From positions 868,001-924,029 of the forward strand of contig QPGO01000010.1 in NCBI GenBank assembly GCA_008632985.1: a stretch of DNA of 56,029 nucleotides, in the 5' to 3' direction. The first letter of the stretch is position 1; every line of letters starts with the position of its first letter. A program made the position numbers and the translations under genes. The notes below the pieces were generated by a model that saw nothing but the letters and a program-made list of their open reading frames with translations, ran no database searches and was not told the origin of the DNA. Positions 1 through 56,029 of this stretch are shown here, in pieces. Source of the DNA: Psammoneis japonica. Lineage: Eukaryota.

Positions 1-3000
1 GATTTGTTGATGATCGGCTTTGTATAAAATATAATAATGGCATATTATTTTATACGGATCCATGCAATTATGTTTTTGCCAATATTTGGGTTGATTTTCA
101 TTCTTTATATTCGGGTGATACATCTCGTTATACTCTCGACGGTTACACGGTGCACTCGACTTGATCGATTCAGATTTCGAACAAGAGTTCGGGTCCATCT
201 CAGCAGTCAGCTTGCATGGTCATGTTGTGACGTCTCTCCTCTCTATCGCTCGAACATTCGATCGAATCGATGGAATGTCGTGTCCAGGCCACGGGCCAGG
301 CAGGAGGTTTTCCTGCAGTGCTCGACTCTCGTCATGAACGTGCCTTGCACTTCTCACCCAAAAGAGCAAACAGAGAAAGATCGCAGCAGAGTGAGAAAAA
401 AGCCACAAAAAAGAAAAAACAACCCAATGACAATGCTGCACTCTCTCTTTTTCCTTTCCCAATCTCTCTGTGCTCTGGCTTTGCTTGCCTGCTCTTGGTG
501 CTGCCATGCTTGGGTGCAATGGGAACTGCCTCAGCTGGAGCCAGCAGCCCGCAGAGAAATCTTGTGCATGGACAATGAACAAAAAAGGAGAAAAACTGGC
601 CAACTCAACAAAAGCACGGCCCTTGTGAGATGTGCCTTTGACTTTCAAGTGCAGGTGGTGCCTCCCAACTTGCTTTGTGGCTGGCTTTGCCTTGTGCCAC
701 ATTGTCTGTGCTTTTGATGACCCCACCCCCAGTGGCTTGTGCAGCAGCTGTGGTTTTTGTCAACTCACCTGTTTTCTTGCTGACATTTTTGACATTGACA
801 CACTTTGCCAAACACCTTGCCAACCCAAATTGCCAGCTGCTGCATCTGCCAATTTACAAGCAGAGGAGCTGCTGGCTGCTGCTGTTTGTGCCAGCATTCT
901 TGAGAGTGTTTTGCACTGCTGCTGGGGCTCCATTCCTGCTGCAGCTGCTGCTGCTCAGCATGTGCTGCCCACCAGTGCCTGTGGCAATGGGTGGTGGGGA
1001 TGATGAGATGATGTGCCAGAACAAGTGGGGCCTTCTTGTCACATCTTTTGTGCAGTGGTTTCTCAGCCTTCTTGTCCTGGCGGCACCTGTTTGTGTGTGT
1101 GGGAAGCATGAAGCACAAAGCATCACACAGGGGGCAAAGGTGCAGGGCAAGCTCCTGTCCATCCACGATCTTGCTTTTGAGGCCTTTTGCTTCTCTTTGG
1201 GACACTGATTTGGTGCCATGTGATGTGCTGTGCACTGCGTTTTGCTGCCAACAAGAAGAGCAAAAATTAAAATGAAATCTCCAAAAAAGAGATCTTCTCA
1301 TCCTCTCCCTCCCTCTCCACATGCAAAAATTTGCTTGCAACAAGGAGTGCTGAGGGCTGGAACAGCACACCATCTTGCTGCTGCAGGGAGCAAAGCTCTT
1401 TTTTTCTTTCCCAAAAAAAGGAAGCATGCACAAGAGAGAACTCCCCACAAAAAGTGAGAGTTTCTTGCTTTTTTTTGAGGGGGGGGGTTCATCTCAAGCA
1501 ACAAGTGTGCCACCCAAGAAAATGTGCAAGTGTGTGCAAATGTGCAGATCTGTGTCTTTTGGCTGCCTGCCACCTGGGCACCAAATCTCAATCTTTCTTG
1601 TCAAAGCTTGAAGGGGGGGGGGCTGGGATCATGTGCTTCTTCTCAAACTGTCACAACATTTCTCAGCACCCACGAGATGGCTCAGCCATCATTGTGACCT
1701 TGTGGCAGCCAGAGCAAGAACTGTGCAGCAGAGTGGCAGCAATTGATCTGATGTGATCTTGCTTGTTGTGTTCTTTTGGCAATGTGAAGAGGAGCACTTG
1801 CAGGCAGCTGGCTTGTGTTTGATTTTGGACAGAGCAAAAAATCGGCACAGCAGGTTTCCTCTCTGCAACTGTGGAAAAAGCCCCAAAAGAACAAAAATGT
1901 GCCAAAAATGCAAACTTTGCCACTGCATCTGTGCCATGTGTCAAATTTGGCCACACATTTCAGCTCCATGCTTTTGCCTTGGTGCTTGCTTCAGAGGTCT
2001 TGCAGCTTGCATTTGTGGTGCAACACAACACAAGAGAGCAAGTTGTTTTGTGACAAAAATGATCTCTTGCACTCTGCACATTGGCTGCTGCATTGCATCT
2101 TGTCACTTTTTTGCACCACAGATCACACTCAATCAATGTTGTTGATGACTGCATGCTGCTGAGTGCAGCATGCACAATGATGGCTGGCCAACAAAAATCA
2201 TCACAGCCACATTGTGCATCTGGCCAATTTCTGATTGCTGAGACTCTGACACATGCTTGTGTCACAAGGAGACACAACAGAGTTGCAAGATGGGGAGTCT
2301 GTGGGGTCTCTCCTGAGTCATCCTCAATCCAGCTGAAGGAATGCAGCCACACTGAGACCCAAAGTGAAGAACAGCAGGGCTGTCATCTGGGAACTTGGAA
2401 GGATCCAAAGCAGTGCCTTTGCCAAAGCAATGAGCAATTCTCAAGCCTCATTTGCAAAAGCAGCATTGTTGCAAGAAGCACAGCCATCGATCCCAGCCAA
2501 AAGGACTTGGAGGAGGGTCAAAGTTTGCCATCAACTGCTGTGACAAAGACTTGAGGCAAAAAAAAAGTTCAAATTTTTAAGTGCTGTCACTCCTTTGCCA
2601 GCTGTGCCCATGCCGGCTGGCCCACACTTCCAACGCACTGCACTGGTGTGGCAGAAGGGGACCAAAGACTTGAGGCAGTCAACAAGCAGCCGCGGTGCTG
2701 AGGGTGCACAAGATGCATGTCGCTGCACCAGCACTGGTCAGGGGAAGCCATGCAGCACAGCAGGAAAGAAAGACTCACTCACCATGTGCAACGAAGCTGT
2801 GCTTGGCCAATGTCCATGTTTGCAAAGATGTGATCAGAAGTTGGAGAGTCAAGCTGCTGCATGGCAAGTGGAGGAATGGAGACAGTGTCTCAAAGATGTG
2901 CACAGACAGAAGCACATCCCCAGAGCAGTCCTGTGATCCTGGCCAGGAGCACTTGGCAGAGAGAAAATTGTGCAAACAGAGTGTGCTCTGTGTGCTGTCA

Positions 3001-5599
3001 CAGCCAGGCATCTCAAAACATGTTTTTCTTGACTCTCAGCCAGTTCAAGCACAAGAGCAAACAGCTCTGCATCACTTGCTCAAGGCCAATGGCCTGCTCC
3101 AGCTCTGGGCGAAATGCTTTTGGACACTCACAATGCACTCCCAAAGAAAAGGGCATCTTTCTCAAACTCCTTCACCAAAATGTGAATTTCAAAAAAGAGT
3201 GGCACACACACACAGGAGTTGTGCGCAGCACAACATTTTGCATGTGACAACAAAGAGTCTCACTTTGTTTGAAAATGTCAAAATTGAAAAAACACATGGC
3301 AAAAGATGTGATTTTGCCAAATGCCCCAAAAACCATGTGATTTTGTGCCACCTGGAGCCAGAGCAGGCCCAAGGCAGAATGCTTCCACACAATTGATTCC
3401 CAGATTGCAAGGCACAAAGAAGCACAGAGGCAGGCTCTGCAGCAGGGTTGTCATCAGGGGTCTCAGAGAGCTCATCACCAGTGCTGCAAGAGAGTGTCGT
3501 CATCTGCCAAAAACATCGTTGACATGCAGAGCTTGAGCTCCTCTGGAAAACACATGGGAACATCTGATTTGCAAGGTGGAGGCCAGAGATGCTTTGCAAG
3601 GCTCATGAGCTCCAACAACTGCCAGCAACCAAAGAAAAAAGTGCTGAGACAAATGGAGCAGATGCTTGTCAAGGGACCACTGCAAAAATCACAGGACAGC
3701 CTTGATGGGCCAAAGGATGCAGGGGGCAAGCAAGTCAGTTTGCAACAGTTGTTGAGCCCTGCATGGAAACCAGCACATTTTTTGTGCAGAAAAACAAAGT
3801 CATTGCTGAAAAAATCTCAAGGCTCAATGCCAAACTCCCCACAGACACAAGATGCAAAAAGCAGCCATGCTCATGAGAGAGTGAGACAAGAAGCAGTGTC
3901 AAGGCTCATCTCCTTGTGTGGGTCATGTGCCATGTGCTCCACATCTGGCATGCTGACACAAAAAGCAAACAAGGGGGCAATGCACAGGCTTGGGCTCAAG
4001 AAACATTGTGGGGTCAGACACAAGACACAACCAATGCATGAGTCAAGGCTGCTTTCTGGCTGGTCCTGGCACTGTTGTCACCCTCACTTCACATGAACAT
4101 GGTGGCTCCCAACATGCAGGAAGGAGGAAGGGCTCACATCCTGGACAACCTGTGCTCAACTTCCCACCAACAACAATGTGTGCACTGCTGCATGACTGTG
4201 AGGAAAAGAAGTGTCCACCCCAAACTTGAAAATGAGCATTTTTGAAGCATGGTGGAGAAGTGCAAAGAGGAGCCCAGTTGAGCACTTGTGCCAAAGAGGA
4301 GAAAAGCAACTTGTGGCAGGCACAATGTCTGTGGTCAATGGGAAGAGATTAGAGCCCCATGCCCCAGTTCCTCAAACAAAGACCCCCCAAACATGTGGTT
4401 GTGGTGTGATGTCAAGGGCTCCAGTGCAAGGGACAAAACTTTGAAAGCACTGAGGAAGAGTGGACTGTCAACATGAGCCAGCGTGAGCTGTGGTGAGAAG
4501 AGAACAAAGCCAGGGCAGAAAACAAACAAGATGTCAAGAACTTTTTTGCTGCTGCCATGTGTGTGCAACAGCTGCAGCGGAGCACCTCCCTGCTCCTGAT
4601 TGCCATGCCATCCTGTTGCAGTGGCTCAACTGCTGCCACACATTGTGTTGGCTCCTTCCTCCTGCTTCACACAAACCCCCCAGGCTTTTTTGCAGCTGCC
4701 AATGTGCTCTGGCTCAAGGCAGGGCCTTGCACTGCTGTGCTGTGGCTGGACAGTTCTTTGATCATGTGCTGCATGTTGCAGCTTGTGCGCATGTTTCTGC
4801 ATGCAATCTTCAGCAAAAAATTTCACACACACCCTGTTTTGTGAAGCCAAAGGCTTTTCATTTCATCCACCCATTTGTGAGAACAAAGAAAACAGGCTGG
4901 GTGCATTTTCTTCAACATCTGAAGCAAACACCTTCAAGTGTGGAAAAGAATTTGCAGCTGGTGCACACTGGAAAATTGCTTCTTTTTCTGTTGGCAGTTG
5001 CTGCTGGCATTGTGCTTGCGCCTGGGGGTTGTGCCACAGAGATTGCGTGCAGAATTCCATGGGCTCAAGGTCACAGCACAGGGTCCCACCTGAAGCTGGA
5101 GCACATCTGTGCTGTGCTCATTGTGGTGCTTGAGCTGTGCTTTGAAGCCTGCTCAATGTTTTCTCAGAGTGCTGCTGCTCTCTGTGGGTTGTCAGTGTGG
5201 TGCAACTTGGGGCAAAACCCAAACACTCTGACATCTTGCACATTGAACATTGTGAAAACTGCACTGAGCTGTGGCCAGCACAAGCAAGAGTGACAAGCCA
5301 AGCTGCCTCATTTTTTTTTTCAAGAGGCTGCACACTGCACTCTCTTCTTGTTTGCCATGCTGAAAGTGCACCGCCTCTGATGAGTTTCAGCTTGTGGTGA
5401 CTTTGCTGAGAGCTCCTTGTTCCTCCACTCCTGTGCAAGCAACAGAAGAGCAGGCACCGCAGCAGAGCTTTTGCCTCACTCATTGCCATGTGCACCACTT
5501 TGCTCTTGTCACTTGTCTCACAAACACAAGCCCAACATGTCACAGGTTCACAGCAGGAGAATGACAGACAGACATGCATGGATCACCGGTGCAAACCAA

Positions 5600-5975
5600 C
5601 CTTGGACAAACCAATGACACAATGTGATTGTGTGTGTGTTGACTGCAACAAAAACTGACAAGAGTGCCGCACATTGGAAGTGACATGTTGCATGTGTGTC
5701 TGAATCATTGGACCACAAAACCTCAACAACAAAATTTTGCGATGGGAAACATGATCTTGACAATGGCAATTTAACGTGTCGCCATTGTCCACCATCTGTC
5801 CATCTGCCTCATCCTGTGTGTGCGCTGTTGCTTGCTCACAGCCTCCGAGAGCTTGGCATGAAGAAAAGATCCTTTCAATGACAGATGGACTGACACCATT
5901 CCGCGGTCCATCAAAAAATTTCATCCACAAAGTTGAACATCTTTCATTTGAGTCACCCGGCTTTGTCTTTCAGCG
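5600..5975 (+). repeat. Diverged paralog of the SIT upstream sequence (~9470-9657) and of 34690-34773
   Basis: GGACAAACCAATGACAC, GCGAT(A/G)GGAAAC.TGATCTT and GTCCATCAAAAAATTTCATCCAC.AAGTTGAACATCTTTCAT...GAGTCACCCGGCT are shared. Confidence 0.8.
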
Positions 5976-6188
5976 CACAGGCTCAGCAGACACACTGCTG
6001 GGCAGGACATCAGAAAATCAACATTTAAAACTGTTGAGAAACTTTTGCATCCCGCAAATGACATGATTTCAATGGACACACTTCCAGGTTTTTCCCAACA
6101 TTTGCCGGGGTCCTTTCTGTTTTGAGTGCTGATTTTGGGCATTTCACCAAGGCAAAGCATGACGACAATGATGGTCGAAATGCACTGC

Positions 6189-6282
6189 AATGCAAGTCAG
6201 GCCATCAAGCACCAACCATTGGAATCTCACAAAGTTGGTGTCATGTGAAACGGTGTTGGCGCTTGATGGCCCAACTTTCATT
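6189..6282. repeat. Imperfect ~28-bp inverted repeat with a 38-nt spacer
   Basis: GGCCATCAAGCACCAAC (6200-6216) pairs with GTTGGCGCTTGATGGCC (6255-6271) and can be extended outward. Confidence 0.8.
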
Positions 6283-7491
6283 TTGATGAAATTGCAGATG
6301 GCATGTTGTCATGGCTGATTTTTTTCTGTTGCCTCGCCAGGAAATGACAACATCAGCACAGAATTCTGCAGCCTTTTTGCATTGAGCAATCAACCATCAA
6401 TTTTTTTTTGGCAAGCATTTGAAGTGCCATTCATTGCAAGTCGACTTGCAATTTGATCAATTGAATGCACTGAGTCATTGTCTGCCACCAGCAATGGTCT
6501 TTGTGAGAATTGCAACAAGTTTCAAGGTCCCTGGCTCACATCAATGCAACATCAAAGGACACTGAGCTTCATGGCAGCAAGCATGTGACAAAAGACACTG
6601 TTGCAACACGCGACTGGGCCCCCAAAAGGATGGCAGATGCCATCCAGGTCATTCCCAGGCACAAGGACACCAAGCTCAGCAACAAAGAAAGGAGTGCCAC
6701 AGTGAAGAGATGCAAAATTGTTTGAAATGGTGTGCAGCTCTCACTTGGCAGAACACCCTGACAACATGGCAGTGCTGCAAAATGCCTTCAGGGCATCACT
6801 TCCAATTGCCGGCAAATTTTTGGCAAGGATTCAATGCAACTGAACATGCAACATCCTCAAGGAATCACATCACAAATTGCTTGGTGTCCGCAAAAATGAC
6901 GATGGTGCACTTCTGTGGCAAACAACTTGTTTGTTGACAGTTGCAGCTGCAACCATGTCAGGTGCTTTCTCAGTGACAGTCAAAGTGTGTGAGCATCAAA
7001 CAATGTCTGCAGTGTGAGCATCAAGAAATGTCTGCAGTGCCTGAGTTCTCGCCTCTTCATGAGCCAGACCAACTTTGAAACGTGCAGGCATCTCATCAGC
7101 AGATTTAGGTGGCACAACAACTGCACTGCCAATTCATCCACAGTCTTTTAAATCATCCACATGATCAAACTTGAACACTGGAGGTGGCGCAACTCCTCTT
7201 GCTTCTCGAAACAAAACCGCCCATCTTTGCGGTTCATGGCAACAACTCGAGAGGATGCCGAGATGAACTGAGAATCTGGAGCTGCTCAGCGGAAAGCCAT
7301 GTCTTTTCCTTTTTGCCAAACCTTCTGACTCCAATGTGACTTGTCTTTGTCTGAGTCCAGCATGTCATTGTAAATGTTGTCAGCTTCACATCATGCATGT
7401 CGCAACTTCGCGCATTGAAGAGGGGCAGGGTGATGTGTTTTCATCCCAGGTGAGAAACTTTTGGACACATCACGAGGTTTTCTACGTGTTT

Positions 7492-7997
7492 CTACATGAG
7501 ACGTACATTTAGCACCAAAAATCTCAGTAAAAAACGAGCTCCATGACAGTGAAAATGTGTTTTTCCATGTCTCGAACCACAAACCACAATTCGCGCAAAC
7601 CGAAAATGGCACCATGCCGTCGCCATGAACTCGTCCATTCTCACACCAACGGATGTTGTGACTGAGAAGGCAAGAATGCCGAGACAGGTCAACAAGACAA
7701 TGCTCAGTGCGATGATGTGGTTGAAAATTTGATCTTTGTTTTTTGTTGTGCCTTGTGGGTGGCCTTTTGACTCATGACATTTTTGATGCCTCTTTCTCTC
7801 TTCCTCAGCTTGCGAAGCGGGATTCTCATCAACGCGCTGCTCCATCCACTTGACACTGGATGCTGACAACGAAGAATGTTTCTATGACACATTGCTGTGA
7901 TTCTCATGATGTGTCGTCCGCACTTTGAGTCGTCATGGACGACGCTTTTGGGTCGCGCGACAACATCAGATTTCGCTGCCGACAAGAGAATCATCAT
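7492..7997 (-). pseudogene. Degenerate gene for a single-pass membrane protein
   Basis: WMEQRVDENPASQAEEERKRHQKCHESKGHPQG followed by the hydrophobic IIALSIVLLTCLGILAFSV. No Tyr, and frameshifted. Confidence 0.4.
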
Positions 7998-9860
7998 GTG
8001 TTCGGTTTTGAGGGTGTGTGAGGATAAAGAATCTCAGATGCAAGTGTGACAGTTTCATCATTGTAAAGCAGAACAACACCATTGGCGACATCTCAGTGTT
8101 GCAGCCATTTTATTTTATTCTAAGATAGAACCAGTCATTTTGAGCAGTGAAATTTTGTCAACATTTCATCTTTAACTCTGCTTGGGCATGTCAAATCACA
8201 TGACAACTGGGCACACATTGAACTTTGACGCCACTGTTTCAATCCCATTGTTTCATTCACCCAAGCATCCCACACAGGTCGACAAATCAGTCGATCTTTG
8301 AAATGGCCGATCGCACAAAAAAATCACGTGCGAAGTCAGTTCCCCCGATTTTTCTTGTGCAAATGACAGAGTTAGAATGCTGTTCTTTTTTGGCATGAGC
8401 TCTTTGTGCAATGAATGATGCACACATTCTTTCAAAGCAGTCAGATTCGGTGAAAGAAACAGTGGAACAGTCTCTCAAATGCACCAGAATGACAACAACG
8501 AGCAGACAGCTGTCAGTTTCACTCCAAAAATGCCGCTTTCGAGACAGCGCTTTTCTTGTGCGCACCCTTCAACCAATGAGAATGACGGCTGGCTTTTCAA
8601 AATGAACATGTCTGTGGAAAGAAGAAACGAAAAATCGGGGGAAAGTCCAGTCAGATTTGCTTGCACAAAAAGCACGGCGACGGAAAAGGGACAGATGAAA
8701 TGTCTCACCTCTGCATGCGCGTTTCTCACCTGGGATGAAAACACATCGGGTGATCGTGGCAACAAACAACAACAAACAACATTCAACAGCAACAACACGA
8801 TGACAACACTGAGTGCAAAGGCCGAGAACATTTTGCTCACGTTGGAGGGAGATGCTTCCAATGGATGCATCTCTGTGCAACTCCGCGTGACTCCAGCACT
8901 TTTGATTTGTGTTGCACCCACAATTTGAGGTCACACACAAAATGTGTTGAAGAACAACAAACATTTGATGTCAGTGAAATCCAAGCAGTCGGAGCACAGT
9001 GCCTTGCCTGTTGAATGTCTGAGCCTGTGTTCAGTGCAGCAGAAGTGTGCAAGTGCATTGTGCCAATCATTCGAAAATGTCGCAAGAGTCGCAGTTGGCA
9101 TTTTGCCCAAAGAAAAACACCAAATCATGCAGAAATGTGCACAATGTCATGCAAGAGGATGATCAGAGCTGGTAACTTTTCGGGAACTCAATTAAAATGT
9201 TATCTGACCAAAGGCATTTTGATTTACATGGTGAAGAGCAATGCCTTTGGTCAGATGACATTTCAATTGATTTCCCGAGAAGTTGACATTGGAATACGGA
9301 AGGTCGGACAGACTGACAATAATTGTTTTTGGCACTCTTCTACACAATTTCTACGTAATGACTCTGAGAGCCGTAATGATTCTACTACTAGCTAGTGGGG
9401 GCCTACGGTAGCTCTAGAGTAGAGGTACCGCAAGGTAGGGCCCTACCGCATGAAAAAACAGCAGCCGACCATGGACAAACCAATGACACCATGTGATTGA
9501 CTGACAGAAACTGACCAGAGCACATTATCAGTGATAGTAAATTTTATGCCTGTCTTAATCATTGTAGCATTTTATTTAAATCAATTGATTGCATACAAAA
9601 CCCCCAACGACTGAATTTCGCGATAGGAAACTTGATCTTAGAAACGACAAATTAACGCTTTAATAAATAATTGCGTCGAAAAGCGTTACACGAGAAAAAA
9701 ACACGCAAGAGGCACGCGGAGTGAGCGAGCCCCCTTTTCCCGCTCAAATCGCCTCGATCTCTCCCGCAGTAGAAAATCATCTCACTTTTTTTCTTTGCTG
9801 GGTCGACCAAGCTCCTTTCGTACATTTTTTTGTAAAGCAGTAAAGAAAAGTTTGTTCAAC

Positions 9861-11517
9861 ATGAGTGGTAAGTCTCTATCTCTCGTACGGAACTTGTTCT
9901 TTTCCTCTGCGTTGTTTGCTCATTCGCTCGTTCCTCCTTACAGAGAAATCGGACTTGCACAAAGCTCTCAGCATCTTCAAGATGTTCTACTCCACCGTTC
10001 TCCTTGTGTTCTCGCTGGTGATCGTTATGGGCTTGATCTTCACAAGGCAGACGGCGTGGTCCGAGCAATACCATCCTGCTCTTGCCTTTATTATCCTTTG
10101 GGTGATGTTGATTTGGCTCTCGTTCGTCGAGGGCGGACAGGCTTCGTTGGTTGGACTTCACCCGATTGACCGTGAGCTCTACAAGGACACCCACCCGATC
10201 GCTTACAAGGGCAATGCCATGACCCAACAGGGAGATAACCTCGATCGCTACCTTATGGGCCGTCAGTTCATGGTCATCTTTATCGTTTTCCTCATCAACA
10301 AGTGTGGAGCCCCCATCGAAGGTGCTGAACTCTGGGGATTGCCTAAGTGGATTGTCGACATCTTCCTTGTCACCGGATTCGCCATGATCCTCTTTACGGC
10401 ACAGGTCGGGCAGTTGCAGTCGCAGGTCAACGCATCGCTCTGTATGCTTGACTACTTCAACGATTATGCAAACCTCTTCACGCTCTACACTGCCAGGGCG
10501 ATTGAATTCACTGGTCTCATGCACTTCTCCTACTTTATCCAGATTTGTGTTGGATACCTTGCTGGCAAGCCCATCGAATCCAAGGAGCCTCCGCGCAGCA
10601 CCGGTCAATCTCTTTTCTTCTGGTTCCGTGTCCTTGTCTCGTTTGTCGTCCTCGGCTTTGCCTTGGCAGTCACCCTATCTGCTCTTTTCCAAGGACAAAC
10701 CACCATGTGGGACGGTGTTCCCGAGGCAGTTGCCGTGATTCTTTTCTTCCTCCTCATGTCTGTCGTTGGTATGCTCGAAGGTATGCAGATTGCCTTCTTT
10801 GCCGTCGCCAAGCTTACCAAGGACGAGCGTGGAAGAGCCAAGTGTGCCAAGATGACTTGCGACCTCCTCTACAAGGGCAGGGGACACAACCTTCCCAATT
10901 TCATGATTGGCCGTCAGCTCAGTGTCGTGTCTTGCTTCTTCATTATCTCTCGTGTCACCACTGTCTCGATGGACGAGGGCAAGGGCAACCTGTGGGGTGT
11001 TAGCGATGGACTCCAAGAACTCTTTGAAACTGGTTTCCTTGGTGCCACCATTACTACCATTCTCGGATCCATCTCGTGGCAGCTTGTCGCGTCTGCCTTT
11101 CCCATTGCCTTTTTGTCAAACCCCATCACCTACCTGTTCCTCCGCATCTGTCTATTTTTGGAGGCCACCGGTATTTGCTCTGGAGCATGGTTCCTTGCCA
11201 AGATTGACAAGAAGGTCCGAGGCTTTAAGCGTGACGAAGTTTACATTGGCACTGCTGAGGAACGTGCTGCGCGCAAGGGCGGCAAAGAAGACGAAGAAGA
11301 AAGTGTCGAGGCTGGCCATTTGTACCCGGCTGTTCCACTCTTGCCCAAGGACGTAGAATACAATGACCTCTCTCTCGATCAAATCGAAGAACTCGAGGGC
11401 GAGATTGATGAACACATGAAGGAACTGCAGGAGCGCAAAGCCGGTTTGTCACTGCAGAAACAAAAGCTGATGAATCCTGACGGTTCAAGCGGCACTGCTG
11501 ACATTGAAGAACCCTAA
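9861..11517 (+). CDS. SIT: Diatom silicon (silicic acid) transporter, 2 exons (9861-9867, 9944-11517), ~526 aa
   Basis: Polytopic membrane protein with the SIT signature motifs EGGQ, GRQ, EGMQ and GRQ, the CMLD motif, and an acidic C-terminal coiled coil (LSLDQIEELEGEIDEHMKELQERK). ATG AGT G|GTAAGT...TTACAG|AG AAA splices in frame to MSEKSDLHK. Stop TAA at 11515-11517. Confidence 0.97.
9868..9943 (+). other. 76-nt GT-AG spliceosomal intron of SIT (copy B equivalent 35379-35454)
   Basis: GTAAGT donor, pyrimidine-rich body, branch-like GCTCAT and TTACAG acceptor. Removing it joins the only nearby ATG to the long ORF in frame. Confidence 0.85.
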
Positions 11518-11987
11518 GAGGGGATTCCCATCTATAATATCTAGGCCCCACACATATGGCGCCCTTTCGATGTTGGTAGTATTTGCCTTTGTTCATAACA
11601 CAATGGCACAACATTTGCGTAATCCACCCGAATAAAATAATTTGACATTGTTTTGGGACACTTTTTATTTTACTAGTGCCATGGTCTTCATTTATCATCG
11701 GCCAGGAGAAGAAACAAGTAGGCCCTTGTGGTGTTGGGAGCTAGTAAAGATACGTCCTACTGTAGTTTCGCCACCGGACCGGTTTAGCGCAGCAGATTTG
11801 ACACAAGCACCCTAAGGGTTCCCATCTATATCTAGGCCCCGCACTTTCTATTTTACTAGTGCCGTGGTTTTCATTTATTATCGGCCAGGAGAAGAAACAA
11901 GTAGGCCCTTGTGGTGTTGGGAGCTAGTAAAGATACGTCCTACTGTAGTTTCGCCACCGGACCGGTTTATCGCAGCAGATTTGACAC
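11511..11987 (+). repeat. Local direct duplication of the SIT 3' end and downstream sequence (~11661-11805 repeated at ~11844-11987; ~11511-11553 echoed at ~11809-11843). Also present in copy B
   Basis: TTTTACTAGTGCC...GCCAGGAGAAGAAACAAGTAGGCCC...GCAGATTTGACAC occurs twice, and ACCCTAAG..TTCCCATCTATA..CTAGGCCCC occurs twice. Confidence 0.9.
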
Positions 11988-12660
11988 CGTGGTTCGAAGT
12001 AGATTACAATTCGGTGATTCATTCCAAAGAGCAGAAACAATTCAGAAATCTCCAGTACTGTCGACTCAGGCGACTGTAAAATCGGTTGGAGCCAATTCTT
12101 GTCTATTGTGAATTGTCTCATCCTGACTCGCTGTCTCGACGCTACTTGCTTGGGCACGATTTGCGCTTAGAACCAAAGATATTGATGGAACAGTTGCTGC
12201 TCCATTTGATCCGGTCACCTTCTTTATAGGTACTTTGATATGGTGATCCTCTCGTCGTGGACGTTTGGACTCAGTGAAAACTTGAGACTTACCCCAATTT
12301 TGCTTTGTCCATATGTGTTGTCACAGAGGAGGCAAGTCGGGATCTTCTTCAGTTTCTATCTCAAAGCTGTCCCAAAGGATGTGTTGTGCTGCTGTACGTC
12401 CCAATAATGGGGTCTGACCCTTTCGGAAGAGTGATGGAACAGAATCTCCTTGTTTCGGATGAATCGTGCCTCCTTCGAACACGAACACTCCACGATCAGC
12501 TGGCAAAGATGGTGGCTTGCGGTTTTGACCACGCCGTTGGATGTGACAAAGTGGAGTGCTTATTAATACGCGACCGTGGTGACGCCGGAGCAACGCCGTC
12601 GAGCCAATCAATGTGACTTTTTAGACGAAAAGGCATTATTGTCTGCTTGTATGCTGCAAG
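11988..12660 (+). pseudogene. Leucine carboxyl methyltransferase (LCMT1/PPM1-like) remnant, 5'-truncated and frameshifted
   Basis: LCMT-like motifs in the expected order across different frames: WFEVDY..VIHSK, YLLGHDLR, Y.PIMGSDPFGRVMEQNL, TL..QL..M...GF..A.GCD and HYCLLV. They are interrupted by stops and frameshifts. Confidence 0.7.
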
Positions 12661-12900
12661 TCACACAACAGTTTCGGACGAGCTTTCACAAAAGTTGGGC
12701 CTTCATCTCCCATTGGTTTTGTTGACGGTCGGTGTCACCTGGCTACCACGCCGTGACTGGCTTTCAATCTCTAATGAAGACATAGCTAGAGTAGGCTCGA
12801 GTAGACTAACTTTCATTCCTGCGATAAAATCTTCAGATCTACGCATCTTCGGGCTTTTCTTGCTTACCGGAAAGCTTGTAACCGAATCGATTCTGATGTC

Positions 12901-13782
12901 TTAGTCGTTGCGTTCTAGTACGCTCCTCTCGTACAAAGGTGATGGTGGAAAGAAGTTGGGAGAGGGGAGGAATAGTCTGTACAGATCCATGTTGTTTGCC
13001 ACAAAGAATGGCTCCAGACCTTGACGCACGCTCCTACGACGTATTGATGCATCCACCTGCTGCTCCTTGGTACAGCTCGGGACGGTGACTTCCCGGTGAG
13101 ATGCGGCACTTAAACTCATGTCGTGATTGATTACAGAGGACGGATAGGCAGAAGGCAAGCCAACCGCACATTCTGTTAGGGTAAATTCAACCGCACGAAG
13201 AAAATGTAGAATTTTGGAGGACTTTGTACAAAGTTTCTGCCGGAGGTAATGTCCATGTGGTCTTCGTCGTGGGATCGACATCGAGTTGGATGTGTCTGTG
13301 CAAGAGGAAGCAACGAGACTGTTATGGATTCTTCGAGTACCATACCTAAAGCTACCAGTGCAGATTGATCAAACGATCAAAACAATGGGTGGGCCGCGTG
13401 ATTTCGCTGTGCCGCCTTCCTCGTTGGTTTCTGTTGAACGTTGCGCTTTCCCCGCGAGATTCAGGAACAGATACTTAGACCTCTTCTGTTCTTTCAAAAA
13501 GTTGTCAAAAAGGCGATACGTTTCGTCGTCACTTCCATAAGTCCACCTGCCCTCTTGCCACGGAAGTCGTTTCGGTTTTCTGGTTTTGGGCGAATTCTCG
13601 TCAGCAGAAACATCATTTTTGGCCAAGAAACGATGCTTCAACCAAGTGCAGTTGCTCTGATATTGTAAACGAGGTCGTCGAATCAATGACCAAGCCTGCT
13701 CTTCTGCACGTTCTGAGATGAACTTGAGGTGTGATGGTCGCAACGGAGAGTCGGATAAAAAAAAGGTGATTATTTGAATCAT
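12901..13782 (-). pseudogene. Possible degenerate or spliced gene of unknown function (duplicate at 38410-39291)
   Basis: Protein-like segments (RLPWQEGRWTYGSDDETYRLFDNFLKEQKRSKYLFLNL) in normal-composition DNA, broken into 137-aa and 126-aa ORFs. No family recognised. Confidence 0.3.
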
Positions 13783-14095
13783 TGTTTGATGTTTCGGGGA
13801 CCGGCATTGATTCTATAAGACCTCTTCAGAAAGGTGGTTCGTCGGATTACTGTTGCTTTCTCCAGAGTAAGTACAGTGAGTGGCCCACCCAACAAGGGAG
13901 CTGATCTCCTTCACTGGCATCGACTGAAAGCACAATCCTCGCCAGCCCAAGAAGAATCAGCGAATGTGTTCCAATCTACATAGTCTCTCTTTGTATCGCT
14001 CAGTTTTTTGTCCGTATCCTCACTATCTTCAGGAGCCCGAGAAGCGACATTTCGTGGTTTGTTGGGTCTGTTAGAGTTTCTTTCATAAAAAAAAG

Positions 14096-15007
14096 TCAAC
14101 TATCCATGGTACATATCCTTTCACAGTAGCGTTCAACTAATCCCTTACAGATTGATGGCGGTTCAAAATCGAAAAAGCAGTAGTCTTGCTTCACATGTTT
14201 GCAGATTCTCAAAATAACCGCGGGACTGACATCGTGATGGAGATTATGAAATCTCATCTTTTTCCGATTTCTCAAGGACACGTTTCTTACAAGAGACTCA
14301 TTCCAGTGCATGCGATGGATTTGGAAAAACATCTTTATATCCTTCATCTCACCAACAAATTTGATCCGATCCAGGTAGCGGAGTGGCTCGGTTCTATGAA
14401 TCAAATATTCTATTTGAGGCGCTGTGTGGCGAAAGCAAATGTTTCCTCGCGCCTTGTTTAGGAATTCCAAAACTGATTGGTTGGAGTAGGCAAAATGAAA
14501 TGATGTTGGCTGCTGGCGAAGGGCGCATTCCTTGAATCCAGCGAAAAAGTGATCTATTGGATCTCGAACAAACGTAAAGAGGTCATGGGTTGCGTACACG
14601 GGATTTTCCCTCGACAAAACGAAGGAAGATAGATTGCACTGACGAGATATAGTTGTCCCTCCTGCCTTGAGGATGTGGATGTAAGCCCATCTATCATTGC
14701 AGTCACAAAGGTGCTCACTGTTGAAGTCCCGTCTTGTTTGGACGGCATACTTTCGAATGCAGGGAAGATTTCGATTCCATGACTTGCTTTGCAAGAAAAA
14801 GGCATTACGAGTTGTAGTGTTTGCCGATAAAACCAGGTCGCCCGTCATGCCAACGACAGATGATTCTAGCTCGGAGGAAGCCGCACCATTGTTTTTGTCT
14901 TTGTCCGCCTCCGCAAAGATCACGCCAAACACTACGAGATACTGCACGGTTACAAATGCTAGGATGAGCAGGGGAATAACTGATTTTCCTTTAGCGGCAC
15001 CAAACAT
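14096..15007 (-). CDS. Type II membrane (Golgi-type) sulfotransferase-family protein, ~303 aa
   Basis: Likely start ATG at 15007 (MFGAAKGK). Signal anchor VIPLLILAFVTVQYLVVFGVIFA, 5'-PSB-like YIHILKAGGTTI, 3'-PB-like FTFVRDPIDHF and C-terminal DYCFFDF. Confidence 0.85.
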   Translation of the reverse strand: MFGAAKGKSVIPLLILAFVTVQYLVVFGVIFAEADKDKNNGAASSELESSVVGMTGDLVLSANTTTRNAFFLQSKSWNRNLPCIRKYAVQTRRDFNSEHLCDCNDRWAYIHILKAGGTTISRQCNLSSFVLSRENPVYATHDLFTFVRDPIDHFFAGFKECALRQQPTSFHFAYSNQSVLEFLNKARGNICFRHTAPQIEYLIHRTEPLRYLDRIKFVGEMKDIKMFFQIHRMHWNESLVRNVSLRNRKKMRFHNLHHDVSPAVILRICKHVKQDYCFFDFEPPSICKGLVERYCERICTMDS

Positions 15008-18000
15008 TTTCTTCTCCAACGAAAGAAGCGGCACCAAAGGAACGACGCTTTCGGTACAGCATACAGAAGAAATGATGCTTTGCTTTGTTCTTTCTATCAC
15101 AAGAGTCTCTATTTCAAACGGAATTTTGCCAACAGCTCGGTTGGCAAAAATGACCGTCAGAATAGGTTGGGAACCTGTCCCGAAAATCTCGATTCAAACA
15201 GACGCAAAGACAAAAGACCTCCTACTCGAGTTGCACGCAACAAACTGCGGCGCAGCACAATGATGAGTGCCGCCGGTGTCACCGTAGGCATTTTGATATC
15301 TCAACGAGTCTTTCACCGATTTTCCAGTTTCTTGTTTCATTCTTAGCGATAATTTCACAATCTGTCCGATTGGTTTTGGTCCCATTGTGTGTCAATTTCA
15401 AGTTTCAAGGTCAGAAAGAATGACACCCAAAATGACCCTTCAACCGCAGCAACGATGACCGATGAGGTGGCTGGACCTGGACGAGATGGGCGCTCGTGCT
15501 ATGCCAGTGTGTTGGACAGATCGATTAGATGTAGATGCGATGCATGTGGATGCATGAGATGTTCTGGTCCCTTCTCTGGCTGAAAATCAGCATGTTCCTC
15601 CTCCCCCTCCTGTGCAGACGAATGAGGGTGTGGCCACCTCCCATGAGGAGACCAGGGGGCGTGACTGAAACAGAGCTTGGTCTGCTTGGCACACAGCTCT
15701 TCTCAAATCACGATGTTGCAAGGCCATGCTGACACATCTCTTTGGCTTTGGACTTTAAAAATCAATGAAAAAACAAGCAGTTTTGCTTGTCAGAAAGTGT
15801 GCAAGAGCACCACAAAATTTGTGGCACAAGTTGTGGAGAGAACAAGTTGTGGAGAGCTTCTTCATGAAACACCTTCGCTGGGCTGGGAAGCACAGGGCCA
15901 TGGAAACAGTCTCTGGATGAGTTGAAAGTTGCCAGAAGTGCAGCTCTGTCATGGCAGAGTCTGTTGCAAAGATCATCAATGTTCTGAGCATCCCCCCTCC
16001 CTTCTCACTCAGGCCTGGCAGCTCCAATTTGTTGCGCTTTCAGATTCTGTCTGTCTGCAGGGTCTGGCACCTGCAAAAAGATTTCCAAATTTCTCTTCAT
16101 CTTCAGAGCAGAGTCAAGCCAAGTGCTTTCTGTGCTGGCAATGATGGGCTTGGCATGCCCCATGTGCCAGCAATGACAGCACATTTTTCTTTGAAGTGTG
16201 CGCCAATGAAGCCAAGGAGCCAACTTGCACCAAGTGGTGCCAAGGTGGTGCAGCGACCCCTTTGAAGAAGGCTTTTTCCCAGCATCTTCATGTTTGGGGC
16301 TGTTTGAGATGATTTTGTCATGAATGACAGCACTCGCCAACTGTGGGCAGCATTGTGTTTGGAAGTGAGTGGATTGAGCAGTTGATGCACACCTGTGCAG
16401 ATGGACTTTGCTTTGCCAACATCATTGTGCTCCCCAACAAAAGCTGCTTGCTCCTCCCACTTGTCCAAGAATCTTCTCACTGCACAATGATGCCACACTT
16501 GGCAAATTGCTTGAAGTGGAGCTTTGCACGGTGGTCGTCATCCATCTTCTGGATCAAACAGGTCAAGTTGAAAGCAACATTTGTGCCCTTCTGAAGGGCA
16601 GAACAAACAAGTTTTGAACCTGTCATCCATGGAAAAAATGTTGAGAATGTGTGGGTTGGCTCTGGCATGAGAGCATCAGACAACAGGCTGGGTTGTGAGA
16701 ATCACAGCACTCATTGCACTGAACATGTGCACTGCTGTGAGCAATGTTCTCTGTTGACAAATCTTTTTCTTCAGCTGCAGGAGGACATTTGAGTGCCTGT
16801 GGTGACCCCAGCAACTGCTGCTCCTCTCCTGCCCACTGTTCCTCAATCCTCAAGCAAGTCTCCCTGCTGTCATGAACAAATTTGGACACCAAGCCTTGCA
16901 ATGTGCTGACCTCCTCAAACTTGGTCCTCCAGTCCTCTGTTTCCAGCACCGTTTTCTCAAAACATGATGAGTTTGGTGCACAATTCATGTTGGCACCAAA
17001 GTCAACCCACATCAGTCCTCTGGAGACAATTTGTCTGCACAGCATTGATGTTGCAACCATCCGCAGCTTCTGCACTTGCCCGGTTCTTTCATGTGCTTGC
17101 AACCTGGCATGAGCATGATGATCTCTTGCAGACACATTGGTCATTGCTGGGCACACTTTCCTAAAACCATGCATTGCCCACTGCGCATCATGGTCTTGAA
17201 AATCAGCACTGCTTGAGCAAGACAAGGGCAGGACAACTTGGTCAGTTTGGGTGGCTGCCAGATGCTTTGTGCAAAGTCCAGCAGCATGTTGCCTCTTCCT
17301 TTCTTCATCAACAACTCCCAGCCCCAATGTTTGCAAACACAACCCAAGTCTTTGCAGCTCCTTGCAACATCAGCAATGTCTTCTCAAAACCCAGAACCTT
17401 GTTGCAGCAGGGGTGCACCACCTTTTGGCAGTGAAGATGTGTCGCCCAGTTTGCAGAAAAGGACAAACTCAGCACTTTGACACCTGGGTGTCTTTGCCTT
17501 TTTGACTTTGGTGTCAGAGTCCCTGACTGAACACTGTCAACAAAGACTCCAACACCTTGACCAACACAGTGTGCCATGACAGCAGCAGCATTTGCATCAA
17601 TGGCATCACACACAAACTCTTCTTGTGTCATCTCACAACAAGTGTCAACAGCTGGCACTGTGCTCTGAAAACTCCACAGCTTGGCTCAAATTCTCCAAAT
17701 GAAATGACTCAACAAAGCAAGCTGCAGTTTTCTTGTAGAAAGTTTTTGTTCCAAAGAGGTGTGATTTTCCTTCAAGGTTGTGCCACTTGTTGTTGTGTTG
17801 CCCAACTTGACAAGGTCAGATGGCAGCAGCTTGCTGCGGTCATTTGTGCCATGAAGACTCATTGTGTGCCATGGTGGTGGCTGGTGTTGACTTGAACAAC
17901 AACCACTCATTAACTCTAAAATCAACTTTGCTTGCTTGGGAGTTTGCTTGGTGTTGCCAAGTGTGTTCCCTGCAGCAGCGGGTGTGGTGGTGGAAGGGCC

Positions 18001-18365
18001 CACTTTGACTTCAGCAGCTGCTTCTGCTGCTTCTTGTGTGGGTTTGGCAAAGTGTGTGCCCCCATCATTTTCTGTTGCATTGGTTGCACACCTGTGTTGT
18101 TGCACAACAGCTGCCTGCACTCCAGAGAATGAGCCAGGTCAGTGACCAAATTTGGTGAGCAGGTGAGCAGCAGCACTTTCTCTGGCAGCTCCAATTTGCT
18201 GATGCAAAAGACTGAGTTCAGCCACCAAAAACTGAGTGTGCTGATTTGCACTTGAGCTGCATGATGATGATTGCTCTTCAGACAATGGGCCAAGTCAGTG
18301 ACCAAACTTTGTGCATGGGTGTGCAACAGCATTTTCTCCAGCAGCTCCAACAGGTTGGTGCAGTG

Positions 18366-18537
18366 TGTCACGGTCAGCTGTAGAGCTCGTAGGACAGACG
18401 GACAGACGGACGGATGGACAGACGGAGCTCATTCGCACTGACTCAGAGAGATGATGTCGAAGATTCTCTGACGTAGCTAGCTCATAGACCACAGAGTAGT
18501 CGCAAGCCTCTTTAGCTCACAACATCTACACAAGACA
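18366..18537 (+). mobile_element. 172-bp LTR of a Ty1/Copia-type retrotransposon (copy B 43866-44037)
   Basis: Termini TGTC...GACA form an inverted pair. It is followed directly by GGTTGTGTAGCCC, which resembles the copia half-tRNA-Met PBS GGTTATG(G/A)GCCC with a TA->TG change, and then by a gag-like ORF. Confidence 0.7.
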
Positions 18538-18601
18538 GGTTGTGTAGCCCTCGTTGCCTCTGCAACCTTTTTGACAACAAACACCACCAACACCCACCAC
18601 C

Positions 18602-19757
18602 ATGGCACCACCCTCCAGCACCAAACGCACTGGCAAGTCCAAATCGGGCAAGGGCTCTTCTGAATCGCAGAAGCCCAGCGCCACCGCGACGCCCTCGCCA
18701 TCTCGCAATGCAGGGTTGGCCGGCATGGAGCGCGTCCCTCGAAAGAAGGGTGGGAAAGTCGACACGGCTCTCGATGAACTCATCGAACATGCGCCCAAAA
18801 AGGCGCCGCGTGATGACGATGTCGACCATCAGAACCCTGATGGCAACGCACTTAAGGACGATGACGTGCGTGACAATGACGGCATTGCAAAACTCATGTC
18901 AGTGACGAACTCGGATGATGTGGACGTTTCTGACGATGACAGTGTCTCGTCTGACAAGTCCGACAAGTCCAACGCGGAAACCCCCGCAAGCGCACCAAAA
19001 AGCACTTGTCTGAGCGCAAGCACGAGAGGCTTGCCGCCCGCATTGACGAAGTCACTGCGGCTGCATGCGCTGACAAGCGCATTGCACAACCAGCTAAACC
19101 GCTAGAAGACAAATTGACTGTGTCCCCTGAGTCATTCTTTGGCTTCCTCTTTTGTCTTGAGGAACGTCTTCAGAGCTCCCCTGTGTGGGCGAAAGTCATG
19201 AAGCTCAACAACGGCATGTCTTTGACAAAAAACTTTGCCAAAGTGGAAGCGCATGTTTTCGAATTCCCAGCTGATGTGCCATGGGGTGTTGAAACCGACG
19301 AGGTCATCGCCAAGAAATCCGATGGCCAGACATCCATGCATTTCGCGCAACGTGCGCTCAAGGCCCTGCTTGTTGCCTCGTGTGACAAAGAGCTGCGTCA
19401 GGCGATTGCGTCCGATGAAAATGTCATGGATCATCTCCATGAGGATGGCGCAATGTGCTTCTGCCACGGCTTCAAGCAGCTGTTCCCGTCGCCCGAGATG
19501 TGTGTTAGCGGCATCCAGACAAAATTGTCTGAGGCAGGTTTCTCTCATTGACGATTGCGATGGCAATGTCAACGCGCACATGCATGAGTTCAGGCAGCAC
19601 CTCCGCCTGGTTCACAAGCATGATGACATGCTCGAGCACACTCTCGTCGAGAAAGCCTTCAACGAACTCCAAACCGCCGCATGCAAGCCATTCGCAGCCA
19701 AGATGGCCGAGCATGAGACCGATTGGATGCGCAAGAAACACGTTAAATGGACCGTCA
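18602..19757 (+). mobile_element. Frameshifted, 3'-truncated gag-like ORF of the LTR element
   Basis: ATG at 18602 shortly after the PBS. Basic/acidic low-complexity N-terminus followed by a helical domain with IDDCDGNVNAHMHEFRQ (IDDYDGNV... after reversing TA loss). No pol or 3' LTR seen. Confidence 0.6.
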
Positions 19758-22700
19758 CAGCAAATCAAATTTTTGCTGGTCTTCACCCAAGCACACAACA
19801 GACAAAGCACACAATGAATCAAGTGGAGCAAAGCCAAGCAACACCAAGTCTTCAAAGTGCAAAATGTGTCATGTCTGGAGAAGCTTGGGCTTGAAAACAA
19901 AACCTTGATCTTGACTTGGCTGACTTGAGAACTCAACTTGGTTTTTGGCTTGAGGCTTGGTCCGTGTTGCAGGTCAGAAGCTTTTCCACACCATGCCATC
20001 CCACACACAGATCACATTTTGTCCAGTCATTTTTGCCAAACAGCTGATGATCAATGATTGCCACACATGCCAGAAACTGCAATCTCTGGCAGGTGATGAC
20101 AAAACTGTCTGGTGCTGAATCCTGCATGGGCACAATCATGTGTGACAAACCCAGTTCTTCCTTGAGCCAGCAAGGTGTGGTGGGTGCAGGCTGTGGTTTT
20201 GGTGCTGGGGCAGGGCCAGTCACAGGAGCAGGTGTTGTTGCTGTTGGCTGGTGATGGGTTGGGGTGTGGGAAGAGGAGATGTGGGGTGCGACATTGGCAG
20301 AATGTTGCCAGGGATGCTGCAGGGATTTGGTTTGCCTCCAAGTGATTTCCAAAGCCAGCGGTGCCAGGTCATCCAGATTGACAAGAGACTGGACAGCTGA
20401 CTTGATGCTGAGGTGGCCTCAATGATGCACAGACTTGCTGCTGATCTTTTGGGTGAAGGCTTGCTTCTGAGGATGTTGGATCTGGACCAACACGTTGTGG
20501 TGTGTCAGTTGGTGTGTGTTGCTCTGTGCCACACATGCAGTGAGTGAGCTGATCAGATGGAACCCAAGAGTTTGCCAATGTTCTGGAGATGAGTTGAAGG
20601 GCTGGTCATGTGCAATGTGTTGGGATGAGCTGACAACTTCTCCTCCTCTGTTTTTGTTGTCTGCAATCTGCACTCAGTGACTCCAAGCAAGGCAATGAAA
20701 ACTTTGGAAAGTCAGCAGGTTTGGCCTTTTGGCAAGGGCAGCTCCCAGCCTTTCCAAACCTCATGGCAAAGCTTCTTGCACAAAACAGCAGTGTTTTCCC
20801 AACTGCCAACTTGTGGCGTCCTCTCTCTGCTGCTTTTTTGCAGATCTTGCCTGCAGCCATTCTCAGCAACAGGCTCCAGAGCAGGACACCAAGTTCTGTT
20901 GGGTGAGCAGCCTTCTCCCATGATGGTGGATGGCATGAGAGGCAAGGTCTCAGCTGGTGAGATGCCTGGAGCTGCTGTGTGGGTGCAGACACCTGCTGGC
21001 CATGTTCCAGCTCTGGGCAGGACCTCATGCTGCTGGACTGTGGCACGAATGTTCTTTGTTGTGCTTCACATGTCATGCAATCACACTTTGGTGGTGTTTT
21101 GCATCATTTTGCAGCACAATTGTTGGGCAATCCATGCAACAATTTTCATCCATGCAACAATTTTCAACACATTTTTACACAAAGCTGCTCTTGAAAGTCT
21201 GCAGAGTGGTGCAGTGCAGCTGGATTTTCAAAAATTGTGAGTGCAAGGAATTGTGATTGCACTGCAAACTTGGCCATTTGTTTGGACGTCAAAGACAAAC
21301 ATGGTTGTTGCTCAGCACACAAGCTGCAGAGCTTGTGCATGGAATTTGGGGGGGGGGGGGGGGGGGGGGAGGGCAGAGCACATTGCTGCAAAGGCATGTT
21401 GGGTTGGGAGCTGGAGGAGGCAACAAAAGTCAAGCAGGCAGGCCAGTGCAATTGTGAGCAGCTTGGGGTGTGTGGCTTGTTGCAGGGTGAGATGCAAGCA
21501 GTCCTGGAGGCTCCAGAGTTGGCTGTCATGTGAGTTGGTGGTTTTGCATGGCAAACATTGGTGGCAGAGTTGTTGGGCTGGGTGTTGGATCAGTCCCTGG
21601 AGGAAGACTTGGCTGCAGACTCAAACTTGACTGTGGACTTGGGTTGGGAGCAGGAGGAGGCAAAGGAGGCAGGACAGTCTGAGTTGGACTGGCATCAGGT
21701 TTGGTGTGCTCTTGGGTGTGGGCAGCAGGAGACACCAAGGAGGCAGATCAGGTGGGCCTGCAGATGAAGCAAGGTGTTGCAGCCTGGGTGTCATGTGATT
21801 TGATTGATGTGTGGATGAAGGTGTGCCAGATGTTGGACAGCTCAAAGTTTCAGATGGAGAAGTTGAGGGCAACATTGAAGGCATGAGAAGCAGAAATTGC
21901 TTGGTCCTGCTGAAGGCACATTGTCAGGGCTGAACAAGAACTCAGCACTGAAGACAGAGCAGCCAAGGCACTGTCAAGAAAGGGATGAAAGACAGAGCAG
22001 ATTGCTCAGTTTGGCTGAAAAAGTGCTGTTTTAAAGATGGGCCAAAGGTGATGCAGGCTTGGTGAAGGAGGGCCAGCCATTGAATCTGGTGTGCATGAGA
22101 TGGGTTGCACTTTGCCTGGGGCTGGGACCAGCCAGAGAGAGGAATGCTTGCCATTGTCAAAATGCTGAAATGGCACATGGATCCAATCTTCTTAGTTGCT
22201 GCAAAACCTTGCACATGCTGGCTGCAAAATGTTTGCTTGCAAAGCACTCAATGCCAAGCAGCGCGCAGTGCACTGGCACTTGACATTCAAATGATGTGGG
22301 CCTGAGCTGTGGCATCAACAGCTGTCACAACAATTTGGTTGCTGGCACACTGTCATCTCAAGCTTGCTCTTTGCTTGGACCACAAATGAACAATCCTGCA
22401 GCAATGGAAATGCTGGAAGTGCTGCTGTGTGTCCTCTTCACAAGGCCTTCATGGCAGATTCACAAGACACTTGTTCAGTCACAAATCAAACAGCACAAGG
22501 AGGACACAAGCCTGCTGCAGAAAGAGCTTGAGTGTTGGGCAAGTGCTCCATGTGCTTTTTCATGGGGGGGGGGGGGGAGAAATGTCAACAAGACAGCTGG
22601 CTCTCACACCACAAGGACAAAGTTGTTGTTCCAGCATTGCTGTGCAGGCAGAAGCGGGTGACTTGCTGGTGTCTTCCCCAGCTGTGCCATCCCAGAGAGA

Positions 22701-23110
22701 CACAACCTGAAATGTTGGTTGCCCAACACTTTTTCACTGGTGCTGCACACCAGCTGCAGCATGTTTCACAAAAGGGAAAATTGGGGTTGTGGGAAGTTGC
22801 CAGGGAAAAGGTGGCTAAAGTTTCCCCACAGGGACCCCATGCTGTGTGCAGAGACATGACAGGGGAGCACAGCACGGTCAAGGAAAAAGGAAAAAAAACT
22901 GCACGTTTGATTGACTCCACAAAAAGCTGGTTTGAGGTCACTGGCACATCTGCAAAGTGCGCTGACATTGTGTCCAGTGTTGTTGAGCAACAAGCATGGC
23001 CACACAGATGTGGACAACCAAGAAATGAAATCTTCAACAGAGGAGCTGATCTTTTCATGATCTTTTTCAGTCAAACAACACAAAAGGACTTGCCTTCAAA
23101 AGAAACCCTC

Positions 23111-26100
23111 TCCAGCTGTGCAGGCAGTTCTTTACAAAACCTGCAGGGTTTGTGCTGGAACTTGTGTGGAATTTGATGAGGGTGCAGCTCCATTGTGACG
23201 AGGACAAGTGGAAATGCACAGTCCACTTTAGCACATGTTAGACAAGGATGCCTGAGGAGGAATCCTCTTCATTTCCTTCATTCCAGTCAAATGCTCCTGA
23301 TTTGGCATGCCGCGCCACAAGAAAAGGCCATGCACATCACACTTTGATGCATCTTGCCATGGCACACATCATGGGGCAGATGTGTTTTTCATGGGTGATC
23401 TCTTTCCATCATTGTCGTGAAGAGGTTGATGCATTGGTTTGGTCTCCTGGGGTGCTTTGGTTGCTGCGCATGCTGCAAATGGTTGCATGCCTTGACTCGC
23501 AACTCAAATGCGGCACAGTGCGGGTGACATCTGAATGGTCGACAACTTTGCCGCAGTGAGCTCTTTCTACATTTTCTCATTTTATGCCAGTTGAATGCTC
23601 ACCAAAGGTTGTTGTTGCATTTTGTCACAGCTTGCAAGGTTGATTGATTGTCTTGTGCGGTTGATTGTCGCTTCTGCAACATTGGCAACTTTTTCACCGC
23701 GTTTGCACCACCAAAGTGCATCCGTTTGGGAGCTTTGTGCTTCATCCCACTGCACATCCTGTGGTGCAACCATTGTTGACATTAAGATGGACTTGTGATG
23801 CACTTGACATCCTTCTTGGGGTTTTGGTTGGTGCACAACAATGGCACGTCATTTTTTGGGCATCACAATTTTCTGAAAAGTGCACGCCGATTGGAACAAA
23901 ATGACGTGATGGAGCCTCGGGGATGCTCCTGACGTTGGTGTTTGTCGTGCAGTTTTGTCATTGTCCAAAGAAGACAAACCAGTGAGTGTGTTGCAGTCAA
24001 CTGGCTTTTTGACCCTTTTTGACAAAATTTGCATGCCTCACAAGCCTCTTTTTGTGAGTCTGGTCAATGTGCACAGGTGTCTGGTCTACAGCGGCCCCTT
24101 TCTTCCTGCTCTGCAATGGTGTCATCTTTGCTGTCTTCATGTTGCTTGTGCTGTCCATGTTGTTTTGGGAGAACTTGGCAGTGTGCCTTCCAGTCTGGGC
24201 TTTGCACTTGGTAAAATGGAGAAAGGGAGGAGGGAGAATGGTTTTGCTGGTCTCCTCATGAATGCAACGAACCGCTGGTGACACTTGGGGCCATGAAATT
24301 TGGCCGGGTGACTCACAAGTCTTTTGACATCATTTGTTGATTTGGGAAATTTGGTTTCTGAAACTTTCAGTCTGGAGAGGAAATGGATGGAATGGTGTGG
24401 GACCTGCTGAAGATTTGTGGCAGAGCACTTGGCAGGCATGCTGCTGTGCATTGACTGTGGAGTTAGTCAGCTGTGGGGGTGTGCTTTTCTGCATTTTCTG
24501 TGAGCAATGAAGCAGCAGATGTTGTGTTTAGACAGCCCATGGCGTGTCACTGTTCTTTAGAGTGTTTGCTCCACCGGCACTGGAGAGCAGATCAAGAGCT
24601 GCGGCGCCAATCATCTGGTCATTGTGCACGCACATTGAACGCATTGCAGAGCCTGCAAATCTTCTCTCTCCTCCTCCTCCTTTTCTCTTTTTTTTTTTCT
24701 TCACAAACTTGGAGCTGCCAGGAGCCACCTGCATGACCAGACATGTGCCAATTTCTGGCAATCATCCAGCTGTGCAGGCAGCTCTTTACAAAACCTGTGG
24801 GGCTCATGCTGGAACTTGTGTGGGATTTGACAAGGGTGCTGTTCCATTTTGACGAGGACAAGCAGAAATGCATGGTCCACTTTAGCACATGTTTGACAAG
24901 GATGCCTGAGGAGGAATCCTCTTCATTTCCTTTGTTCCACTCAAATGCTCCTGATTTGGCATGCCGCACCACAAGAAATGGCCACACACATCACATTTTG
25001 ATGCATCTTGCCATGGCACACATCATGGGGCAGACGTGTTTTTCATGAGTGATCTCTTTCTGTCATTGTCACAAAGAGGCTGGTTGGTTTGGTCTCCTGG
25101 GGTGCTTTGGTTGCTGCACAACATGCTGCAAATGGTTGCGTGCCTCGACTCGCAACTCAAAAATGCAGTGCGGTGTGGGCAACATCTGAATGGTCGACAA
25201 CATTCCCATGGCAAGTTCTTTCTACATTTGCTCATTTCATGCCATTTGAATGCTCGCTGAAGATTGTCACTGCATTTTGTCACAGCTTGTGAGGTCGATT
25301 GATTGTCTTGTGCGGCCGATTGTCACTTCTGCAACATTGGCAACTTTTTCACATTGTTTGCACCACCAAAGCGCATCTGTGTGTGGGAGCCTTGTGCTTC
25401 ATCCCACTGCACATCCTGTGGTGCAACTGTCTTTGACATCAAGACAGGCTTGTGATGCACTTGATGTCCTTCTTGGGGTCTTGGTTGGCACACAATGATG
25501 GCATGTCATTTTTTGGGCATCACAATGTGCGTGCACGCCGATTGGAACAAAATGACGTGATGGAGCCTCGGGGACACTCCTGATGTTGGTGTTTGTCATG
25601 CAGTCTTGTCATTGTCCAAAGAAGACAAACCAGCAAGTGTGCTGCAATCAGCTGGCTTTTTGACCCTTTTTGTCAAAATTTGCATGCCTCATGAGCCTTT
25701 TTTGTGAGTCTGGTTGATGTGCGCAGGTGTCTGGTCTACAGTGGCCCTTTCTTCCTGCTCTGCAATGGTGTCATCTTCGCTGTCTGTCATGTTTTGCTGT
25801 CCATGTTATTTTGGGAGAATTTGGCAGTGTGCCTTCCAGTCTGGGCTTTGCACTTGGTAAAATGGAGAAAGGGAGGAGGGAGGATGGTTTGGCCAGTCTC
25901 CTTGCAAATGCAACAAACTGCTGGTGACACTTGGGGCCATAAAATTTGGCCGGGTGACTCACAAGTCTTTTGACATTGTTTGTTGATTTGGGAAATTGGT
26001 CTCTGAAATTTCAGTCTAGAGGGGAAATGGACAGAACAGTGTGGGACCTGCTGAAGATTTGTGGCAAAGCATTTGGTGGGCATGCTGTTGCATGTCGACT

Positions 26101-26389
26101 GTGGAGTTAGTCAGCTGTGGGTGTGTGCTTTTTCTGCATTTTTCATGAGCAGCAAAGCAGCAGACATTGCATTTAGATGGCCCATGGCACGTCACTGTTC
26201 TTTAGACTGTTTGCTCTGCTGGCACTGGAGAGCAGATCAAGAGCTGCAGCGCCAATCATCTGGTCATCGTGCATGTGCATTGAACACATTGCAGAGCCTG
26301 TGAATCTTCTCTCTCCTCCTCTTTTTCCTCTGCTTTTTTTTTCACAAACTTGGAGCCACCTGCATGACCAGACACATGCCAAATTTCTG
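23111..26389. repeat. Older diverged tandem duplication, 2 x ~1.65 kb (units start at 23111 and 24765; copy B 48611-51887)
   Basis: Both units run from TCCAGCTGTGCAGGCAG.TCTTTACAAAACCTG to GGAGCCACCTGCATGACCAGACA, with many transition differences. Confidence 0.92.
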
Positions 26390-27200
26390 ATGTGCAGGGA
26401 GGAGCTGATTGAAAAATTGCAGTGTTGCCCATGTTGTGCTGCCGGTGCTCCTGGTGTTCCATTTTGTTGTTGTGTCCATGCCTCATTGCTGTCATCTCTT
26501 CACAAGACCTGTTTCATCAACTGTCTTTGCCACATGTGCCACATGTGACCGTGTGTTGTGCCACCCAGGTGCTTCCTCTGGCAAGCAATGGATGTCCATG
26601 GGGAAACACCATGTTGTTCTTTTTGGGCCATGTGGTGCAGTGCTGCTTCTGCACAATGATGATTGCACTCACAACCTGGTTCAATTTCAACATGGATCTT
26701 CACATCATGGTGGAATGCCGTGGTTCGCGACAAGAATGACAGCAAGAATTTGGCTGCTGACTGCCCAAAACCACTCATTTCAACAACAATGCACCATGTG
26801 CTGGTTCTCCATCATCCCCTGAGATCGACAGTGCCATGACACAGGTCCTCACTCCACCATTGCCGTCAAGCCAAAGCACGCAAAACGAAAAAGACGATCT
26901 TCCATCAACAATGCAGACGCAAAAACAGGCCAAACAATGTCATTTCTACACCATGCACAATTGCTTGTGGGTTGATTGATGAGTTGGAGGCCTGTCAGGG
27001 TGGTGGCAATGTGTTGCCATGTCAGCAGCGGTGGCATTTTGGTCATTGTGGTGTGTTTTGTGCCCATTTGTGTGAACTCTGTGACGGTGTGCATTCCGAC
27101 CGCACAAACAAAAAACATGTGGAAGCAGTGCCATTTTGTGTGGCCCAAAAAGAACAACATGGTGTTTCCCCGTGGACATTTGTCACTTGCTGGAGGGAGC

Positions 27201-29790
27201 ATGGGAGTCGCCTCAGCAGGGAAACTCTTGCATCATCTGGAGAAAGTCTCTCTTGACAAGAATCTCACCTGCGTTCTCTGTTTTGGGGCACGTCAGGTTG
27301 GTTGCAGTGTCTCCATCATTGCTTTTGATGCAAACTGGCTCTCCCAAAAGCTGCCATTAAAAAAGAAGGGTCCCATGTCATGAGTTGTTGATCTCATCAA
27401 GACAAGTTTCTTCTGATTGAAATCCATGCAATCGCTGTTGCTGATGGCATGAAGCATCACCATTCAAAGAAAGCAACCCCCAAAAAAATTGCCAAGACTG
27501 AACAAGCCAAGCTTGACTGTCCAGTGCTTTGAAAGAAAATTTTTGAGAAAGCAGAGTGGACTCATCCACCGTCTGTTGCTCTGCAAGAGCTCTCTGAGTT
27601 GAAGAAAGAGATGACATGTCTTGAAAAGAAGGTGACTGCAAAAGAGAGCTGCGCTCAAGAAGAGATTCCTTTGGATTTTGTCAACAACTTGGAGTTTGAG
27701 GTCAACAAGCTCAATGAGGACAGCAAGATTTAAGCACATGCCAAGCCATTGGCAGCAAACACACAGGTGGATTGTGTCATTTGCAAGCAGGCTGCATGCC
27801 AAGAGATTGATGGCGCCATCGCAAATGGCTCGGATTTTTGTGTTGCAGCCAGGAAGGACATGTTGCTCATCAAGAATTTCACGTTTGGGCACAGAAAGGG
27901 TTTGTCAGCTCTTCAGAACATGATGTTGGCAGCTTCAGTGGAATCTGTCTTGGCGGATGCAGTTCAAGATGGCATTGGGAAGGACAACACGAGTTGCACC
28001 ACAAAATCCAAAACACCACTTTTCCAAAAGGAAGACCCAATGATGAGGGCAATGATTGCTGTTGAAATTGGGTGCAACACTCTGCCTGGCGGGGTCCCAA
28101 GTGTTGGCACCAAAAGCATTGAAGAGTTCTTCAGTGCCAAGCCCAACGCGTCTGTGGATGATCTTGCGTTGCACTGCGAGAGCAAGTCATCCATGAACCC
28201 AACTGTGCTTTGTGCATTTGGTTTGGCCATGATCTGTGAGCCTGGCAACACATGTGATGAGCCGGTGTTGCAAAAGACACACTCATTCATGGCCCTCCAA
28301 CAGCTCTCCTGGATCATCTTAGAAAGTTTGCTGCTGGGACAGACATTGTGGTAGATGATTCTGTTGGCAGAAGTGACTGCTGCAGTTGTTGTGGCATTGG
28401 TCATGTGTTTGCCACCAGCAAGGACTTCAAATTGTGTTTGGAATGCAAGTCAACACTTTGCAAGCTTTGTGTCATGGATGCAAAGGAGGCAGACTCTGCA
28501 AGAGTCAATGTGCCACACTGCATCTCATGTCTGAGTGCTGCTGTGGGTGTTGACACCAAGGCGGAAGAGTCTCAGATGTCAACATCTAGGATGCATGAGG
28601 AACTTCTGTCTGCAAATGTGCGCGACATTGCCAACCTGTCCATCAATGAAGTGGAAGAGCTGCATGATGCAACAGTCAATGGAAAACACAATGAGATTGA
28701 TGGTTTGGATGACACTCAGTTTCCGGAGTGGCCTTCAAGTGAGACAAACAATTCATTGCATCTTCTAAAGAAAGTGCCACTAGATTTTGGTGATGGAGCA
28801 CTGTTCCTTCAAGCTGAGGAACTGGAGGACAAAGAGATCTGCAGTGTGGTTTGCATTCTCTCTGAGCTTTTGAAGTTCTCTGGCTTGCTGGACAAGAGCA
28901 AAAGCATGCATGAGCAAGCTGTTCCTGACATTGTTGCTCATTTTGCTCGAGAATCAAGATGAGACAGTGGTGAGCAGCTGATGAAGCACACAAATTGGCA
29001 CACTGCTGATCCTTGGTCTCAATCACTCGTGACAGCAACGGGTGCCATTTGTTGTGATTGCAACCTTGATGTGGCCTGCACTCTCATTGATGGAATGGCG
29101 TGGGCATCTGTGAAGGATGAGACACATGAAACAAGAGTGCACTTTTCTGCTGAAAGGCTCATTTGCTGCAGCTGCACATGCAAAGCTGGTTCACAGGGAT
29201 TGGAGAAGGTCATCTGTGTTCATGCTCTCTCCATCAAACAGAAATTGTGTCATTTGCTTGTTGATGGTCCAGCTGAACATGCGGTGTGTGAGTTGTCCAC
29301 TTGGTGGCAGGCGCCCAGTCCAGCTCTTAATGCACAAGTGGCAACTGATCTTCAAACTGACATTCTTTACCTGCTCAGCGTGGTTGATGCCTCCAAATGG
29401 ACTGGCTTGGCAGATGATGTTGCTGTTGGCACCATCTTGTCAAAACACTCCGTCAGAACTGAGAATGCAAAAGCACCGCCCATGCTGCTTCCAGTCAACA
29501 CCGCATTCCAGCCACTCCACACCTGCCTTTTTCAAAATCTGGCACAGAAATTCATCAATGAGATCAAGGGTGCAATGGATGCTGTTCATTCAGTTGATCA
29601 ATCTGCTTCTGTTTCTGCAGACCCATGCAATGCTTCCACTGAAGCTCCAGACTGCAAGCACATCATTGCTGTGAAACTAACTTTGTGCAACATTCTTGAG
29701 CGGCATGAGAAAGCAGGCAACTTCCTCAACTCCAGTTCAAAAAAGAAAACAGCTGACTGCATTGGCAACCACCTGTCTGCCTTTTGAGCA
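27201..29790 (+). pseudogene. Degenerate XPG/FEN1-like nuclease + Cys-rich (PHD-like) finger + SWIM zinc-finger protein
   Basis: Motifs in the expected order: MGV (27201), IIAFDANWL, IAVADG...HSKKAT, QVDCVI...EIDGAIANGSDF, IGCNTLPGGVPSVGTKS (H3TH-like), C..C...LC..C, and ASVKDETH...CSCTCKAG....ICVH (SWIM). Several stops and frameshifts. Confidence 0.75.
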
Positions 29791-30002
29791 TCAACTGGGG
29801 CCCCCAAACTTGTGACCAGGGACAGTGTCCAAATGTGCAACAAGCTGTCAATGGCATTGTTGGACGTGTGCAAAAGAGGATGTGTGGACCAGAATCCTGT
29901 GATTTGCAAGGTCAACTCACATGCCAGTAAAAAGACTGCCACAGAAAATGATGCAGATTCAATTGATGTGCAACACGAATCCAAACCGCTGGCCAAGAAG
30001 CA

Positions 30003-30430
30003 ATGGAAAAGTGTGGCTGGTTGGGAACTGATGAGCTGTTTCCTGGTGCAATGTCTGACTCTGATTGTTTCAATGAAACAGGAGTGTTGGAAGTGCAGCG
30101 TCAGTTTCAAGAGTGCAGTGGCAGGGTGCCGTTCACCCTCATCCTTGACTGTGGCCATCGATCGACTTGGGCGGCGCGGCACAATGTCCAGTTTGTGCTG
30201 CAAGCAACATTTGCACAGAGTGACAAGAAGTTCTCCACCGTTGATGTGCTGAGAGCTGCAAGTGTTGCTGCTGATCCTTCTGGAAATGAACAGGCTGTGC
30301 GTGTTGGAAAAATGTCATCATTCGTGAAGCGAGGAATGGAGACGCACAAGAATGTTGTGCGATTGTGCAACGCCTGGCTTGCGCGGAGCTTCCAAGCCAA
30401 CTTCATGTTCAAACCAGTGTTGCAGCTGTG
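30003..30430 (+). mobile_element. C-terminal part of a PIF/Harbinger/ISL2EU-type (DDE_Tnp_4-like) transposase
   Basis: GWLG..LFPGAMSDSDCF, ILDCGHR (D-x-G-Y), KKFST.DVLRAASVAADPSGNEQAVR (A..R...E). Confidence 0.75.
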
Positions 30431-33400
30431 GTTGACAACACTGCACTCAGAATTGGAGCTTGGTGGGCTGCCACCTGAAGCTGTGCTGGGCATGCCACAC
30501 AGTTCAGGGCTGTGGCTGCTGGGTGATCTTGCATTGTTGTGTGAGTTGGCGCTGGCTGGGCACACCAGCTTTGGTGGAGTTGGGCTGGTTGCTGACTTTG
30601 TCACAGGAGGAAGACTTGGATTGCATGGACTCAATTTGGGAACAAGATGAGTCACCAGAGGCAGAGCAGATGTGCCAGTCCAATTTGGTGCAGCCAAAGG
30701 TGCTGGGCTTTGCATGGGTTGGATGTGGGAAAGCCTGTGGGTGGGAGTCAGCTGTGTGACTGTTGAATGTCGGTGACAGGAGAAGGTCTTTGCTGCAGAG
30801 AGCTGCTTTGACTGCAGCTTGCGCAGTGCAAGGCTGCTGCTCAGAGCCATGCTGAGCATGTCACTCAGTGCAGGACCACATCTGCTTGGCAGTCTGGCCA
30901 CAGTGTGAGACAGCAGTTTGGCATCACCAGCGCTGGTGGCAGAGTTGGATTGGGCATCAGATCTGGCACAGGAGGAGGAGTTCTTGGCCATGGACTCAGA
31001 GTGGGGTCAAGAGGAGAGCAGGTGGGCACACAGAAGGTGTTGCAGCTTTTTGGCTTGGTTTGGTTTTGTCCATTTGGGGATTCCCCAAAATGGGCAGGGT
31101 GAGGGGAGTCACTTTGCCCTTTTGGGGAAAACCTGGGAAATGAGGGCAATTTGGCAGGAAGGAATGCCTGAAAGGGCTCAGGGGAGGGGAACAAAAACAA
31201 GTGGAGTGCAGCAATGTGCAATGACCACAGTTGGGCGGGTGTGCTTTCATCCCCACAACCATCCATCGTGGGCAACAACCACAACTGATTTGTCAACACA
31301 TTGGCACAAAGCGGCCCCTTGTGGCAGAGTGAGAAAAGAACAAACTTTGTCATTCAATCATCAATGTTAATGTTGCTCATGCACAGCTCTGTTTTTGCCT
31401 TGGCCTTTGCTCTGGAGCCCTTGTTGTTTGCATTTGTGACCACATGACTCAAGAAGGAAAAAATGATCCACTGCGTTCTGCACATGAGATGGGTCAAAGG
31501 GAAGAACAAGCACAACAATTCAATCTGCCACATTTTTGTTGGCCATGTGCAGCTCTGCTTTTGCCTCGTCCTTTGCTCTGCATGCCCCATGGCTTGCATT
31601 TGTGACTGCACGACCCTGCCGGCAGAGTGATTTGAGCAATCCACTTGACTCCAAACACAAGATGCATCAATTGGAAGAATGAGGCAGACTGTTCAATCTG
31701 CCATGCCATCATCATTGGCCATGCATGGTTCCACTTTTGCACTGGCCTTTGCCATGTGCCTCATTGCTTGCATTTGTGGCTGCATGACAAAAGAACAACC
31801 GCTGATGTCTGACGATCAATTGCACTGGCATTTTGCACATGAGCAACCACATTTTATCTTGTGTTTGATGCTGCAGATCCCATTCAATTGACATTGTTGA
31901 ATGCATTGAACGATGTCATGATTGATCAACAAAAGCCATCACAAATGGGGTGCGAGCACGCCATGGCGTGTTGCCCATTTTTGTTGCGGTTGGTCAACTG
32001 TCTGGCTGCATGCGTCCCAGCACACAAAAGGCATGGAAATGTATGAGAGGGGAAGCACAGGGAACTGCCAATGCACAATTTTTTATCTGTGAGTTGAGCA
32101 CATGTGTGATGAAGCATGGTTTGTGGCGGTTCCCCTGGAGTTCACACTTCCTGCAGAAAAACAGGGTGAAAGGTGGCAGCCCCAGGGGATTTGGGGGAAT
32201 CCTGCGGCAAAACCAAACCAAGGTTTTTGGGAATTGTTTGATTTGGTTGACAGTGTGCATGGATGAAGGTGCATCACATGGTGTGGGGAACTTGGGGTTG
32301 CAAAGGGAGAAGGGCAGCATCAAAGGCACAAGAGATGGAACACCGCTTGCTCCTGCTGAAGTCACAGTGCATGGAACCAAACTTGGCACTGCAGAGAGAG
32401 CAGACAAAGCAATGTCAAAGGGAAGGAAAAATGAAAGTGCTTTCAAAATTGCCCTGAAGGCGATGCAGATCACCAGGTGGATGGTCAGTCTTGTTGGACT
32501 TTGTGTGGCCACAGGCAGCCAGTGGCTGAGGAGTTGGGCTGGGCATTGGATCAGGCAGAGGAGAGGAAAACTTGGCTGCAGACTCAGACCAGATGCAGGA
32601 GGAGATGAAGGAGGCAAAGGGGTGGGCATGTGTCAATCCAATTTGAAGCTGGCAAAGGCTTTGGGTGGTCTGGTGCAGGAACGGGTTTGGGCAGCTCTGC
32701 TGGCTCTGGAGTTAGCCACAACATCAGATCAGGGGCAGGATGAGTGCCTGAGGTTTTCACTTCAGAGCTGCACCTGGGCACTGGGCTGCCACCTCTTGGG
32801 TTGCACCAGTTGTGTCATTTGGCACATGGGGTTGTGCACAACTTGGTGCAGCCTTGTTGCATCACCCAAATTTTCCACACGAGTTGTTTTCTGAAGTGCT
32901 GTCACATCATTTGGCACCTCCACTGCCTTGCTGTCTGCTGATGACACATTGTCCTCCTCAAAAGAATGGAGGAGTTTTCATCATGTGGGCCAGAACTTCA
33001 GCAAACCCTTGTGGTCAAGGGGCGTGCAAAAGAGGAGGACACTGTGCAGCCACACACTCATGTGCAGACCTTCCAGTCAATGAGTTTGACATTTTTTCAG
33101 CAACTGCCTCGTTGACATGATCTTGACACAAAGGGCATCACAACGGGAAGAAAAAATGAGCACTGTTGGCTGCTGCTGGGTGAATGACCAAAAACAGTTG
33201 TGCGCAATTTTCCACGGGGCTTGAGTCCTGCCACTTCAGCAGTTTTTCATCTTTTGCCAAAGCAACATGGCTCAAACCCCACAGAAATCATGTGGGGTGG
33301 ACAACACTGCCCACAAAATTGGGGATTGTGATGCTTGTTGTGCGCGAGTCATGGCAGTCATTGGCACTGGCACTCACCACCAGCTTGCTGAGATCCGCTG

Positions 33401-33508
33401 GCTGAGTGTGTCAACAAGGCTTGCCAGCCAACATTTTTGCAAAATTTGCTTGTTTTTGTGCAGGTGCACTGTCCAAGCAATGGCGCTGGGAGTGTGCAGG
33501 AGAGCTGA

Positions 33509-33853
33509 GGGCACCCAAGTTTTGCCCCAAAGGTGGGTGCCCAAGTTTCACCCCAAAGGGGGTGCCCAAGTTCACTCTAAAGCTGGGCTGTGCCCAAGTT
33601 TTGTTCCAAAGCTGGGCACCCAAGTTTTGCCCCAAAGTTGGGCACCCGCACAGGTTTTTCCCAAAAGTTGGGTTCCCCAGTCTCCCTCCCCCCTTCCCAA
33701 AGTTGTGCACCCAAGTTTCGCCCAAAGGTTGGCTCCCAAATTTGCCTCAAAGCTGGGTGCCCAAGTTTTGCCCTGAAGCTGGGCACCTCCAAGTTTTGCC
33801 CCAAAGTTGGGTGCCCAACTTTTGTCACCAAGTTGGGCTTCTTGGTGCACCCA
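33509..33853. repeat. ~26-bp degenerate minisatellite GGG(CA/TG)CCCAAGTTT(TG/CA)CCCCAAAG(T/C)T
   Basis: About a dozen recognisable head-to-tail units. Confidence 0.9.
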
Positions 33854-34824
33854 AACACAAGCCAGCTTGCCAGCAATGGGCAGCAGCTCTCAAGTGCTCA
33901 TGGGGCCAGCATGGGCTGACTTTGACTTTGGAGATGTTGTGCAGATCAGCAACAAGGGGCAACAAGCAAGTTCAAAAATGAACAAGAGCAGCTGCTCAAG
34001 GTTGCCAGCAGCACTGATGCTGACACAAGATGCTCTTTCTCAAGAGAAATTGTGGGTGCAAACCAAGCAAAGATCAAACAGTCATTTTGTGAGGAGAAAC
34101 AATGGATTTTTTGAATCCAGCCATCTGGGTGACACAGACAGTGATGTCATCAAGAACGACCACAACTGCGGCACAAAGACTGCCCAAAACCTGTCTTGTC
34201 GCTGCTCAAGGATCGAGCAGTTGACAAAGCAGCAATGTGGGGTGATGTCAGCTCACCCTTTGGACTGCCCTGTGGTGTGCATCAGTTGTGCCACCAGCAC
34301 CAGTCAGTGGGGCCACAAGTGCTGGGGGTGCAAACAAACTGTGATGAGGCTGCACTCATCATGCATGGAGGCTCACCTTCAAACATGAAGCGGCGCTTGT
34401 CCAAACTTGCTCTTTTGCGTTGTTGCTGCCTGCAAAGAAGGAGCTGAAGCTGCTCCAAAGCTGCTGGAAGAGGAGCTCAAGTGGTGCCATCTGGGCTTCA
34501 CAGCGCTTGTCTCAACTTGTTTTTGGAGCAGATGCTGCACTCAGGTGCCATGTTTAAAACAGCGGCCATGTGCTGTGACTCTGCTCCAGAGGTTTTGTTG
34601 GCAAGGGTTCTGTGATTTGCAACTTGCGACAAGAGAAAAAGAGGTGTGTGTCTGTTGCTCTCTTCTTTGTTTTGTCCAACACCATGCCACAGTCCATCAA
34701 AAAATTTCATCCACGAAGTTGAACATCTTTCATGCGTCGTTCATTGTTTGAGTCACCCGGCTGTGTCTTTCAGTGCAGCAGAAGTGCGCAAGGCCTGCAG
34801 TCTGCCGCACCGCACAGCACAGCA

Positions 34825-34934
34825 CCGCATGAAAAAACAGCAGCCGACCATGGACAAAACAATGACACCATGATGTGATTGACTGACAGAAACCGACAAG
34901 AGCACATTGTCAGTGACACACAGCAAATTTTATG
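34825..34934 (+). repeat. Extra ~110-bp diverged copy of the duplication's first sequence, located at the junction
   Basis: CCGCATGAAAAAACAGCAGCCGACCATGGAC...AAATTTTATG directly precedes the full copy at 34954. Confidence 0.9.
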
Positions 34935-35371
34935 AGTGGGGGCCCAGCAGGGGCCGCATGAAAAAACAGCAGCCGACCATGGACAAACCAATGACACCAT
35001 GTGATTGACTGACAGAAACTGACCAGAGCACATTATCAGTGATAGTAAATTTTATGCCTGTCTTAATCATTGTAGCATTTTATTTTTAAATCAATTGATT
35101 GCATACAAAACCCCCAACGACTGAATTTCGCGATAGGAAACTTGATCTTAGAAACGACAAATTAACGCTTTAATAAATAATTGCGTCGAAAAGCGTTACA
35201 CGAGAAAAAAACACGCAAGAGGCACGCGGAGTGAGCGAGCCCCCTTTTCCCGCTCAAATCGCCTCGATCTCTCCCGCAGTAGAAAATCATCTCACTTTTT
35301 TTTCTTTGCTGGGTCGACCAAGCTCCTTTCGTACATTTTTTTGTAAAGCAGTAAAGAAAAGTTTGTTCAAC

Positions 35372-37027
35372 ATGAGTGGTAAGTCTCTATCTCTCGTACG
35401 GAACTTGTTCTTTTCCTCTGCGTTGTTTGCTCATTCGCTCGTTCCTCCTTACAGAGAAATCGGACTTGCACAAAGCTCTCAGCATCTTCAAGATGTTCTA
35501 CTCCACCGTTCTCCTTGTGTTCTCGCTGGTGATCGTTATGGGCTTGATCTTCACAAGGCAGACGGCGTGGTCCGAGCAATACCATCCTGCTCTTGCCTTT
35601 ATTATCCTTTGGGTGATGTTGATTTGGCTCTCGTTCGTCGAGGGCGGACAGGCTTCGTTGGTTGGACTTCACCCGATTGACCGTGAGCTCTACAAGGACA
35701 CCCACCCGATCGCTTACAAGGGCAATGCCATGACCCAACAGGGAGATAACCTCGATCGCTACCTTATGGGCCGTCAGTTCATGGTCATCTTTATCGTTTT
35801 CCTCATCAACAAGTGTGGAGCCCCCATCGAAGGTGCTGAACTCTGGGGATTGCCAAGTGGATTGTCGACATCTTCCTTGTCACCGGATTCGCCATGATCC
35901 TCTTTACGGCACAGGTCGGGCAGTTGCAGTCGCAGGTCAACGCATCGCTCTGTATGCTTGACTACTTCAACGATTATGCAAACCTCTTCACGCTCTACAC
36001 TGCCAGGGCGATTGAATTCACTGGTCTCATGCACTTCTCCTACTTTATCCAGATTTGTGTTGGATACCTTGCTGGCAAGCCCATCGAATCCAAGGAGCCT
36101 CCGCGCAGCACCGGTCAATCTCTTTTCTTCTGGTTCCGTGTCCTTGTCTCGTTTGTCGTCCTCGGCTTTGCCTTGGCAGTCACCCTATCTGCTCTTTTCC
36201 AAGGACAAACCACCATGTGGGACGGTGTTCCCGAGGCAGTTGCCGTGATTCTTTTCTTCCTCCTCATGTCTGTCGTTGGTATGCTCGAAGGTATGCAGAT
36301 TGCCTTCTTTGCCGTCGCCAAGCTTACCAAGGACGAGCGTGGAAGAGCCAAGTGTGCCAAGATGACTTGCGACCTCCTCTACAAGGGCAGGGGACACAAC
36401 CTTCCCAATTTCATGATTGGCCGTCAGCTCAGTGTCGTGTCTTGCTTCTTCATTATCTCTCGTGTCACCACTGTCTCGATGGACGAGGGCAAGGGCAACC
36501 TGTGGGGTGTTAGCGATGGACTCCAAGAACTCTTTGAAACTGGTTTCCTTGGTGCCACCATTACTACCATTCTCGGATCCATCTCGTGGCAGCTTGTCGC
36601 GTCTGCCTTTCCCATTGCCTTTTTGTCAAACCCCATCACCTACCTGTTCCTCCGCATCTGTCTATTTTTGGAGGCCACCGGTATTTGCTCTGGAGCATGG
36701 TTCCTTGCCAAGATTGACAAGAAGGTCCGAGGCTTTAAGCGTGACGAAGTTTACATTGGCACTGCTGAGGAACGTGCTGCGCGCAAGGGCGGCAAAGAAG
36801 ACGAAGAAGAAAGTGTCGAGGCTGGCCATTTGTACCCGGCTGTTCCACTCTTGCCCAAGGACGTAGAATACAATGACCTCTCTCTCGATCAAATCGAAGA
36901 ACTCGAGGGCGAGATTGATGAACACATGAAGGAACTGCAGGAGCGCAAAGCCGGTTTGTCACTGCAGAAACAAAAGCTGATGAATCCTGACGGTTCAAGC
37001 GGCACTGCTGACATTGAAGAACCCTAA
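35372..37027 (+). pseudogene. SIT: Second SIT copy with a 1-bp deletion frameshift (possibly a consensus error)
   Basis: Otherwise matches the first copy. TTGCCTAAGTGG reads TTGCCAAGTGG at ~35854, which splits the ORF into 35376-35897 and 35894-37027. Confidence 0.85.
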
Positions 37028-37496
37028 GAGGGGATTCCCATCTATAATATCTAGGCCCCACACATATGGCGCCCTTTCGATGTTGGTAGTATTTGCCTTT
37101 GTTCATAACACAATGGCACAACATTTGCGTAATCCACCCGAATAAAATAATTTGACATTGTTTTGGGACACTTTTTATTTACTAGTGCCATGGTCTTCAT
37201 TTATCATCGGCCAGGAGAAGAAACAAGTAGGCCCTTGTGGTGTTGGGAGCTAGTAAAGATACGTCCTACTGTAGTTTCGCCACCGGACCGGTTTAGCGCA
37301 GCAGATTTGACACAAGCACCCTAAGGGTTCCCATCTATATCTAGGCCCCGCACTTTCTATTTTACTAGTGCCGTGGTTTTCATTTATTATCGGCCAGGAG
37401 AAGAAACAAGTAGGCCCTTGTGGTGTTGGGAGCTAGTAAAGATACGTCCTACTGTAGTTTCGCCACCGGACCGGTTTATCGCAGCAGATTTGACAC

Positions 37497-38169
37497 CGTG
37501 GTTCGAAGTAGATTACAATTCGGTGATTCATTCCAAAGAGCAGAAACAATTCAGAAATCTCCAGTACTGTCGACTCAGGCGACTGTAAAATCGGTTGGAG
37601 CCAATTCTTGTCTATTGTGAATTGTCTCATCCTGACTCGCTGTCTCGACGCTACTTGCTTGGGCACGATTTGCGCTTAGAACCAAAGATATTGATGGAAC
37701 AGTTGCTGCTCCATTTGATCCGGTCACCTTCTTTATAGGTACTTTGATATGGTGATCCTCTCGTCGTGGACGTTTGGACTCAGTGAAAACTTGAGACTTA
37801 CCCCAATTTTGCTTTGTCCATATGTGTTGTCACAGAGGAGGCAAGTCGGGATCTTCTTCAGTTTCTATCTCAAAGCTGTCCCAAAGGATGTGTTGTGCTG
37901 CTGTACGTCCCAATAATGGGGTCTGACCCTTTCGGAAGAGTGATGGAACAGAATCTCCTTGTTTCGGATGAATCGTGCCTCCTTCGAACACGAACACTCC
38001 ACGATCAGCTGGCAAAGATGGTGGCTTGCGGTTTTGACCACGCCGTTGGATGTGACAAAGTGGAGTGCTTATTAATACGCGACCGTGGTGACGCCGGAGC
38101 AACGCCGTCGAGCCAATCAATGTGACTTTTTAGACGAAAAGGCATTATTGTCTGCTTGTATGCTGCAAG
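37497..38169 (+). pseudogene. LCMT1/PPM1-like remnant, duplicate copy
   Basis: Matches 11988-12660. Confidence 0.7.
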
Positions 38170-39604
38170 TCACACAACAGTTTCGGACGAGCTTTCACAA
38201 AAGTTGGGCCTTCATCTCCCATTGGTTTTGTTGACGGTCGGTGTCACCTGGCTACCACGCCGTGACTGGCTTTCAATCTCTAATGAAGACATAGCTAGAG
38301 TAGGCTCGAGTAGACTAACTTTCATTCCTGCGATAAAATCTTCAGATCTACGCATCTTCGGGCTTTTCTTGCTTACCGGAAAGCTTGTAACCGAATCGAT
38401 TCTGATGTCTTAGTCGTTGCGTTCTAGTACGCTCCTCTCGTACAAAGGTGATGGTGGAAAGAAGTTGGGAGAGGGGAGGAATAGTCTGTACAGATCCATG
38501 TTGTTTGCCACAAAGAATGGCTCCAGACCTTGACGCACGCTCCTACGACGTATTGATGCATCCACCTGCTGCTCCTTGGTACAGCTCGGGACGGTGACTT
38601 CCCGGTGAGATGCGGCACTTAAACTCATGTCGTGATTGATTACAGAGGACGGATAGGCAGAAGGCAAGCCAACCGCACATTCTGTTAGGGTAAATTCAAC
38701 CGCACGAAGAAAATGTAGAATTTTGGAGGACTTTGTACAAAGTTTCTGCCGGAGGTAATGTCCATGTGGTCTTCGTCGTGGGATCGACATCGAGTTGGAT
38801 GTGTCTGTGCAAGAGGAAGCAACGAGACTGTTATGGATTCTTCGAGTACCATACCTAAAGCTACCAGTGCAGATTGATCAAACGATCAAAACAATGGGTG
38901 GGCCGCGTGATTTCGCTGTGCCGCCTTCCTCGTTGGTTTCTGTTGAACGTTGCGCTTTCCCCGCGAGATTCAGGAACAGATACTTAGACCTCTTCTGTTC
39001 TTTCAAAAAGTTGTCAAAAAGGCGATACGTTTCGTCGTCACTTCCATAAGTCCACCTGCCCTCTTGCCACGGAAGTCGTTTCGGTTTTCTGGTTTTGGGC
39101 GAATTCTCGTCAGCAGAAACATCATTTTTGGCCAAGAAACGATGCTTCAACCAAGTGCAGTTGCTCTGATATTGTAAACGAGGTCGTCGAATCAATGACC
39201 AAGCCTGCTCTTCTGCACGTTCTGAGATGAACTTGAGGTGTGATGGTCGCAACGGAGAGTCGGATAAAAAAAAGGTGATTATTTGAATCATTGTTTGATG
39301 TTTCGGGGACCGGCATTGATTCTATAAGACCTCTTCAGAAAGGTGGTTCGTCGGATTACTGTTGCTTTCTCCAGAGTAAGTACAGTGAGTGGCCCACCCA
39401 ACAAGGGAGCTGATCTCCTTCACTGGCATCGACTGAAAGCACAATCCTCGCCAGCCCAAGAAGAATCAGCGAATGTGTTCCAATCTACATAGTCTCTCTT
39501 TGTATCGCTCAGTTTTTTGTCCGTATCCTCACTATCTTCAGGAGCCCGAGAAGCGACATTTCGTGGTTTGTTGGGTCTGTTAGAGTTTCTTTCATAAAAA
39601 AAAG

Positions 39605-40516
39605 TCAACTATCCATGGTACATATCCTTTCACAGTAGCGTTCAACTAATCCCTTACAGATTGATGGCGGTTCAAAATCGAAAAAGCAGTAGTCTTGCTT
39701 CACATGTTTGCAGATTCTCAAAATAACCGCGGGACTGACATCGTGATGGAGATTATGAAATCTCATCTTTTTCCGATTTCTCAAGGACACGTTTCTTACA
39801 AGAGACTCATTCCAGTGCATGCGATGGATTTGGAAAAACATCTTTATATCCTTCATCTCACCAACAAATTTGATCCGATCCAGGTAGCGGAGTGGCTCGG
39901 TTCTATGAATCAAATATTCTATTTGAGGCGCTGTGTGGCGAAAGCAAATGTTTCCTCGCGCCTTGTTTAGGAATTCCAAAACTGATTGGTTGGAGTAGGC
40001 AAAATGAAATGATGTTGGCTGCTGGCGAAGGGCGCATTCCTTGAATCCAGCGAAAAAGTGATCTATTGGATCTCGAACAAACGTAAAGAGGTCATGGGTT
40101 GCGTACACGGGATTTTCCCTCGACAAAACGAAGGAAGATAGATTGCACTGACGAGATATAGTTGTCCCTCCTGCCTTGAGGATGTGGATGTAAGCCCATC
40201 TATCATTGCAGTCACAAAGGTGCTCACTGTTGAAGTCCCGTCTTGTTTGGACGGCATACTTTCGAATGCAGGGAAGATTTCGATTCCATGACTTGCTTTG
40301 CAAGAAAAAGGCATTACGAGTTGTAGTGTTTGCCGATAAAACCAGGTCGCCCGTCATGCCAACGACAGATGATTCTAGCTCGGAGGAAGCCGCACCATTG
40401 TTTTTGTCTTTGTCCGCCTCCGCAAAGATCACGCCAAACACTACGAGATACTGCACGGTTACAAATGCTAGGATGAGCAGGGGAATAACTGATTTTCCTT
40501 TAGCGGCACCAAACAT
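39605..40516 (-). CDS. Sulfotransferase-family protein, duplicate copy (intact)
   Basis: The translation from MFGAAKGK onward is identical to 14096-15007. Confidence 0.85.
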   Translation of the reverse strand: MFGAAKGKSVIPLLILAFVTVQYLVVFGVIFAEADKDKNNGAASSELESSVVGMTGDLVLSANTTTRNAFFLQSKSWNRNLPCIRKYAVQTRRDFNSEHLCDCNDRWAYIHILKAGGTTISRQCNLSSFVLSRENPVYATHDLFTFVRDPIDHFFAGFKECALRQQPTSFHFAYSNQSVLEFLNKARGNICFRHTAPQIEYLIHRTEPLRYLDRIKFVGEMKDIKMFFQIHRMHWNESLVRNVSLRNRKKMRFHNLHHDVSPAVILRICKHVKQDYCFFDFEPPSICKGLVERYCERICTMDS

Positions 40517-43500
40517 TTTCTCCTCCAACGAAAGAAGCGGCACCAAAGGAACGACGCTTTCGGTACAGCATACAGAAGAAATGATGCTTTGCTTTGTTCT
40601 TTCTATCACAAGTCTCTATTTCAAACGGAATTTTGCCAACAGCTCGGTTGGCAAAAATGACCGTCAGAATAGGTTGGGAACCTGTCCCGAAAATCTCGAT
40701 TCAAACAGACGCAAAGACAAAAGACCTCCTACTCGAGTTGCACGCAACAAACTGCGGCGCAGCACAATGATGAGTGCCGCCGGTGTCACCGTAGGCATTT
40801 TGATATCTCAACGAGTCTTTCACCGATTTTCCAGTTTCTTGTTTCATTCTTAGCGATAATTTCACAATCTGTCCGATTGGTTTGGTCCCATTGTGTGTCA
40901 ATTTCAAGTTTCAAGGTCAGAAAGAATGACACCCAAAATGACCCTTCAACCGCAGCAACGATGACCGATGAGGTGGCTGGACCTGGACGAGATGGGCGCT
41001 CGTGCTATGCCAGTGTGTTGGACAGATCGATTAGATGTAGATGCGATGCATGTGGATGCATGAGATGTTCTGGTCCCTTCTCTGGCTGAAAATCAGCATG
41101 TTCCTCCTCCCCCTCCTGTGCAGACGAATGAGGGTGTGGCCACCTCCCATGAGGAGACCAGGGGGCGTGACTGAAACAGAGCTTGGTCTGCTTGGCACAC
41201 AGCTCTTCTCAAATCACGATGTTGCAAGGCCATGCTGACACATCTCTTTGGCTTTGGACTTTAAAAATCAATGAAAAAACAAGCAGTTTTGCTTGTCAGA
41301 AAGTGTGCAAGAGCACCACAAAATTTGTGGCACAAGTTGTGGAGAGAACAAGTTGGGAGAGCTTCTTCATGAAACACCTTCGCTGGGCTGGGAAGCACGG
41401 GGCCATGGAAACAGTCTCTGGATGAGTTGAAAGTTGCCAGAAGTGCAGCTCTGTCATGGCAGAGTCTGTTGCAAAGATCATCAATGTTCTGAGCATCCCC
41501 CCTCCCTTCTCACTCAGGCCTGGCAGCTCCGATTTGTTGCACTTCCAGATTCTGTCTGTCTGCAGGGTCTGGCATCTGCAAAAAGATTTCCAAATTTCTC
41601 TTCATCTTCAGAGCAGAGTCGAGTCAAGTGCTTTCTGTGCTGGCAATGATGGGCTTGGCATGCCCCATGTGCCAGCAATGACAGCACATTTTTCTTTGAA
41701 GTGTGCGCCAATGAAGCCAAGGAGCCAACTTGCACCAAGTGGTGCCAAGGTGGTGCAGCGACCCCTTTGAAGAAGGCTTTTCCCAGCATCTTCATGTTTG
41801 GGGCTGTTTGAGATGATTTTGTCATGAATGACAGCACTCGCCAAATGTGGGCAGCATTGTGTTTGGAAGTGAGTGGATTGAGCAGTTGATGCACACCTGT
41901 GCAGATGGACTTTGCTTTGCCAACATCATTGTGCTCCCCAACAAAAGCTGCTTGCTCCTCCCACTTGTCCAAGAATCTTCTCACTGCACAATGATGCCAC
42001 ACTTGGCAAATTGCTTGAAGTGGAGCTTTGCACGGTGGTCGTCATCCATCTTCTGGATCAAACAGGTCAAGTTGAAAGCAACATTTGTGCCTTCTGAAGG
42101 CAGAACAAACAAGTTTTGAACCTGTCATCCATGGAAAAAATGTTGAGAATGTGTGGATTGGCTCTGGCATGAGAGCATCAGACAACAGGCTGGGTTGTGA
42201 GAATCACAGCACTCATTGCACTGAACATGTGCACTGCTGTGAGCAATGTTCTCTGTTGACAAATCTTTTTCTTCAGCTGCAGGAGGACATTTGAGTGCCT
42301 GTGGTGACCCCAGCAACTGCTGCTCCTCTCCTGCCCACTGTTCCTCAATCCTCAAGCAAGTCTCCCTGCTGTCATGAACAAATTTGGCACCAAGCCTTGC
42401 AATGTGCTGACCTCCTCAAACTTGGTCCTCCAGTCCTCTGTTTCCAGCACCGTTTTCTCAAAACATGATGAGTTTGGTGCACAATTCATGTTGGCACCAA
42501 AGTCAACCCACATCAGTCCTCTGGAGACAATTTGTCTGCACAGCATTGATGTTGCAACCATCCGCAGCTTCTGCACTTGCCCGGTTCTTTCATGTGCTTG
42601 CAACCTGGCATGAGCATGATGATCTCTTGCAGACACATTGGTCATTGCTGGGCACACTTTCCTAAAACCATGCACTGCCCACTGCGCATCACAGTCTTGA
42701 AAATCAGCACTGCTTGAGCAAGACAAGGGCAGGACAACTTGGTCAGTTTGGGTGGCTGCCAGATGCTTTGTGCAAAGTCCAGCAGCATGTTGCCTCTGCC
42801 TTTCTTCATCAACAACTCCCAGCCCCAATGTTTGCAAACACAACCCAAGTCTTTGCAGCTCCTTGCAACATCAGCAATGTCTTCTCAAAACCCAGAACCT
42901 TGTTGCAGCAGGGGTGCACCACCTTTTGGCAGTGAAGATGTGTCGCCCAGTTTGCAGCAAAGGACAAACTCAGCACTTTGACACCTGGGTGTCTTTGCCT
43001 TTTTGACTTTGGTGTCAGAGTCCCTGACTGAACACTGTCAACAAAGACTCCAACACCTTGACCAACACAGTGTGCCATGACAGCAGCAGCATTTGCATCA
43101 ATGGCATCACACACAAACTCTTCTTGTGTCATCTCACAACAAGTGTCAACAGCTGGCACTGTGCTCTGAAAACTCCACAGCTTGGCTCAAATTCTCCAAA
43201 TGAAATGACTCAACAAAGCAAGCTGCAGTTTTCTTGTAGAAATTTTTGTTCCAAAGAGGTGTGATTTTCCTTCAAGGTTGTGCCACTTGTTGTTGTGTTG
43301 CCCAACTTGACAAGGTCAGATGGCAGCAGCTTGCTGCAGTCATTTGTGCCATGAAGACTCATTGTGTGCCATGGTGGTGGCTGGTGTTGACTTGAACAAC
43401 AACCACTCATTAACTCTAAAATCAACTTTGCTTGCTTGGGAGTTTGCTTGGTGTTGCCAAGTGTGTTCCCTGCAGCAGCGGGTGTGGTGGTGGAAGGGCC

Positions 43501-43865
43501 CACTTTGACTTCAGCAGCTGCTTCTGCTGCTTCTTGTGTGGGTTTGGCAAAGTGTGTGCCCCCATCATTTTCTGTTGCATTGGTTGCACACCTGTGTTGT
43601 TGCACAACAGCTGCCTGCACTCCAGAGAATGAGCCAGGTCAGTGACCAAATTTGGTGAGCAGGTGAGCAGCAGCACTTTCTCTGGCAGCTCCAATTTGCT
43701 GATGCAAAAGACTGAGTTCAGCCACCAAAAACTGAGTGTGCTGATTTGCACTTGAGCTGCATGATGATGATTGCTCTTCAGACAATGGGCCAAGTCAGTG
43801 ACCAAACTTTGTGCATGGGTGTGCAACAGCATTTTCTCCAGCAGCTCCAACAGGTTGGTGCAGTG

Positions 43866-45258
43866 TGTCACGGTCAGCTGTAGAGCTCGTAGGACAGATG
43901 GACAGACGGACGGATGGACAGACGGAGCTCATTCGCACTGACTCAGAGAGATGATGTCGAAGATTCTCTGACGTAGCTAGCTCATAGACCACAGAGTAGT
44001 CGCAAGCCTCTTTAGCTCACAACATCTACACAAGACAGGTTGTGTAGCCCTCGTTGCCTCTGCAACCTTTTTGACAACAAACACCACCAACACCCACCAC
44101 CATGGCACCACCCTCCAGCACCAAACGCACTGGCAAGTCCAAATCGGGCAAGGGCTCTTCTGAATCGCAGAAGCCCAGCGCCACCACGACGCCCTCGCCA
44201 TCTCGCAATGCAGGGTTGGCCGGCATGGAGCGCGTCCCTCGAAAGAAGGGTGGGAAAGTCGACACGGCTCTCGATGAACTCATCGAACATGCGCCCAAAA
44301 AGGCGCCGCGTGATGACGATGTCGACCATCAGAACCCTGATGGCAACGCACTTAAGGACGATGACGTGCGTGACAATGACGGCATTGCAAAACTCATGTC
44401 AGTGACGAACTCGGATGATGTGGACGTTTCTGACGACGACAGTGTCTCGTCTGACAAGTCCGACAAGTCCAACACGGAAACCCCCCGCAAGCGCACCAAA
44501 AAGCACTTGTCTGAGCGCAAGCACGAGAGGCTTGCCGCCCGCATTGACGAAGTCACTACGGCTGCATGCGCTGACAAGCGCATTGCACAACCAGCTAAAC
44601 CGCTAGAAGACAAATTGACTGTGTCCCCTGAGTCATTCTTTGGCTTCCTCTTTTGTCTTGAGGAACGTCTTCAGAGCTCCCCTGTGTGGGCGAAAGTCAT
44701 GAAGCTCAACAACGGCATGTCTTTGACAAAAAACTTTGCCAAAGTGGAAGCGCATGTTTTCGAATTCCCAGCTGATGTGCCATGGGGTGTTGAAACCGAC
44801 GAGGTCATCGCCAAGAAATCCGATGGCCAGACATCCATGCATTTCGCGCAACGTGCGCTCAAGGCCCTGCTTGTTGCCTCGTGTGACAAAGAGCTGCGTC
44901 AGGCGATTGCGTCCGATGAAAATGTCATGGATCATCTCCATGAGGATGGCGCAATGTGCTTCTACCATGGCTTCAAGCAGCTGTTCCCATCGCCCGAGAT
45001 GTGTGTTAGCGGCATCCAGACAAAATTGTCTGAGGCAGGTTTCTCTCATTGACGATTGCGATGGCAATGTCAACGCGCACATGCATGAGTTCAGGCAGAA
45101 CCTCCGCCTGGTTCACAAGCGTGATGACACGCTCGAGCACACTCTCGTCGAGAAAGCCTTCAACGAACTCCAAACCGCTGCATGCAAGCCATTCGCAGCC
45201 AAGATGGCCGAGCATGAGACCGATTGGATGCGCAAGAAACACGTTAAATGGACCGTCA
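43866..45258 (+). mobile_element. Duplicate LTR + PBS + gag-like ORF (316-aa open frame 44102-45052)
   Basis: Copy of 18366-19757 without the first frameshift. Confidence 0.65.
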
Positions 45259-46853
45259 CAGCAAATCAAATTTTTGCTGGTCTTCACCCAAGCACACAAC
45301 AGACAAAGCACACAATGAATCAAGTGGAGCAAAGCCAAGCAACACCAAGTCTTCAAAGTGCAAATGTGTCATGTCTGGAGAAGCTTGGGCTTGAAAACAA
45401 AACCTTGATCTTGACTTGGCTGACTTGAGAACTCAACTTGGTTTTTGGCTTGAGGCTTGGTCCGTGTTGCAGGTCAGAAGCTTTTCCACACCATGCCATC
45501 CCACACACAGATCACATTTTGTCCAGTCATTTTTGCCAAACAGCTGATGATCAATGATTGCCACACATGCCAGAAACTGCAATCTCTGGCAGGTGATGAC
45601 AAAACTGTCTGGTGCTGAATCCTGCATGGGCACAATCATGTGTGACAAACCCAGTTCTTCCTTGAGCCAGCAAGGTGTGGTGGGTGCAGGCTGTGGTTTT
45701 GGTGCTGGGGCAGGGCCAGTCACAGGAGCAGGTGTTGTTGCTGTTGGCTGGTGATGGGTTGGGGTGTGGGAAGAGGAGATGTGGGGTGCGACATTGGCAG
45801 AATGTTGCCAGGGATGCTGCAGGGATTTGGTTTGCCTCCAAGTGATTTCCAAAGCCAGCGGTGCCAGGTCATCCAGATTGACAAGAGACTGGACAGCTGA
45901 CTTGATGCTGAGGTGGCCTCAATGATGCACAGACTTGCTGCTGATCTTTTGGGTGAAGGCTTGCTTCTGAGGATGTTGGATCTGGACCAACACGTTGTGG
46001 TGTGTCAGTTGGTGTGTGTTGCTCTGTGCCACACATGCAGTGAGTGAGCTGATCAGATGGAACCCAAGAGTTTGCCAATGTTCTGGAGATGAGTTGAAGG
46101 GCTGGTCATGTGCAATGTGTTGGGATGAGCTGACAACTTCTCCTCCTCTGTTTTTGTTGTCTGCAATCTGCACTCAGTGACTCCAAGCAAGGCAATGAAA
46201 ACTTTGGAAAGTCAGCAGGTTTGGCCTTTTGGCAAGGGCAGCTCCCAGCCTTTCCAAACCTCATGGCAAGCTTCTTGCACAAAACAGCAGTGTTTTCCCA
46301 ACTGCCAACTTGTGGCGTCCTCTCTCTGCTGCTTTTTTGCAGATCTTGCCTGCAGCCATTCTCAGCAACAGGCTCCAGAGCAGGACACCAAGTTCTGTTG
46401 GGTGAGCAGCCTTCTCCCATGATGGTGGATGGCATGAGAGGCAAGGTCTCAGCTGGTGAGATGCCTGGAGCTGCTGTGTGGGTGCAGACACCTGCTGGCC
46501 ATGTTCCAGCTCTGGGCAGGACCTCATGCTGCTGGACTGTGGCACGAATGTTCTTTGTTGTGCTTCACATGTCATGCAATCACACTTTGGTGGTGTTTTG
46601 CATCATTTTGCAGCACAATTGTTGGGCAATCCATGCAACAATTTTCATCCATGCAACAATTTTCAACACATTTTTACACAAAGCTGCTCTTGAAAGTCTG
46701 CAGAGTGGTGCAGTGCAGCTGGATTTTCAAAAATTGTGAGTGCAAGGAATTGTGATTGCACTGCAAACTTGGCCATTTGTTTGGACGTCAAAGACAAACA
46801 TGGTTGTTGCTCAGCACACAAGCTGCAGAGCTTGTGCATGGAATTTGGGGGGG

Positions 46854-46868
46854 NNNNNNNNNNNNNNN
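46854..46868. other. 15-N gap within a poly-G run (copy A has ~23 G at 21347-21369)
   Basis: Seen directly. Confidence 0.95.
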
Positions 46869-49800
46869 GGGCAGAGCACATTGCTGCAAAGGCATGTTGG
46901 GTTGGGAGCTGGAGGAGGCAACAAAAGTCAAGCAGGCAGGCCAGTGCAATTGTGAGCAGCTTGGGGTGTGTGGCTTGTTGCAGGGTGAGATGCAAGCAGT
47001 CCTGGAGGCTCCAGGTTGGCTGTCATGTGAGTTGGTGGTTTTGCATGGCAAACATTGGTGGCAGAGTTGTTGGGCTGGGTGTTGGATCAGTCCCTGGAGG
47101 AAGACTTGGCTGCAGACTCAAACTTGACTGTGGACTTGGGTTGGGAGCAGGAGGAGGCAAAGGAGGCAGGACAGTCTGAGTTGGACTGGCATCAGGTTTG
47201 GTGTGCTCTTGGGTGTGGGCAGCAGGAGACACCAAGGAGGCAGATCAGGCGGGCCTGCAGATGAAGCAAGGTGTTGCAGCCTGGGTGTCATGTGATTTGA
47301 TTGATGGGTGTGGATGAAGGTGTGCCAGATGTTGGACAGCTCAAAGTTTCAGATGGAGAAGTTGAGGGCAACATTGAAGGCATGAGAAGCAGAAAATTGC
47401 TTGGTCCTGCTGAAGGCACATTGTCAGGGGCTGAACAAGAACTCAGCACTGAAGACAGAGCAGCCAAGGCACTGTCAAGAAAGGGATGAAAGACAGAGCA
47501 GATTGCTCAGTTTTGGCTGAAAAAGTGCTGTTTTAAAGATGGGCCAAAGGTGATGCAGGCTTGGTGAAGGAGGGCCAGCCATTGAATCTGGTGTGCATGA
47601 GATGGGTTGCACTTTGCCTGGGGCTGGGACCAGCCAGAGAGAGGAATGCTTGCCATTGTCAAAATGCTGAAATGGCACATGGATCCAATCTTCTTAGTTG
47701 CTGCAAAACCTTGCACATGCTGGCTGCAAAATGTTTGCTTGCAAAGCACTCAATGCCAAGCAGCGCGCAGTGCACTGGCACTAGACATTCAAATGATGTG
47801 GCCTGAGCTGTGCATCAACAGCTGTCACAACAATTTGGTTGCTGGCACACTGTCATCTCAAGCTTGCTCTTTGCTTGGACCACAAATGAACAATCCTGCA
47901 GCAATGGAAATGCTGGAAGTGCTGCTGTGTGTCCTCTTCACAAGGCCTTCATGGCAGATTCACAAGACACTTGTTCAGTCACAAATCAAACAGCACAAGG
48001 AGGACACAAGCCTGCTGCAGAAAGAGCTTGAGTGTTGGGCAAGTGCTCCATGTGCTTTTTCATGGGGGGGGGGGGGGGAGAAATGTCAACAAGACAGCCG
48101 GCTCTCACACCACAAGGACAAAGTTGTTGTTCCAGCATTGCTGTGCAGGCAGAAGCGGGTGACTTGCTGGTGTCTTCCCCAGCTGTGCCATCCCAGAGAG
48201 ACACAACCTGAAATGTTGGTTGCCCAACACTTTTTCACTGGTGCTGCACACCAGCTGCAGCATGTTTCACAAAAGGGAAAATTGGGGTTGTGGGAAGTTG
48301 CCAGGGAAAAGGTGGCTAAAGTTTCCCCACAGGGACCCCATGCTGTGTGCAGAGACATGACAGGGGAGCACAGCACGGTCAAGGAAAAAGGAAAAAAAAC
48401 TGCACGTTTGATTGACTCCACAAAAAGCTGGTTTGAGGTCACTGGCACATCTGCAAAGTGCGCTGACATTGTGTCCAGTGTTGTTGAGCAACAAGCATGG
48501 CCACACAGATGTGGACAACCAAGAAATGAAATCTTCAACAGAGGAGCTGATCTTTTCATGATCTTTTCAGTCAAACAACACAAAAGGACTTGCCTTCAAA
48601 AGAAACCCTCTCCAGCTGTGCAGGCAGTTCTTTACAAAACCTGCAGGGTTTGTGCTGGAACTTGTGTGGAATTTGATGAGGGTGCAGTTCCATTTTGACG
48701 AGGACAAGTGGAAATGCACAGTCCACTTTAGCACATGTTAGACAAGGATGCCTGAGGAGGAATCCTCTTCATTTCCTTCATTCCAGTCAAATGCTCCTGA
48801 TTTGGCATGCCGCGCCACAAGAAAAGGCCATGCACATCACACTTTGATGCATCTTGCCATGGCACACATCATGGGGCAGATGTGTTTTTCATGGGTGATC
48901 TCTTTCCATCATTGTCGTGAAGAGGTTGATGCATTGGTTTGGTCTCCTGGGGTGCTTTGGTTGCTGCGCATGCTGCAAATGGTTGCATGCCTTGACTCGC
49001 AACTCAAATGCGGCACAGTGCGGGTGACATCTGAATGGTCGACAACTTTGCCGCAGTGAGCTCTTTCTACATTTTCTCATTTTATGCCAGTTGAATGCTC
49101 ACCAAAGGTTGTTGTTGCATTTTGTCACAGCTTGCAAGGTTGATTGATTGTCTTGTGCGGTTGATTGTCGCTTCTGCAACATTGGCAACTTTTTCACCGC
49201 GTTTGCACCACCAAGTGCATCCGTTTGGGAGCTTTGTGCTTCATCCCACTGCACATCCTGTGGTGCAACCATTGTTGACATTAAGATGGACTTGTGATGC
49301 ACTTGACATCCTTCTTGGGGTTTTGGTTGGTGCACAACAATGGCACGTCATTTTTTGGGCATCACAATTTTTGAAAAGTGCACGCCGATTGGAACAAAAT
49401 GACGTGATGGAGCCTCGGGGATGCTCCTGACGTTGGTGTTTGTCGTGCAGTTTTGTCATTGTCCAAAGAAGACAAACCAGTGAGTGTGTTGCAGTCAACT
49501 GGCTTTTTGACCCTTTTTGACAAAATTTGCATGCCTCACAAGCCTCTTTTTGTGAGTCTGGTCAATGTGCACAGGTGTCTGGTCTACAGCGGCCCCTTTC
49601 TTCCTGCTCTGCAATGGTGTCATCTTTGCTGTCTGTCATGTTGCTTGTGCTGTCCATGTTGTTTTGGGAGAACTTGGCAGTGTGCCTTCCAGTCTGGGCT
49701 TTGCACTTGGTAAAATGGAGAAAGGGAGGAGGAGAATGGTTTTGCTGGTCTCCTCATGAATGCAACGAACCGCTGGTGACACTTGGGGCCATGAAATTTG

Positions 49801-52698
49801 GCCGGGTGACTCACAAGTCTTTTGACATCATTTGTTGATTTGGGAAATTTGGTTTCTGAAACTTTCAGTCTGGAGAGGAAATGGATGGAATGGTGTGGGA
49901 CCTGCTGAAGATTTGTGGCAGAGCACTTGGCAGGCATGCTGCTGTGCATTGACTGTGGAGTTAGTCAGCTGTGGGGGTGTGCTTTTCTGCATTTTCTGTG
50001 AGCAATGAAGCAGCAGATGTTGTGTTTAGACAGCCCATGGCGTGTCACTGTTCTTTAGAGTGTTTGCTCCACCGGCACTGGAGAGCAGATCAAGAGCTGC
50101 GGCGCCAATCATCTGGTCATTGTGCACGCACATTGAACGCATTGCAGAGCCTGCAAATCTTCTCTCTCCTCCTCCTCCTTTTCTCTTTTTTTTTTTCTTC
50201 ACAAACTTGGAGCTGCCAGGAGCCACCTGCATGACCAGACATGTGCCAATTTCTGGCAATCATCCAGCTGTGCAGGCAGCTCTTTACAAAACCTGTGGGG
50301 CTCATGCTGGAACTTGTGTGGGATTTGACAAGGGTGCTGTTCCATTTTGACGAGGACAAGCAGAAATGCATGGTCCACTTTAGCACATGTTTGACAAGGA
50401 TGCCTGAGGAGGAATCCTCTTCATTTCCTTTGTTCCACTCAAATGCTCCTGATTTGGCATGCCGCACCACAAGAAATGGCCACGCACATCACATTTTGAT
50501 GCATCTTGCCATGGCACACATCATGGGGCAGACGTGTTTTTCATGAGTGATCTCTTTCTGTCATTGTCACAAAGAGGCTGGTTGGTTTGGTCTCCTGGGG
50601 TGCTTTGGTTGCTGCACAACATGCTGCAAATGGTTGCGTGCCTCGACTCGCAACTCAAAAATGCAGTGCGGTGTGGGCAACATCTGAATGGTCGACAACA
50701 TTCCCATGGCAAGTTCTTTCTACATTTGCTCATTTCATGCCATTTGAATGCTCGCTGAAGATTGTCACTGCATTTTGTCACAGCTTGTGAGGTCGATTGA
50801 TTGTCTTGTGCGGCCGATTGTCACTTCTGCAACATTGGCAACTTTTTCACATTGTTTGCACCACCAAAGTGCATCTGTGTGTGGGAGCCTTGTGCTTCAT
50901 CCCACTGCACATCCTGTGGTGCAACTGTCTTTGACATCAAGACAGGCTTGTGATGCACTTGATGTCCTTCTTGGGGTCTTGGTTGGCACACAATGATGGC
51001 ATGTCATTTTTTGGGCATCACAATGTGCGTGCACGCCGATTGGAACAAAATGACGTGATGGAGCCTCGGGGACACTCCTGATGTTGGTGTTTGTCATGCA
51101 GTCTTGTCATTGTCCAAAGAAGACAAACCAGCAAGTGTGCTGCAATCAGCTGGCTTTTTGACCCTTTTTGTCAAAATTTGCATGCCTCATGAGCCTCTTT
51201 TTGTGAGTCTGGTTGATGTGCGCAGGTGTCTGGTCTACAGTGGCCCTTTCTTCCTGCTCTGCAATGGTGTCATCTTCGCTGTCTGTCATGTTTGCTGTCC
51301 ATGTTATTTTGGGAGAATTTGGCAGTGTGCCTTCCAGTCTGGGCTTTGCACTTGGTAAAATGGAGAAAGGGAGGAGGGAGGATGGTTTGGCCAGTCTCCT
51401 TGCAAATGCAACAAACTGCTGGTGACACTTGGGGCCATAAAATTTGGCCGGGTGACTCACAAGTCTTTTGACATTGTTTGTTGATTTGGGAAATTGGTCT
51501 CTGAAATTTCAGTCTAGAGGGGAAATGGACAGAACAGTGTGGGACCTGCTGAAGATTTGTGGCAAAGCATTTGGTGGGCATGCTGTTGCATGTCGACTGT
51601 GGAGTTAGTCAGCTGTGGGTGTGTGCTTTTTCTGCATTTTTCATGAGCAGCGAAGCAGCAGACATTGCATTTAGATGGCCCATGGCACGTCACTGTTCTT
51701 TAGACTGTTTGCTCTGCTGGCGCTGGAGAGCAGATCAAGAGCTGCAGCGCCAATCATCTGGTCATCGTGCATGTGCATTGAACACATTGCAGAGCCTGTG
51801 AATCTTCTCTCTCCTCCTCTTTTTCCTCTGCTTTTTTTTTCACAAACTTGGAGCCACCTGCATGACCAGACACATGCCAAATTTCTGATGTGCAGGGAGG
51901 AGCTGATTGAAAAATTGCAGTGTTGCCCATGTTGTGCTGCCGGTGCTCCTGGTGTTCCATTTTGTTGTTGTGTCCATGCCTCATTGCTGTCATCTCTTCA
52001 CAAGACCTGTTTCATCAACTGTCTTTGCCACATGTGCCACATGTGACCGTGTGTTGTGCCACCCAGGTGCTTCCTCTGGCAAGCAATGGATGTCCATGGG
52101 GAAACACCATGTTGTTCTTTTTGGGCCATGTGGTGCAGTGCTGCTTCTGCACAATGATGATTGCACTCACAACCTGGTTCAATTTCAACATGGATCTTCA
52201 CATCATGGTGGAATGCCGTGGTTCGCGACAAGAATGACAGCAAGAATTTGGCTGCTGACTGCCCAAAACCACTCATTTCAACAACAATGCACCATGTGCT
52301 GGTTCTCCATCATCCCCTGAGATCGACAGTGCCATGACACAGGTCCTCACTCCACCATTGCCGTCAAGCCAAAGCACGCAAAACGAAAAAGACGATCTTC
52401 CATCAACAATGCAGACGCAAAAACAGGCCAAACAATGTCATTTCTACACCATGCACAATTGCTTGTGGGTTGATTGATGAGTTGGAGGCCTGTCAGGGTG
52501 GTGGCAATGTGTTGCCATGTCAGCAGCGGTGGCATTTTGGTCATTGTGGTGTGTTTTGTGCCCATTTGTGTGAACTCTGTGACGGTGTGCATTCCGACCG
52601 CACAAACAAAAAACATGTGGAAGCAGTGCCATTTTGTGTGGCCCAAAAAGAACAACATGGTGTTTCCCCGTGGACATTTGTCACTTGCTGGAGGGAGC

Positions 52699-55600
52699 AT
52701 GGGAGTCGCCTCAGCAGGGAAACTCTTGCATCATCTGGAGAAAGTCTCTCTTGACAAGAATCTCACCTGCGTTCTCTGTTTTGGGGCACGTCAGGTTGGT
52801 TGCAGTGTCTCCATCATTGCTTTTGATGCAAACTGGCTCTCCCAAAAGCTGCCATTAAAAAAGAAGGGTCCCATGTCATGAGTTGTTGATCTCATCAAGA
52901 CAAGTTTCTTCTGATTGAAATCCATGCAATCGCTGTTGCTGATGGCATGAAGCATCACCATTCAAAGAAAGCAACCCCCAAAAAAATTGCCAAGACTGAA
53001 CAAGCCAAGCTTGACTGTCCAGTGCTTTGAAAGAAAATTTTTGAGAAAGCAGAGTGGACTCATCCACCGTCTGTTGCTCTGCAAGAGCTCTCTGAGTTGA
53101 AGAAAGAGATGACATGTCTTGAAAAGAAGGTGACTGCAAAAGAGAGCTGCGCTCAAGAAGAGATTCCTTTGGATTTTGTCAACAACTTGGAGTTTGAGGT
53201 CAACAAGCTCAATGAGGACAGCAAGATTTAAGCACATGCCAAGCCATTGGCAGCAAACACACAGGTGGATTGTGTCATTTGCAAGCAGGCTGCATGCCAA
53301 GAGATTGATGGCGCCATCGCAAATGGCTCGGATTTTTGTGTTGCAGCCAGGAAGGACATGTTGCTCATCAAGAATTTCACGTTTGGGCACAGAAAGGGTT
53401 TGTCAGCTCTTCAGAACATGATGTTGGCAGCTTCAGTGGAATCTGTCTTGGCGGATGCAGTTCAAGATGGCATTGGGAAGGACAACACGAGTTGCACCAC
53501 AAAATCCAAAACACCACTTTTCCAAAAGGAAGACCCAATGATGAGGGCAATGATTGCTGTTGAAATTGGGTGCAACACTCTGCCTGGCGGGGTCCCAAGT
53601 GTTGGCACCAAAAGCATTGAAGAGTTCTTCAGTGCCAAGCCCAACGCGTCTGTGGATGATCTTGCATTGCACTGCGAGAGCAAGTCATCCATGAACCCAA
53701 CTGTGCTTTGTGCATTTGGTTTGGCCATGATCTGTGAGCCTGGCAACACATGTGATGAGCCGGTGTTGCAAAAGACACACTCATTCATGGCCCTCCAACA
53801 GCTCTCCTGGATCATCTTAGAAAGTTTGCTGCTGGGACAGACATTGTGGTAGATGATTCTGTTGGCAGAAGTGACTGCTGCAGTTGTTGTGGCATTGGTC
53901 ATGTGTTTGCCACCAGCAAGGACTTCAAATTGTGTTTGGAATGCAAGTCAACACTTTGCAAGCTTTGGTGTCATGGATGCAAAGGAGGCAGACTCTGCAA
54001 GAGTCAATGTGCCACACTGCATCTCATGTCTGAGTGCTGCTGTGGGTGTTGACACCAAGGCGGAAGAGTCTCAGATGTCAACATCTAGGATGCATGAGGA
54101 ACTTCTGTCTGCAAATGTGCGCGACATTGCCAACCTGTCCATCAATGAAGTGGAAGAGCTGCATGATGCAACAGTCAATGGAAAACACAATGAGATTGAT
54201 GGTTTGGATGACACTCAGTTTCCGGAGTGGCCTTCAAGTGAGACAAACAATTCATTGCATCTTCTAAAGAAAGTGCCACTAGATTTTGGTGATGGAGCAC
54301 TGTTCCTTCAAGCTGAGGAACTGGAGGACAAAGAGATCTGCAGTGTGGTTTGCATTCTCTCTGAGCTTTTGAAGTTCTCTGGCTTGCTGGACAAGAGCAA
54401 AAGCATGCATGAGCAAGCTGTTCCTGACATTGTTGCTCATTTTGCTCGAGAATCAAGATGAGACAGTGGTGAGCAGCTGATGAAGCACACAAATTGGCAC
54501 ACTGCTGATCCTTGGTCTCAATCACTCGTGACAGCAACGGGTGCCATTTGTTGTGATTGCAACCTTGATGTGGCCTGCACTCTCATTGATGGAATGGCGT
54601 GGGCATCTGTGAAGGATGAGACACATGAAACAAGAGTGCACTTTTCTGCTGAAAGGCTCATTTGCTGCAGCTGCACATGCAAAGCTGGTTCACAGGGATT
54701 GGAGAAGGTCATCTGTGTTCATGCTCTCTCCATCAAACAGAAATTGTGTCATTTGCTTGTTGATGGTCCAGCTGAACATGCGGTGTGTGAGTTGTCCACT
54801 TGGTGGCAGGCGCCCAGTCCAGCTCTTAATGCACAAGTGGCAACTGATCTTCAAACTGACATTCTTTACCTGCTCAGCGTGGTTGATGCCTCCAAATGGA
54901 CTGGCTTGGCAGATGATGTTGCTGTTGGCACCATCTTGTCAAAACACTCCGTCAGAACTGAGAATGCAAAAGCACCGCCCATGCTGCTTCCAGTCAACAC
55001 CGCATTCCAGCCACTCCACACCTGCCTTTTTCAAAATCTGGCACAGAAATTCATCAATGAGATCAAGGGTGCAATGGATGCTGTTCATTCAGTTGATCAA
55101 TCTGCTTCTGTTTCTGCAGACCCATGCAATGCTTCCACTGAAGCTCCAGACTGCAAGCACATCATTGCTGTGAAACTAACTTTGTGCAACATTCTTGAGC
55201 GGCATGAGAAAGCAGGCAACTTCCTCAACTCCAGTTCAAAAAAGAAAACAGCTGACTGCATTGGCAACCACCTGTCTGCCTTTTGAGCATCAACTGGGGC
55301 CCCCAAACTTGTGACCAGGGACAGTGTCCAAATGTGCAACAAGCTGTCAATGGCATTGTTGGACGTGTGCAAAAGAGGATGTGTGGACCAGAATCCTGTG
55401 ATTTGCAAGGTCAACTCACATGCCAGTAAAAAGACTGCCACAGAAAATGATGCAGATTCAATTGATGTGCAACACGAATCCAAACCGCTGGCCAAGAAGC
55501 AATGGAAAAGTGTGGCTGGTTGGGAACTGATGAGCTGTTTCCTGGTGCAATGTCTGACTCTGATTGTTTCAATGAAACAGGAGTGTTGGAAGTGCAGCGT

Positions 55601-55930
55601 CAGTTTCAAGAGTGCAGTGGCAGGGTGCCGTTCACCCTCATCCTTGACTGTGGCCATCGATCGACTTGGGCGGCGCGGCACAATGTCCAGTTTGTGCTGC
55701 AAGCAACATTTGCACAGAGTGACAAGAAGTTCTCCACCGTTGATGTGCTGAGAGCTGCAAGTGTTGCTGCTGATCCTTCTGGAAATGAACAGGCTGTGCG
55801 TGTTGGAAAAATGTCATCATTCGTGAAGCGAGGAATGGAGACGCACAAGAATGTTGTGCGATTGTGCAACGCCTGGCTTGCGCGGAGCTTCCAAGCCAAC
55901 TTCATGTTCAAACTAGTGTTGCAGCTGTGG
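52699..55930 (+). mobile_element. Duplicate of the XPG-SWIM-DDE element remnant
   Basis: Near-identical to 27201-30430. Confidence 0.75.
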
Positions 55931-56029
55931 TTGACAACACTGCACTCAGAATTGGAGCTTGGTGGGCTGCCACCTGAAGCTGTGCTGGGCATGCCACACA
56001 GTTCAGGGCTGTGGCTGCTGGGTGATCTT

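Follow-up and report, generated by a model that had tools for sequence, protein, structure and literature searches.

A footprint of probable TpA-directed hypermutation in transposon-containing DNA of the diatom Psammoneis japonica

In a single window of 56,029 nt from Psammoneis japonica (QPGO01000010.1, positions 868,001-924,029; GCA_008632985.1), which is the whole stretch of DNA analyzed here, TpA has been almost eliminated from three long domains by mutation in situ, at the DNA level, to TpG or CpA. Dinucleotide mass balance, a tandem repeat, an outgroup comparison and separability from CpG decay all show this change. Leaving aside the identity of the enzyme, a real TpA-directed DNA mutator very probably lies behind the TA-poor domains. 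The main divisions of the window are as follows.

501..9170, no strand: TA-purged domain 1, TA observed/expected ratio (o/e) ~0.06
7.5-9.0 kb: sub-block of domain 1, CpG-rich yet TA-purged by dinucleotide o/e
9170..15540, no strand: gene island copy 1, TA 0.55 and CG 0.90, apparently spared by the mutator
9865..11517, + strand: silicon transporter (SIT) gene (PF03842, E 1.1e-208)
15540..35030, no strand: TA-purged domain 2, the interval singled out by the first-pass annotation, 65 TA
35030..41045, no strand: gene island copy 2, duplicate of 9170-15540
41045..56029, no strand: TA-purged domain 3, duplicate of 15540-30530, with a 15-N gap at 46854-46868

The first-pass annotation had described tens of kb with TA nearly absent, CG reduced and TG/CA in excess, next to islands of ordinary composition, and had proposed a dinucleotide o/e analysis. 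This analysis bears the description out and places TpA in the domains far below the genic value: TA o/e is 0.05 at 15540-35030 and 0.06 both at 1-9170 and from 41045 to the end, versus 0.55 (9170-15540) and 0.54 (35030-41045) in the islands. CG o/e is 0.26-0.29 in the TA-poor domains versus 0.90-0.92 in the islands, and CA and TG reach 1.76-1.87 and 1.74-1.82, respectively, compared with 1.12-1.15 in the islands. Most 1-kb windows hold 0-5 TA in the poor domains versus 20-56 in the islands, and the 65 TA of domain 2 compare with an expectation of 1239 from base composition or 770 from island frequency. Restriction to domains, also claimed earlier, is equally clear. The islands are unaffected, including their non-coding parts, and TA density shifts within ~200 bp at ~9173, ~15350-15532, ~35034 and ~41038. 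AA (o/e 1.25 in TA-poor DNA vs 1.19 in the island) and TT (1.21 vs 1.18) are both retained, in line with the suggested specificity for TpA rather than WA. A spliced joint of the SIT gene (9866->9943, GT..AG) is present in run X2. The window is made up of a 25.5-kb tandem duplication (9446-30530 = 34954-56029, 99.58% identical), so the second island and the last TA-poor domain are copies and not independent observations.

Per 1000 dinucleotides, from island to poor DNA, TA falls from 39.5 to 2.7 and CG from 50.3 to 14.1; TG rises from 73.2 to 118.1 and CA from 67.2 to 109.1. If the coding-rich island is taken as a proxy for the ancestral composition (an assumption made also in the context fit below), the TG+CA gain of 86.8 is more than the CG loss of 36.2 could supply. 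Deamination of 5-methylcytosine (5mC) at CpG was rejected as the whole cause: it occurs here, but leaves the TA loss and the size of the TG/CA gain unexplained. Fungal RIP resembles the present process in being a dinucleotide-specific transition hypermutation that acts in place, destroys mobile DNA, spares genes and runs faster than background. Its chemistry and direction are the opposite, however: RIP turns CpA into TpA through C->T change, whereas here A:T->G:C changes destroy TpA. The TpA excess that RIP would leave is ruled out by the near absence of TpA and the excess of CpA and TpG.

A tandem repeat within domain 2 gives a view of the individual changes.

23111..24757, + strand: 1.6-kb tandem repeat, copy a
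24765..26389, + strand: 1.6-kb tandem repeat, copy b

Transitions make up 158 of the 179 substitutions between these copies, and at 43 aligned dinucleotides one copy has CA where its partner has TG; CpG ancestry could account for ~11.6 of these under a homogeneous model. The discordance shows that the copies mutated independently, in place, after the duplication. Along the discordant sites TG and CA outcomes alternate beyond chance (30 runs vs 22.5). This counts against processive single-strand tracts.

Further along the domain lies an element whose relatives allow the changes to be polarized.

27200..30430, + strand: putative decayed coding region of a PIF/Harbinger-like DNA transposon (P0001 family), lacking an internal segment that long relatives have
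29991..30425, + strand: probable remnant of a DDE_Tnp_4-type transposase domain, holding SDSDCF and DCGH

For P0001 (28261-30252), 312 relatives were found at E<=1e-3. Among ten long relatives scanned, two (P0005 and P0015) match Pfam, in both cases with a C-terminus that is DDE_Tnp_4, and 29991-30425 is 35-46% identical to the C-termini of the long relatives (the eight best alignments have E values between 2e-21 and 6e-31). Scanned directly against Pfam, ORF 29967-30647 had no match at E<=0.1, nor had any of 139 ORFs of at least 90 aa from TA-poor DNA, so transposon identity had to be approached by the indirect route. Going by the C-termini of its relatives, the element at 27.2-30.4 kb is probably PIF/Harbinger-like.

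At columns where relatives have a majority Tyr, P0001 retains none of seven in alignment A1 (now CAT x3, TGC x1, Q, E and L) and none of seven in a codon-wise tblastn comparison (CAT x4, TGT x1, CTC and TTC). Non-Tyr residues are retained at 175 of 243 columns versus 0 of 7 for Tyr (Fisher p 1.8e-4), a small test of seven columns in one element, by identity-driven alignments that favor conserved columns. Median Tyr retention in the family is 0.71 (51 scorable sequences, P0001 itself included), and its sole environmental locus has a TA o/e of 0.62. The peptides in which the first-pass annotation had read lost tyrosines are all present (DCDGNV, 19553-19570; SDSDCF, 30054-30071; DCGH, 30147-30158). 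For the last two, relatives do have Tyr, in 6 of 9 cases at codon 30066 (TGT here) and in 9 of 9 at codon 30156 (CAT here). The polarized Tyr codons, the discordant repeat sites and the mass balance agree on the direction that had been proposed, from TA to TG/CA by transition.

Are all TpA sites equally affected? Retention by NTAN context runs from 0.52 (TTAA) down to 0 (ATAT), and an additive per-strand model by 3' base fits with values of 0.34 for A, 0.96 for G, 2.05 for C and 2.82 for T. Product 4-mers agree with this model. The residual sites point to 5'-TAY-3' on both strands as the preferred target, with TAG less affected and TAA least.

The TpA process is separate from methyl-CpG decay, as is best seen in a young block of domain 2.

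18501..20000, no strand: young block, TA o/e 0.06-0.18, CG o/e 0.64-1.04, with paralogues in the genome

The three ORFs of this block have Tyr at 0 of 596 codons and retain CGN Arg codons; taken together, 18501-20000 and 7501-9000 have TA o/e of 0-0.19 while CG o/e is 0.57-1.04. CpG decay does go on in the purged domains. Between the young 25.5-kb duplicates 21 of 265 CG sites differ there, versus none of 301 in the island. In the codon-wise comparison with relatives Arg CGN has become CAY, CAG or TGG at 7 of 16 columns. Deamination of 5mC at CpG in methylated transposons thus strikes the same domains and gives the same TG/CA products, but it cannot remove TpA, and it is here separable from, and slower than, the TpA process.

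The TA loss took place after the 1.6-kb duplication and mostly before the 25.5-kb duplication. On duplication as a trigger, as in RIP and as the first-pass annotation proposed for repeats, the evidence points both ways: both 1.6-kb copies are TA-purged, but so is 15.5-17.9 kb, for which one contig was found at >=80% likeness in one genome run, although copies may have diverged beyond recognition. Read contigs place dispersed repeats inside the purged domain. The 25.5-kb duplicates gave no sign of a de novo event: 4 of 61 TA sites differ, and back-mutation from ~3,400 TG/CA sites is estimated to give about 2-3 TA differences alone, so these young copies are no proof of current activity.

To our knowledge the established mutational genome defenses (RIP, APOBEC, methyl-C decay) all act on cytosine, and the first-pass annotation knew of no pathway like the present one. 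That view is outdated. Mettrop et al. 2026 (bioRxiv 10.64898/2026.01.13.699255) report TpA-only A->G/T->C hypermutation, i.e. TpA to TpG/CpA, in integrated viral DNA of Bigelowiella natans. This is the first report of a TpA-removing A:T->G:C mutator, from one chlorarachniophyte. The events arose de novo in mutation-accumulation lines, in some lines only, at ~6e-7 per site per generation (10.64898/2026.01.13.699255). In a literature search we found no report of TpA hypermutation for diatoms; the footprint thus has one earlier report, in an unrelated alga, and the diatom case is new in the searched literature. As in the NCLDV/virophage DNA of B. natans, the changes here are confined to TpA (TA o/e 0.05; Tyr TAY to CAY/TGY at 5 of 7 columns) and to foreign or mobile domains, as judged from the sharp borders, the PIF/Harbinger-like relic and the dispersed repeats, which cover part of the purged DNA. 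The two cases also differ. B. natans belongs to the chlorarachniophytes (Rhizaria) and P. japonica to the diatoms; the process was measured de novo in the former and is a fossil footprint in the latter; and the B. natans NCLDV region is mildly depleted (rho 0.45) versus near-saturation here (0.05). CpG co-decay and a 3'-neighbor preference are described here but not in the B. natans preprint, its supplements aside.

The data above show the direction of change, the specificity for TpA, action on both strands, the timing in situ, the restriction to domains and the separability from CpG decay. We propose that the TA-poor DNA consists of mobile elements that have been silenced, of PIF/Harbinger type in one part at least and dispersed repeats in others, on which a domain-restricted mutator would act in place at the DNA level, converting TpA to TpG or CpA by A:T->G:C transitions. 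It would work on both strands, site by site, until ~92% of TpA was lost, much faster than ordinary methylated-CpG decay in the same domains, and it would stop ~200 bp or less from the island of expressed genes. A link to heterochromatin may be inferred from the CpG hypermutability, and a role in genome defense, which the first-pass annotation also suggested, is possible. The chemistry may be deamination of adenine to hypoxanthine in DNA, and a candidate agent is a deaminase of TadA/ADAT-like type that would be brought to DNA once it is silenced or where it is foreign; we consider this the most likely route, with a chance slightly short of even. TadA/ADAT enzymes carry out A->I chemistry that is read as A->G, and A34, their natural target, has U33 on its 5' side and, in tRNA-Arg(ACG), a C on its 3' side, a TAY-like context. 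We know of no description of such enzymes working on double-stranded DNA within chromatin across tens of kb. Amphioxus ADAT2 is reported to act on DNA, as cited by Mettrop et al. (10.64898/2026.01.13.699255).

Attack on thymine is a good deal less likely as the route. TET/JBP-type oxidation at TpA in silenced DNA (to 5hmU or 5fU) would lead to T->C by mispairing with G or by misrepair. It would leave a symmetric footprint, the same TA to CA/TG change on either strand, so A->G and T->C are indistinguishable from sequence. Dinoflagellate 5hmU prefers TpA, which counts for oxidation; relative to hypoxanthine, however, oxidized thymines induce transitions only weakly, which counts against it. The B. 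natans authors favor adenine deamination (10.64898/2026.01.13.699255).

Error-prone repair is improbable. In this scheme T:G mismatches from 5mC deamination recruit non-canonical mismatch repair and a Pol-eta-like polymerase, giving A->G at nearby WA, and the TA-purged domains are indeed the CpG-hypermutable ones (21/265 vs 0/301 CG sites). TA is purged, however, where CpG has hardly decayed, so that the supposed trigger lags its effect. Moreover, WA includes AA, yet AA is undepleted (1.25 vs 1.19), and TAA is the most resistant context; Pol-eta WA mutagenesis, which should give A->G at AA as well as at TA, was rejected on these last two grounds.

RNA-level editing before integration, with ADAR-like hyper-editing of element transcripts copied back to DNA, is already largely refuted and deserves very little credence. 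ADARs favor U upstream of the edited A (10.64898/2026.01.13.699255). ADAR and APOBEC are also alike to the present case as deaminase-based defenses that leave clustered transitions in mobile elements. But the target of ADAR is dsRNA and that of APOBEC is C, whereas the footprint here lies in both DNA strands of a cut-and-paste transposon and shows no strand clustering. The polarized element appears to be a DDE-transposase DNA transposon, without an RNA intermediate, and TG and CA products are interleaved on the same strand; ADAR-type editing fixed by retrotransposition was rejected on this basis. The neighboring tandem copies acquired their mutations separately and in situ, and the 3' preference is Y here and G for ADARs.

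An artefact of sequencing, of polishing, or of a modified base misread as another is just as hard to credit: the DNA comes from one study only, possibly the assembly's source, but a 3,024-bp contig (k-mer depth ~135) matches the TA-free 15375-18398 with 0 differences and a second read-derived contig repeats TA-free sequence with 2, these contigs being of one sample and study, of unrecorded library type and not fully independent. A symmetric modification misread on both strands should yield TG/CA mixtures at each site rather than clean contigs; paralogues and tandem copies resolve the same sites differently, and protein relatives show the changes to be substitutions in a once-coding gene.

Adenine deamination could have a wider setting. 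It is conceivable, though rather unlikely, that an ancient genome-defense enzyme, possibly SAR-wide, is common to diatoms and chlorarachniophytes: a deaminase of adenine in DNA, specific for 5'-TAY-3', that would be brought to mobile or viral DNA soon after its silencing and would erase TpA in bursts ahead of methyl-CpG decay. Such an enzyme would edit adenine naturally in double-stranded DNA and would match, on the A:T side, what RIP and APOBEC do, and comparative genomics across SAR lineages offers a route to it. The diatom footprint indicates that the process is not peculiar to a single species or to viral inserts, as a cut-and-paste transposon and surrounding silent DNA are also affected. 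It adds new constraints on mechanism: action on DNA, on both strands and site by site, a TAY preference, a rate above that of methyl-CpG decay and a sharp end at expressed genes. There is also a practical side. TA purging removes TAA and TAG stops along with Tyr codons and so creates spurious long ORFs (the window has 76 of at least 150 aa); such DNA would misdirect gene prediction and keep transposons from being recognized by domain searches.

TpA is nearly absent from three domains of the window (501-9170, 15540-35030 and 41045-56029, here called purged DNA) but not from the two islands between them (9170-15540 and 35030-41045). The ratio of observed to expected TpA is 0.06 for 1-9170, 0.05 for 15540-35030 and 0.06 from 41045 to the end, against 0.55 and 0.54 in the islands. 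CpG stands at 0.26-0.29 in purged DNA versus 0.90-0.92 in the islands, and CA and TG each at 1.74-1.87 versus 1.12-1.15. These regional ratios confirm the pattern described in the first-pass annotation (TA near-absent, CG low, TG/CA in excess), and its remark that AA and TT runs are preserved also holds, the AA and TT ratios being the same in purged DNA as in the islands. Pol-eta-type mutagenesis at WA sites fails the test made here. Most purged DNA has 0-5 TA per 1-kb window, as against 20-56 in the islands; 15540-35030 contains 65, where base composition predicts 1239 and island frequency 770. At every island edge the TA state flips within less than about 200 bp. The contrast is not one of coding versus non-coding DNA, because non-coding island stretches still carry TA (e.g. 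observed/expected 1.04 at 11501-12000). With TAA and TAG gone (101 together on both strands, versus 919 TGA) spurious long ORFs abound in the window (76 reach 150 aa or more); a Pfam scan of 139 TA-poor ORFs of at least 90 aa gave no credible match.

The features on which the analysis draws are as follows.

9865..11517 (+): diatom-type silicon transporter, in an island (PF03842, E 1.1e-208)
23111-24757 and 24765-26389: 1.6-kb tandem repeat pair inside a purged domain, about 87% identity
9446-30530 and 34954-56029: 25.5-kb tandem segmental duplication, 99.58% identity (44 substitutions, 35 indel columns)
46854-46868: gap of 15 N in the second copy of the duplication

The 25.5-kb duplication makes the second island and the last purged domain copies of the first island and of 15540-30530, so the regions are not four independent ones, and the silicon-transporter island is present twice. 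The closest database relatives of the transporter are environmental sequences (77% identity), and its named matches are to various diatoms (Helicotheca 69%, Epithemia 58%, Seminavis 56%), which supports a diatom source; no close sequenced relative of the species with a silicon transporter was found in the collection searched. One sequencing run listed as 'DNA?' (run X2) shows a GT..AG joint at 9866-9943, at the 5' end of the transporter gene, with 76 bases skipped and a depth of 645; it behaves like an RNA library, with a short intron at that position. Its coverage is nearly nil over 15539-23000, a blank to which we give no evidential weight.

Four independent lines agree on the direction of change. 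The first is mass balance: relative to the islands, purged DNA has lost 36.8 TA and 36.2 CG per 1000 dinucleotides and gained 44.9 TG and 41.9 CA. CpG decay alone fails here, since the gain in TG + CA is too large for it. In the 1.6-kb tandem repeat, 158 of the 179 substitutions between copies are transitions, and 43 aligned dinucleotides are CA in one copy and TG in the other. Such sites imply an ancestral YR step (TA or CG) that was resolved separately in each copy, in place and after the duplication. CpG ancestry would account for about 11.6 of them under a homogeneous model (11 CG/CG and 32 CG/mutated columns), but as this split between CG and TA ancestry hinges on rate homogeneity we count it only as support. 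Genomic paralogues have TA where the window has CA at 19091 and 19280; at 19095 it is the other way round, and at 19254-5 TG and CA have traded places.

An outgroup came from a decayed, probably PIF/Harbinger-like transposon. At 28.2-30.3 kb one reading frame is broken by 2 stops over 500 codons (median 13). Its translation with TGA read through (P0001, 664 aa), searched against 1.84 billion representatives, matched 312 relatives at E<=1e-3, of which 116 reach E<=1e-10. Pfam found no match at E<=5 for P0001 alone. When ten relatives were scanned, the two long ones with matches had a C-terminal DDE_Tnp_4 domain of the PIF/Harbinger type, and this domain aligned by tblastn to 29991-30425 at 35-46% identity, giving an element of about 27.2-30.43 kb. 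In a MAFFT alignment with 39 relatives, Tyr is kept at none of seven majority-Tyr columns, the window having His (CAT) three times, Cys (TGC) once, and Q, E and L. A codon-wise tblastn tally with 150 relatives likewise gave 0 of 7 (four CAT, one TGT, CTC, TTC), whereas 175 of 243 other conserved residues are kept (Fisher p 1.8e-4). This transposase remnant contains two motifs that the first-pass annotation read as Tyr replaced by Cys or His, SDSDCF and DCGH, and the relatives have Tyr there in 6/9 and 9/9 cases. A third, DCDGNV, is unpolarised, since no outgroup for the CpG-intact block came out of word-index searches, made at near lengths for ORF 19226-19891 and at longer lengths for ORF 18955-19548. 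CpG decay has run in parallel at Arg columns: of 16, four still encode Arg (AGG, AGA and two CGA) and seven are now CAT, CAC, CAG or TGG.

Judging from its sequenced members, the P0001 family is not TA-poor by nature: over 51 scorable sequences including P0001, Tyr is retained at a median of 0.71, and the single environmental locus has a TA ratio of 0.62. That locus, in metagenome contigs, was the only one found with family alignment A3 (alignment A1 was too diverse for an environmental survey); the viral contigs surveyed with A3 contained none. Of the seven conserved Tyr columns, one distant relative, P0099 (950 aa), retains Tyr at one and has His or Cys at three, with a Tyr content of 0.7%; it may be another TA-purged copy, from the same or another organism.

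Loss of TA can be separated from CpG decay. At 18501-20000 and 7501-9000 the TA ratio is 0.00-0.19 and TG/CA still stands at 1.43-1.67, with CpG at 0.57-1.04, and three ORFs in 18575-19891 have no Tyr in 596 codons while many CGN Arg codons remain. A block can thus be young by the CpG clock yet TA-purged. Of the 21 CpG sites at which the young 25.5-kb copies disagree, nine lie within 18399-19678, a hypermutability that implies methylation. In the island part of these copies 0 of 222 TA sites, 0 of 301 CG sites and 1 other site (in 5,950) have changed; in the purged part the figures are 4 of 61 TA, 21 of 265 CG and 18 of about 14,300 other sites, which puts methyl-CpG decay at some 60 times background in purged DNA. 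Outside CG and TA sites, the comparison points to a mutation rate that may be generally raised in the silent domain, or to an island under selection or gene conversion. We infer that TA is lost ten or more times as fast as methylated CpG decays, and this difference in speed suggests bursts of purging, as in RIP and in Bigelowiella natans lines. Most purging falls between the two duplications, later than the 1.6-kb event and earlier than the 25.5-kb event, as the purged state is common to both large copies. Back mutation at about 3,400 TG/CA sites at the local background would give some 2-3 TA-site differences; the four seen lie within this estimate and do not support a claim of current activity.

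The core of the first-pass proposal is supported, and we hold a domain-restricted TpA to TpG/CpA mutator to be highly probable. The other elements of that proposal (triggering by repeats, a link to chromatin, a role in defence, a candidate enzyme) are possible extensions of it.

The mutator acts on DNA, because the element that could be polarised probably moves by cut and paste, and the neighbouring tandem copies changed independently of each other; ADAR editing before integration fails on this test. Both strands are targeted at similar rates: in the 1.6-kb pair both copies read TG at 169 columns and CA at 118, and the discordant sites divide 22 and 21 between the two orientations. A runs test on the 43 discordant sites at 23111-26389 found no strand-coordinated tracts; orientations instead alternate beyond chance (30 runs, 22.5 expected; 31 or more in 0.65% of shuffles), and long processive single-strand tracts are unlikely. 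Taking island frequencies as the ancestral proxy, and with small counts, retention of NTAN is 0.52 for TTAA, 0.31 for CTAA/TTAG, 0.01 for ATAC/GTAT and for GTAC, and 0 for ATAT (chi-square 161 versus uniform, 9 df). An additive model with four parameters, under which loss of A on either strand depends on its 3' base, fits the ten counts with -ln retention of 0.34 (A), 0.96 (G), 2.05 (C) and 2.82 (T). The product 4-mers set the 3'-base effect apart from a -2 effect, the TA-attributable gain, as a ratio, being 1.49 for TGC, 0.63 for TGT, 0.42 for TGG and -0.07 for TGA. These figures are suggestive of a 5'-TAY-3' target.

Deamination of adenine to hypoxanthine in DNA would read directly as A to G, and we give this route, the likeliest of those considered, somewhat less than an even chance. 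In the anticodon loop on which TadA/ADAT acts, A34 comes after U33 and, in tRNA-Arg, precedes C; a putative target flanked by a 5' T and a 3' pyrimidine would resemble this context. An ADAT-like DNA deaminase is also the preference of a preprint on B. natans (Mettrop et al. 2026, bioRxiv 10.64898/2026.01.13.699255). Oxidation of thymine would serve equally as a description, A to G and T to C being one event viewed from opposite strands, and we consider it improbable.

That TA is missing through an artefact such as a misread modification is very improbable. The TA-free sequence recurs in contigs whose k-mer depth is about 115-135, one of 3,024 bp matching 15375-18398 with 0 differences and a second matching 19680-21337 with 2, although the reads come from three runs of one sample in one study and may be the assembly's own source. 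We reason that symmetric misreading on both strands predicts a TG/CA mixture at each site, whereas the high-depth contigs are clean; moreover, the polarised changes are genuine substitutions in once-coding DNA.

The process appears to belong to a kind described very recently. Its closest known case is B. natans, where two integrated viral regions of mutation-accumulation lines have a mutation rate about 1000-fold above that of the rest; of the 231 single-nucleotide mutations there, 230 are A to G or T to C, every one of these at TpA, and hypermutation is limited to some lines (Mettrop et al. 2026, 10.64898/2026.01.13.699255). Those are de novo mutations in viral inserts; what the window preserves, in another SAR lineage, is such a process at its end point. 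Searches of openly readable full texts brought up no account of TpA-directed hypermutation for any diatom. The main text of a P. tricornutum mutation-accumulation study describes an ordinary GC to AT bias and leaves transposable elements unmentioned, and a diatom DNMT paper, in its accessible portion, brings up RIP solely through the relatedness of DNMT4 to RID. RIP resembles the process in destroying mobile DNA in place and dinucleotide by dinucleotide, but works on the opposite base and in the opposite direction, so the process is not RIP. To the B. natans picture, as far as the available text draws it, the window adds a probable DNA transposon as target, near-saturation and a possible 3'-pyrimidine preference, along with a purge that precedes CpG decay and is separable from it, and borders of 200 bp next to expressed genes.

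Some minor observations concern composition and the islands. GC is much commoner in purged DNA (501-9100 and 15600-34900; 78.5 versus 53.7 per 1000), and TC, GA and AT are lower there; part of the GC enrichment follows from TAC to TGC and GTA to GCA changes, and the remainder may be ancestral composition. Two 146-bp direct repeats (96.6% identical) in intergenic island DNA at 11659-11987 form the most TA-rich stretch of the window (observed/expected 1.04). Island ORFs at 14096-15193 (-), of 365 aa, and 12901-13368 (-), of 155 aa, have no Pfam match, and run X2 contigs cover this part of the island. Summed contig depth in the genome run reaches 5592 at 9001-9467, 580 at 15072-15538 and 720 at 20676-21142, against about 115-135 elsewhere; these stretches, at or near island edges, are dispersed high-copy repeats.

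Follow-up and report, generated by a model that had tools for sequence, protein, structure and literature searches.

The repeat-derived part of a tandemly duplicated unit in Psammoneis japonica was probably shaped by a past TpA mutator together with CpG decay, and since the two copies of the unit parted CpG decay alone seems to have left a clear mark. Two processes would have acted on this DNA early, in each of which a palindromic dinucleotide gives way to TG/CA: a TpA-directed A:T->G:C mutator that may have stripped nearly all TA, and CpG decay, most simply deamination of 5-methylcytosine in methylated repeats, that would have removed CG. After the copies separated, CpG decay would have gone on in the repeat domain and spared the adjoining genes; TpA erasure would have been essentially complete before the duplication, with at most a slow tail on the remaining CTA/TAG sites.

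The window, meaning the whole stretch of 56,029 nucleotides that was analysed, carries two tandem copies of a 25.5-kb unit, with an offset from copy A to copy B of 25,508 by self-BLAST. Copy A, the whole unit, occupies 9446..34953; copy B (34954..56029) starts exactly at the expected end of the copy A unit and is ended by the window edge, and only 9446-30530 is present in two copies within the window. The self-BLAST alignment of the copies reaches 99.578% identity over 21,098 columns, with 54 mismatches, 15 of which make up a string of N letters in copy B (46854..46868); the copy A partner of that string, ~21356-21370, lies inside a stretch passed over as repeat in the contig check described below. 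Each unit consists of an island with a silicon transporter (SIT) gene and a sulfotransferase-like gene, followed by gene-free, repeat-derived DNA.

The gene island of copy A spans 9446..15760 as judged by the observed/expected ratio (o/e) of TA and by its CG and TA counts (312 CG and 227 TA), and its boundary with the repeat domain lies at ~15350-15760. Per kilobase, TA o/e is 0.47-0.74 and CG o/e 0.77-0.97, with 0.20 and 0.60 in the edge kilobase. Between the copies the island differs by one substitution in 6,310 bases, with none at its 539 CG or TA sites. The SIT frame lies on the forward strand at 9865..11514 (Pfam PF03842, E 1e-208), and its copy B counterpart (35376-37027) is broken by a 1-bp deletion at 35854. 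The sulfotransferase-like frame lies on the reverse strand at 14099..15193, with its first Met at residue 63, and corresponds to 39605-40615 in copy B. Searches of this frame gave no Pfam match and no PDB sequence match; its Atlas features score 0.93, with 30/30 hits being Sulfotransfer_2, which we take as a lead to its identity and nothing firmer. An earlier note on this DNA had the two translations identical between copies apart from one indel. This holds for SIT, with no substitutions and one 1-bp indel at 10344, and for the sulfotransferase-like frame from its first Met onward; upstream of Met63, the latter differs at 15013 (residue 61) and by a 2-bp indel at 15102 (residue 31).

The remainder of the two-copy part, 15761..30530 in copy A and ~41266-56029 in copy B, is a TA/CG-poor, gene-free and partly multi-copy domain, delimited by composition, contig depth and paralogue letters. 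Copy A of this domain holds 56-60 TA and 251 CG next to 1,535 CA and 1,792 TG, so that its 3,327 TG/CA positions outnumber TA by 55:1; TA o/e is 0.00-0.18, CG o/e 0.03-0.78, and CA and TG o/e 1.5-2.5, at a G+C content of ~48-50%. Most of the TA sites that survive follow a C or precede a G (CTA/TAG). Across 19.8-30.5 kb TG exceeds CA, GC skew is positive and AT skew negative. Two observations point to the repeat nature of the domain. Contig depth reaches 2-7x that of the neighbours at 18.1-19.7 kb and 22.8-26.4 kb, with paralogue letters, and self-BLAST reveals an older internal tandem repeat at 23111..26389, with two units of ~1.65 kb at 87.6% identity. The labels "gag" and "TE" that the earlier note attached to this DNA find no backing in Pfam: no transposon domain occurs among 147 frames of at least 90 aa (all 139 in TA-poor DNA plus eight island frames), and the only matches outside the island, DUF4551 and COP23, both fall under the Pfam cut-offs.

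Within the domain, the stretch to which the earlier note drew attention (18380..19757, forward strand) consists of a frameshifted piece of a repeated gene, with homology at 19009-19759 and a copy B counterpart at 44237-45260. Its CG o/e is still ~0.7-0.8, with a TA o/e of 0.07-0.18, and a sensitive self-BLAST of the repeat domain finds no paralogue of it elsewhere in the window. Its 325-aa frame has one real match, P0005, by all-against-all HMMER; a second candidate, P0006, was set aside as a low-complexity match with scattered sub-threshold Pfam matches. A word-indexed search returned no relatives of the frame, P0005 as a query returned itself alone, and a metagenome scan with the frame gave 250 pattern matches and no relatives. 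Where the homologue has an aligned Tyr, the stretch has Cys or His in 4/5 cases.

Comparing 9446-30530 with 34954-56029, with one local realignment, we count 39 substitutions and 32 indels. The clustering that the earlier note described is borne out, in DNA that is TA/CG-poor: 38 of the 39 substitutions fall in 14,738 repeat bases and one in 6,310 island bases (Fisher p 2.7e-5). The letters it quoted are present as well (G/A at 19057 and 19463, C/T at 30415, and TG vs CA at 17191-92), and its observation as a whole is confirmed in part. Its claim that the differences match a TA/CG signature holds for one class and fails for the other, since changes at CG exceed chance and those at TA do not; its interpretation stands in part. 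Twelve of the 39 substitutions lie in 18380-19757 (nine of the CG class, two of the TA class and one transversion). Seven lie within the 226 bases of 15894-16119, part of an odd block (15761..18379) that carries 15 substitutions, 10 of them in neither the CG nor the TA class, and six deletions in copy B. Substitutions of neither class number 10 in 2,613 bases there vs 4 in 12,125 in the rest of the domain (p 1.5e-5), and the one contig that spans the block, at single depth, is identical to copy A throughout.

The CG class carries the recent signal. CG<>TG/CA accounts for 21 of 32 transitions, vs 0.26 under a context-free null (p 3e-6), and of ~262 CG sites in the repeat domain 21 (~8%) changed, compared with none of the island's 312 (p 4e-8). 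For this class, the note's reading of mutagenesis as recent and localised is well borne out. So is its remark that the process is most visible where targets remain: the rate per CG does not differ between 18380-19757 (9/101) and the rest of the repeat domain (12/161; p 0.8), and the differences thus track the CG still left. Per base, 21 events at 502 CG bases (4.2%) compare with 8 at 7,501 other transition positions, an excess of 39x in the whole domain and of ~200x in 18380-30530, where the background is one event. In mammals the CpG rate excess is roughly 10-20-fold; the rate here lies above that figure, and an enzyme-driven process is therefore conceivable. Where contigs support a single letter at CG-class sites, that letter is CG at six and TG/CA at six, a balance that fits real two-allele variation and favours neither state as the older one. 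Six differences between the copies were also polarised by the internal repeat, an approach that we rejected as biased because the outgroup unit itself lacks most CG.

TA erasure was real too, and its direction is TA to TG/CA. At no fewer than 7 places, paralogue contigs (>=90% alike) read TA and the window TG/CA (one of these, 19334, adjoins a second change), and the reverse occurs at none among the 40 rows listed. At 6 of the 7 places, both copies already have TG/CA. The internal repeat, the older of two duplications against which the signature can be timed, shows 42 TG<>CA double swaps between its units, vs 1.8 by column shuffling (maximum 7 in 500); CG accounts for ~12 of the 42, which leaves an excess of ~30. 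TA loss in this repeat ran at ~2x the speed of CG loss. At that pace, ~9 losses are predicted between copies A and B among ~58 TA, and at most three are seen (P 0.02). From this shortfall it follows that TA erasure was largely over before the unit was duplicated, or that it spares CTA/TAG sites.

The three candidate losses bear on the earlier note's claim that TA mutagenesis is ongoing. At 19056..19057 (forward strand, as are the others), copy A has TG and copy B TA (CTG vs CTA, Ala/Thr); the homologue, with Ala beside a gap, agrees with copy A, and the site leans to a gain of TA. At 19462..19463, TG in A and TA in B give Cys (TGC) vs Tyr (TAC); here the homologue has an aromatic Trp and four contigs carry TA, which points to TA as the older state, and the change looks like TA->TG. 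The third, CA in A vs TA in B at 30415..30416 (CAG vs TAG), is known from its alignment letters and is not polarised. As a class, TA<>TG/CA makes up 3 of 11 non-CpG transitions, vs 0.31 under the context-free null (p 1.0), and 3.5 TA gains would be expected from 3,327 TG/CA positions at the background rate. The count matches context-free transitions because TG/CA is 55x commoner than TA, and the copy pair does not demonstrate the claim: three TA-class differences are what ordinary G->A/C->T changes yield. The test that the earlier note proposed, a comparison of substitution rates at TA and at other A/T sites, does come out in its favour (4/120 TA bases vs 34/7,404 other A/T, p 0.003); however, the context-free null would pass it too, since differences without polarity count against whichever state is rare. 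Where TG/CA outnumbers TA so heavily, unpolarised TA<>TG/CA differences are uninformative about an ongoing TA mutator.

A single localised mutator of TA and CG that is still active, with the three TA-class differences as post-duplication losses in copy A, is nonetheless an alternative, if a less likely one. Changed TA sites are confined to the repeat domain (3/60 vs 0/227 in the island, p 0.009), and outside the CpG class TA bases stand at 4/120 vs 13/7,404 for other A/T (p 1e-4). Two of the three sites lie in 18380-19757, which holds 27% of the domain's TA and 7% of its TG/CA, for a loss:gain likelihood ratio of ~11; all three are CAG<>TAG, for a ratio of ~4.5 in favour of loss; and 19463 is polarised to TA. 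Leaving out the odd block, 0.44 TA gains are predicted and three are seen (p 0.01), a cut that was chosen post hoc. The per-site TA rate would be ~5%, near the 8% of CG, and the adjacent double difference at 17191..17192 (forward strand; TG in A, CA in B) would be the expected outcome of independent hits on a single palindromic site. Against this reading stand the match of the count to context-free expectation, the ~9 losses that the past TA:CG rate ratio would predict, and the homologue's agreement with copy A at 19057. Moreover, the extra TA sites are all in copy B (4/4), and that at 22281 is a T/A transversion outside the mutator's chemistry at which a contig has copy A's TT; from the per-site rates, we estimate the double swap to be ~10x likelier to stem from CG than from TA. 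We also tried a CHG-methylation reading of the CAG<>TAG sites. It finds one matching CTG<>TTG, and 4/11 non-CpG transitions are CHG-type, no clear excess over a rough guess of ~1/4, which leaves this reading neither supported nor excluded.

Our preferred account, a past TpA mutator with CpG decay since the duplication, takes the substitutions to be real in the genome, and a share of the differences would still be assembly noise. That most of them are assembly or polishing artefacts, with substitution errors at base-modified CG so that the pattern reflects modification and not mutation, seems to us unlikely. We judged letter support on assembled contigs, not copy by copy and mostly with one letter listed per place; since contigs leave variants out, neither a missing letter nor cover by a single contig is evidence either way, and an absent letter proves nothing in favour of artefact. 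Indels stand at 32 to 39 substitutions, 24/32 sit in same-base runs of >=2, and six fall in the island, one of these inside SIT. The copy at odds with the contig has the deletion in 12/15 cases (p 0.035), contig letters are unlike both copies at 19721 and 27616, and copy B contains the N run. One contig of 3,024 bases matches copy A at all 15 substitution and six indel places of 15375-18398, and its depth exceeds by 3 SD the value that a 7-point fit of depth against variant density gives (weak evidence). Most 1-bp indels look like assembly noise, and the block at 15.8-18.4 kb probably is too. The substitutions, however, follow the domain and the indels do not (6 island vs 26 repeat-domain indels, p 0.18), and the two distributions over domains differ (p 0.04). 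Miscalled CG predicts CG in contigs everywhere, against the even split found. Contigs show both letters at two sites, 19463 and 19620, with paralogues as a possible source, and in the other contigs depth drops as variant density rises, which suits the presence of both variants in reads (again weak). In duplicated stretches of a long-read assembly such as this one, a read-level check is needed before differences are called mutations.

Import from diverged paralogues, by ectopic gene conversion or read mixing, would make the differences an old signature without recent mutation, and could draw on the multi-copy depth and paralogue letters of the two stretches named above, on the seven differences packed into 15894-16119 and on the letters shared with 4-5 contigs (TA at 19463, CG at 18937 and 19620); it is very unlikely, given that the densest block (15761-18379) is one single-depth contig with no paralogue seen, that none of 14 other listed paralogue letters in 18380-19757 (e.g., at 19382, 19395 and 19441) came along, and that the per-CG rate is uniform over multi-copy and single-copy DNA.

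Among known systems, the closest to the TpA part of our preferred reading is the TpA-restricted hypermutation of integrated giant-virus and virophage DNA in Bigelowiella natans (Mettrop et al., bioRxiv 10.64898/2026.01.13.699255). There, changes are TpA->TpG/CpA transitions only, with long-term loss of TA and gain of CA and TG, and are restricted to foreign DNA with adjoining host genes untouched; the process is not constitutive, occurring in a subset of lines, which suits the burst-like timing suggested here. Our domain likewise has a TpA-confined A:T->G:C footprint, with repeat DNA hit and host genes spared. The systems differ in that the host there is a rhizarian with viral inserts, and here a diatom-like stramenopile with repeats; TA there is about half depleted (Rho 0.45), vs an o/e near 0.05 here; CG is co-depleted here, and CpG receives no mention in the text of the preprint; and the events there arose de novo in mutation-accumulation lines, whereas our copy pair offers at most three unpolarised events. 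Full-text searches of the literature turned up no account of TpA erasure in diatoms.

For the CpG part, methylated transposons are known to lose CpG by 5-methylcytosine deamination. Such decay resembles what we see: CG<>TG/CA dominates the recent differences, in repeat DNA only, CG o/e is lowered, and the differences scale with the CG left. It seems not to match in rate, which here looks higher than the mammalian figure, and does not match in the TA erasure alongside, which lies outside 5-methylcytosine chemistry and may instead involve a deaminase acting on TpA. Diatom transposons are CG-methylated via DNMT5a in Phaeodactylum (PMC9998398). In our sequence, the contrast between domains in changed CG sites suggests that the repeat domain may be CG-methylated as well.

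Repeat-induced point mutation (RIP) changes C:G to T:A at CpA, raising TpA, and is triggered by sequence duplication. What we describe shares with the RIP of ascomycetes (RIPCAL, PMC2621366) transition hypermutation, the disabling of repeated DNA and a dinucleotide footprint. Its direction is the opposite, however, with TpA nearly absent and CpA/TpG in excess at the G+C content given above, and the duplicated gene part is >99.9% identical with no change at any of its TA or CG sites. Duplication as such is therefore not the trigger, provided that A and B are true paralogues and that the lineage has gone through a sexual cycle since the unit was duplicated.

With genes and repeats in one young 25-kb duplicate, the locus is a natural experiment on repeat mutation. 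It is the domain that sets the recent mutation load here (38 vs 1), which argues against a RIP-like trigger, and two tempos emerge—TpA erasure was fast and largely preceded the duplication, and CpG decay is slower and still visible. More speculatively, and we would not bet on it, a TpA eraser may still be active, aimed by chromatin domain and not by duplication and slow on resistant CTA/TAG sites (~5% vs 8%); the same domain-bound machinery may deaminate A to I at TpA and 5mC to T at CpG, and would have left its strand footprint in the TG excess and the skews across 19.8-30.5 kb. If this were true, the copy pair would provide a first natural rate measurement of TpA erasure.

Composition divides the window into two kinds of DNA. 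Overall it has a G+C content of 49%, with observed/expected (o/e) ratios of 0.17 for TA, 0.41 for CG, 1.69 for CA, and 1.62 for TG; counted per kilobase, however, two gene islands stand apart at 9.2-15.7 kb and 35.0-41.3 kb. Island kilobases have TA o/e of 0.47-0.74 and CG o/e of 0.77-0.97 in the first (copy A), and 0.35-0.77 and 0.73-1.03 in the second (copy B), with both ratios below the rest of the island in the kilobase at either edge. Outside the islands TA o/e falls to 0.00-0.18, many kilobases having just 0-5 TA, and CG o/e ranges over 0.03-0.78. The island carries a silicon transporter (SIT) frame (9865-11514; Pfam PF03842, E 1e-208), which points to a diatom-like source, and a second frame with no sequence match in Pfam or PDB, for which a protein atlas offers Sulfotransfer_2 as no more than a lead (features score 0.93). 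Directly downstream of the SIT frame lies a 146-base direct repeat of 96.6% identity (11659-11804 and 11842-11987; copy B 37169-37496). The unique flank (1-9172) and the tail of the first unit (30531-34953) contain no recognisable protein domain in frames of at least 90 aa; their TA o/e is 0.00-0.13 except in the first kilobase (0.29), and at 7-9 kb TA is lost (0.10-0.13) while CG is kept (0.67-0.75), as in the frameshifted gene fragment at 18380-19757.

Self-BLAST aligns 9446-30530 (copy A) with 34954-56029 (copy B) at 99.578% identity over 21,098 columns—the comparable part is 21.1 kb, copy B being cut off at the window end. The offset of 25,508 means that a unit begun at 9446 would end where copy B begins, so the arrangement, read from these coordinates, is a head-to-tail duplication of ~25.5 kb. 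A ~90-base stretch at the left edge of the unit occurs three times at 92% identity (9445-9534, 34824-34916, and 34954-35042), two of them side by side directly ahead of copy B, and may be a trace of the event that created the duplication. Copy B also contains 15 consecutive N (46854-46868), which look like masked bases rather than a scaffold gap, because their number exactly matches the length of the partner stretch in copy A; that partner lies within 21338-21384, which the contig comparison passed over as repeat.

That the low TA reflects erasure, and not native rarity, is well supported by three lines of sequence evidence. First, P0005 (583 aa) is the one true distant relative of a 325-aa frame of copy B (44075-45049), with E 1.2e-12 in a search of 1.8 billion proteins and a pairwise E of 8e-20; with tblastn the match reaches 19009-19759 and 44237-45260, with a frameshift near 19530 common to both, and at five aligned P0005 tyrosines the window has Cys at three and His at one. 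Second, contigs of paralogues at least 90% similar show TA in place of the window's TG/CA at no fewer than seven positions (18492, 18503, 19334—here with a second adjoining change—19382, 19395, 19441, and 19463), and the reverse was found in none of the 40 rows listed. Third, 42 adjacent TG/CA double swaps separate the two units of an internal 1.65-kb repeat, which are 87.6% identical; column shuffling gives 1.8 (maximum 7 in 500).

The surviving TA differ in context between the TA-poor domain (15761-30530) and the island (9446-15760): among half-sites, TAT makes up 3.6% (4/112) against 25% (114/454), TAC 18% (20/112) against 27% (125/454), TAG 38% (43/112) against 23% (106/454), and TAA 40% (45/112) against 24% (109/454); ATAT, ATAC, and GTAC are absent from the domain. 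TA before a pyrimidine (or after a purine) seems to be the eraser's preferred target, with CTA/TAG and TTAA spared; the survivors are thus a biased set and may simply be poor targets. Directly upstream of the gene fragment, 18381-18545 has nine TA in 165 bases, nearly all TAG/CTA, to which paralogue contigs add two (18492, 18503).

MAFFT alignment of the copies gave 44 substitutions and 31 indels; five substitutions at 16588-16596 proved to be two 1-bp run-length indels, leaving 39 and 32. An earlier note held that differences cluster in TE DNA and leave the SIT and sulfotransferase translations identical apart from one indel. The clustering is borne out for the TA-poor DNA: the domain has 38 substitutions in 14,738 aligned bases and the island one in 6,310 (Fisher p 2.7e-5). 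The SIT frame is free of substitutions and differs by a single 1-bp indel (10344), and in the sulfotransferase-like frame a substitution (15013) and a 2-bp indel (15102) both precede the first Met. The SIT deletion (35854 in copy B) lies outside any homopolymer and splits the copy B frame, so that either this duplicate is dead or the assembly is wrong here.

We compared these letters with Logan contigs from one sample, maybe the assembly's own; a letter absent from them proves nothing because contigs drop variants. A 3,024-base contig matches copy A at 15/15 substitution and six indel places of 15375-18398, and contigs also have copy A letters across 22003-23063; the copy B letter appears at 18937, 21753, 23188, 23195, 24986, 25372, 26154, and 28168, and both letters at 19463 and 19620. 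At 19721 and 27616 the only contig differs from both copies (G>A removing a CG; A>G creating one), because the strain varies or because both copies have the same assembly error. Three features suggest noise: indels number 32 to 39 substitutions and show no domain preference (island 6, elsewhere 26; p 0.18), the contig-discordant copy holds the deletion in 12/15 cases (p 0.035), and 15761-18379 has 10 differences outside both the CG and the TA class, compared with 4 across the remaining 12.1 kb (p 1.5e-5), with contig depth 3 SD over a seven-point fit of depth on variant density (weak evidence). Miscalling of methylated CG does not fit, since at CG-class sites (CG against TG/CA) contigs have CG six times and TG/CA six times. 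These even letters, and the fact that substitutions track the domain and indels do not (p 0.04), speak for the substitutions outside 15761-18379 being real.

The domain's 38 substitutions comprise 21 of CG class, three of TA class (TA against TG/CA), eight other transitions, and six transversions; 18380-19757 has 12 (nine CG, two TA, one transversion). CG sites differ at 21/~262 in the domain and 0/312 in the island (p 4e-8). Enumerating every possible transition in the domain (502 positions CG-destroying, 3,328 CG-creating, 112 TA-destroying, 3,327 TA-creating, 7,501 other), CG class takes 21/32 against 26% expected (p 3e-6). For CG, the suggestion that mutagenesis shows most where targets are left is correct, because CG sites have changed equally often in the gene fragment (9/101) and in the rest of the domain (12/161; p 0.8).

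TA class shows no such excess: 3/11 non-CpG transitions against 31% expected (p 1.0). At the background rate (8/7,501), 3,327 TG/CA positions would yield 3.5 new TA, and 3/3,327 equals that background. The earlier note's letters are correct—19057 CTG/CTA, 19463 TGC/TAC (Cys/Tyr), 30415 CAG/TAG, and the double swap TG/CA at 17191-92—but the ongoing TA mutagenesis it drew from them is undemonstrated by this pair, TA class equalling the context-free expectation. TA bases do differ more often than other A/T bases (4/120 vs 34/7,404, p 0.003), which passes the test it set, yet a context-free null gives the same result, because an unpolarised difference gets charged to the rare state. Polarity among the TA-class sites is mixed. 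At 19463 TA is probably older, given an aromatic Trp in P0005 (as Tyr would be) and the TA letter in four contigs; at 19057 P0005 has Ala, like copy A, but adjoining a gap. All four TA sites that only one copy has are in copy B, including 22281, a T/A transversion where the contig has copy A's TT. Post hoc, location (2/3 TA-class sites in a stretch with 27% of TA and 7% of TG/CA) and context (3/3 CAG/TAG) favour loss with likelihood ratios of ~11 and ~4.5.

The internal repeat sets the historic rates. It has 11 shared CG sites and 32 singles with CG against TG/CA, a loss of 0.59 per unit over ~66 ancestral CG, which accounts for ~12 double swaps; the remaining ~30 imply ~60 TA lost independently in both units. 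With eight shared and five single TA left, TA loss ran at roughly twice the speed of CG loss. At that ratio, the 8% CG divergence of the copies predicts ~9 losses among ~58 TA, and at most three are seen (Poisson P 0.02). In the gene fragment CG is nearly intact (o/e 0.7-0.8), TA is almost gone (0.07-0.18), and 6/7 TA places kept by paralogues are already TG/CA in both copies. TpA erasure therefore appears to have been fast and early, with most of it complete by the time the 25-kb unit was duplicated.

The repeat domain is most likely CG-methylated, by analogy with Phaeodactylum transposons, described in PMC9998398 as CG-methylated through DNMT5a; CG loss by 5mC deamination would then still be visible. 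The repeats would also have been struck, in a burst, by a second mutator that acts on TpA and turns A:T into G:C; it may be an adenine deaminase such as that put forward for Bigelowiella (bioRxiv 10.64898/2026.01.13.699255); the same preprint describes the Bigelowiella process as non-constitutive, in agreement with a burst. On the + strand, TG exceeds CA across 19758-30530 (1,365 vs 1,104) and 23111-26389 (425 vs 308, p 2e-5), and over most of 20-27 kb AT skew falls below zero and GC skew lies mainly above it—the footprint expected if A->G and C->T changes had been in excess on one strand. If A and B are true paralogues, targeting is by domain and not by duplication, because the gene island within the duplicate is untouched. 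The TpA signature itself is published for Bigelowiella in that preprint, and a full-text literature search found no description of TpA erasure in diatoms; the finding adds a constraint on timing, a constraint on targeting, and a methodological caution.

What the first reader, a model, noticed from the sequence alone, without database searches (positions are those of the whole stretch)
34825..35054. Adjacent repeat copies straddling the domain border show TA->TG/CA directly
The gene-side copy reads AGCACATTATCAGTGATAGTAAATTTTATG (TA at 35034, 35043, 35046). The TE-side copy ~130 bp away reads AGCACATTGTCAGTGACACACAGCAAATTTTATG. Three of the four TA sites correspond to TG, CA and CA, and the rest is nearly unchanged. 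This is an internal control that also places the border to within ~100-150 bp. Direction is inferred from the surrounding composition.
Basis: seen in the sequence. Interest (0 to 1): 0.85.

Follow-up and report, generated by a model that had tools for sequence, protein, structure and literature searches.

The report
Repeat pair at a TA-erasure border
Two neighbouring copies of a 105-base repeat in a diatom-like genome differ mainly where TA in the copy next to an active gene reads TG or CA in the copy inside a long TA-free stretch, a small example of a process that wipes TA out of silent DNA.

Summary
R2 (34825-34934) and R1' (34954-35056) are about 92% identical. Three of their six substitutions are TA in R1' against TG, CA and CA in R2; the fourth TA is kept in both.

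The pair cannot give the direction by itself. Window-wide evidence supports TA loss:
- The flanking domains have TA o/e 0.00-0.1 and TG/CA about 1.9.
- The TG/CA surplus roughly equals the TA and CG deficits added together.
- A 1.6-kb internal repeat shows 42 CA-versus-TG discordant dinucleotides, against 3.4 expected.
- Surviving TAs fit a per-strand rule: A in 5'-TAY is about 92% lost, A in 5'-TAR about 49% lost. All three R2 changes go the way this rule predicts.

- R1' is the first base of a stretch of at least 21 kb that is 99.58% identical to 9446-30530. The adjacency may therefore be a duplication junction.
- The first 80 bp of R1' are also TA-free, so the border runs inside that copy.
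- The "TE" label is unproven (0 of 116 ORFs have a Pfam domain).

The closest known case is the TpA hypermutation reported in Bigelowiella natans (2026 preprint). I found nothing on this for diatoms.

The parts
34825..34934 (+). R2, the copy in TA-poor DNA (1 TA, 3 CG, 11 TG, 17 CA)
34935..34953 (+). 19-nt spacer between the two copies; its last base is the last base before the large duplicated stretch
34954..35056 (+). R1', the gene-side copy. The first 80 nt have 0 TA; the last 23 nt have 4 TA (35034, 35043, 35046, 35053)
9446..9548 (+). R1, letter-for-letter twin of R1', but with an unrelated TA-rich left neighbour
5584..5693 (+). R3, a diverged third independent copy of the same short element, inside TA-poor DNA
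   Evidence: nhmmer E 2.4e-22
34932..35033 (.). TA-free run that ends the TA-poor domain; the TA border is at its right end
34700..35033 (.). Fringe that is TA-poor (o/e 0.05) but no longer strongly CG-poor (o/e 0.59, against 0.16-0.23 further left)
15760..34931 (.). TA-poor, CG-poor, TG/CA-rich domain to the left of the finding
9446..30530 (+). Unit 1 of the near-identical duplication
34954..56029 (+). Unit 2 of the duplication (99.58% over 21,098 columns); it runs off the window end
35034..41038 (.). TA-normal gene island of unit 2: a silicon transporter gene on + and an unnamed ORF on -
35343..37027 (+). Silicon transporter gene. A spliced contig starts at 35343; the intron is 35378-35453 (GT..AG)
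23111..26356 (+). Two tandem 1.6-kb copies inside the TA-poor domain (23111-24715 and 24765-26356), used to polarise the process
9173..9445 (.). TA-rich 273 nt to the left of R1. It holds a hairpin with 45-nt arms at 9174-9284 and lies between TA-free 8374-9172 and the TA-free 5' part of R1

Best explanation
R is a short dispersed element of about 105 nt, with three independent copies in this window. R2 lies in DNA subject to a region-limited mutation process that turns TA into TG or CA. That is A-to-G on one strand or the other, most simply by deamination of adenine that follows T. The process acts far more efficiently when the next base is a pyrimidine (5'-TAY-3'). CpG decay runs in the same domains. 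R2 has lost three of four TAs this way. The last 23 nt of the gene-side copy lie in protected DNA, starting about 310 nt upstream of the silicon transporter transcript, and they keep the older TA states.

Shown: the differences; the domain composition; the context rule; independent post-duplication conversions in the 1.6-kb repeat; and the sharp border.
Inferred: the direction at these three sites; that the process acts on DNA in place; that chromatin state sets the border; and the enzyme (an ADAT/TadA-like adenine deaminase is a guess).

The adjacency of the two copies coincides with the left end of a recent duplication of at least 21 kb. Its age is open.
For: (1) Domain composition. One-kb windows of 1001-7000, 16001-18000, 20001-35000 and 41001-56000 have TA o/e 0.00-0.16 and TG/CA 1.56-2.52. 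The islands have TA 0.35-0.76.

(2) Mass balance per kb, TA-poor DNA against the island: CA/TG +86.2, CG -35.7, TA -35.9.

(3) The 1.6-kb tandem pair has 177 substitutions, 156 of them transitions. It has 42 dinucleotides that read CA in one copy and TG in the other. The null mean is 3.4 and the maximum is 10 in 1000 simulations. This needs a TA or CG ancestor converted independently in each copy after the duplication.

(4) The 68 surviving TAs in 25.2 kb of TA-poor DNA split YTAR 41, YTAY 14, RTAR 12, RTAY 1. The island has 40, 85, 67, 52. A two-parameter per-strand model (survival 0.51 for TAR, 0.082 for TAY) predicts 41.4, 14.1, 11.1, 1.4, chi2 0.18; uniform survival gives chi2 98.9. YTAR is the largest class in all four strongly depleted blocks: 5 of 5, 13 of 22, 11 of 22 and 12 of 19.

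(5) Products agree. TGY/RCA trinucleotides gain 60.2 per kb and TGR/YCA gain 26.0.

(6) The three R2 changes are TG at a YTAY site and CA at two RTAR sites, each as the rule predicts.

(7) A contig of run X1 matches 33500-34854 with 0 differences at depth 115, so the TA-poor sequence is in the reads.

(8) TpA->TpG/CpA hypermutation has been measured de novo in another alga (bioRxiv 10.64898/2026.01.13.699255).
Against: The pair gives only three informative sites. R3, the only further copy, has the R2 states (TG, CA) at two of them, so plain parsimony would make TA the derived state. R3 is itself in TA-poor DNA, and the context rule predicts the same products, so I read this as convergence; that reading is an assumption.

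One substitution runs the other way for CpG: R2 keeps CG where R1' and R3 have TG.

A homogeneous decay model fitted to the 1.6-kb pair gives about 12 of the 42 discordant sites to CG and under 1 to TA (my arithmetic). Their assignment to TA therefore needs near-saturating loss at most TA sites. Their flanks (R..R 20, R..Y 10, Y..Y 9, Y..R 3) do not separate TA ancestors from CG ancestors.

The island baseline contains coding sequence, and the ancestral composition of the TA-poor DNA is unknown.

Between the two large units, 3 of 60 TA sites in TA-poor DNA differ. That equals the background rate if read as TG/CA->TA, so present-day activity is not shown.

Run X1 may be the data the window was assembled from, so it is not independent. 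No enzyme could be sought because no genome is held.
Confidence: 0.65

Rival explanations
1. The TA loss happened before the DNA reached its present place. One route is A-to-I editing of element transcripts followed by reverse transcription; another is hypermutation during transposition. The two R copies would then differ because they descend from edited and unedited source copies, not because of where they now lie.
For: A 5' U/T preference is what ADAR-type editing shows (as stated in the preprint). R is a dispersed element. The first 80 nt of R1 are TA-free even where R1 lies between TA-rich DNA in unit 1.
Against: The two tandem 1.6-kb copies diverged by CA-versus-TG discordance after a DNA-level duplication. 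Both products occur side by side (TG 166 and CA 114 shared sites; discordance 21:21), whereas editing of one RNA strand should give one product. TA loss covers whole domains in which I found no element structure or domain (0 of 116 ORFs), and it stops at gene islands.
Confidence: 0.12
2. The domain-wide process is real, but the three TA differences in this pair are ordinary divergence. They tell nothing about the border, because the two copies became neighbours only through the recent duplication.
For: 34954 is the first base of the 99.58% duplicate, and the twin at 9446 has a different left neighbour. The sample is three sites. The copies are about 8% diverged, far older than the duplication.
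Against: Three of 6 substitutions fall in 8 of 103 positions (p = 0.0056), all are transitions to TG/CA, and all go in the predicted direction. Even if the copies were once 25 kb apart, R2 lay in TA-poor DNA and the 3' end of R1 lay beside the promoter, so the comparison between contexts still holds.
Confidence: 0.08
3. Reverse direction: TG/CA is ancestral, and the gene-side copy gained three TAs by C-to-T changes (ordinary or RIP-like).
For: R3 shares TG and CA with R2 at two of the sites. Fungal RIP makes TpA from CpA (recalled).
Against: It would need 3 changes within 13 nt of a copy that otherwise has at most one private change in about 95 nt, and none at the 20 CA/TG sites of its first 80 nt. 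The surrounding domains have lost TA rather than gained it. The survivor context rule fits the loss direction.
Confidence: 0.06
4. Artefact: modified bases in silent chromatin are misread during long-read base calling, so that TA and CG appear as TG/CA in the assembly.
For: The assembly has long-read-type errors. There are 31 small indels between the two units. One of them, at 35852, is contradicted by contigs of X1 and X2, which carry an extra C.
Against: An X1 contig of 1410 nt at word depth 115 matches 33500-34854 with 0 differences and no alternative letters. Strand-specific miscalls would break such contigs at every site. The 12% divergence of the 1.6-kb pair is far above the error level.
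Confidence: 0.04
5. Selection or a structural constraint against TA in these domains (for example avoiding TA-targeting transposons or nucleases), rather than a mutation bias.
For: None specific. TA is mildly under-represented in most genomes, including the 10 related loci (o/e 0.35-0.89).
Against: Selection cannot plausibly remove about 93% of TA from tens of kb without recognisable genes. It also does not predict the per-strand 3'-neighbour rule or the CA/TG discordance.
Confidence: 0.03

Closest known systems
TpA-targeted hypermutation of integrated viral and other foreign DNA in Bigelowiella natans (bioRxiv 10.64898/2026.01.13.699255; I read the abstract, passages, and sections 11 and 12; supplements closed)
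   Same: The changes are TpA->TpG/CpA only and are confined to particular regions while ordinary genes are spared. There is a long-term footprint of TpA-poor, CpA+TpG-rich clusters of 1-kb windows. The preprint's cluster cut-offs (Rho TpA <= 0.43, Rho CpA+TpG >= 1.52) are exceeded here by most windows.
   Different: This is a different supergroup: the window encodes diatom-type silicon transporters. Nothing de novo was measured here. The loss is close to complete over most of 56 kb and is coupled to CpG loss. A foreign or viral origin of the DNA is not shown. The 3'-neighbour rule (TAY over TAR) is not mentioned in the main text: 0 occurrences of 'context', 'trinucleotide' or 'flanking'. The supplements, which I could not see, may hold it.
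Repeat-induced point mutation (RIP) of ascomycete fungi
   Same: It is a region-limited flood of transitions that ruins repeated or silent DNA and leaves sharp compositional borders beside genes. Diverging tandem copies are dominated by transitions (156 of 177).
   Different: The chemistry and footprint are opposite. RIP is C-to-T, mainly at CpA, and enriches TpA (recalled); here TA is erased and CA/TG is enriched. Dependence on duplication is not shown here, and the organism is not a fungus.
Methylation-driven CpG decay
   Same: CG is depleted to o/e 0.03-0.35 in the same domains, with a gain of TG/CA. Between the two units, 21 of 262 CG sites differ in TA-poor DNA against 0 of 312 in the island.
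   Different: It cannot remove TA. Its border lies about 330 nt further from the gene than the TA border. Zones that are TA-poor but CG-normal exist: 8374-9172 has CG o/e 0.60 and TA 0.
Deaminase editing of retroelements (APOBEC on DNA, ADAR on RNA)
   Same: Hypermutation by deamination with a fixed 5' neighbour; a T/U before the edited A, as for ADAR.
   Different: Both strands are hit in place. The preferred 3' neighbour is a pyrimidine, whereas ADAR is said to prefer G (recalled). No retroelement domains were found.

Membership tests
TpA->TpG/CpA regional hypermutation (B. natans type) | Changes are A->G / T->C at TpA only | tested here: met
   In the pair, 3 of 4 TA sites differ as TG/CA. 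The TA deficit of 35.9 per kb reappears as a CA/TG surplus. This is inferred from present-day sequence, not seen de novo.
TpA->TpG/CpA regional hypermutation (B. natans type) | Confined to particular regions, with ordinary genes spared | tested here: met
   TA o/e is 0.00-0.16 in the domains against 0.35-0.76 in both gene islands. The switch occurs within the 102-nt run 34932-35033.
TpA->TpG/CpA regional hypermutation (B. natans type) | Target DNA is of viral, transposon or other foreign origin | tested here: inconclusive
   0 of 116 ORFs reach a Pfam cut-off. One ORF (P0121) has a single 32%-identical relative with no family. Small dispersed and tandem repeats are present.
TpA->TpG/CpA regional hypermutation (B. 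natans type) | Elevated de novo rate in mutation-accumulation lines | not testable with these tools
   No lines are available. Between the two units, 3 of 60 TA sites differ in TA-poor DNA against 0 of 226 in the island (p = 0.009), but the direction is unknown.
Fungal RIP | C->T at CpA giving TpA enrichment and CpA/TpG loss | tested here: not met
   The footprint is the opposite: TA 2.7 against 38.6 per kb, CA/TG 227.5 against 141.3 per kb.
Fungal RIP | Triggered by sequence duplication | tested here: inconclusive
   The tandem 1.6-kb copies are heavily converted. So is DNA at the lowest unit depth: the 33500-34854 contig has depth 115, against 203 for the duplicated part.
CpG decay by 5mC deamination as the sole cause | Accounts for all lost dinucleotides | tested here: not met
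   The CG deficit (35.7 per kb) covers under half of the CA/TG surplus (86.2 per kb); TA loss is equally large.
ADAR-type RNA editing fixed through retrocopies | A->G on the transcribed strand only | tested here: not met
   Both TG and CA products occur in the same repeat: 166 and 114 shared sites, and discordance of 21 each way.
ADAT/TadA-like adenine deaminase acting on DNA | Target A preceded by T (U33-A34 of tRNA; recalled), with a matching enzyme encoded in the genome | not testable with these tools
   The 5' T requirement and the TAY preference are seen. No genome is held for an enzyme search.
Short non-autonomous element (MITE-like) for R | Discrete ends shared by dispersed copies, terminal inverted repeats, target-site duplication | tested here: inconclusive
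   Three independent copies share start and end. No further copies are found in the window (next nhmmer hit E 0.048). Inverted ends and target duplications were not tested.

The most novel reading that the evidence does not exclude
This diatom-like alga runs a chromatin-domain-wide DNA adenine-deamination defence. It reads 5'-TAY-3' on either strand and erases almost every TA, and with it all TAA/TAG stops and TA target sites, from silent DNA. It works independently of CpG methylation decay and stops within about 100 nt at a line about 310 nt upstream of an active promoter. If so, TpA hypermutation, so far reported for one rhizarian alga, would be a widespread SAR-lineage counterpart of fungal RIP with its own sequence signature.
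Probability: 0.4. Interest if true: 0.85.

Novelty: new member of a known kind. Interest (0 to 1): 0.6.

Why it matters
If the reading holds, TA-specific hypermutation is not a peculiarity of one chlorarachniophyte. It would also operate, close to saturation, in a silicifying stramenopile, a group of major ecological weight.

The window offers three things the published case does not report in its main text:
- a per-strand 3'-neighbour signature (TAY far above TAR) that any candidate enzyme must reproduce;
- a border sharp enough to map against chromatin marks;
- evidence that TA loss and CpG loss have different borders.

TA-free DNA also lacks TAA and TAG stops, so it produces long spurious ORFs in every frame, which matters for annotating such genomes.

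The repeat pair itself is only a small illustration of all this.

Tried and rejected
- Whole genome: none is held, so the test over all genomic copies could not be run.
- More R copies in the window by nhmmer: only the four known places. The next hit has E 0.048.
- Homology upstream of R1 and R2 in purine/pyrimidine coding: local score 23.5 against a null mean of 21.4; 27.6% of 2000 random segments score as high. Rejected. The many short hits are noise of the two-letter alphabet.
- Protein remnants to polarise TA codons: 0 of 116 ORFs reach a Pfam cut-off. The 10 longest ORFs gave only the silicon transporter. P0121 has 2 relatives in 1.84 billion representatives, with no Pfam family for the better one. 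The 30%-identity alignment is too distant to count Tyr->Cys/His. The search for longer forms found none.
- Flanks of the 42 discordant sites to separate TA ancestors from CG ancestors: not informative.
- TA-poor DNA beside silicon transporter genes of other organisms: 0 of 10 metagenome loci have any 1-kb window with TA o/e below 0.35. Eight of the ten are under 5 kb.
- Rfam on 33000-36000: one match, far below its gathering score.
- Tandem Repeats Finder does not list the pair, only two 25-26-nt arrays.
- Earlier findings of this scan: nothing on this genome, sequence or theme.
- No RNA holder was listed among the sequencing runs.
- The junction contig 34829-34983 has 30 letters to the right of the junction, one short of the tool's bridging rule. 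Those letters are shared by all R 5' ends, so it does not prove that R2 is joined to the gene island.
- Literature: five searches found no paper on TA loss in diatoms. I saw listings only, except for the B. natans preprint.

Full report
WHAT THE WINDOW IS. The window holds two silicon transporter genes (Pfam PF03842, E 1e-208 and 1e-152). Their best relatives are unnamed or diatom proteins at up to 76% identity. It is therefore nuclear DNA of a diatom-like silicifying alga. No whole genome is held.

Composition is sharply two-state:
- In 1-kb windows of 1001-7000, 16001-18000, 20001-35000 and 41001-56000, TA o/e is 0.00-0.16, CG o/e is 0.03-0.41 (0.95 in the window 44001-45000), and TG and CA o/e are 1.56-2.52.
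- In the two gene islands (about 9.2-15.5 kb and 35.0-41.0 kb), TA is 0.35-0.76 and CG is 0.73-1.03.
- Ten loci around related transporter genes from metagenomes show no 1-kb window with TA o/e below 0.35, so the TA-poor state is not a general habit of such DNA.

THE OBSERVATION. The two copies exist as described. I call them R2 (34825-34934) and R1' (34954-35056). They differ by six substitutions and two indels.
- Three substitutions pair TA in R1' (35034, 35043, 35046) with TG, CA and CA in R2.
- The fourth TA (35053) is TA in R2 as well (34931).
- Two substitutions are A/C transversions.
- One is CG in R2 against TG in R1'.
Three of six substitutions fall in the 8 TA positions of 103 (p = 0.0056).

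(a) The stretch 34954-56029 is 99.58% identical to 9446-30530 over 21,098 columns. The first base of the gene-side copy is therefore also the first base of a large recent duplicate.
- Its twin R1 (9446-9548) is identical letter for letter.
- R1 is preceded by unrelated, TA-rich DNA (9173-9445, 21 TAs) that contains a hairpin with 45-nt arms.
- One of the two left junctions is thus a recent breakpoint.
- Contigs of run X1 have word depth 115 over 33500-34854, 122 over 34829-34983 and 203 over 34958-35492. This fits R1 plus the gene island being present twice for each single copy of the DNA that ends in R2.
- The junction contig has only 30 letters to the right of the junction, and all R 5' ends share those letters. 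It therefore does not prove the join.
- I cannot tell a true duplication from two haplotypes laid in tandem. X1 may also be the assembly's own data.
(b) A fourth, diverged copy (R3, about 5584-5693) lies in TA-poor DNA, so R is a short dispersed element.
(c) The first 80 nt of R1' have 0 TA and 20 CA+TG. The TA border therefore runs inside the gene-side copy, at 35033/35034, not between the copies.
(d) The 'TE' label is unproven: 0 of 116 ORFs of at least 100 aa in the TA-poor DNA reach a Pfam cut-off.

DIRECTION. The pair alone cannot polarise the changes. R3 carries TG and CA at two of the sites, as R2 does, but R3 is itself in TA-poor DNA. I therefore looked for evidence across the window.

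First, mass balance. Per kb, TA-poor DNA has 86.2 more CA/TG than the island, 35.7 fewer CG and 35.9 fewer TA. CpG decay alone covers under half of the surplus.

Second, the two tandem 1.6-kb copies at 23111-26356.
- They differ by 177 substitutions, 156 of them transitions.
- 84 of these substitutions sit in 42 dinucleotides that read CA in one copy and TG in the other. The null mean is 3.4 and the maximum is 10 in 1000 simulations.
- In purine/pyrimidine coding the copies are 96.3% alike, against 87.6% in letters.
- Such discordance needs a palindromic ancestor (TA or CG) converted independently, on opposite strands, after the duplication.
- How many of the 42 were TA rather than CG I could not settle. 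A homogeneous decay model gives about 12 to CG and under 1 to TA (my arithmetic), and the flanks do not help.

Third, a context rule.
- The 68 TAs that survive in 25.2 kb of TA-poor DNA split YTAR 41, YTAY 14, RTAR 12, RTAY 1. The island has 40, 85, 67, 52.
- A model in which each strand is hit on its own fits closely. With survival 0.51 when the A is followed by a purine and 0.082 when it is followed by a pyrimidine, it predicts 41.4, 14.1, 11.1 and 1.4 (chi2 0.18). Uniform survival gives chi2 98.9.
- YTAR is the largest class in each of four separate blocks.
- The products agree. TGY/RCA trinucleotides gain 60.2 per kb and TGR/YCA gain 26.0. The TA-containing trinucleotides left are TAT/ATA 0.3, TAC/GTA 0.8, TAG/CTA 1.8 and TAA/TTA 2.5 per kb, against 18-22 in the island.
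- A strand-wise, neighbour-dependent rule is what an enzyme gives. Selection or chance would not.

Applied to the pair, the YTAY site should become TG and the two RTAR sites should become CA, and that is what R2 shows. Under the fitted rates this outcome has probability about 0.5, against 0.125 if the strand were chosen at random (my arithmetic). That is supportive but weak.

The reverse reading needs three C-to-T changes within 13 nt of a copy that has at most one other private change, and none at the 20 CA/TG sites of its first 80 nt.

THE BORDER.
- TA is absent from 34932 to 35033 and dense from 35034: 23 TAs in 35034-35400, o/e 0.67.
- A spliced contig of run X2 starts at 35343 and skips 35378-35453 (GT..AG), so the transporter gene is expressed. 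The protected zone begins about 310 nt upstream of that contig's end.
- CG recovers earlier: o/e is 0.16-0.23 in 33000-34700, 0.59 in 34700-35033 and 1.52 beyond.
- In unit 1 the stretch 8374-9172 has no TA but CG o/e 0.60.
- TA loss and CpG loss therefore have different borders and are probably separate processes.

IS THE PROCESS STILL RUNNING? Between the two large units:
- The island has 1 substitution in 6,309 aligned positions; the TA-poor part has 43 in 14,739.
- 21 of 262 CG sites differ in TA-poor DNA, against 0 of 312 in the island.
- 3 of 60 TA sites differ in TA-poor DNA, against 0 of 226 in the island (p = 0.009).
- In all three TA cases unit 2 has the TA. Read as TG/CA->TA, the same three changes equal the background rate, so present activity is not shown.
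- Caveat: the units also differ by 31 small indels. One of them, at 35852, is contradicted by contigs of both runs. Some of the unit differences may therefore be consensus errors, possibly at methylated sites.

MECHANISM. The simplest chemistry is deamination of adenine to hypoxanthine, which is read as G, on either strand of DNA when the adenine follows T. Pyrimidine is strongly preferred as the next base. The action is limited to silent chromatin, with ordinary 5mC deamination acting at CpG in an overlapping but not identical territory.
- Shown: the footprint, the context rule, independent conversions after a DNA duplication, and the sharp border.
- Inferred: the direction at the three sites, action in place, and control by chromatin.
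- Guessed: the enzyme. The B. natans authors propose an ADAT2-like deaminase. From memory, tRNA adenosine deaminases act on A34, which always follows U33, and the bacterial enzyme's substrate reads UAC; this would suit TA and TAY.

COMPARISON WITH WHAT IS KNOWN. The closest case is the 2026 preprint on Bigelowiella natans. It reports mutation-accumulation lines with almost exclusively TpA->TpG/CpA changes in two integrated viral regions, plus TpA-poor, CpA+TpG-rich clusters elsewhere.
- Its main text mentions neither diatoms nor a flanking context.
- Fungal RIP is the functional analogue, but with the opposite footprint.
- Five literature searches found nothing on TA loss in diatoms.
- I therefore file this as a new member of a recently described kind, with added detail.

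VERDICT. The geometry is complicated by the duplication junction and by the TA-free 5' part of the gene-side copy. The 'TE' label is unproven. The pair is a modest illustration; the domain-wide process and its signature are the interesting part.

Noticed in passing
window 9446-30530 and 34954-56029: A near-identical (99.58%) duplicate of at least 21 kb, spaced 25,508 nt, carrying a silicon transporter gene, a second ORF and about 15 kb of TA-poor DNA. It may be a true duplication or two haplotypes laid in tandem.
   Followed up: partly
window 15760-30530 against 9446-15759 (and their twins): Between the two units there are 43 substitutions in the TA-poor part and 1 in the gene island. 21 of the 43 are CG<->TG/CA. 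Some may be consensus errors.
   Followed up: partly
window 35852 (twin 10344): Unit 2 lacks a C that contigs of both runs carry and that unit 1 has. This splits the second transporter ORF (35376-35897 and 35840-37027), so the split is probably an assembly error rather than a pseudogene.
   Followed up: partly
window 9174-9284: A TA-rich hairpin with 45-nt arms (91% complementary, 21-nt loop) lies exactly where TA resumes, between TA-free 8374-9172 and the TA-free 5' part of R1. It is possibly a young, unconverted insertion.
   Followed up: no
window 7001-9172, 18001-20000, 44001-45000: Zones that are TA-poor (o/e 0.07-0.18) but nearly CG-normal (0.67-0.95). TA loss without CpG loss suggests two separate processes.
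   Followed up: partly
window 44075-45052: A 325-aa ORF in a TA-poor, CG-normal zone has one 32%-identical relative of 583 aa with no Pfam family. It is the only sign of a real gene inside the TA-poor DNA, and its twin in unit 1 is broken into shorter ORFs.
   Followed up: partly
window 35474-35585: Run X1 holds a second contig with 6 differences in 112 nt at depth 91.5, beside the exact one at 219.8. This points to a further transporter copy or allele elsewhere.
   Followed up: no
TA-poor domains, whole window: With TAA and TAG almost absent, long stop-free frames overlap on both strands (116 ORFs of at least 100 aa in about 29 kb). This is a trap for gene callers.
   Followed up: partly
window 11659-11804 and 11842-11987 (twins 37169-37313, 37351-37496): A 146-nt direct repeat (96.6%) just downstream of the transporter ORF, in TA-normal DNA.
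   Followed up: no
TA-poor domains: CG loss also depends on the neighbour. TCG/CGA falls to 18% of the island value, ACG/CGT and CCG/CGG to about 26-27%, and GCG/CGC to 49%. The island baseline contains coding sequence.
   Followed up: no
window 33514-33642 and 33696-33824: Two arrays of a 25-26-nt tandem repeat (about 5 copies each) inside the TA-poor DNA.
   Followed up: no
window 46854-46868: A run of 15 N (assembly gap) inside unit 2.
   Followed up: no
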